From: Candidatus Ventrousia excrementavium
GTDB taxonomy: Bacteria; Bacillota; Clostridia; Oscillospirales; Butyricicoccaceae
Assembly: GCA_018714845.1 (NCBI GenBank)
Contig: DVMR01000065.1
Span: forward strand, 1 to 24,000
Direction of reading: 5' to 3'
Length of the DNA stretch: 24,000 nucleotides
Positions 1 to 24,000 of the stretch are shown one piece after another. The position numbers and the translations under genes are program-made. A model generated the notes under the pieces. It saw only the letters and a list, made by a program, of their open reading frames with translations. It had not been told where the DNA came from and searched no databases. The first letter of the stretch is position 1; each line of letters starts with the position of its first letter.

Positions 1-509
1 ATCACCACTACCCACTGTTCGCGCTGGCGCAGGCGGACGAACTCATACCTTTCCATACTGATTGGCTCAAGCAGCAGACCGATGTCGGTCAAGCCGCGGT
101 CCATGCGGTCCTTGATATGGTCGGCTGTGCCAGTGTACAGGTCGAAAGACACCGCCGGATAGCGGGCATGAAAGGATTCGAACAGCCGGGGCAGAATCTG
201 AACAGCCGCCAGGTCTCCGCAGCCCACCGATACAGTTCCCTCGACCGTCTCGTCCTGCTCGGTCAGCTCTTTTTCGGTTTTGTCGACCAGCTCGAGGATT
301 TCTTCAGCCCGGCGGCGCAGCAGAAGGCCTTCGTTGGTCAGGACGATTTTTCGTGTCCCGCGGACAAACAGCTTGACGCCGAGGTCATCCTCCATCTGCG
401 CAATCTGACGGCTCAGAGTAGGTTGTGTGATGTGCAGGACTTCAGCGGCCTTGGTAATGCTTTCTTCACGCGCGACAGCTAGAAAATATCGAAGGACTCT
501 TGTTTCCAT
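1..509 (-). CDS. LysR-family transcriptional regulator (N-terminal about 170 aa; C-terminus runs off the left window edge)
   Basis: Absent from the ORF track because it is open at the edge. Reverse complement from ATG 509..507 reads METRVLRYFLAVAREESITKAAEVLHITQPTLSRQIAQMEDDLGVKLFVRGTRKIVLTNEGLLL..., a typical LysR winged-HTH, followed by the start of a LysR effector domain. GGAGGTG Shine-Dalgarno at 515..521 (minus), 5 nt from the ATG. Confidence 0.85.
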   Translation of the reverse strand, partial: METRVLRYFLAVAREESITKAAEVLHITQPTLSRQIAQMEDDLGVKLFVRGTRKIVLTNEGLLLRRRAEEILELVDKTEKELTEQDETVEGTVSVGCGDLAAVQILPRLFESFHARYPAVSFDLYTGTADHIKDRMDRGLTDIGLLLEPISMERYEFVRLRQREQWVVV

Positions 510-530
510 ATCGGCACCTCCTGTGGCGCC

Positions 531-559
531 ATTTTAACATATTCATGCCCGTAAAGCAA
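531..559 (-). promoter_or_regulatory. Candidate sigma-A promoter for the left-edge LysR gene
   Basis: On the minus strand: TTGCTT (554..559), 17-nt spacer ending in TGt, then TAAAAT (531..536). This is an extended -10 form lying about 20 nt upstream of the SD. Confidence 0.45.
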
Positions 560-733
560 TGAAAAATATTAAAATGGCGGACAGGGCATAGAGATGCCAG
601 CCAGTCCGGCGCGGCCGGAACCGGATTGCCGACATTGTCAAGATACAGGTATTTGTCAATAGCGGGACGGGATTTGACCGGCAGCACCTGGTGGCCAATG
701 CAGCCAGTCGTCCGGTTTGCAGCCATTCCCGCC

Positions 734-762
734 TTGCCTTATGGCGGCAGGGATGGTACAAT
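734..762 (+). promoter_or_regulatory. Candidate sigma-A promoter for the 68-aa ORF / DUF3810 pair
   Basis: TTGCCT (734..739), 17-nt spacer, TGgTACAAT (754..762, extended -10). Lies about 20 nt upstream of the GGGAGG SD at 782..787. Confidence 0.5.
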
Positions 763-796
763 AAAAGCATTACACCTACCAGGGAGGCATCATGCT

Positions 797-1003
797 ATGG
801 ACGAAGCTCGCAGGGGGATTAACCCCTTTTTTATTGGTGCGGAGTTTTTGGAATACTGCATCCGCAAGGGATATCTCGAGTTTGTGCTCGACGACGAGAA
901 AAGGGTTCACTATTATGTCACAGAGGACGGAATGCGCGAGCTGACCGGAACATTTGGCTTTAACCTGCAAAAACCGTGCGCCTATGAACACGACGCCGAC
1001 TAA
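797..1003 (+). CDS. Small hypothetical protein (68 aa)
   Basis: Internal ATG at 797 of track ORF 626..1003, preceded by SD GGGAGG (782..787). Product MDEARRGINPFFIGAEFLEYCIRKGYLEFVLDDEKRVHYYVTEDGMRELTGTFGFNLQKPCAYEHDAD. I recognise no family. Its 3' end overlaps the next gene. Confidence 0.45.
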   Translation: MDEARRGINPFFIGAEFLEYCIRKGYLEFVLDDEKRVHYYVTEDGMRELTGTFGFNLQKPCAYEHDAD

Positions 1004-2090
1004 AGAGCGGCGGCGCCTGGGGCCCTGCCGGCGCCTGCTGCTGTGCGCGGCCGAACTTCTGGCGCTTTGCGGGCTTATCCGTCTGCTGTGCGCCCGTTCT
1101 GCGGCGGTTCTCGGCTTCTTTCGGGCGCTGGCGCTGCGGCTGTCCGCGCTGTGGGGCGGGCTGTGGGGGCTGTTTCCCTTTACGATGGCCGAGGTGCTGC
1201 TGGTGCTCGCGCTGCCCGGACTTTTATGCCTGCTCATCATCCCGACGGTGCGCCGCGGGCGCCGTGGCTTTGCGCGGGCGCTGTCGGCGCTGGCGGTTGT
1301 GCTTTCTTCTCTGCTGCTGGCCTTTCAGCTGCTGTTCGGCGTACACTATCAGGCCCCGCCTCTGTCACAGCAGCTGGGGCTTGAAGTGCGCGAGTATTCA
1401 GTCAATGAGCTCAAGGTAACAATGCAGTGGCTGCTTGAGCGGGTCAACGAGCTGGCACCGTCAGTGCCCCGGCGTGATGATGGGGCCTGCGACTTTGGCA
1501 CCTTTGATGAGATGACGGCTGCTGTGCGTCAGGGCTATGAGGCGCTGAGCGCTGAAATTCCGCTGTTTGACACCCCGACAAGCAGCCTGACGCCCAAGCC
1601 GGCGCGTCTGCTGTCAGCCGGCATGTCGTACCTTGGCATCACAGGAGTCTATTTTCCCCTGACGGCCGAGCCCATTGTCAGCATCGACAACGTTGATTCG
1701 CACCTGCCGTCGACCATTGCCCATGAATGGGCCCATGCACGCGGCATCGGGCCTGAAGCAGAGTGCAATTTTGCCGCGTTTTTGGCCTGTACAGCAGCCA
1801 GCGACACGCGGACGCAGTATTCCGGTGCCCTGGTCGCGTATATATATGTATCCAATGCACTGTATACATATTCATATGACGACTGGAAGGCTGTTTCAGC
1901 GGGGCTGTGCGAACAGACCCGGCTCGATCTGAGCGTACACAACGCGCACTGGGCGCGGTACGAGACCCCGGTACAGGACGTGGGGACGGCCATCAATGAT
2001 GCGTACATCCGTGCGACCGGCCAGCCGGACGGTGTGCGCAGTTATGGCAAAATGGTCGATTTGCTGATATCATGGCGGTTGAGCCAGTGA
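984..2090 (+). CDS. DUF3810-like integral membrane protein with HExxH zinc-protease-type motif
   Basis: Track ORF 954..2090. N-terminal hydrophobic segments (LLLCAAELLALCGLIRLLC, LFPFTMAEVLLVLALPGLLCLLII, ALAVVLSSLLLAFQLLF) and the motif STIAHEWAHARG (HEWAH). Overall layout matches my memory of the uncharacterised DUF3810 family. Start is ambiguous (TTG 954 or ATG 984) and neither has a good SD, so translation is probably coupled to the upstream small ORF. Confidence 0.7.
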   Translation: MNTTPTKERRRLGPCRRLLLCAAELLALCGLIRLLCARSAAVLGFFRALALRLSALWGGLWGLFPFTMAEVLLVLALPGLLCLLIIPTVRRGRRGFARALSALAVVLSSLLLAFQLLFGVHYQAPPLSQQLGLEVREYSVNELKVTMQWLLERVNELAPSVPRRDDGACDFGTFDEMTAAVRQGYEALSAEIPLFDTPTSSLTPKPARLLSAGMSYLGITGVYFPLTAEPIVSIDNVDSHLPSTIAHEWAHARGIGPEAECNFAAFLACTAASDTRTQYSGALVAYIYVSNALYTYSYDDWKAVSAGLCEQTRLDLSVHNAHWARYETPVQDVGTAINDAYIRATGQPDGVRSYGKMVDLLISWRLSQ

Positions 2091-2121
2091 AAATTTAGGC
2101 AGTATGGAGTTGAATTTGGGG

Positions 2122-2150
2122 TTGCATATTTAACCGCTTCGTCGTATAAT
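2122..2150 (+). promoter_or_regulatory. Candidate sigma-A promoter of the ABC transporter operon
   Basis: TTGCAT (2122..2127), exact 17-nt spacer, consensus TATAAT (2145..2150). Lies about 30 nt upstream of the start codon at 2183. Confidence 0.55.
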
Positions 2151-2182
2151 AATTCCACAACAACAACAAAGGAGCTTTAGAT

Positions 2183-2989
2183 ATGAAAACCCTGAAAAAA
2201 CTGCTTGCCCTGACCATGAGTCTGTGCGTGCTGTTCGCCCTGGGTGCGTGCAGCCAGGATGCCGCCGGCGATGGAGAAAGCGACACGCTGATTCTCGGAA
2301 CATCAGCTGACTATCCACCTTATGAGTTCCACATGCTTGACGAAAACGGCAATGACCAGATTGTCGGCTTCGACATTTCGCTGGCCTACCAGATTGCTGA
2401 GGACATGGGCAAAGAGCTGGTCATTAAGGACATGGCCTTTGAGTTTGTCGAGCAGGAGCTGCAAAATGGCACTGTCGACATTGTTCTGGCCTGTATTGCC
2501 CCGACGCCTGAGCGTCTGGAAATGGAAGATTTCTCGGACATTTACCGTGAGGACCCCGCGCCTATCATGGTCATCCGTGAAGAGGACGCTGATACTTACA
2601 CATCTATCGAGAGCATGGTCGGCAAAATCGTCGGTGTGCAGTCTGCCACCACAAAGAAAGACCTGATTGTCGAAAACATGCCGGATTCTGAGCTTTTGGA
2701 GCTGGCCGGTGTGCCCGATCTCATCAACAACCTGCTGTCTGAAAAGTGCGACGGCGTCTTTCTCGACGGCGGCGTGGCGTTGGGGTACATTGAAAACACC
2801 GATGGCCTGGTAGCTGCCGAAGGCATCGAGATTGGCGAAGGCGACCGCATGGCTGTCGCAGTGCAGAAGGGCGACCCCAAGGGCCTGCTCGATTCCATCA
2901 ACCAGACCATTGCCGAGTGCAAGGAAAACGGCAAGCTTGACGAATGGTATGCCGAGGCGCAGGAGCTGAGCGCTCAGGCCTCTGAATAA
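2183..2989 (+). CDS. Polar amino-acid ABC transporter substrate-binding lipoprotein
   Basis: AAAGGAG SD. Signal peptide with lipobox LFALGAC. Family-3 solute-binding pattern (LILGTSADYPPYEF, GFDISLAYQIAEDMG, DIVLACIAPTPER, VGVQSATT). Followed by permease and ATPase genes. Confidence 0.9.
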   Translation: MKTLKKLLALTMSLCVLFALGACSQDAAGDGESDTLILGTSADYPPYEFHMLDENGNDQIVGFDISLAYQIAEDMGKELVIKDMAFEFVEQELQNGTVDIVLACIAPTPERLEMEDFSDIYREDPAPIMVIREEDADTYTSIESMVGKIVGVQSATTKKDLIVENMPDSELLELAGVPDLINNLLSEKCDGVFLDGGVALGYIENTDGLVAAEGIEIGEGDRMAVAVQKGDPKGLLDSINQTIAECKENGKLDEWYAEAQELSAQASE

Positions 2990-3007
2990 ACCGCAAAACA
3001 ACCATCT

Positions 3008-3031
3008 GCGGGCGGACGGATGTCCGCCCGC
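3008..3031 (+). terminator. Intra-operon GC hairpin (partial terminator or mRNA-stabilising element) after the binding-protein gene
   Basis: GCGGGCGGAC-GGAT-GTCCGCCCGC, a perfect 10-bp stem with a 4-nt loop. It is followed only by a weak T-containing tract (CTTGCCTGCTT). Confidence 0.5.
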
Positions 3032-3064
3032 TTGCCTGCTTAAAAATAGAATGAGGTGACGCCT

Positions 3065-3781
3065 GTGACGCCATTGCTTTTGGCCAACATGTTCGATTTT
3101 TCCTTTTTGCCGCGGTATGCGTCTTATTTTATCCGCGGTGTCGAATACACCCTGATTTTGTCGGCAGCCGCCGTGCTGCTCGCCATTATACCGGCGCTGC
3201 TGCTCGCCCTGATGCGGCTGAGCAAGGTCCGGGTGCTGCGCTGGATTTCGGGCGCGTACATCGCGGTGTTCCGCTCCACGCCCATGCTGGTGCAGCTGTC
3301 TATTGTGTATTTCGGCGTGTTCTATGCCATCAAGCTGCCCTCGTACATGCTGTTTGGGTTTATCAATGTGCAGATGTTCATTCCCGGCGTTGTGGCGCTG
3401 GCGCTCAACAGTGCCGCCTATGTAGCGGAAATTTTCCGCGCCGGCATTTTGGCCGTCGACCAGGGGCAGACCGAAGCGGCGCGCAGCCTGGGCCTGACGC
3501 AGGCCCAGACCATGAAGCTGGTCGTGTTGCCGCAGGCTGTCAAGAACATTCTGCCCACCCTGGCCAACGAGCTGGTCACCATGATTAAGGAGTCGTCCAT
3601 CTGCGGCACCATCATGGGCATTCAGGAGCTGATGTGGGGCGCCAAGACCGTCGCAACCACGACGCACCTGATGATGTCGCCGTATCTGCTGGCAGCAGCT
3701 ATTTACTTCTGCATCAACTTCCCGGCAACCAAAGCTATTGAGGCCTTTGAAAGGAGGATGCGCCGTGGCGACGTCCGCTAA
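3065..3781 (+). CDS. Polar amino-acid ABC transporter permease
   Basis: Track ORF 3056..3781. Multi-span membrane protein with the EAA-type loop [32 protein letters not shown] prefer GTG 3065 (GAGGTGA SD at 3052..3058) as the start. In-frame alternatives are 3056, 3074 and 3089. Confidence 0.88.
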
Positions 3782-4511
3782 ACCGATGATCGAGCTGCGT
3801 GGTGTGACCAAACGGTTCGGCGCAGACATCACCGCTCTGGACCACTGTGACCTGGACATTTTCCCCGGCGAGGTCGTCGTCATTGTCGGCCCTTCGGGCT
3901 CGGGCAAATCGACCCTTTTGCGGTCGCTCAACATGCTGGAAACACCCACTGAAGGCCAGGTCATTTTTGAAGGCGTCGACCTGAGCGACAAGTCAGTCGA
4001 CATCAACCACCACCGTCAGCGTATGGGCATGGTTTTTCAGCACTTCAATCTGTTTCCGCACATGACGGTGCTGAAAAACCTCACGTTGGCTCCTGTGACG
4101 GCCAAAGGAATGGCGCAGGATGAAGCGGAAAAGCTGGCGCGCGAGCTTTTGAAGACCGTGGGCCTGCAGGGCCGTGAGGATGCCTACCCTATCCAGCTTT
4201 CGGGCGGGCAGAAGCAGCGTATTGCCATCGTGCGCGCGCTGTGTATGCAGCCGGACGTCATGCTGTTTGACGAGCCGACCAGTGCCCTGGACCCCGAAAT
4301 GGTCGGCGAGGTACTCGAGGTCATGCGCGGACTGGCAAAGCGCGGCATGACTATGGTGGTCGTCACACACGAGATGGGCTTTGCGCGCGAGGTCGGAACC
4401 CGCGTTATCTTTATGGACGCGGGCAGAATTCTGGTCGACGCGCCGCCGGCTGAGTTTTTCGGCAATCCGGAAAATCCGCGCCTGCGCGAGTTTTTGTCCA
4501 AGGTTTTGTAA
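3765..4511 (+). CDS. Polar amino-acid ABC transporter ATP-binding protein
   Basis: Walker [10 protein letters not shown], signature LSGGQKQR, Walker [13 protein letters not shown]. Start is GTG 3765 behind AGGAGG (3752..3757); ATG 3786 is the alternative. Overlaps the permease 3' end, so translational coupling is likely. Confidence 0.9.
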
Positions 4512-4528
4512 GAATAAAAGCATATGGA

Positions 4529-4554
4529 AAAGCCGCCTCATGCGAGGCGGCTTT
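4529..4554. terminator. Bidirectional rho-independent terminator between convergent genes
   Basis: AAAGCCGCCTC-ATGC-GAGGCGGCTTT. GC-rich stem flanked by an A-run on the left and TTT on the right. Sits between the stops at 4511 (+) and 4560 (-). Confidence 0.7.
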
Positions 4555-4559
4555 CTGCA

Positions 4560-5366
4560 TTACTTCCGGGGACTGAAGCCGTAAAAGTGGATGACATTCA
4601 TGTCTGTGTCCATGTCAAGCCCGTGCGAGCCGCAGCCGCCGTCAATGAGATGGCAGCCGTGGTCGGGCATGAAGCCGTACAGGGTGTTGTGGTGCGGCCA
4701 TTTATCGCGCACCGCGTCGACCAGCCCGCTGTATACGGCGATATTGGCGCGCAGGCGGTCCATGGCCTCGGGTGATTCCGGGCCCGTGCGGTGCATCTGT
4801 GCATCATAATCGGCATTGTACACGACGATGACGTCATGGCGGTCGGCCTCGATGAGTTCGTGCGCTTTGGCGTTGACCTCGTCCACAGTGTCGTAAATAA
4901 AATAATCCATGGAGCGGTTCAAAAAGATGACCGAGATGCTGTCTCCGGCCGTTGAGACAATGGCCAGTTTTTTGCCCGCGGCAATGAGCGCGTCGAACAG
5001 GGTCGGCACAGTGAGAACCGGCTTTTCATAGGCCTGGATGCCATGTACATCAGGTGTTACGCCGGTATACATCGAGGCAAAGCAAACGGGCGTGACCGAC
5101 GGCATGACCGACAGCATGGGAAGAGAAACCGCAGAGCGGCACACGGCGTCGGTAAACAGGTCAGTGTACTTCTGGTACAGCCAGAAAGCGATGGCGTCAG
5201 GGTTGTACAAGAGGGCACGGTCGACCGTGCCGCCGAGCAGACATTGCCGCAGCTGTGTCAGCGCGCCAATCGGGGGCTGCATATCAGCGCGGGGAGCGAC
5301 GCCCAGCGCTTCGAGCACTGACGCGGCAACGCCGGTGATGCAAATGGAATTGTACTGTCCGGCCAA
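4560..5366 (-). CDS. Alkaline-phosphatase superfamily protein (nucleotide pyrophosphatase/phosphodiesterase-like), short form
   Basis: MPSVTPVCFASMYTGVTPDVHGI matches the NPP/AP nucleophile-Thr motif. C-terminal MPDHGCH...GSHG matches the metal-ligand D-H ... H motifs. TTG start at 5366 with AAGGA upstream. Substrate unknown. Confidence 0.65.
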   Translation of the reverse strand: MAGQYNSICITGVAASVLEALGVAPRADMQPPIGALTQLRQCLLGGTVDRALLYNPDAIAFWLYQKYTDLFTDAVCRSAVSLPMLSVMPSVTPVCFASMYTGVTPDVHGIQAYEKPVLTVPTLFDALIAAGKKLAIVSTAGDSISVIFLNRSMDYFIYDTVDEVNAKAHELIEADRHDVIVVYNADYDAQMHRTGPESPEAMDRLRANIAVYSGLVDAVRDKWPHHNTLYGFMPDHGCHLIDGGCGSHGLDMDTDMNVIHFYGFSPRK

Positions 5367-5397
5367 AACTTCACATCCTTTTTACAAAGTTTTATTC

Positions 5398-5426
5398 ATT
5401 GTACATTTTGCCTGCTGCAATGTCAA
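5398..5426 (-). promoter_or_regulatory. Candidate sigma-A promoter for the phosphatase-family gene
   Basis: Minus strand: consensus TTGACA (5421..5426), 17-nt spacer, TACAAT (5398..5403). Confidence 0.55.
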
Positions 5427-5528
5427 GCCTGCGTTAAATTGGATATAGAAAGCATATATAAAGCAGATGACAATTTTGTATAATAGGTGTATACTGTAAA
5501 AAAAGAGCATTATAGGAAGAGTTCCGAT

Positions 5529-7319
5529 ATGTCATATATAGTAGATGCGGCGGCGTGCGGGCTGTATTTTGACAGTATGCCGGTTGCTTTCACCATCATA
5601 GAGATTGTAGTGGATGAAAAGCAGCAGCCGATTGATTTTATTTTTCGGTATGCCAATGCAGCGTTGGCGAGGCTCGAAGGCAAAATGCTGCACGAGCTGA
5701 TCGATAAACGCTTTTATCGGGACGTCTTTCCGCAGGACAACGATAAAAAGTGTCTGCCGCACTACTTTCGGTCTGCCTTTCACAGGCAGGTGTGTCAGTT
5801 GAATGAATACAGCCGTGAAGCAAGTAAGCATCTGCGGATCATCTCATATCCGTGGCGCCAGCCGGGTTTCTGTGCGTGTATTTTGATTGACGAAACCGAG
5901 CAGAAGCGGCGATGGGATGAGTTGGGACACAGGGCGGCATTTGACTCACTGACCCGTACACTCAACCAGAACAGCTATCATGAATATTGTGAGGATTATC
6001 GCCCCGGAGCAAGCGCAGGCGTTGTCTTTATAGATGTCAACGGCCTGAAAGAATACAACGACAGTTTTGGCCATCCGGCGGGAGATCGATTGATTCAAAC
6101 AGTAACAGGCCGCATAGGGGCCGTTTTGATGAATCGCCCGCATCTGGTTTTCCGTGTAGGCGGGGATGAATTTGCCATTATTATGGAGGGTTGCACTGAG
6201 GAGCAGACATGTATGACGGCTCTGGAGCTGCGGCGGGCATTTGTCAATGACGGTAATCCCGATCTTCCGCCCACACTGGCTGCAGTTGGGTACAGCTGGG
6301 GCGAGAATGTGCAGAATATCGACGAGCTGCTCAAACGGGCGGATGCTGCAATGTATGCTAATAAGCAGGACCATTACAAGCGAAAGAATGAGGTGCAGGC
6401 GAGCGACTGGCAACGTGCACTGCCCCGCATCCGCAACATGATTGACCATAAAATGATTGAAAACGAGAACCACAGCGCGCATCAGATGTGGAAAGAAAGC
6501 TATCGGATTGGCGTGGACCGCATTGATGCACAGCATATGGAGCTGTTCCGCATGACGGACGAGCTTTTGATGGCAGTCACTGTCAATGCGGGCGCAGAGG
6601 TTTACAGAAAAATTCTTGGATTTTTAAAGGAATATGTGGTTTATCACTTCCGGGATGAGGAAGCGTATCAGCAATCTATTGGTTATGCTGGGTTTGAAGC
6701 ACATCAGCGCGAGCATCAGCAATTTACACAGACAGTGCTGGCGTATGAAAAAAAGCTGATTGCCAGTCACTTTGCCCTGAGTGACGTTAAGGATCTGGCC
6801 GGAACAGTTGTTGCCTGGCTGGTATATCATGTCACTGACGCGGACCAGCGAATTGTGTCTGGACAGACCGAGCTGCGGCCGCAGCAGAAGAACTGGCAGG
6901 ATATTTTTGTTGAAAGTGCAGCTGCTGTGGTAAAAAAAGTGTCAGGTTTGGACAACGGCCGGGTGTGTATTCATGAAGTGTCCGGGCGTCCTGTGCAGGG
7001 AGATGTGCTGCTGAAAGTGAGCATCAGCGGCGATGTAAGCGGGATGGTTTATTTCGGTGTGTCAAAGGCGCTGGCATTGAATGTGCTCAGTCAGCTGACC
7101 ATGCGCAGACTGAACGATGTGGAGGAGATGGTGTGCTCGGCCATCTGTGAGTTTACGGAAATTGCCTGCAGCCGTGCGATCAGGCTGCTTGAGATGCAGG
7201 GGGTGCACTGCAGAACCGGGACTCCCGTCAGACTGACGAGTCCTGCGCCGGAAGGTCTGCACGTCATGGTAGTCGAGATTGAGGCCGGGACACTTGATGT
7301 TGCAGTTGAGGAAGCCTGA
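5529..7319 (+). CDS. Multidomain diguanylate cyclase: PAS-like / GGDEF / bacteriohemerythrin / CheX-like
   Basis: ATG 5529 behind AGGAAGAG; the track start at 5487 has no SD. PAS-like N-terminus (MPVAFTIIEIVVDEKQQPIDFIFRYANAALARLEG...). GGDEF domain at about 5938..6380 with an intact motif RVGGDEFAI (GGDEF codons 6159..6173). Hemerythrin domain at about 6488..6855 with all ligand motifs (IDAQH, HFRDEE, HQREH, YHVTDAD). C-terminal roughly 140 aa (6891..7316) shows the CheC/CheX pattern ISGDVSGMVYFGVS ... SAICEFTEIACSRAIRLLEMQGVHCRTGTP. Confidence 0.85.
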   Translation: MSYIVDAAACGLYFDSMPVAFTIIEIVVDEKQQPIDFIFRYANAALARLEGKMLHELIDKRFYRDVFPQDNDKKCLPHYFRSAFHRQVCQLNEYSREASKHLRIISYPWRQPGFCACILIDETEQKRRWDELGHRAAFDSLTRTLNQNSYHEYCEDYRPGASAGVVFIDVNGLKEYNDSFGHPAGDRLIQTVTGRIGAVLMNRPHLVFRVGGDEFAIIMEGCTEEQTCMTALELRRAFVNDGNPDLPPTLAAVGYSWGENVQNIDELLKRADAAMYANKQDHYKRKNEVQASDWQRALPRIRNMIDHKMIENENHSAHQMWKESYRIGVDRIDAQHMELFRMTDELLMAVTVNAGAEVYRKILGFLKEYVVYHFRDEEAYQQSIGYAGFEAHQREHQQFTQTVLAYEKKLIASHFALSDVKDLAGTVVAWLVYHVTDADQRIVSGQTELRPQQKNWQDIFVESAAAVVKKVSGLDNGRVCIHEVSGRPVQGDVLLKVSISGDVSGMVYFGVSKALALNVLSQLTMRRLNDVEEMVCSAICEFTEIACSRAIRLLEMQGVHCRTGTPVRLTSPAPEGLHVMVVEIEAGTLDVAVEEA

Positions 7320-7328
7320 ACAGAAAAA

Positions 7329-7352
7329 AGAGCGCGGCTGTTGCCGCGCTCT
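7329..7352. terminator. Hairpin terminator between convergent genes (stronger on the minus strand)
   Basis: AGAGCGCGGC-TGTT-GCCGCGCTCT. Read on the minus strand it is followed by TTTTTTCTG (A-run 7323..7328 on plus). On the plus strand only TCGTCTAT follows. Confidence 0.7.
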
Positions 7353-7373
7353 TCGTCTATCAGGGGAATCTGA

Positions 7374-7571
7374 TTACTTCAGGTTGTTTTCGTACGACTC
7401 GATCATCTTCTTGACCATCTGGCCGCCGATGCTGCCGGCCTGGCGGGAAGTCAGCTCGCCGTTATAGCCGTTGGTCAGGTTGACGCCGACTTCGCGGGCA
7501 GCTTCCATTTTGAACTTATCCATAGCGGCACGGGCTTCAGGAACATTGATCTTGCTGCGATTGCTAGACAT
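7374..7571 (-). CDS. Alpha/beta-type small acid-soluble spore protein (SASP)
   Basis: MSSNRSKINVPEARAAMDKFKMEAAREVGVNLTNGYNGELTSRQAGSIGGQMVKKMIESYENNLK. Shows the conserved SASP blocks KxExAxExGV and TSRxxGSxGGxM, including the GPR-type cleavage context MEAARE. ATG 7571 lies behind AAAGGAG; the track start at 7595 is upstream of the SD. Confidence 0.9.
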   Translation of the reverse strand: MSSNRSKINVPEARAAMDKFKMEAAREVGVNLTNGYNGELTSRQAGSIGGQMVKKMIESYENNLK

Positions 7572-7699
7572 TATGATGTTCTCCTTTAATTTCAAATGTT
7601 AGCCATCGTCGGGCAGGAGCGGGCTTTCCGGCGGATTTGGTCGGGCTGTCCGCTCCTGTCAGCTGATGGTGTTCTTAGTATGGCGGGCCAGCGGTTTTT

Positions 7700-8182
7700 T
7701 TATGATAAGGAAATGTTGCCAGCGTTGGATTCATTTTTTTGCTGTTCGGCGCCGAGCAGCAGACAGACCGCCGCTACAGCCATGCGGGTCTCCATATCGC
7801 CGCAAAGGTGACCAACCGGAACTTCCATGGGCTCGACCGATCGCCCGTCCAGGGTCATCAGGCCGCGCTGCAGGGAAACGACACGGCCCTCGCCCAGCGT
7901 AGCTGAGGGCGTCAGCGTATCGCGGACGCTGAAACCGTAGGTGACCACCATATCGCAGCGGCAGTGCTCAAGCGCCGGGCCGGCATTTTCACCGCAGACA
8001 GTCAGCGCGCGCGCACTGAGTGACATGGTCTGCGGCGGGCAGGGGTTCTGTGCCCACACGACGACATCATAGGGCGGCGGCGTTTCGCACGGCGCGGTGA
8101 CCAGCGCTTTTGGGCCGACCGCAGCCTGCAGAGCTGCACGCACCGGGCCACCGGGCTGTTCGACGACGGCAATGACGCGCAA
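7700..8182 (-). CDS. Hypothetical Cys-rich protein (160 aa)
   Basis: TTG start 8182 behind GAGGTGA. Seven Cys residues. The C-terminal two thirds (ALTVCGENAG..CDMVVTYGFSVRDTL...VVSLQRGLMTLDGRSVEPMEVPVGHLCGDMETRMAVAAVCLLLG) resemble, by eye only, the second half of a Mur-ligase central domain. There is no P-loop. Confidence 0.55.
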   Translation of the reverse strand: MRVIAVVEQPGGPVRAALQAAVGPKALVTAPCETPPPYDVVVWAQNPCPPQTMSLSARALTVCGENAGPALEHCRCDMVVTYGFSVRDTLTPSATLGEGRVVSLQRGLMTLDGRSVEPMEVPVGHLCGDMETRMAVAAVCLLLGAEQQKNESNAGNISLS

Positions 8183-8251
8183 AGGGGCTCACCTCTTTGT
8201 ATATAAAAATCAAAATCTTTGTATAGTGTGTCTGCAATACTGAAAAAAATA

Positions 8252-8287
8252 CAAAAAAACAGCCCCCTGACCACGATCAAAGGGCTG
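8252..8287 (-). terminator. Rho-independent terminator of the yedE-yedF-DUF3343 operon
   Basis: Minus strand: CAGCCC..(TGA..TCA inner stem)..GGGCTG, an interrupted hairpin followed by TTTTTTTGTATTTTTTT. Confidence 0.55.
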
Positions 8288-8292
8288 CTTTG

Positions 8293-8532
8293 TCAGTTTT
8301 CCGGCTGCTCAAAAAGCAGCGTATAGCCATTTGGTGCATCCTCGTATACTGCTTCGAGGTCGTCTGTCGCCATGGACGGTTCAAACGGACCCTCGAAGCG
8401 CACACAGACGCCGCATGAAGCGCTGAGAGCGCGCGGGACCGGCATCATGCCGGCGTTTCGGCCAAGACGCTCTATTTTTTTCTGAAAGCTCATGGCCCCA
8501 AAGTGGGTGTGAAAGGTGGCAATCAGGTGCAT
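8293..8532 (-). CDS. DUF3343-family small protein (putative Se/S carrier-like)
   Basis: 79 aa. HLIATFHTHFGAMSFQKKIERLG...MMPVPRALSASCGVCVRF matches the P-x-P-R-x-(3)-S-CG pattern I recall for DUF3343. AAGGGGGA SD. Last gene of the yedE operon. Confidence 0.7.
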   Translation of the reverse strand: MHLIATFHTHFGAMSFQKKIERLGRNAGMMPVPRALSASCGVCVRFEGPFEPSMATDDLEAVYEDAPNGYTLLFEQPEN

Positions 8533-8577
8533 GGCAGAATCCCCCTTTATACATGGCGGGGAATCCCGGCCCCGCTC

Positions 8578-8778
8578 TTACTCGATGGTCAGCTCGAAAT
8601 CCGGGCCAACCTCTTTGCATTTTACCACAAGTTTCTGGTTTTGTGCAAATCGGGTGATGTTCTGCACAGCCGTGCGATTATCGACCAGCACGGTCAGGGG
8701 ACGGCCTTTTGCCAGCGCCTGTTTGGTCATCAGCACCGGCTCAGGACAGGAATAGCCGCGGGCATCAATCTTATTCAT
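8578..8778 (-). CDS. yedF: TusA/SirA-like sulfur/selenium carrier protein (YedF-like)
   Basis: 66 aa. IDARGYSCPEPVLMTKQAL carries the TusA-family CPxP active-site Cys motif. AGGAGG SD. Lies 16 nt after yedE. Confidence 0.8.
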   Translation of the reverse strand: MNKIDARGYSCPEPVLMTKQALAKGRPLTVLVDNRTAVQNITRFAQNQKLVVKCKEVGPDFELTIE

Positions 8779-8794
8779 TGTGCGCTCCTCCTTT

Positions 8795-9865
8795 TTATTC
8801 CGCTTTCTGGCGGTTGAGCAGGCCGATTACCGTGCAGACGACCAGGCCGAGAATGACGGCGATTTTGCCATTCAGGGTCGGGCCGGCCGTCGACGAGGCC
8901 AGCGAGAAGTTGTGGCAGAAGGCGGCGCCGACGACCATGCCGAGCACGGCGACAGCGCTGTCGCTCTGGCCGCTGCCGGCCAGAATAAGCTGGCGCAGCG
9001 GGCAGCCGCCCAGCATGACCGAGCCAAGACCGGTCAACGCCATGCCGATGAAGTTCCACACACCGTCAGTGTGTGCGATGGGCTGTGTTGTTTCAGCGTC
9101 GATGACAAAGCCGAGGTGGAACTGCCCGACAATCAGGTTGCCGACCAGTGCGGCGACAATGATGGCGACAAAGCCGAGAAGCAGATGGAAGTCCTTGAAC
9201 AGAACGGCGTCACGGATGCCGCCGACCATGCACAGGCGGGTCTTCTGCGCCAGCGCGCCGACAACCAGTCCGGCGGCCAGGGCCAGCCACATGGGGGCGC
9301 GCATCGAACCCGGGCCGCTTTCGCTGAACAGCAGCAGCGAGGGCACGGCGACGAGCAGAATCAGAACGACAATGGACATGACAGGCATCAAAGCGCCCTC
9401 AACCTTGGACTGCGGCTGCGACTTTTTCAGGCTGAAGCCCTTTTTCAGGAAAAGGACGCCGGCCAGAATGCCGGCGGCAAAGCCGACCAGGCCGACAATG
9501 GCGTTGAGGTCGCCGCCCGCGATGCGCAGCACCATGCGCAGAGGACAGCCCAGGAACATCAGAGCGCCGACCATGACAAAAAAACCGAGCACAAAGCGGG
9601 TGACCGGCGACGAGCCGCCGCGCACCTTGAACTCTTTGCCGGCGATGGCCATGATGCAGGCGCCAAGCACCAGGCCGATAATCTCGGGACGGGCGTACTG
9701 CACGGTGTCGGCGCGATGCAGACCGAGTGCGCCCGCCGTGTCGCGCAAAAAGCAGGCGATGCAAAAGCCCATGTTGCCCGGGTTGCCGCACTGCACCAGC
9801 ACGACAGAGATGGCGCCGATAATCAGTCCCGTCAGCACCATCAGCAGGGTTTGCTTGTTTTTCAT
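8795..9865 (-). CDS. yedE: YedE/YeeE-family membrane protein (putative selenium/sulfur-compound transporter)
   Basis: 356 aa polytopic membrane protein. N-terminal signature VQCGNPGNMGFCIACFLRDTAGALGLH and a second GGCPLRQ / LGCPLRM repeat are typical of the YedE family. GAGGAG SD. Confidence 0.85.
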   Translation of the reverse strand: MKNKQTLLMVLTGLIIGAISVVLVQCGNPGNMGFCIACFLRDTAGALGLHRADTVQYARPEIIGLVLGACIMAIAGKEFKVRGGSSPVTRFVLGFFVMVGALMFLGCPLRMVLRIAGGDLNAIVGLVGFAAGILAGVLFLKKGFSLKKSQPQSKVEGALMPVMSIVVLILLVAVPSLLLFSESGPGSMRAPMWLALAAGLVVGALAQKTRLCMVGGIRDAVLFKDFHLLLGFVAIIVAALVGNLIVGQFHLGFVIDAETTQPIAHTDGVWNFIGMALTGLGSVMLGGCPLRQLILAGSGQSDSAVAVLGMVVGAAFCHNFSLASSTAGPTLNGKIAVILGLVVCTVIGLLNRQKAE

Positions 9866-9947
9866 ATGTACTCTCCTCTTTTCTGCGGCCGGACTGGCCG
9901 CTGGGTTCCCCCCTCGTGGGAGTTAAGGCAGGGTATTTGCTATAAGA

Positions 9948-9977
9948 ATTGTATCGAAAAATGGCAGGATTGTACAA
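9948..9977 (-). promoter_or_regulatory. Candidate sigma-A promoter of the yedE operon
   Basis: Minus strand: TTGTAC (9972..9977), 18-nt spacer, TACAAT (9948..9953). Predicts a leader of about 75 nt. Confidence 0.4.
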
Positions 9978-10095
9978 TATTTTTTATCGATAAAATCTTT
10001 TTTATTTATAGTTTTTCGTGATAAGTATGGAAATGGGTGACAAAATCCGATATACTGAACACAATGGGAGTAATGATTTAAAGAGGGAAGTTTAC

Positions 10096-11247
10096 ATGTC
10101 CATTTATTTTGACAACGGAAGTACATCTTTTCCCAAAGCGCCTGGCGTGGCCGAGGCAGTGGGAGGTTTGATTGCGTCGGGGGCCTTTAACATCAACCGC
10201 GGCGGCTACGCCGGGGCGTACGAGGTCGCGGGCGCGGTGTTCGAAACGCGGGAGCTTTTGTGCCGCATGTTCGGATTTTTAGGCGAGTGCAAAAATGCAG
10301 TGTTCACTCCAAGCGTTACCTATGCGCTCAACATGATTCTCAAGGGGTGGCTGCGCCCGGGGGACCATGTCGTCACAACGTCCATGGAGCACAACGCCGT
10401 CATGAGGCCGCTCGTTCAGCTGGCGGGGACCGGCGTACACTTTGACGCTGCGCAGGCCGATGAGCGCGGTGTGCTCGACCCCGAAAAAATAGAAGCGCTC
10501 ATCAGGCCGGAGACCCGCGCGGTTGTCATGACGGCGGCGTCCAATGTCTGCGGAACGCTCATGCCGCTGCGCGAGGTGGGAGAAATCTGCGCGCGGCGCG
10601 GCGTGCGGTTCATTGTGGACAGCGCGCAGGCGGCGGGACTGTTCCCTCTGTCCATGACAGAGCTGCACATTGACGCGCTGACCTTTACAGGCCATAAGAG
10701 TCTGCTCGGTCCGCAGGGCATTGGCGGCATGATTCTGCGCACAGACCTCGCAGAGGAAATCGAGCCGCTGGTCAGCGGCGGGACGGGCAGCATGTCGGAC
10801 AGTGAAGAGGTCCCGCCTTTTCTGCCTGACCGGTTCGAGCCCGGTACGCTCAACCTGCCCGGCATCATCGGCCTGCACACAGCGCTTTTGTTTTTGCAGG
10901 AGACCGGTATTGACACCCTGCGCGGGCATGACCTGCGTCTGACCGCGCGCTTTTTGGATGGCGTGCGGGAACTGCCGCACACAAGAGTCGTCGGCCTGCC
11001 CGGCGTTGAGGGCCGCGCGCCCATTGTATCGCTCGACTTCGGCACACTGGACAACGCCGAGGTGGCCTACACGCTGGACAGCCGGTATGGCGTCATGACG
11101 CGCTGCGGCCTGCACTGTGCGCCGCGGGCCCACAAAAGCCTCGGCACTTTCCCGCAGGGCACGGTCCGCTTTGCCTTTGGATATGGGAACACAGAAAGCG
11201 AAGTCGATCAGTGCCTGGATGCGCTCAAAGAGATTACCAGACAGTGA
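10096..11247 (+). CDS. Class-V aminotransferase, cysteine desulfurase / selenocysteine lyase-like
   Basis: ATG 10096 behind AGAGGGAAG; the track start 10018 lies in AT-rich non-coding DNA. MSIYFDNGSTSFPKAPGV..., PLP-Lys motif FTGHKSLLGPQGIGG, active-site Cys loop MTRCGLHCAPRAH. Confidence 0.85.
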   Translation: MSIYFDNGSTSFPKAPGVAEAVGGLIASGAFNINRGGYAGAYEVAGAVFETRELLCRMFGFLGECKNAVFTPSVTYALNMILKGWLRPGDHVVTTSMEHNAVMRPLVQLAGTGVHFDAAQADERGVLDPEKIEALIRPETRAVVMTAASNVCGTLMPLREVGEICARRGVRFIVDSAQAAGLFPLSMTELHIDALTFTGHKSLLGPQGIGGMILRTDLAEEIEPLVSGGTGSMSDSEEVPPFLPDRFEPGTLNLPGIIGLHTALLFLQETGIDTLRGHDLRLTARFLDGVRELPHTRVVGLPGVEGRAPIVSLDFGTLDNAEVAYTLDSRYGVMTRCGLHCAPRAHKSLGTFPQGTVRFAFGYGNTESEVDQCLDALKEITRQ

Positions 11248-11250
11248 AAA

Positions 11251-11273
11251 GCGCGGAAGCACTGCTTCCGCGC
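11251..11273. terminator. Shared hairpin terminator between the desulfurase gene and selD
   Basis: GCGCGGAAG-CACTG-CTTCCGCGC, 9-bp stem. GAAAA on the left; T-run (GATTTTTT) 9 nt to the right. Confidence 0.6.
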
Positions 11274-11286
11274 CATTCGTGATTTT

Positions 11287-12324
11287 TTATAAAACCGTGA
11301 CAGCTCTGTCGCCCCGGTCGCGTACCTCGCCGACCAGCGCGGCGGCGACGCCTTCGGCCTCAAGCCGCTGCATCAGCTCACCGGAACGCGCTTCAGGCAC
11401 CGAGATGAGCAGTCCGCCCGACGTCTGCGGGTCGTAAAGCACGTCAGAGAGCGCCTGCGGGACCGACGGGTCGACCAGAACCTCGTCTGCGACAAAGTCC
11501 ATGTTGCGGTAGGTACCCGCCGGAATGATGCCTTCGCTTGCCAGCTCGAGCACACCGGGCAGTACGGGCACGCTTTTGGAGTCGATGACGACTGAAAGGC
11601 CGCTGCCGCGCGCCAGCTCGCAAAGGTGGCCCAGAAAGCCGAAGCCGGTGACGTCGGTACAGGCGCTGGGACGGACAGGCATCATGGCGCGCTGGGCGTT
11701 TTTGTTGAGCGTTGCCATGACGGCGGTCATATCGCGCACCTGCTGCTCGTCGAGCAGCTCGGCCATGGCGGCGGTGGTCAGGATTCCAGTGCCCAGCGGC
11801 TTGGTCAGTACCAGCTTGTCGCCCGGCCGGGCGCGGTCGTTGCGCAGAATGTCATCCGGGTGGGCGTAGCCTGTGACGCACAGGCCGTATTTGGGCTCGC
11901 TGTCTTCGATGGAATGCCCGCCGGCAATGACGGCGCCGGCCTCGCGCACCTTGTCGGCTCCGCCCTCCAGAATGGCGCGCACGGTCTGCAGGTCCAGGCA
12001 GGACGGAAAGCAGATCAGGTTCATGGCGAGATTGGGCATGCCGCCCATGGCGTAGACGTCGCTTAACGAATTGGCGGCCGCAATCTGCCCGAATGCGTAC
12101 GGGTCGTCGACAATGGGCGGGAAAAAGTCGACGGTGTGGATGGCCGCCAGGTCATCGCGCACGAGATAAACAGCCGCATCGTCGCTCGAATCAAAGCCGA
12201 CGACGAGCCGCTCGTCCTGCAAACGGGGCAGGCCTCTTAAAATTTCACTCAGGACCCCCGGTCCTATCTTTGCGCCTCAGCCGCCCGCTTTGGCCATTTG
12301 CGTCAGGCGCTGTTTTTCAGCCAT
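11287..12324 (-). CDS. selD: Selenide, water dikinase (selenophosphate synthetase) containing selenocysteine (in-frame TGA)
   Basis: Track ORF 11287..12222 starts just after an in-frame TGA. Extending in frame gives ATG 12324 (GAAGGGGG SD) and MAEKQRLTQMAKAGG-U-GAKIGPGVLSEILRGLPRLQDERLVVGFDSSDDAAV.... The TGA at 12277..12279 sits exactly where SelD has its catalytic Cys/Sec (E. coli GCGCK, Sec forms GUGCK), and the Lys is kept. No other stops lie in the 34-codon extension. Total 345 codons, a normal SelD length. Confidence 0.9.
12251..12265 (-). promoter_or_regulatory. Candidate bacterial SECIS hairpin for the selD UGA
   Basis: mRNA: UGA-GGCGCAAAGAU-AGGACC-GGG-GGUCCU. The 6-bp stem (extendable by U-G) starts 11 nt after the UGA, with a G-rich apical loop about 17 nt downstream. 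This is within the spacing described for bacterial SECIS elements. Confidence 0.55.
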
Positions 12325-12359
12325 AACAAAATGCCCCCTTCGTTGGATTTACTGCCAAC

Positions 12360-12388
12360 ATCATAAACGATTGCGGCCCAAAATACAA
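12360..12388 (-). promoter_or_regulatory. Candidate sigma-A promoter of selD
   Basis: Minus strand: TTGTAT (12383..12388), 17-nt spacer, TATGAT (12360..12365). Confidence 0.45.
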
Positions 12389-12415
12389 GCCCCACTGCAA
12401 AAAGGAGGAATTGCC

Positions 12416-13333
12416 GTGCACTTTAAACAAGTCGAGGCCTTTGTCAACGTCATCCGGCATAAGAGCTTTTCAAAGGCGGCTGAGGCCATCTATCTGTCGC
12501 AGCCGACCATCAGCGCGCACATCAGCTCGCTGGAAAACGAGCTGGGCGTTTGCCTGATCGTGCGCTCGACAAAGGAAGTCTACCCGTCGGCTGCAGGGCA
12601 GATTTTTTATCAGTATGCGCTCGAGATGCTGCGCCTGCGCGACCGCGCCATTCTGGAGGTGCAGAGCTACTCGACCGAGGTGCGCGGCGAGCTGGACATC
12701 GCCGCCTCGACGGTGCCGTCGCAGTATATTCTTCCCGAGCTTTTGCCGTCGCTGGTTGAAAAGTACCCCAAGGTCTTTTTTTCGGTGCGGCAGTATGACA
12801 GCGGCGAGGTGGTGGGGCGCATCGTCAATATGGAAGCTGAGGTCGGCATGACCGGTACGGCACCCGACAAGGGGGCCTGTGCGTTTGAGCCCTTTATGGA
12901 CGATCAGCTGGTGCTCATTGCGCCCAATACGCCTGAATATCAGGAAATGGCAGAACTGGCGCCGTCGGTGCTGCGCTCTCTGCCCGTCATCGTGCGTGAG
13001 AGCGGCTCAGGCACGCGGCGCGAAGCGGAGGAGTTTTTGCTGGGCGCCGGCGTGGACCCCAAATCGCTGCACGTTGTGGCGCAGATGCAGAGCACTGAAA
13101 GTATTAAACAGGCGGTGCGCAAGGGGCTGGGCGTGTCGGTCATTTCACGCCTGGCGGCGGCCGACTTTCTGGAAAGCGGCGATGTTTTGGAGCTCAAGCT
13201 GCAGAGCACCCATCCGCAGCGCAGCTTTTATCTGGTCTATCATAAAAAACGCCCACTGTCGCCGGCGGCAGAAGTCTTTGTCAAGGAAGTTCGGGCACGA
13301 TTCGGTGTGGCGGCGCCGCAGGATGAGCAGTAA
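12416..13333 (+). CDS. LysR-family transcriptional regulator, divergent from selD
   Basis: GTG 12416 behind AAAGGAGGA. The track start 12290 would overlap the selD 5' end and has no SD. VHFKQVEAFVNVIRHKSFSKAAEAIYLSQPTISAHISSLENELGVCLIVRSTKEV is a LysR wHTH, followed by a full effector domain. Confidence 0.85.
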   Translation: MHFKQVEAFVNVIRHKSFSKAAEAIYLSQPTISAHISSLENELGVCLIVRSTKEVYPSAAGQIFYQYALEMLRLRDRAILEVQSYSTEVRGELDIAASTVPSQYILPELLPSLVEKYPKVFFSVRQYDSGEVVGRIVNMEAEVGMTGTAPDKGACAFEPFMDDQLVLIAPNTPEYQEMAELAPSVLRSLPVIVRESGSGTRREAEEFLLGAGVDPKSLHVVAQMQSTESIKQAVRKGLGVSVISRLAAADFLESGDVLELKLQSTHPQRSFYLVYHKKRPLSPAAEVFVKEVRARFGVAAPQDEQ

Positions 13334-13365
13334 AATCAGATATTGCCATTCGTGAAACATAAAAA

Positions 13366-13387
13366 CCCCGCCTTTTGCAGGGCGGGG
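13366..13387 (-). terminator. Rho-independent terminator of the rarA / P-loop / VanZ operon (may also stop the LysR transcript)
   Basis: CCCCGCC-TTTTGCAG-GGCGGGG. On the minus strand it is followed by TTTTTAT. Confidence 0.65.
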
Positions 13388-13400
13388 GATTAACTGGCTG

Positions 13401-13910
13401 TTATCTGCCGAAAAATACGCTGTTGAGCAGTTCAGCGGCCAAGATGGAAAGAACAGTCAGCGCGGCAAGCCAGCAGGCCAGGGCGACAGGGCGTTCACGG
13501 CTGAGACGTACAGCGTAAAAACCCAAAGAAAATCCCCAGGTATTGACGAGAATGTCTTCCATGTCAAAGCTGCCCAGCCGGGTGAGCATCTGCATCAGCT
13601 CCAGCGCGATGACTGCTGCGGCAAAGACTGCAAGACAACGGCTGTAGGAATGAAGGCGCGTGGGAAAAGCACGGGGAAGAAGCAGCCCAAAGGGGGCAAA
13701 GGCCAAAAGGTTGCCCATGCTGAAAACCCAGAGCAGAGAAAAATGTCGGGGCATCCACAGGGGGATGCCGGTGATGACAAAAGAATAGCGCAGCGCCACG
13801 TCCGGGGTGCCGCTCTGCCGGCCAAACGCAAAAAACATCAGAAAAATAATACAGATAGTATATAAAAGCAGACTGATCTTCCAAAAGGAAGCATTTTTTT
13901 GCTGGAACAT
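13401..13910 (-). CDS. VanZ-family membrane protein
   Basis: Four hydrophobic segments plus VanZ-type motifs GNLLAFAPFGLLLP and DMEDILVNTWGFSLG. Start uncertain: ATG 13910 (AAGGA 11 nt upstream), ATG 13922 or TTG 13946. Confidence 0.7.
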   Translation of the reverse strand: MFQQKNASFWKISLLLYTICIIFLMFFAFGRQSGTPDVALRYSFVITGIPLWMPRHFSLLWVFSMGNLLAFAPFGLLLPRAFPTRLHSYSRCLAVFAAAVIALELMQMLTRLGSFDMEDILVNTWGFSLGFYAVRLSRERPVALACWLAALTVLSILAAELLNSVFFGR

Positions 13911-13952
13911 CAGAAAACACATCCTTGCTGGCAGTTTGCGGGGCAAACCTGG

Positions 13953-14486
13953 TCAAATGGGGCAGATTGATGACTGAGACGCTGCAGAGACAACGGCCTG
14001 TGCGATGGCGTCTGCGGCCTGGGAAGCTGTGATGCTGGATGTGTCGAGCTTGACGGTGTTCAGCTGCCCATACAGCGGCAGACGCGCAAGGCTGCGTCCG
14101 ATGACGTCGGGCGTGCGCAGGCCGGCGTCGATATCCTTTTGCAGGCGGGCGCGCAGGGCGGTCTCGCTGCACATCAGTGAAAAGGTGTGGACCCGCCAGC
14201 CTGAGGTGTCGAGCCGGGACAGCAGCTCGTCAAGGATGCTCTGCTCGTGCATCACCCAGCAGAAAACAATATTTTCAAAAACGCTGCAATGCAGGAAATT
14301 GCCCAGCACATGACAGATGTTGTCCATGACCATGGCCCGGGTCTCATCGGTGACGACAAAGGGCCGCATGTCCCAGCACCAGTCGCCGTCCAAAAAGGCG
14401 CAGCCGGGCAGCTGCCGCTGCAAAAGCCGGCTGGCTGCCGTCTTGCCCACGCCCATGGGTCCGCCAATTAAAATGAAGTTTTTCAT
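13953..14486 (-). CDS. P-loop NTPase, small nucleotide/nucleoside-kinase-like (AAA-type ATPase annotation class)
   Basis: MKNFILIGGPMGVGKTAASRLL (Walker A), 177 aa. ATG 14486 behind AAGGGGGA. It overlaps the rarA stop as ATGA (14483..14486). The track N-terminal extension to 14624 lies inside rarA. Confidence 0.7.
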   Translation of the reverse strand: MKNFILIGGPMGVGKTAASRLLQRQLPGCAFLDGDWCWDMRPFVVTDETRAMVMDNICHVLGNFLHCSVFENIVFCWVMHEQSILDELLSRLDTSGWRVHTFSLMCSETALRARLQKDIDAGLRTPDVIGRSLARLPLYGQLNTVKLDTSSITASQAADAIAQAVVSAASQSSICPI

Positions 14487-15832
14487 TCCTGGTCCCCCTT
14501 TGCGCCTGAGCGGCGGGCGCGCTTCCACGCTTCGATTTGTTCGTGCCGGGCTTTGAAGCGGGCTTCCTGGCCCTGTTCGGTGGGGATGTAATATTTTTTG
14601 CCCGCCAGTGAGTCGGGCAGGCACTGCATGTCGGTCAGCTTGTCCTCGGCGTCGTGGGCGTACTGATAGCCCTCGCCGTAATGCAGCTCGCGCATCAGCC
14701 GGGTCGGCGCATTGCGCAGCGTCAAAGGCACCGGATCGCTCAGCTGGGTCAAAGCGTCCTTTTTTGCGCGCTCATAGGCCACATACAGGGCATTGGAGCG
14801 GGGCGCGAGCGACAGGTAGACGACAGCCTGGGTCAGATGGACCGAACACTCAGGCATGCCGATGAAATGACACGCCTGGTACACGTCGACGCACAGGCCC
14901 AGCGCCCGGCTGTCGGCCAGACCAACGTCTTCGCTGGCAAAGCGAACCAGCCGGCGCGCGATATACAGCGGGTCCTCGCCCGACTCGAGCATCCGCGCCA
15001 GCCAGTAGACGGCGGCGTCGGGGTCGCTGTTGCGCATGGACTTGTGCAGGGCTGAGATGAGGTTATAATGCTCTTCGCCGTTTTTGTCGTACAGCAGAGA
15101 GCGGCGCGATGTGCACTGCTCGAGGTCCTCGGGTGTGACAGCGACGCTGCCGTCGGGCTGCCGGTCGCCGTTGAGGACGGCCATTTCGAGGGTGGACAGC
15201 GCGGCGCGCGCGTCGCCGCCTGCAAACCGCGCCACGGCGTGCAGCAGTTCATCGCCCATTTCAACGCGCTGGCCGCCAAAGCCGCGGGGATCGGTCAGCG
15301 CCCGGCGGAGCAGGGTGACGAGGTTATCTTCGGTCAGACCGTGCAGGACAAACACCTTGCAGCGCGACAAAAGAGCGGCGTTGACCTCGAAGGACGGATT
15401 TTCAGTCGTCGCGCCGATCAGCGTGATGCTGCCACGCTCGACAAAGGGAAGAAAAGCGTCCTGCTGCGCCTTGTTGAAACGGTGGATTTCGTCGACGAAC
15501 ACAATGGTTTTTTCGCCGAAGCGGCGGTTTTCTTCGGCACGGTTCATGACCTCGCGAATTTCCTTGATGCCGCTCGTCACGGCGCTGAAGTCGATAAAGG
15601 CCGCCTTTGTGCGTCCGGCGATAATGCGCGCCAGCGACGTTTTTCCCACACCCGGCGGACCCCAGAAAATCATGGAGCCAATCTGGTCCTGCTCAATCAG
15701 CTGGCGCAGAATTTTGCCGGGGCCGAGCAGGTGCTCCTGCCCCACAAACTCGTCCAGGGTGCGGGGGCGCAGCCGGCTGGCCAGCGGACGCAGCGCGTCA
15801 GCAGAGCTGTCAAAAAGAGTTTGCTGGTTCAT
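14483..15832 (-). CDS. rarA: Replication-associated recombination protein A (MgsA/RarA AAA+ ATPase)
   Basis: LASRLRPRTLDEFVGQEHLLGPGKILRQLIE...MIFWGPPGVGKTSLARIIA...VFVDEIHRFNKAQQDAFLPFVE...GATTENPSFEVNAALLSRC... is the full-length RarA pattern. GAGGTGA SD. Confidence 0.92.
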   Translation of the reverse strand: MNQQTLFDSSADALRPLASRLRPRTLDEFVGQEHLLGPGKILRQLIEQDQIGSMIFWGPPGVGKTSLARIIAGRTKAAFIDFSAVTSGIKEIREVMNRAEENRRFGEKTIVFVDEIHRFNKAQQDAFLPFVERGSITLIGATTENPSFEVNAALLSRCKVFVLHGLTEDNLVTLLRRALTDPRGFGGQRVEMGDELLHAVARFAGGDARAALSTLEMAVLNGDRQPDGSVAVTPEDLEQCTSRRSLLYDKNGEEHYNLISALHKSMRNSDPDAAVYWLARMLESGEDPLYIARRLVRFASEDVGLADSRALGLCVDVYQACHFIGMPECSVHLTQAVVYLSLAPRSNALYVAYERAKKDALTQLSDPVPLTLRNAPTRLMRELHYGEGYQYAHDAEDKLTDMQCLPDSLAGKKYYIPTEQGQEARFKARHEQIEAWKRARRSGAKGDQE

Positions 15833-15931
15833 AAAGGCTCACCTCGGCTTTCTGATGTTCAGCATAGCACGCAAAGGCGAAAAAAACAACCGCCCGCCTG
15901 CTGTGTGCCTGCCGGGACGGACAAAATAAAA

Positions 15932-15963
15932 ACAGCCGGACGGCACAAGGCCCGTCCGGCTGT
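15932..15963 (-). terminator. Rho-independent terminator after the small YtxH-like gene
   Basis: ACAGCCGGACGG-(8 nt)-CCGTCCGGCTGT, 12-bp stem, flanked by AAAATAAAA and TTTTTATTT, so it is symmetric. Starts 2 nt after the TAA at 15966..15968. Confidence 0.75.
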
Positions 15964-15965
15964 TT

Positions 15966-16151
15966 TTATTTGCCGAGCACCTGTCCCAGCTCGTCGGCGA
16001 CGTTGCTGATGGTGTTGACCGCCCGGTTGGCCTGCTTGCGAACGGCCCGGCGGGCGCGGCTGTCTGACATGCTGATGGCCGCCACGCTGAGTGCGGCACC
16101 GGCCAGCATGCCAAAAGTCATGGGTGTCAGAAATCCCTTTTCTTTTGCCAA
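15966..16151 (-). CDS. Small YtxH-like protein (61 aa, one N-terminal hydrophobic segment)
   Basis: TTG start 16151 behind AAAGGAGGAA. MAKEKGFLTPMTFGMLAGAALSVAAISMSDSRARRAVRKQANRAVNTISNVADELGQVLGK has a Gly/Ala-rich anchor plus an amphipathic tail, as in YtxH-type stress proteins. This is resemblance only. Confidence 0.5.
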   Translation of the reverse strand: MAKEKGFLTPMTFGMLAGAALSVAAISMSDSRARRAVRKQANRAVNTISNVADELGQVLGK

Positions 16152-16247
16152 AGCGTTTCCTCCTTTGCGCCTTTTGATTCAGGCTTATTATTTCCGCGGA
16201 CATGGGGCTTTATGCTGCATAAATCGTGAAAGATTGTCAAAACCTGC

Positions 16248-16277
16248 TTGACAGAGGCGTTTCATAGGCGATATAGT
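16248..16277 (+). promoter_or_regulatory. Candidate sigma-A promoter of the fumarase/mesaconase genes
   Basis: Consensus TTGACA (16248..16253), 18-nt spacer, TATAGT (16272..16277). Confidence 0.45.
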
Positions 16278-16310
16278 TTGCATAGAGACTGATTTTGAGG
16301 AGGCATGACG

Positions 16311-17150
16311 ATGAGAGAAATTTCGGCGCAGCAGATTGCCGACACGGTGCGGCGCCTGTGCATTGAAGCCAATCGCAGCCTGCCCGGCGACGTCCGCCGG
16401 CGCATTCAGGACTGCCGCGCGCAGGAGGACTGGGAGCCGGCGCAGGGAATTTTGGACAAAATCATTGAAAATTACCGCATTGCGGACGACGAGCAGGTGC
16501 CCATCTGCCAGGACACCGGCATGGCCTGTGTTTTTTTGGAAATCGGACAGGATGTTCATATTATGGGTGACCTGCACGCTGCCGTTGACGACGGTGTCCG
16601 CCGCGGCTATGACGAGGGATATCTGCGCAAGTCGGTCGTCCGCGACCCTCTGGACCGCGTCAACACCGGCGACAATACGCCGGCCATGCTGTATATTGAC
16701 CTTGTGCCGGGCGATCGCGTCACCGTCACCGTCGCGCCCAAGGGCTTTGGCAGCGAAAACATGAGCCGCATCAAAATGCTGCGGCCGTCTGACGGGATTG
16801 ACGGCGTCCGGCAGTTCGTGCTCGACACCGTCGAAGAGGCAGGCCCCAACCCCTGTCCGCCCATCGTCGTTGGCGTCGGTATCGGCGGCACCTTTGACAA
16901 AGCGGCCTTTCTGGCTAAAAAGGCGCTGATGCGTCCTCTCGACAAGCGCAATGAAAAGCCGTTTTATGCAGAGCTTGAGCAGGAGCTTTTGGAAAAAATC
17001 AACGCTCTCGGCGTCGGGCCGCAGGGCTTCGGCGGACGTACGACGGCACTTTGCGTCAACATCGAGACGCTGCCGACCCATATCGCCGGCCTGCCCGTGG
17101 CCGTCAACATCAACTGCCATGTGACACGCCATCAGACGGAGGTGCTGTAA
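16311..17150 (+). CDS. Class-I (Fe-S) fumarate hydratase / hydro-lyase alpha subunit; probable mesaconase in this context
   Basis: ...IIENYRIADDEQVPICQDTGMACVFLEIGQDVHI...GFGSENMSR...CPPIVVGVGIGGT is the Fe-S hydro-lyase tartrate/fumarate alpha type. ATG 16311 is 7 nt after GAGGAGG; ATG 16305 is too close to the SD. Confidence 0.88.
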   Translation: MREISAQQIADTVRRLCIEANRSLPGDVRRRIQDCRAQEDWEPAQGILDKIIENYRIADDEQVPICQDTGMACVFLEIGQDVHIMGDLHAAVDDGVRRGYDEGYLRKSVVRDPLDRVNTGDNTPAMLYIDLVPGDRVTVTVAPKGFGSENMSRIKMLRPSDGIDGVRQFVLDTVEEAGPNPCPPIVVGVGIGGTFDKAAFLAKKALMRPLDKRNEKPFYAELEQELLEKINALGVGPQGFGGRTTALCVNIETLPTHIAGLPVAVNINCHVTRHQTEVL

Positions 17151-17711
17151 ATGGAAAAGCGCATCGAGACCCCCATCACGCGCGAGGCGGCGCGTGCACT
17201 CAAAAGCGGCGACGCAGTGCTGCTTTCGGGCGTCATCTACACGGCGCGCGACGCGGCGCACAAGCGTTTGTGCGAGCTGGCCGAACAGGGAAAGCCGCTG
17301 CCTATTGACATTGAAAACGCGACCATTTATTTTGTCGGGCCCACGCCGGCAAAGCCGGGACAGGCCATCGGCTCGGCCGGCCCGACGACCAGTTACCGCA
17401 TGGACGCCTATTCGCCGACCTTGATTGCCCTGGGCCAGACCGGCATGATTGGCAAGGGAAAGCGCGGGCCCGAGGTTGTCGAGGCCATGAAAAAGTACGG
17501 CGCCGTCTACTTCGGCGCCATCGGCGGCGCGGGCGCGCTTTTGTCCCGCTGCATTGTAAAAAGCGAGGTCGTGGCTTATGAAGACCTGGGGGCTGAGGCC
17601 ATCCGGCGCCTGACTGTGCGCGACCTGCCTGTAACGGTCATCATCGACAGCGAGGGCAATAATCTGTATGAAACCGGACGGCAGCAGTACCTGGCAGAGC
17701 ATAAAAAATAG
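17151..17711 (+). CDS. Class-I (Fe-S) fumarate hydratase / hydro-lyase beta subunit
   Basis: LKSGDAVLLSGVIYTARDAAHKRL...IYFVGPTPAKPGQAIGSAGPTTSYRMD...GMIGKGKR is the beta-subunit pattern. Its ATG directly abuts the alpha-subunit TAA (17148..17150). Confidence 0.88.
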   Translation: MEKRIETPITREAARALKSGDAVLLSGVIYTARDAAHKRLCELAEQGKPLPIDIENATIYFVGPTPAKPGQAIGSAGPTTSYRMDAYSPTLIALGQTGMIGKGKRGPEVVEAMKKYGAVYFGAIGGAGALLSRCIVKSEVVAYEDLGAEAIRRLTVRDLPVTVIIDSEGNNLYETGRQQYLAEHKK

Positions 17712-17714
17712 GGA

Positions 17715-17743
17715 TTGACAAATAATGATTCCATTGTCATAAT
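17715..17743 (+). promoter_or_regulatory. Candidate sigma-A promoter of the GntR gene
   Basis: Consensus TTGACA (17715..17720), 17-nt spacer, CATAAT (17738..17743). Confidence 0.45.
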
Positions 17744-17793
17744 TGTACCAGTACATTTACGCCAGGCAGAACACGGCGGAGAGGTGAAGGTCA

Positions 17794-18768
17794 ATGGAGA
17801 TCAGAATTAAGTCAGGGACTGACGTCCCTATTTATCAGCAGATTGTCGACGCCGTGCAGGAGCAAATCAGTTCAGGCGTGCTGGCCGAGGGACAGAAGCT
17901 GCCTACGGTGCGGCAGCTGGCCGAAGAGATGGGGCTGGCCAAAGGGACAATCAAACGCGCCTATGACGAGCTGGAACGCTGCGGCGCCATTCGTATGACC
18001 CAGGGCAAGGGGACCTTTGTGCTGGAGCTGCGCCGCCGCACGGACAGCCACAAGGAGCAGGCCATGCAGGCCATTGACCGCATGCTGGACGAGCTCGAGG
18101 CGCTGGATTTTTCGCCCCGCGAAATCGAGATTTTCTTTGACCTCAAGCTTCGGGCGCGCATGGATCGCGGCGCCGGGCTGCGTGTTGCCGTCACAGACTG
18201 CAATGTCGAGGCGCTGGCGCTGATTGCAGACCAGATTGCCGCCATCGGGGGCATTGAGCTCTTCCGGTTTACGCTGGATGAGGTTATGAGCGCGCCGTAC
18301 AAGCTGAGCGACAGCATGGAGCTGATCTTTACAACCGAGCGCCACGTCGAACAGCTTGAGCGCATTGTGTCGCAGCCGCAGAAAATCGTCAAGCTGGCGC
18401 TTGCCCCGACGCAGGCGACCGTCGTTTCGCTGGCGAGGATGCGCGACGCGCGGCGGATCGGGATTATCAGCGCCAGCGAGCAGTATGGCGACGCCATGCG
18501 CGAAGGGGCGTCCGAGGTCATCGGCACGGATCACCGGTTTGAGTCGCGCTTTTTCGGCGACGGCGATCCCGGCGGCTTTGTCAGCCGCCAGGACGCCGTG
18601 CTGGTGCCTGCCGGCTATATGAAATACTGTTCGGCCGAAGAGGCCGAATGGCTGCACCGCTTCAGCCGCAGCAAACCGCTGCTGGCCTATGAGCTGCAAA
18701 TCGATGCAGGGTCTTTTATGTACCTGCGCGACCGCATCGAACAGCTGCAGCGCCGGCGCAGGAAATAG
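17794..18768 (+). CDS. GntR-family transcriptional regulator with a large unclassified C-terminal domain
   Basis: PIYQQIVDAVQEQISSGVLAEGQKLPTVRQLAEEMGLAKGTIKRAYDELERCGAIRMTQGKGTFV is a GntR wHTH. The remaining roughly 250 aa I cannot assign to the FCD, UTRA or MocR effector types by eye. GAGAGGTGAAGG SD. Confidence 0.8.
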   Translation: MEIRIKSGTDVPIYQQIVDAVQEQISSGVLAEGQKLPTVRQLAEEMGLAKGTIKRAYDELERCGAIRMTQGKGTFVLELRRRTDSHKEQAMQAIDRMLDELEALDFSPREIEIFFDLKLRARMDRGAGLRVAVTDCNVEALALIADQIAAIGGIELFRFTLDEVMSAPYKLSDSMELIFTTERHVEQLERIVSQPQKIVKLALAPTQATVVSLARMRDARRIGIISASEQYGDAMREGASEVIGTDHRFESRFFGDGDPGGFVSRQDAVLVPAGYMKYCSAEEAEWLHRFSRSKPLLAYELQIDAGSFMYLRDRIEQLQRRRRK

Positions 18769-18776
18769 AGGGAAAA

Positions 18777-18799
18777 GTCCGGGGTTCCCGGGCTTTTTT
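18777..18799 (+). terminator. Rho-independent terminator after the GntR gene
   Basis: GTCCGGG-GTT-CCCGGGC, 7-bp stem including one G-U pair, followed by TTTTTT. Confidence 0.75.
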
Positions 18800-18820
18800 C
18801 ACATTTTGAGTAAAATTGCC

Positions 18821-18849
18821 TTGACATATGACATAGCACAATATATGAT
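18821..18849 (+). promoter_or_regulatory. Candidate sigma-A promoter of the glmS-glmL-glmE-mal operon
   Basis: Consensus TTGACA (18821..18826), exact 17-nt spacer, TATGAT (18844..18849). Leaves a leader of about 70 nt before ATG 18924. Confidence 0.55.
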
Positions 18850-18923
18850 ATAGGCATAGTTCAAGCAATGACAAAGTACACGAATAAGGGCTTTGATCAA
18901 GCCCGTAAGAATGGAGTGCGCTT

Positions 18924-19343
18924 ATGAGCAAAAAAAAGAAACTGGTCATCGGCGTTATCGGCGCCGATGTCCATGCCGTTGGCATTCAGATTCTTTACCA
19001 TGCCTTTCAGGACGCGGGGTTCGACGTGACCAACCTGGGAGTCATGGTTTCACAGGAGGAGTATATTGACGCGGCTATTGAGACCAACGCCGACGCCATT
19101 GTTGTTTCGTCGCTGTACGGGCAGGGCGAGCTTGACTGCCGCGGTATGCGCGAAAAGTGCGACGAGGCCGGTCTGAAGGGCATTTTGCTGTACGTCGGCG
19201 GGAACATCGTCATTGGAAAGCAGAACTTTGCCGATGTGGAAAAGCGTTTCAAGGCCATGGGCTTTGACCGCGCCTTCCCGCCCGGGACACCGCCTGAGAC
19301 GACGATCAAGGCTTTGAAAGAGGATCTCAAGGTCGAGGACTGA
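18924..19343 (+). CDS. glmS: Glutamate mutase (methylaspartate mutase) small subunit S, B12-binding
   Basis: [20 protein letters not shown] (DxHxxG), [16 protein letters not shown]. 139 aa. Close to Clostridium MutS/GlmS as I recall them. Confidence 0.92.
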
Positions 19344-19359
19344 AAAGGGGTGACGGAAG

Positions 19360-20760
19360 GTGAAGCCCATCCTGCTCATTGACTTTGGCAGCACCTACAC
19401 CAAAGTGACGGCCGTGGACGGCGACGCCGGCGAACTGCTCGGGACGGCGGCCGCTTACACCACGGTGCAGACCGACATTAATGACGGCCTGGACAGCGCG
19501 CTGAAGCGGCTTTTTGAAAAAACCGGGCCGTTGGAGTTCGCCGAGCGTTACGCCTGTTCGTCGGCAGCCGGCGGGCTGCGCATGATGGCGTGCGGGCTGG
19601 TGCCCGAGCTGACGGCGTCGGCCGCGCGGCAGGCCAGCCTGGGCGCGGGAGCCAAAGTCGTCAAGGTGTATTCATACCAGCTCAACGAAGACGACGCCGA
19701 AGAAATCGCCGCCCAGAAGCCGGATATTTTCCTGCTGGCGGGCGGGACTGACGGCGGCAACAGCGAGGTCATTCTGCACAACGCCAAAGTGCTGGCCGGC
19801 GTAGAGGCCGATTTTCCGGTCATTATCGCGGGCAACCGCTCGGCGGCCCGGCAGTGCCAGCGGATCCTGGAAGGCCGCCAGACCTTTGTGTGCGAAAACG
19901 TCATGCCCCGGTTCGGCGTGCTCAATATCGAACCCACACAGAAAAAGATCCGCGACGTGTTCCTGGAGCGCATTATCAAGGCCAAGGGCCTGTCGCGCGC
20001 CAGCGAACTGATTTCGGGCATTATGATGCCCACCCCGTCCGCCATGATGACGGCCATGCAGCTGCTGGCCGAGGGCTGCGAAGGGGAAAAGGGCATCGGC
20101 GACCTGGTTGCCGTCGACGTCGGCGGCGCGACGACCGACGTCTATTCCATTGCCGACGGTATGCCGCGCGGAATGGAGACCGTATACAAGGGCCTGCCTG
20201 AACCGTATGTCAAGCGCACGGTCGAAGGGGACATCGGGATGCGTTACAGCATCCACGGCATTGTCGAAGCGGCCGGGATGGATCGCGTGTGCGAGCTGTC
20301 AGGGCTGGAAGAGGGCCGGGCGGCAGAACTCATCGACCACCTGGCGGCCTATACCGAGACGCTGCCCGACACCGACGAGCTGGAGCGCCTTGACTTTGCG
20401 CTGGCGTCGCTCGCTGTCGAGACGGCGGTCACCCGTCATGCGGGCACCATGGAACAGGCGTACACCATGATGGGCCTGACTTATGTGCAGACGGGAAAGG
20501 ATTTGCGCGATGTGCGGCAGATCGTCGTGACGGGCGGATCGCTGATTCACACGCGCAGGACGGAAGAGATTGCGGCGCACGCGCTGCAGGATCCGCGCAA
20601 GCCCATGAACCTTTTGCCGCAAAAGGCAAAGATCCGCATCGACCGGCGTTATATTCTGGCGGCGATGGGGCTTTTGTCCCGGACCGAGCCGCAGATGGCG
20701 CTCAGAATCATGAAAAAGGAGCTTACATGCGATGGAAGTACAGAACAAACGCATCCCTGA
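19360..20760 (+). CDS. glmL: Glutamate mutase accessory protein GlmL/MutL (reactivase/chaperone-like, ASKHA fold)
   Basis: GTG start. [20 protein letters not shown]..., [24 protein letters not shown]. Occupies the canonical position between the S and E subunit genes. Confidence 0.88.
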
Positions 20761-22180
20761 CGACGAGTTTTACAAGCTGAGAGAAGAGGTCCTGGGCCAG
20801 TGGCCGACCGGCAAGGACGTCAATTTGCAGGAAGCCTTTGACTACCATAAGAAAATGCCCGAGAGCAAGGACTTTTCGCGCAAGCTCAAAACGGCCAAGG
20901 AAAAGGGCCAGACCCTGATTCAGCCGCGCGCCGGCGTCGCCCTGATCAAAGAGCACATCGAGCTTTTGACTTATTTGCAGGACAAGGGCGAGGCGGATCT
21001 GCTGCCGACGACCATCGACAGCTACACCCGCCAGAACCGTTATGAAGAAGCCGAGAACGGCATTTTGGAATCTATCAAATCGCAGCGCTCGATGCTCAAC
21101 GGCTTTCCGGCCGTCAATCACGGCGTTTCGGGCTGCCGCCAGGTCATCGAAAGCCTCGACATCCCGGTGCAGGTGCGCCACGGCACCCCGGACGCCCGCC
21201 TGCTGACCGAAATCGCCTATGCCGGCGGCTTTACCAGCTATGAGGGCGGCGGCATTTCGTACAACCTGCCCTATGCCAAAAACGTGCCCATGGAGCGCAC
21301 CATCCGCGACTGGCAGTATGTCGACCGCCTGACCGGCGTCTATGAAGAGGCCGGATGCGCCATCAACCGCGAGCCCTACGGCCCGCTGACCGGCACGCTG
21401 GTCCCGCCGTGCATTTCGCACGCCGTCGCCATTATCGAGGCGCTTCTGGCCGCAGAGCAGGGCGTTAAGAATATCACGGTCGGCTACGGCCAGTGCGGCA
21501 ACCTGGTGCAGGACGTCGCCGCCATCCGCAGCCTGGAAGAGCTGACCGAAGAGTACCTGGCCCGCTACGGTTATGACGACGTCACCGTTACCACGGTGCT
21601 GCACCAGTGGATGGGCGGGTTCCCGCAGGACGAGGCCAAGGCCTTTGGCGTCATTTCGTGGGGGTCGGCGGCCGCCGCTTTGAGCCACGCCACCAAAGTC
21701 ATCGTCAAGAGCCCGCACGAAGCGGTCGGCATCCCGACCATGGAGGCCAACGCGCAGGGCCTGCGCTGCACCAAGCAGGTCATTTCCATGCTGGGCGACC
21801 AGACCCTGACCGCCGCCGGGCTGGAACAGGAAAAGAAGATCATTGCCGCCGAGACCCGCTGCATCGTCGACAAGTGCTTTGAGCTGGGCGAGGGCGACAT
21901 TGCCGTCGGCACCATCCGCGCCGTGCAGGCCGGCGTCGTCGACATCCCGTTCGCCCCCAGCCGTTTCAACGCGGGCAAGATGCTGCCCGCCCGCGACGAC
22001 GAGGGCGCGATCCGCATCCTTAACGTCGGCAACCTGCCGTTTACGCAGGATCTCATCGACTTCAACCGCGAACAGATTGAAAAGCGCGCCGCGCACGAAA
22101 AGCGCAAGGCGTCGTTCCAGATGGTCATCGACGACGTCTACGCCATTTCCAAGGGCCGCCTGGTCGGCCGCCCGTACTAA
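20732..22180 (+). CDS. glmE: Glutamate mutase (methylaspartate mutase) large subunit E
   Basis: [48 protein letters not shown]...[46 protein letters not shown] is collinear with Clostridium GlmE. AAAGGAG SD. Overlaps the glmL 3' end by 29 nt. Confidence 0.92.
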
Positions 22181-22221
22181 CCCGTACTAAAAAGATTCCA
22201 TTACAGAGAGGAAGAGCAAAA

Positions 22222-23466
22222 ATGAAAATTGTCAACCTCGTTTGTTCCAAGGGGCGCACCGGTTTTTACTTTGACGACCAGCGCGCCATCAAGGCCGGCG
22301 CCAAGGCCGACGGATCGGCCTATATCGGCCAGCCGGTAACCCCCGGCTTTACCGCTGTCCGCCAGGCCGGCGAGTCCATTTCGGTTATGCTGGTGCTGGA
22401 AAACGGCCAGGTCGCCTACGGCGACTGTGCGGCCGTGCAGTACAGCGGCGCGGGCGGCCGCGACCCGCTGTTTCTGGCTGAGGACTTTATCCCCGTTATC
22501 GAAAAGCATATCAAGCCCGCCCTGGTCGGCAAAGAGGCCGACAGCTTTAAAAAGCTTTCGGAAATGGTCGAGAGCATCACGGTCGACGGCAAGCGCCTGC
22601 ACACCGCCATCCGTTACGGCGTGACGCAGGCCATTCTGGATGCTGTGGCCCGCGCCACCTGCCGCCAGATGTGCGAGGTCGTGGCCGACGAGTACGGCTG
22701 CACGGTGTCCGACCACATGATCCCCGTGTTCACCCAGTCGGGCGACAGCCGTTACGACAATGCCGACAAGATGATTATGAAGGGCGCCGCCGTGCTGCCC
22801 CATGCCCTCATTAACAACGTCGACACCAAGCTGGGCCGCAAGGGCGAAAAGCTGGCCGAGTACGTTGGCTGGCTGCGCGACCGCATTTTGAAGCTGCGCC
22901 AGAGCGAGGACTACAGTCCCGTTATGCACATCGACGTCTACGGCACTATCGGCGCGGCTTTTGGCAACGACAACTACACGGGCATGGCCGATTACCTGCA
23001 GCAGCTTGAAGAGATCGCCAAGCCCTTCCACCTGCGCATCGAGGGTCCCATGGACGTCGAGGAGCGCGAGGGACAGATGCTGGCGCTCAAGGCCCTGACC
23101 GCCGAGCTCGACCGCCGCGGCAGCACCGTCGAAATTGTGGCGGACGAGTGGTGCAACACCCTTGAGGACATCAAGTATTTTGCTGACAACAAGGCCGGCC
23201 ATATGGTGCAGATTAAGACCCCGGACCTGGGCGGCATCAACAACACTGTTGAAGCGGTGCTCTACTGCAAGGAAAAGGGCATTGGCGCCTATCAGGGCGG
23301 CACCTGCAACGAGACCGACCGTTCGGCGCAGATCTGTGTGCAGTGTGCTATGGCGACCCAGCCCGACCAGATTCTCGCAAAGCCCGGCATGGGCGTTGAC
23401 GAGGGCTTTATGATTGTCTACAATGAAATGCAGCGCATCCTGGCGCTGCGCGCCGCCGGGAAATAA
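22222..23466 (+). CDS. mal: 3-methylaspartate ammonia-lyase
   Basis: MKIVNLVCSKGRTGFYFDDQRAIKAGAKADG... is an enolase-superfamily protein, 414 aa, collinear with Clostridium methylaspartase. GAGAGGAAGAG SD. Confidence 0.92.
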   Translation: MKIVNLVCSKGRTGFYFDDQRAIKAGAKADGSAYIGQPVTPGFTAVRQAGESISVMLVLENGQVAYGDCAAVQYSGAGGRDPLFLAEDFIPVIEKHIKPALVGKEADSFKKLSEMVESITVDGKRLHTAIRYGVTQAILDAVARATCRQMCEVVADEYGCTVSDHMIPVFTQSGDSRYDNADKMIMKGAAVLPHALINNVDTKLGRKGEKLAEYVGWLRDRILKLRQSEDYSPVMHIDVYGTIGAAFGNDNYTGMADYLQQLEEIAKPFHLRIEGPMDVEEREGQMLALKALTAELDRRGSTVEIVADEWCNTLEDIKYFADNKAGHMVQIKTPDLGGINNTVEAVLYCKEKGIGAYQGGTCNETDRSAQICVQCAMATQPDQILAKPGMGVDEGFMIVYNEMQRILALRAAGK

Positions 23467-23475
23467 ACGGATAAA

Positions 23476-23513
23476 AAGGGGGACCGCGTCCGAACTGGGA
23501 GCGCGTCCCCCTT
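23476..23513 (+). terminator. Possible terminator hairpin after mal
   Basis: AAGGGGGAC(C)GCG ... CGCGTCCCCCTT, about a 12-bp stem with one bulge. Only TT follows, so termination efficiency is uncertain. Confidence 0.4.
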
Positions 23514-23530
23514 GGCTGCACATGCGCATG

Positions 23531-23559
23531 AAAAAGAAAACCGCCCGCAGTGCGGGCGG
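23531..23559 (-). terminator. Rho-independent terminator of the right-edge minus-strand gene
   Basis: Minus strand: CCGCCCGC-ACT-GCGGGCGG followed by TTTTCTTTTT. Starts 6 nt after the TGA at 23565..23567. Confidence 0.75.
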
Positions 23560-23564
23560 CAGCA

Positions 23565-24000
23565 TCAAAACATCTTGATGCGGTTAAGATCTTCCTCGGG
23601 CTCGGCCTCGTCGCCGACCAGGCCGACGAGCAGATAGCGGTTGGTTTCCTGGTCGAAAAAGAGCTTGTGCACCAGACGGAAGTTTTTGACCATGCCGGTG
23701 CTGGGTACATGGGTGCGCGGGCCGGTGCAGGGGTGCAGGACATCGCCGATGCGGACGTGATTTTCGTCTACATAGGAGACGGGCAGGTCGAGCTCGATGT
23801 CGCGCCGGACCTTTTGTTCGATGTCGTCAAAGTCGAGGTCAGGCGCCTCATCTTGGAAGGTCAGGACAAAGCCGTTGTTGACGTCGTCGTGCTGAAAGCG
23901 CCCGAGCTCCCAGTGAGGCAGATAGCGTTCACACAGGTCTTCGGCCGTGTGGGCCATCTGGCGGATGCGCAGCGACCGCGACACAATATCGTAAATGTCC
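23565..24000 (-). CDS. Hypothetical protein, C-terminal part (reading frame stays open to the right window edge); remote resemblance to AlaX / tRNA-synthetase SAD editing-domain proteins
   Basis: The track ORF starts at GTG 23984, but the frame continues without a stop to 24000 (..DIYDIVSRSL..). MAHTAEDL and RIGDVLHPCTGPRTHVPSTGMVKNFRLV resemble the HxxxH and CxxxH-TG blocks of the Thr/Ala-tRNA synthetase second additional domain, but with altered spacing and residues. Confidence 0.5.
   Translation of the reverse strand, partial: DIYDIVSRSLRIRQMAHTAEDLCERYLPHWELGRFQHDDVNNGFVLTFQDEAPDLDFDDIEQKVRRDIELDLPVSYVDENHVRIGDVLHPCTGPRTHVPSTGMVKNFRLVHKLFFDQETNRYLLVGLVGDEAEPEEDLNRIKMF

Follow-up and report, generated by a model that had tools for sequence, protein, structure and literature searches.

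The 596-residue protein encoded at positions 5529 to 7319 of the window (the whole 24,000-nucleotide stretch of DNA analyzed here) is, by domain and family alignment, an end-to-end fusion of two units, a PAS-GGDEF cyclase and a paralogue from a hemerythrin-CheX family. The reading that we favor, with a probability of about one half, is that it acts as an O2- or redox-sensing diguanylate cyclase in which the CheX fold survives as a structural or allosteric component rather than as a phosphatase. The features on which this reading draws are as follows.

5467 to 5495, plus strand: promoter-like ATGACA-17-TATACT, 10/12 matches in a consensus scan; only suggestive, since the regional count of such sites is not above shuffle expectation
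5514 to 5521, plus strand: ribosome-binding site AGGAAGAG, 7 nt upstream of the ATG at 5529, read from the sequence
5529 to 7319, plus strand: complete coding sequence, 596 aa, for PAS-fold, GGDEF, hemerythrin, and CheX-fold domains; translation, Pfam, and homologue alignment
5529 to 5903, plus strand: PAS-fold N-terminal domain, residues 1-125; AlphaFold2 topology, Foldseek, and PAS_4-positive homologues
5937 to 6374, plus strand: GGDEF diguanylate cyclase domain, residues 137-282; Pfam E value 1.9e-24 and alignment with TM1788
6399 to 6455, plus strand: conserved inter-domain linker SDWQRALPRIRNMIDHKM, residues 291-309; alignment
6486 to 6860, plus strand: bacteriohemerythrin four-helix bundle, residues 320-444; TIGR02481, NF033749, and structure model
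6894 to 7316, plus strand: CheX-fold domain without the phosphatase signature, residues 456-596; PF13690, domain model, and PDB matches
7137 to 7160, plus strand: degenerate active-site motif S537-A-I-C-E541-F-T-E544, canonically S-x3-E-x2-N; phmmer and family alignments
7327 to 7354, strand unassigned: GC-rich hairpin with a 12-bp stem between the convergent cyclase and SASP genes; hairpin scan, found on the minus strand only

The gene consists of a single stop-free open reading frame on the plus strand, and the ATG at 5529 is its start, an equivalent methionine opening all five homologues in the alignment. It is monocistronic, lying divergent to the upstream gene and convergent to the downstream SASP gene, and the hairpin between the convergent pair is likely a bidirectional terminator that would also serve the cyclase gene on the plus strand. 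A sequence-only reading of this DNA had recognized four regions in this one 596-aa frame, and translation, Pfam, alignments, and structure models all agree with that description. We rejected the possibility that the four-domain frame is a product of chimeric assembly or read-through, as the architecture recurs in five clusters of 42-98% identity from independent assemblies. Locus L006 carries the same four domains in a syntenic position.

The N-terminal region, which had been described as PAS-like, scored 17.7 bits against PAS_4 in the window protein, below the cut-off of 23.1; that cut-off was passed by the homologous PAS-GGDEF proteins P0258, P0359, and P0311, and AlphaFold2 modelled residues 1-121 with PAS topology (pLDDT ~90). 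In Foldseek searches the PAS and GGDEF region aligned to PA0861 and DosP. Alignments further revealed a YPW..G[FC]CAC motif in the PAS domain, with Cys10 and Cys115-Ala-Cys117 invariant.

The adjoining GGDEF domain was identified with both PF00990 (86.7 bits, cut-off 23.8) and TIGR00254 (78.9 bits, cut-off 37.4). Its signature motif, G211-F215, is encoded at 6159-6173, where an intact active site had been proposed, and Pfam and the alignment with TM1788 of Thermotoga maritima (4urs) bear this out: D169, K174, N177, D186, R209, the GGDEF residues, and K279 are shared with TM1788 and invariant in the fused family. The domain thus keeps all catalytic residues and is predicted to be an active-type cyclase. 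The RxxD inhibitory site (I-site), said to be missing five residues upstream of the motif, is indeed replaced by NRPH, which lies opposite RRSD of TM1788, and it is absent at this position in every member of the five-member fused family. Such an I-site is optional and marks the product-inhibited subclass of diguanylate cyclases. The linker that follows (residues 291-309) is near-identical across the four family members that have it; it is deleted in P0005 and is of low pLDDT in the model.

The third domain is a bacteriohemerythrin, recognized by Pfam Hemerythrin at residues 328-442 (E value 2.4e-10) and above cut-off by both TIGR02481 (100.4 bits versus 51.75) and NF033749 (94.5 versus 84), with four long helices modelled by AlphaFold2 at residues 330-444. 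The earlier claim of a complete ligand set was correct. All seven diiron ligands (H336, H373, E377, H392, H396, H434, and D439, as H, HxxxE, HxxxH, and HxxxxD) are present and are invariant in both the fused family and the stand-alone family described below. The placement of the hemerythrin downstream of the cyclase, which had been put forward as distinctive, was likewise found; it is not unique, however, as P0022 and P0037 are PAS-GGDEF-hemerythrin proteins.

The C-terminal domain had been assigned a CheC/CheX layout in which Glu replaces the catalytic Asn, and profile and structure comparisons agree on both points. PF13690 (CheX) matched residues 497-567 at 30.9 bits, above its gathering threshold of 27. 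Modelled alone, the domain had a pLDDT of 88 and a pTM of 0.84, and the top PDB matches of this isolated model in Foldseek were all CheX structures (3h4y, 1squ, 3hm4, 6vpw, and 3hzh_B), with TM scores of 0.71-0.79 and E values of ~1e-10. In a phmmer alignment with T. maritima CheX, SAICEFTE (S537..E544) stands opposite SAIGELGN, and P566 (7224-7226) falls at the same, canonical spacing. The catalytic motif [SD]-x3-E-x2-N-x(21-22)-P is nevertheless broken in the window protein, which has Glu at the Asn position, and with Asn544 replaced we predict no phosphatase activity for this domain. The five fused members carry E, G, G, D, and A at position 544, and none has the catalytic Asn. Ser537 is invariant in the fused family, and Glu541 is found in four of the five members (Gln in P0005) and in a PAS-hemerythrin-CheX variant (L031). 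Glu541 and the surrounding helix in these four members would also fit residual binding of a phosphorylated receiver.

The last ~280 residues of the window protein match a family of stand-alone hemerythrin-CheX proteins of ~280 aa, comprising 284 protein clusters, mostly from Oscillospiraceae, and represented at ~30 genomic loci. These proteins are 45-51% identical to residues 318-593 of the window protein and are colinear with it across both domains, linker included. Their signature, SALCELTN..CDIxPP, is degenerate in the window protein, and within the close subfamily [SD]x3Ex2N..P is kept in 117 of the 120 stand-alone clusters listed out of the 284. They occur in Oscillospiraceae and other Clostridia and are annotated merely as "bacteriohemerythrin," and we found no discussion of a hemerythrin-CheX cassette in the literature searched. 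The N-terminal half also exists by itself, as PAS-GGDEF (~290 aa) and PAS-GGDEF-EAL proteins. As both halves exist as separate proteins, the window protein is a fusion of two pre-existing two-domain units. It had been viewed, by implication, as a cyclase with two added accessory domains; instead, the hemerythrin-CheX part is a widespread, pre-existing cassette and the PAS-GGDEF part is another.

By its sequence relationships, the C-terminal half descends from the stand-alone family, of which the window protein is a derived offshoot. In the tree the fused clade splits off close to the root of the Oscillospiraceae clade, and the outgroup stand-alone proteins are canonical; the lost phosphatase signature is accordingly placed as a derived state within the fused clade. 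In one metagenome-assembled genome, E05__bin99, the fused gene (L006) coexists with a canonical stand-alone paralogue (L018); E09__bin3 is another such genome with the fused gene. The fusion itself is very rare. Among 1.84 billion representatives the four-domain architecture accounted for two 50%-identity clusters, in a search whose profile included the PAS-GGDEF columns, so that its lower list, mostly generic GGDEF proteins, served for full-length counts and for PAS-GGDEF relatives. A profile search with the CheX domain returned no distant CheX fusions, its matches being fragments of the same gene only. The sequence-only reading knew of no characterized protein with this architecture, and none with PAS-GGDEF-hemerythrin-CheX organization was found in the literature searched.

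Within the fused clade the CheX domain evolves faster than the hemerythrin, as measured on the alignments. Cassette-conserved positions have been lost at 10 of 31 sites in CheX versus 2 of 50 in the hemerythrin, and the CheX/hemerythrin identity ratio is 0.53, versus 0.78 in stand-alone pairs. Besides the Asn, the fused clade has lost G548, N549, D562, and I563, none of which varies among the stand-alone relatives. Comparison of the window gene with L006 gave a dN of 0.48 and a dS of ~2.9 for the CheX domain; dS is saturated (1.8 to 2.9 over the segments, undefined for two), so only the relation dN << dS can be used.

These data bear on whether the CheX domain still communicates with a phosphorelay. 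It had been proposed that a CheY-P-binding module wires O2 sensing and c-di-GMP synthesis directly to chemotaxis, and this gained no support: the Asn and G548, N549, D562, and I563 are gone, the CheX domain diverges faster, and the 24-kb window and the loci syntenic with it contain no che, MCP, or flagellar gene. Loss of the phosphatase site makes a direct chemotaxis link unlikely, and direct wiring of the window protein to CheY-P, though conceivable, is unsupported. A six-frame scan of the collected loci for flagellin, the CheA H-box, CheW, FliG, and MotA recovered MCP cores only, and with crude regular expressions these are weak negatives. Three stand-alone cassette gene neighborhoods contained neither a conserved operon nor che genes. 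Of six independent contexts, two (L008/L065 and L063/L064) have MCP genes directly beside the stand-alone cassette genes, which ties the ancestry of the cassette to chemotaxis.

The idea spelled out, in which the dead CheX domain docks phosphorylated CheY or another receiver without hydrolysis and thereby gates c-di-GMP synthesis or sequesters CheY-P, strikes us as unlikely. The FliM middle domain and the weakly active CheC are examples of non-catalytic members of the CheX fold that do bind CheY-P, and docking would be consistent with the intact predicted fold, the retention of Ser537 throughout and of Glu541 in L031 and every fused member but P0005, purifying selection on the domain, and the MCP genes beside stand-alone relatives. 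Yet N544, G548, N549, D562, and I563, around the active-site helix and the next strand, have all been replaced, and inconsistently so, in a domain that is diverging faster than its hemerythrin neighbor and whose gene has no che, MCP, or flagellar company in the window or the syntenic loci. Agathobaculum species, moreover, are described as non-motile (PMC8140505). This genus carries the canonical hemerythrin-CheX cassette, with Agathobaculum sp. Marseille-P7918 and LCP25S3_E8 among its cultured carriers.

Less likely still is a reading of the CheX domain, and possibly of the gene in its entirety, as a functionless relic in decay that has stayed with the hemerythrin since the two units fused. 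Decay would account for the lost catalytic motif, the faster divergence, and CheX scores below the Pfam cut-off in P0005 and L031. Broken alleles also occur. In a sister strain, seen in at least four samples and brought to light by fragments from the CheX profile search, the gene is a pseudogene with a nonsense codon at 154 and a 1-bp deletion at codon 407, so its function is dispensable; a stand-alone hemerythrin-CheX gene is frameshifted in Flavonifractor sp. An306; and a 1-bp deletion at 6298 occurs on a further contig, although this one falls within a G4 run, the contig is by its name probably a long-read assembly, and the deletion may be a sequencing error. Several observations speak against decay: all five fused clusters (overall identity as low as 42%) and L031 retain the entire CheX domain, dN is well short of dS, the family shows no variation at core and glycine positions, and the fold is a high-confidence prediction. 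That the domain is still a working phosphatase with Glu544 substituting for Asn is hardly credible: Glu541 and the proline spacing are kept in the window protein, but the variation at position 544 leaves no conserved catalytic residue there, and Asn is essential for catalysis by Vibrio cholerae CheX, in which N94A is inactive (PMC12799141), in keeping with the earlier judgement that the domain is probably non-catalytic.

A selenium-utilization cluster adjoins the gene in the locus with the TGA codon at 154 (L001) and prompted the idea of selenocysteine recoding, which is unlikely, the same allele being frameshifted too.

Under the favored reading, an O2- or redox-sensing fused cyclase, the protein would be soluble and probably dimeric. 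Its diiron site would switch between a reduced and an oxidized or O2-bound state, and this change would modulate c-di-GMP synthesis, by analogy with Bhr-DGC of V. cholerae. The former phosphatase domain would no longer dephosphorylate CheY-P; most plausibly it would act as a CheX-type dimerization platform, coupled to the hemerythrin by inheritance and helping to position the two GGDEF domains relative to each other, and the PAS domain, with its conserved cysteines, may provide a second input. CheX is a homodimer, and it is from this that a dimerization or allosteric role is suggested. The full-length AlphaFold2 model (pTM 0.42) does not fix the placement of the domains relative to each other.

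Several known systems resemble parts of this arrangement. Bhr-DGC was reportedly described by Schaller et al. in 2012 as a hemerythrin-coupled diguanylate cyclase of V. cholerae. It is under redox control, its diferrous form being 10 times more active (PMC9388753). Like Bhr-DGC, the window protein joins a full-ligand bacteriohemerythrin to an active-type GGDEF domain within a single soluble chain, and redox or O2 control of its c-di-GMP synthesis would be expected. Bhr-DGC, however, has only two domains, with the hemerythrin at the N terminus, and this opposite order makes the analogy of signal transmission loose; the window protein further differs in lacking the RxxD I-site and in drawing its hemerythrin from the hemerythrin-CheX lineage. 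DcrH of Desulfovibrio vulgaris, a membrane chemoreceptor (MCP) that acts through CheA, resembles the window protein in having a hemerythrin C-terminal to the signaling domain, feeding in an O2 or redox signal, but it has neither a GGDEF nor a CheX domain.

Compared with the stand-alone hemerythrin-CheX proteins, the window protein adds PAS-GGDEF in front, has no catalytic Asn, and has lost about one-third of the cassette-conserved CheX positions. With the CheX phosphatases of T. maritima (1squ/1xko), Borrelia burgdorferi (3hzh), and V. cholerae it shares the fold, the Ser and Glu, and the proline spacing. CheX is, however, a free 150-aa protein with its Asn, and the window domain is Asn-replaced, fused to sensor and output domains, and found outside any chemotaxis gene context in the window and syntenic loci. 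A connection between c-di-GMP and CheX is documented in V. cholerae, where the PilZ receptor PlzC modulates an active CheX (PMC12799141). PlzC and CheX are separate proteins, and here a c-di-GMP synthase is covalently joined to an inactive CheX fold.

Domain shuffling is common among c-di-GMP enzymes, so the four-domain protein itself is of modest novelty. Its main value is to draw attention to the hemerythrin-CheX cassette, present in hundreds of protein clusters in gut Clostridia. A far-reaching combination, in which the cassette is an unrecognized class of O2- or redox-gated response-regulator phosphatases and the dead window copy a phospho-regulator receptor, with c-di-GMP synthesis integrating O2 or redox state, the PAS signal, and a phosphorelay, seems to us improbable. 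If canonical members are O2- or redox-controlled CheY-P phosphatases, they would represent a new oxygen-avoidance route for strict anaerobes, one in which the phosphatase, and not a chemoreceptor of the DcrH type, is the point where the signal enters. In the fused clade there is a natural comparison for what becomes of a CheX fold after loss of catalysis, be it scaffold, dimerizer, or phosphoprotein receptor, and for how a hemerythrin may signal to domains on both of its sides.

Translation of the window confirms the ORF at 5529..7319 (+), which codes for 596 aa. A longer version starting from a GTG at 5487 is possible; the Met at 5529 is the start in all five aligned homologs, and AGGAAGAG at 5514-5521 precedes this ATG. 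The cyclase gene is monocistronic, with a promoter-like site upstream at 5467-5495. Its surroundings and the domains of its product are as follows.

4560-5366 (-): upstream gene on the strand opposite the cyclase, Phosphodiest family
6159-6173: GGDEF motif, residues 211-215
7327-7354: GC-rich hairpin, 12-bp, between the cyclase and SASP genes
7374-7595: alpha/beta-type SASP gene, downstream of and convergent with the cyclase gene
Residues 137-282: GGDEF domain, Pfam E 1.9e-24
Residues 328-442: hemerythrin domain, Pfam E 2.4e-10
Residues 497-567: CheX domain, Pfam 30.9 bits (gathering score 27)

The Phosphodiest-family gene is missing from L006, an otherwise syntenic locus that carries a fused homolog.

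The PAS_4 match to the protein (17.7) fell under the Pfam cut-off of 23.1, and both the hemerythrin-domain and bacteriohemerythrin models of NCBIfam were passed. The full-length AlphaFold2 model (mean pLDDT 74, pTM 0.42) has four parts: residues 1-121 adopt a PAS topology (pLDDT about 90), a GGDEF fold comes next, and then a four-helix bundle (330-444) followed by an alpha/beta domain (456-595). Modeled in isolation, the C-terminal 150 residues reached pLDDT 88 and pTM 0.84, and the top PDB matches of this domain were all CheX (3h4y, 1squ, 3hm4, 6vpw, and 3hzh_B; TM 0.71-0.79, E about 1e-10), with CheC, FliY, and FliM ranking after them. Metal- and GTP-binding residues of the GGDEF domain align with those of the Thermotoga maritima cyclase TM1788, whose I-site RRSD lies opposite NRPH, and all seven hemerythrin ligands are invariant in the family alignment. 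Because phmmer aligned SAICEFTE to SAIGELGN of T. maritima CheX with identical spacing to the downstream Pro, the catalytic Asn is Glu544 in the window protein. ORF translation, Pfam and NCBIfam, the models, phmmer, and the TM1788 alignment thus bear out everything that the sequence-only reading had stated at the sequence level, namely, an ORF with PAS, GGDEF, hemerythrin, and CheX regions, an intact GGDEF site, complete diiron ligands, and a substituted Asn.

The PAS-like domain has invariant cysteines, Cys10 (window 5556-5558) and Cys115-Ala-Cys117 (5871-5879), with the motif YPW..G[FC]CAC[IL]..DE. This cysteine motif is common to stand-alone PAS-GGDEF, PAS-GGDEF-EAL, and PAS-hemerythrin-CheX relatives, and it may bind a metal or an Fe-S cluster or act as a thiol redox site. 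The linker between the GGDEF and hemerythrin domains, SDWQRALPRIRNMIDHKM (window 6399-6455), contains RxxxR and is nearly identical in four of five family members at an overall identity of only 61%; it is deleted in P0005, a full-length relative.

Full-length relatives were rare, with only five among 5.8 billion proteins (P0001 at 98% identity, P0002-P0004 at 61%, and P0005 at 42%). When one genome per species was scanned, the window locus was recovered as L005 in the uncultured Clostridia MAG E09__bin3, a syntenic homolog with 61% identity was found at L006 in a second MAG (E05__bin99), and about 30 further loci matched residues ~318-593 only. The latter came from Agathobaculum, Flavonifractor, Intestinimonas, Butyricicoccus, and Acutalibacter, and more distantly from Family XIII, Peptococcaceae, and Gracilibacteraceae, and encode stand-alone proteins of ~280 aa with hemerythrin at the start and CheX at the end. 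A profile search returned 284 clusters of such stand-alone hemerythrin-CheX proteins, with precomputed Pfam matches to Hemerythrin, CheX, and CheC and a source annotation of 'bacteriohemerythrin' at most. The N-terminal half occurs alone in ~290-aa PAS-GGDEF proteins (P0257, P0258, and P0265) and with EAL in P0311, P0330, and P0346; all listed relatives of both types have the YPW..G[CF]CAC motif and the N-terminal Cys. Since both halves exist independently and end-to-end profile matches comprised only 2 clusters at 50% identity (P0004 and P0005) among 1.84 billion representatives, the window protein is a rare case in which two two-domain units that already existed have been fused. Other arrangements were a PAS-hemerythrin-CheX protein without GGDEF from Neglectibacter (L031:668-1981, P0249), in which the motif octet is AAVWELAG and Gly replaces the Asn, a hemerythrin-hemerythrin-CheX protein (P0263), and a tandem hemerythrin-CheX-hemerythrin-CheX protein (P0252) with a degenerate first and a canonical second CheX motif.

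The stand-alone cassette family (loci L007-L036 and L055-L066; P0124-P0243) is large, uncharacterized, and spread over Oscillospiraceae and other Clostridia, and its listed clusters have the canonical phosphatase motif. It is a candidate O2/redox-gated CheY-P phosphatase. In a cultured isolate, Flavonifractor sp. An306, the gene is frameshifted into several ORFs (L051:9998-10800). Six independent gene neighborhoods of the stand-alone cassette were compared, four of which were unrelated housekeeping contexts. In one of the other two (L008/L065) the cassette gene adjoins a convergent CZB-HAMP-MCPsignal gene, and in the second (L063/L064) a divergent dCache-HAMP-MCPsignal gene, so that the two MCPs are unlike in type and orientation. 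By a rough estimate, immediate MCP neighbors in two of six contexts exceed chance, which links some or all of the canonical family with chemotaxis. Species of Agathobaculum, a genus with the canonical cassette, have been described as non-motile (PMC8140505).

The CheX domain has fared differently in the fused clade. Among the close stand-alone clusters listed, 117 of 120 retain the signature [SD]-x3-E-x2-N-x(20-23)-P, nearly always as SALCELTN. The five fused members have SAICEFTE, SSICEFSG, STICEFSG, SAMCEFAD, and SAVRQLIA at this site; all lack the Asn, with inconsistent replacements, and one also lacks the Glu. Among positions at least 90% conserved in stand-alone proteins, the fused clade has lost 10 of 31 in CheX (including N544, G548, N549, D562, and I563; all on or beside the active-site helix) versus only 2 of 50 in hemerythrin. 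At matched hemerythrin divergence, CheX had diverged far more in fused pairs, with a CheX/hemerythrin identity ratio of 0.53 versus 0.78 for stand-alone pairs. A rough NJ tree, in which the outgroup is formed by canonical stand-alone proteins, puts the fused clade close to the base of the Oscillospiraceae clade, so both the fusion and the loss of the motif are derived. The MAG carrying the L006 fused gene also has an intact canonical stand-alone paralog (L018:821-1681). The Glu/Asn pair is also missing in 23 of 77 more diverse stand-alone representatives, so non-catalytic CheX on hemerythrin is recurrent and not peculiar to the GGDEF fusion.

The best-supported reading is that the window protein is a soluble diguanylate cyclase under O2 or redox control. 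Its GGDEF domain is of the active type and lacks the RxxD product-inhibition site, its diiron ligand set is complete, three cysteines are invariant in its PAS fold, and its CheX fold is devoid of the catalytic signature. Bhr-DGC is 10 times more active when diferrous than when diferric (PMC9388753). By analogy, the diiron oxidation state would set c-di-GMP synthesis. CheX is a homodimer, and this, together with the inherited hemerythrin-CheX coupling, suggests that the former phosphatase domain could act as a dimerization or allosteric element. The sequence-only reading had proposed that the catalytically dead CheX domain still docks CheY-P and wires the cyclase to the chemotaxis phosphorelay. 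Its domains, motifs, and Asn loss stand, and Ser537, Glu541, and the helix are largely retained in a cassette of chemotaxis ancestry; however, the docking proposal is weakened, as several other cassette-invariant surface residues are gone and no che, MCP, or flagellar genes lie near the fused gene in the 24-kb window or the syntenic loci. Pure decay, despite the lost positions, is less likely. The CheX domain of the fused clade is not junk; even the relative with 42% overall identity keeps it at full length, no core or glycine position varies in the family alignment, its fold is confidently predicted in isolation, and between window and L006 its dN is 0.48 with dS saturated. Residual catalysis is also less likely, the Asn being essential for CheX catalysis and Vibrio cholerae CheX N94A inactive (PMC12799141).

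At the population level, the cyclase gene is dispensable and its locus mosaic. A sister strain whose flanks match at 98.5% identity has the equivalent of window 5529-7319 as a pseudogene (L001:8676-10465, also L002-L004); codon 154 reads TGA for TGT and codon 407 has lost 1 bp, leaving three ORFs, and at least four samples showed this allele. L062 has its own 1-bp deletion, at window position 6298 within a G4 run, which may be a sequencing error. Between window and L006, flanking genes have 90-98% protein identity and dS of 0.4-0.9, whereas the cyclases (5529-7319 and L006:6523-8310) have only 61% identity and saturated dS; the age of the alleles thus far exceeds that of the sequence around them, pointing to replacement of the allele by recombination. 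About 50 differences from L001 fall within window 7187-7330 (the final ~140 bp of the gene together with the intergenic start), compared with 1-3% divergence in the rest of the locus, and this segment may be a recombination tract.

Elsewhere in the window, 8293-12222 holds a selenium/sulfur trafficking cluster (Se_S_carrier, TusA, YedE-type Sulf_transp, a class-V aminotransferase of the cysteine desulfurase or selenocysteine lyase type, and a SelD-like AIRS protein). A GntR regulator followed by glutamate mutase genes (B12-binding subunit, MutL, and MutE) at 17794-22180 indicates glutamate fermentation via the methylaspartate pathway. Three sizeable ORFs, at 7700-8182 (-), 16188-17756 (-), and 22201-23568 (-), had no Pfam match; the first, of 160 aa, is conserved across the syntenic loci.

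[quoted passage not shown] Hemerythrin is N-terminal to GGDEF in Bhr-DGC but C-terminal in the window protein, an order also seen in the uncharacterized proteins P0022 and P0037. The literature searched held no description of a GGDEF-CheX fusion, and for hemerythrin with CheX only genome descriptions of magnetotactic bacteria came up. The fusion protein itself is of moderate interest; its uncharacterized parent, the hemerythrin-CheX cassette, is the more interesting lead.

Follow-up and report, generated by a model that had tools for sequence, protein, structure and literature searches.

A six-gene selenium cluster in Candidatus Ventrousia excrementavium and a predicted operator for its LysR_Se regulator

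The stretch of 24,000 nucleotides analysed here (the window) carries, at positions 8293-13333, a real six-gene cluster for selenium acquisition and activation, of a type known from comparative genomics since 2015. The gene order is yedE-tusA-DUF3343 on the minus strand, a divergent gene for an SclA-type class-V lyase, a convergent selD and a divergent gene for a LysR regulator, and the four units into which the initial annotation had divided the region were all found, at the same coordinates (Table 1). Curated NCBIfam cut-offs were passed by four of the six proteins, namely YedE, the EF2568/SclA-type desulfurase, SelD and the selenium metabolism-associated LysR. It is very likely that the cluster, carried on the chromosome of an uncultured gut Clostridia bacterium, serves to acquire, salvage and activate selenium and feeds a Sec-decoding trait encoded elsewhere in the genome.

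Table 1. Features of the cluster and its flanking signals. Scores are in bits, against the cut-off of the model.
Feature	Position	Strand	Evidence
Intrinsic terminator closing the yedE-tusA-DUF3343 operon	8256..8291	-	16-pair stem then T-run, directly after DUF3343 stop
DUF3343 / Se_S_carrier, 79 aa, FHTH and SASCGVC motifs	8293..8532	-	PF11823, 45 vs 25
Single-domain TusA-family carrier, 66 aa, CPxP motif (C11-P-E-P; YSCPEP)	8578..8778	-	PF01206, 62.9 vs 28.6
YedE-family putative selenium transporter, 356 aa	8795..9865	-	TIGR04112, 514.9 vs 200
yedE leader hairpin GCGGCC-agtcc-GGCCGC	9885..9901	-	just 5' of Shine-Dalgarno sequence
Predicted yedE promoter, -35 TTGTACA, -10 TACAAT	9948..9977	-	promoter scan; conserved across aligned orthologous intergenic regions
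Box 2, TATCGATAAAAA	9981..9992	-	candidate half of a LysR activation site; abuts yedE -35, with box 1 at a distance of 31 nt
Se-box, LysR-type interrupted dyad TTATAGTTTTTCGTGATAA	10006..10024	.	consensus TTATAGA-N5-TCTATAA, 19 bp; between yedE and sclA -35 elements
Predicted sclA promoter TGGAAA, 17-nt spacer, TATACT	10028..10056	+	promoter scan; both hexamers conserved in relatives
EF2568/SclA-subfamily class-V PLP lyase (selenocysteine lyase / cysteine desulfurase), 383 aa	10096..11247	+	TIGR01977, 403.3 vs 377
selD, selenophosphate synthetase, 345 codons, Sec at codon 16	11287..12324	-	TIGR00476, 363 vs 125; ATG at 12324
Candidate bacterial SECIS hairpin AGGACC-ggg-GGUCCU	12251..12265	-	11 nt past UGA; in centroid fold, conserved in relatives
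In-frame UGA (Sec) codon of selD	12277..12279	-	frame runs on past TGA; GG-U-GAKIGPG
Predicted selD promoter TTGTAT, 17-nt spacer, TATGAT	12360..12388	-	conserved blocks, eight aligned orthologous lysR<>selD intergenic regions
LysR_Se, selenium metabolism-associated regulator, 305 aa	12416..13333	+	NF040786 LysR_Sec_metab equivalog, 362.5 vs 250

The region had been put forward as a functional system not yet described, and this it is not. YedE, YedF/SirA-like protein, DUF3343, Sec lyase and LysR_Se have formed a recognised selenium module since 2015 and are named in NCBI annotation models, and Lin et al. (PMC5322559) describe matching components together with a proposed model of transport, carrier, lyase, SelD and LysR_Se. 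The accompanying reading of import, carriers, lyase, SelD and LysR control fits both the curated families and that published model. The clusters of Lin et al. share the families YedE, SirA-like/YedF, DUF3343, Sec lyase, SelD and LysR_Se with ours, selD is co-localised in them as it is here (for example in Slackia heliotrinireducens and Coprococcus comes), and the roles proposed there (transporter, redox or carrier protein, chaperone, lyase, regulator) match. In the window, however, selA and selB are unlinked and a single-domain TusA takes the place of the two-domain YedF.

YedE belongs to Pfam Sulf_transp, the family of the YeeE(TsuA)-YeeD(TsuB) thiosulfate uptake system (6LEO, 8J4C, 8K1R; PMC11073785), in which a small CPxP TusA-family partner is likewise encoded alongside. 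Homology to the YeeE structures 6LEO and 8J4C is only distant (E = 2e-6), with C212, C288 and C107 of YedE aligned to C22, C91 and C293, the relay cysteines of YeeE, and unlike YeeE the protein belongs to a different NCBIfam equivalog (at most 41 bits with the TsuA models), is linked to selD and not to cys genes, and is accompanied by an extra DUF3343 gene. No YedE member is known to transport selenium. In M. maripaludis, deletion of yedE gave no clear phenotype, and yedE mRNA rose by 5.3 log2 units under selenium starvation (PMC11097638). Across genomes, YedE and LysR_Se co-occur with SelD (P about 2e-16; PMC5322559).

The small protein encoded after YedE was initially labelled YedF. It covers only the N-terminal domain of the YedF model TIGR03527 and falls below both YedF models (49.6 bits vs 110 for TIGR03527, 19.3 vs 79 for NF008242), so that it is a single-domain TusA. 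Genuine two-domain YedF proteins are present at other loci. DUF3343, described as a single-Cys protein, has two cysteines, C40 and C43 (CGVC, within SASCGVCV), besides H10. C40 is near-invariant, and about 90% of 149 cluster representatives have C43; the invariant positions of alignment A1 are T6, F7, T9, H10, P31, P33, R34, S37, S39, C40, G41, C43 and D58. The AlphaFold2 model (pLDDT 89) had no significant or informative match among solved structures. DUF3343 also occurs in organisms without SelD, and Lin et al. found no selenium-specific branch of it (PMC5322559); here, every DUF3343 homologue examined was YedE-linked, lying directly 3' of yedE(-tusA) in 6/6 anchored contexts. The predicted yedE-tusA-DUF3343 operon is backed by its conserved promoter and its terminator. 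The leader hairpin of yedE keeps its position at L007-L011 with three different stem sequences, and the leader fold has a z of -2.1.

An intact Lys and active-site Cys had been claimed for the class-V enzyme, and both the catalytic Lys and the Cys of RXGXHCA are indeed present (K201, H99-N100, R336-C-G-L-H-C341-A). Among solved structures, type II desulfurases come closest to it (5B7S, E = 9e-47, Lys and Cys aligned). E. faecalis SclA (EF2568; bioRxiv 10.1101/2020.02.07.939272) belongs to the same TIGR01977 subfamily, has selD adjacent and shares K201/K202 and C341 in RXGXHCA. The lyase in the window, however, scores 397 bits with the SclA exception model NF040779, under its cut-off of 525, and has Asn for His at position 100; judging from the SclA H100N mutant, N100 would be compatible with Sec-lyase activity. 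In E. faecalis, SclA serves a hydroxylase selenium cofactor and there is no Sec trait, whereas the cluster here contains a Sec-encoding selD.

The sequence GG*GAKIGPG around the selD UGA is identical in 17/17 relatives examined, with both flanks kept. The candidate SECIS hairpin sits inside the conserved IGPGV coding motif, and its z-score is not significant. SelD is a selenoprotein, and its synthesis therefore depends on its own product. The reported absence of selA, selB, selU/ybbB, yqeB and yqeC from the window was borne out: SelA, SelB, SelU, YqeB and YqeC had no Pfam match among all window ORFs of at least 150 aa, and tblastn with the E. coli proteins, run on the window and on 41 kb of the 156-kb contig from which it comes, gave no match. 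There were no tRNA genes in the window, and no tRNA-Sec in the window or the 41 kb. The stress laid on missing Sec-insertion genes was misplaced, since the conserved Sec codon implies that selA, selB and selC, and so a Sec-decoding trait, lie elsewhere in the genome, and relatives link the module to selA-selB.

Linkage was examined in genomes, DUF3343-anchored contigs and LysR-anchored metagenome contigs, and the adjacency of the six genes exceeds chance. The layout is identical at nine loci (L007-L011, L024, L091, L099, L101) and rearranged at eight (L034, L036, L049, L092, L095, L097, L152, L160). The module lies 1.5 kb from selA-selB-grd in L091, shares one operon with selA-selB in relatives on the LysR-anchored metagenome contigs, adjoins yqeC in L095 and is found together with yqeB, yqeC, selA and selB in Anaerotruncus massiliensis.

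LysR_Se has HTH_1 and LysR_substrate domains and starts with a GTG preceded by an AAGGAGG ribosome-binding site; the longer form of this ORF, 347 aa from 12290, overlaps selD and was rejected. LysR_Se correlates with the Sec trait (PMC5322559), and a literature search found no experimental study of a bacterial member. The archaeal orthologue HrsM of Methanococcus (PMC11097638; cited in PMC5322559) is likewise a selenium-status-linked LysR-type regulator of selenoenzyme-related genes, but it represses Cys-isoform genes and the binding regions differ.

Two intergenic regions had been proposed as LysR targets. The first, 9866..10095, contains a conserved LysR-type dyad, the Se-box, which lends support to LysR control, whereas 12325..12415 has no match even at 3 mismatches. 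The copy of the Se-box in the window is weak, its right half-site being degenerate; it differs from TTATMG-N7-CKATAA by one mismatch, and the window has no other such site. In independent metagenome loci (34 LysR_Se-anchored lineages) there were 35 matches against 3.5 expected, and in windows upstream of selenium genes in held-out genome loci 5 against 0.35, although shared ancestry among gut Clostridia could be the source of part of this enrichment. Sites lie upstream of sclA-yedE, yedF-selD-selA-selB-lysR, and the proline (prd) and glycine (grd) reductase operons. L008, L009, L010 and L021 have paired boxes at a spacing of exactly 31 nt, and box 2 is limited to the nearest clade. That the motif goes with these genes is a statistical result; binding by LysR_Se, the effector and the sign of regulation are inferences.

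In the proposed mechanism, YedE, as a ten-helix relative of YeeE, would take up reduced or thiol-reactive selenium species via a ladder of conserved cysteines. The CPxP TusA-type protein would take over selenium on the cytoplasmic side, in the way that YeeD serves YeeE, and DUF3343, through His10, Cys40 and usually Cys43, might pass it on as perselenide or selenotrisulfide, which is the weakest step. The SclA-type PLP lyase would act on free selenocysteine and release its selenium as a perselenide bound to the enzyme; the E. faecalis member of the family is a demonstrated selenocysteine lyase. SelD would then convert selenide to selenophosphate, the established function of its family. LysR_Se would bind the dyad that separates the divergent promoters of yedE and sclA, coupling transcription to selenium status.

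Much of this machinery could also be read in terms of sulfur, with yedE-tusA-DUF3343 and the class-V enzyme importing or trafficking thiosulfate or persulfide for Fe-S or thio-cofactors and merely adjoining selD. TusA proteins are sulfur carriers, YeeE, the thiosulfate importer with which YedE aligns within Sulf_transp, requires YeeD, YedE1E2 imports zero-valent sulfur, the solved structures nearest to the lyase are cysteine desulfurases, DUF3343 occurs without SelD, and the L090 copy of the module has iscR-nifS-nifU next to it and lacks a selD within 10 kb. The sulfur reading is nevertheless unlikely: the selenium-specific YedE model far outscores those for TsuA (515 bits vs at most 41), YedE co-occurs with SelD genome-wide, the module is tied to selD and LysR_Se in several independent arrangements, and one promoter motif is common to the module, the selD-selA-selB operon and selenoenzyme operons.

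That the cluster serves mainly to detoxify or buffer selenium, by sequestering or exporting reactive selenide, is quite improbable, given that M. maripaludis yedE is induced by selenium starvation, that the relatives YeeE and YedE1E2 act as importers and that the shared motif suggests co-regulation with selenium-consuming pathways; on the other side, YedE might transport in either direction, Cys-rich carriers could buffer selenide and prevention of toxicity has been discussed for Sec lyases. Another destination for the selenium, such as the labile selenium cofactor of molybdenum hydroxylases, selenouridine or a selenium-containing small molecule, would suit the lack of selA and selB within 41 kb, the yqeC and yqeB-yqeC neighbours in L095 and A. 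massiliensis (the latter with selA and selB as well) and the place of E. faecalis SclA in a hydroxylase locus. Sec insertion and other selenium traits are not mutually exclusive, but that the cluster feeds such a trait and not Sec insertion is very improbable: the conserved selD Sec codon needs Sec machinery, yqeB, yqeC and selU were not found in the 41 kb, LysR_Se correlates with the Sec trait and relatives have the module beside selA-selB-grd.

Lin et al. give no operator or regulon for bacterial LysR_Se (PMC5322559). The Se-box is a candidate operator and its sites a candidate regulon, with LysR_Se assigned as the putative binder from the form of the dyad and its association with lysR_Se. 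This predicted DNA operator, which in related gut bacteria would connect LysR_Se with selenium genes and with operons for selenoenzymes, is the only new result.

ORF listing, translation and family scans uphold the four-unit gene map that the initial annotation gave for the selenium module. Its yedE-tusA-DUF3343 operon has intergenic gaps of 16 and 45 nt and is closed by an intrinsic terminator. The regulator carries HTH_1 and LysR_substrate domains and matches NF040786, named 'selenium metabolism-associated LysR family transcriptional regulator' (here LysR_Se). We considered whether orf160 belongs to the cluster as its seventh gene and rejected this, as the terminator lies between and scans of the frame against Pfam and NCBIfam gave no match even with E as high as 1; only the closest relatives (L007-L009 and L024) keep it.

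Features of the selenium module and its surroundings in the window
Feature	Position	Strand or orientation	Remarks
LysR-family gene at window edge, 5' part	75-485	-	30% identity to LysR_Se
GGDEF-hemerythrin-CheX-like fusion gene	5487-7319	+	
orf160, 160 aa	7700-8182	-	rejected as cluster member
intrinsic terminator	8291-8256	-	closes yedE-tusA-DUF3343 operon
DUF3343 / Se_S_carrier, 79 aa	8293-8532	-	PF11823, 45 bits vs 25
TusA-family gene, 66 aa	8578-8778	-	motif YSCPEP; PF01206, 62.9 bits vs 28.6
yedE	8795-9865	-	TIGR04112 'YedE family putative selenium transporter', 514.9 bits vs cut-off 200
yedE-leader hairpin	9885-9901	-	G+C-rich
yedE promoter	9977-9948	-	TTGTACA/TACAAT; from aligned orthologous intergenic regions between divergent yedE and sclA
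box 2, TATCGATAAAAA	9981-9992		conserved; 31 nt from dyad; abuts yedE -35
interrupted dyad, candidate LysR_Se operator	10006-10024		19 bp
sclA promoter	10028-10056	+	TGGAAA/TATACT; from the same aligned regions
class-V PLP enzyme (sclA-like)	10096-11247	divergent from yedE	TIGR01977 (EF2568/SclA subfamily), 403.3 bits vs 377
selD	11287-12324	convergent on class-V gene	TIGR00476, 363.3 bits vs 125
in-frame TGA of selD	12279-12277		
LysR regulator (LysR_Se)	12416-13333	divergent from selD	NF040786, 362.5 bits vs 250
methylaspartate-pathway cluster	16305-23466		glutamate fermentation

The remaining genes of the window are unrelated (amino-acid ABC transporter, small acid-soluble spore protein, VanZ, RarA), and in 41 kb of the source contig the module is surrounded by housekeeping genes (proS, the S10 ribosomal protein operon, citramalate lyase). 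No tRNA gene was found in the window. An Rfam scan of the window gave no family at gathering score, and thus nothing in the leaders of yedE or selD that corresponds to a known riboswitch; matches in 7500-13500 were only at chance level (E up to 1). Identical copies of window proteins are present on metagenome contigs up to 156 kb long, and the proteins of uncultured Clostridia bacterium E09__bin3 (L024) are 98-100% identical to those of the window. Three other features were observed in passing. The methylaspartate cluster, which also occurs in L093 (11344-14894), contains a two-subunit class I fumarase-like (mesaconase-type) pair, a GntR regulator, glutamate mutase S/L/E, methylaspartate ammonia-lyase and citramalate/citrate lyase-type genes. 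GGDEF, hemerythrin and CheX-like domains are joined in one unusual fusion protein, which is split into two genes in some metagenome copies (L006). The second LysR-family gene, at the window edge, is unrelated to LysR_Se and is complete in L094, where it encodes 294 aa.

The clustering of the six genes is meaningful, as three independent samplings agree. When 80 species genomes were sampled by way of SelD, the nearest relatives shared an identical layout and three loci (L034, L049 and L036 of Anaerotaenia torta) had a rearranged one, with sclA divergent from yedE-tusA-DUF3343-selD. Anaerotruncus massiliensis holds yedE, sclA, selA, selB, yqeB, yqeC, lysR and selD inside 10 kb, and Negativibacillus retains the divergent lysR-selD pair alone. 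Sampling by six diverse DUF3343 homologues placed DUF3343 directly after yedE(-tusA) in all six, with a class-V enzyme within 3 kb in every case, and selD and the LysR gene nearby in four of six each. One of these loci (L091) has the exact layout of the window followed by selA-selB and glycine reductase. Two variants of the module were also seen: in L097 (6905-8243) DUF3343 immediately follows yedE with no intervening tusA, and in L095 (2567-8246) the module is joined to yqeC and selD, which represent the selenium-cofactor trait. Among 80 metagenome contigs from 34 lineages, sampled by LysR, the common gut layout is yedF-selD-selA-selB-lysR followed by sclA-yedE-tusA, and the layout of the window is repeated in L099, L100 and L101.

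Much of this picture has been published. Lin et al. (2015) surveyed what surrounds selenium genes in over 2300 genomes and proposed a role for each family: selenium transport for YedE, a redox or carrier function for YedF/SirA-like proteins, selenium/sulfur chaperoning for DUF3343 and regulation for LysR_Se. They noted Sec lyase as a recurrent neighbour and drew a homeostasis model (PMC5322559). YedE and LysR_Se were almost confined to SelD-containing organisms in that study (PMC5322559), and a 2022 review restates the account (PMC9312934). The functional interpretation in the initial annotation is therefore reasonable, but its proposal of an undescribed system fails, because the same model is already in print (PMC5322559); the kind of system found at this locus is not new.

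The initial annotation had also stressed that genes for Sec insertion and selenium cofactors are missing nearby. Locally this is true: Pfam scans and tblastn with E. coli proteins found none of selA, selB, selU, yqeB and yqeC in the window or in the 41 kb of source contig. It is nevertheless uninformative on the selenium trait, since selD itself keeps an in-frame TGA. The selD frame crosses this codon to give MAEKQRLTQMAKAGG-U-GAKIGPG, and the TGA, in the catalytic Gly-rich loop, is in-frame in 17/17 relatives examined, with conserved residues on both flanks. A six-pair hairpin, a candidate bacterial SECIS, lies 11 nt downstream of the UGA, in a region that is coding-constrained, and its fold is no better than that of shuffled sequence. 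A Sec-containing SelD would, on this sequence evidence, require that the genome encode selA, selB and selC elsewhere.

The intact Lys and active-site Cys reported for the class-V enzyme were borne out, as K201 and R336-C-G-L-H-C341-A align with solved type II desulfurases. The His found at position 100 of SclA and SufS is replaced by Asn in the window enzyme; an H100N mutant of SclA retained Sec-lyase activity (10.1101/2020.02.07.939272), so N100 is no argument against a lyase assignment. The characterised member of the subfamily is SclA of E. faecalis, a Sec-preferring lyase (10.1101/2020.02.07.939272). Because the exception model for SclA (NF040779) scores 397.2 bits, below its 525 cut-off, we file the window enzyme by its sequence in the EF2568/SclA subfamily and not as SclA itself.

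The window YedE scores 40.7 and 21.2 bits with the TsuA models, far under its score with TIGR04112. The closest mechanistic precedent for YedE-TusA is YeeE-YeeD, in which three cysteines of the membrane protein pass thiosulfate to the CPxP cysteine of a TusA-like partner (PMC11073785); C212, C288 and C107 of YedE align with the YeeE relay cysteines C22, C91 and C293, respectively. No demonstration of selenium transport by a YedE appears in the literature found, and according to a 2024 study a transporter specific for selenium is not known from any organism (PMC11097638). In that study yedE mRNA of M. maripaludis rose by 5.3 log2 units under selenium starvation, and deletion of the gene gave no clear phenotype (PMC11097638). 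The partner protein had been named YedF, a label that does not hold, for it falls outside both curated YedF families (49.6 bits vs 110 for TIGR03527 and 19.3 vs 79 for the E. coli-type model NF008242) and aligns only to the TusA-like positions 1-58 of the 194-position TIGR03527 model, which joins an N-terminal TusA domain to a DsrE-like one that carries CGxC at the C-terminal end. True two-domain YedF proteins, with a VCGTCL motif in the DsrE-like domain, adjoin selD in many other loci; a true YedF in L057 scores 228 bits.

DUF3343 had been described as a single-Cys protein; its SASCGVCV motif contains two cysteines, C40 and C43. In an alignment of 39 homologues, C40, C43, T9-H10 and P31-x-P33-R34 are all invariant. 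Across 149 representatives, one per 50%-identity cluster, and among the matches listed, C40 and H10 are near-invariant (C40 stands in the core motif of 138/149) and C43 is kept in about 90%, with A, G or S in the other 10% or so. A four-ligand, metal-like site formed by H8, H10, C40 and C43 is weakened by this substitution of C43 and by position 8, which is H, F or Y across the representatives. The best 120-150 matches of a profile search all belong to the same subfamily. An AlphaFold2 model (pLDDT 89) has a beta-alpha-beta-beta-beta-beta topology, and no solved structure significantly similar to it was found. As to the idea that DUF3343 is a detached C-terminal (DsrE-like) domain of YedF, the two share a CGxC motif only, and hhalign aligned just the 11 residues of that motif at a probability of 26%; we reject homology between the two, and functional analogy is possible. 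A carrier role for DUF3343 is proposed because of its fixed place after yedE-tusA, its conserved His and Cys residues and the published suggestion; of all steps in the model, this one is the least secure.

Regulation is the part of this analysis that goes beyond the literature found, and no bacterial LysR_Se operator was described in the literature searched. The yedE and sclA promoters stand back to back, with a conserved interrupted dyad of consensus TTATAGA-N5-TCTATAA between their -35 elements; the right half-site of the window copy is weak. Distant loci (L090, L091, L092 and L036) share the dyad, some as perfect palindromes such as TTATAGATAGTATCTATAA. Box 2 (the 12-mer TATCGAwAAAAA) is a real footprint, found in the nearest clade only; the 19-bp dyad supersedes it. 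The yedE leader also carries a hairpin, which precedes the Shine-Dalgarno sequence by 6-10 nt and recurs at the same position in L007-L011. Its stem varies among three sequences (GCGGCC/GGCCGC, GGCAGAG/CUCUGCC and GUCCGA/UCGGAC); the hairpin has no U-tail after the stem and no Rfam match.

Occurrences of the dyad were counted with the pattern TTATMG-N7-CKATAA, which has the LysR-type T-N11-A core, allowing one mismatch and taking expectations from block shuffles. The genome loci and the window together (1.29 Mb) held 28 dyads against 12 expected. In 76 loci left out when the motif was derived, the 300 nt 5' of yedE, sclA, selD, lysR and selA (2.6% of 1.15 Mb) held 5 dyads, several of them from related species, vs 0.35 expected and a maximum of 2 in 200 shuffles; the rest of the 1.15 Mb held 13 vs 9 expected. 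The independent LysR-anchored metagenome set, with 34 lineage representatives and 332 kb, held 35 vs 3.5 expected, and perfect copies were frequent there. The lineages sampled were mostly gut Clostridia. The dyad is thus statistically associated with selenium loci; we infer that LysR_Se would bind it, with an effector, as activator or repressor.

In the metagenome contigs the dyads lie right after the lysR stop codon, upstream of the class-V (sclA-like) gene and then yedE-tusA, and also upstream of the yedF-selD-selA-selB-lysR operon. In five LysR_Se lineages they occur in the divergent promoter that separates a proline racemase gene from the D-proline reductase (prd) operon, whose first gene is prdC-like. 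PrdB, GrdA and GrdB are selenoproteins. The prd-promoter dyads are in L125, L130, L146, L154 and L162, for example at 10386 and 10826 of L146, and two dyads in L091 (18493 and 18944) lie upstream of grdX and glycine reductase, 9 kb from the six-gene module. A PHP-domain gene preceded by a dyad was seen just upstream of yedF-selD-selA-selB-lysR (L128, 50-822; L146, 1-779), and is possibly a further member of the regulon. Loci of the Negativibacillus type have the dyad inside the lysR-selD intergenic region. No dyad was found in that region of the window and L007-L011, even at 3 mismatches; it spans 91-112 nt in the window and in the relatives nearest to it, and contains a conserved sigma-70-type selD promoter (TTGTAT-17-TATGAT), which we prefer to a promoter-scan match at 12447-12420, inside lysR.

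Taken together, these observations allow a joint reading to which we give slightly less than an even chance: the dyad would be the bacterial LysR_Se operator, and DUF3343 proteins linked to YedE, a subfamily that would be marked by His10, Cys40 and Cys43, would be dedicated selenium carriers. The regulon would then comprise an acquisition set (sclA and yedE-tusA(-DUF3343)), an activation and Sec-insertion set (yedF-selD-selA-selB-lysR) and a set of Stickland selenoenzymes (D-proline reductase and glycine reductase). Within the window, LysR_Se would act on no promoters other than the divergent pair of yedE and sclA.

The locus is a compact case in which genes for uptake, salvage and activation, with their regulator, stand apart from the Sec-insertion genes. 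Culturable relatives for the predicted operator are Anaerotruncus massiliensis, Anaerotaenia torta and Negativibacillus massiliensis. If true, the joint reading would give Firmicutes their first predicted selenium regulon, and if the link to prd and grd (the glycine reductase operon) is right, gut Clostridia would couple Stickland fermentation to the availability of selenium at the level of transcription.
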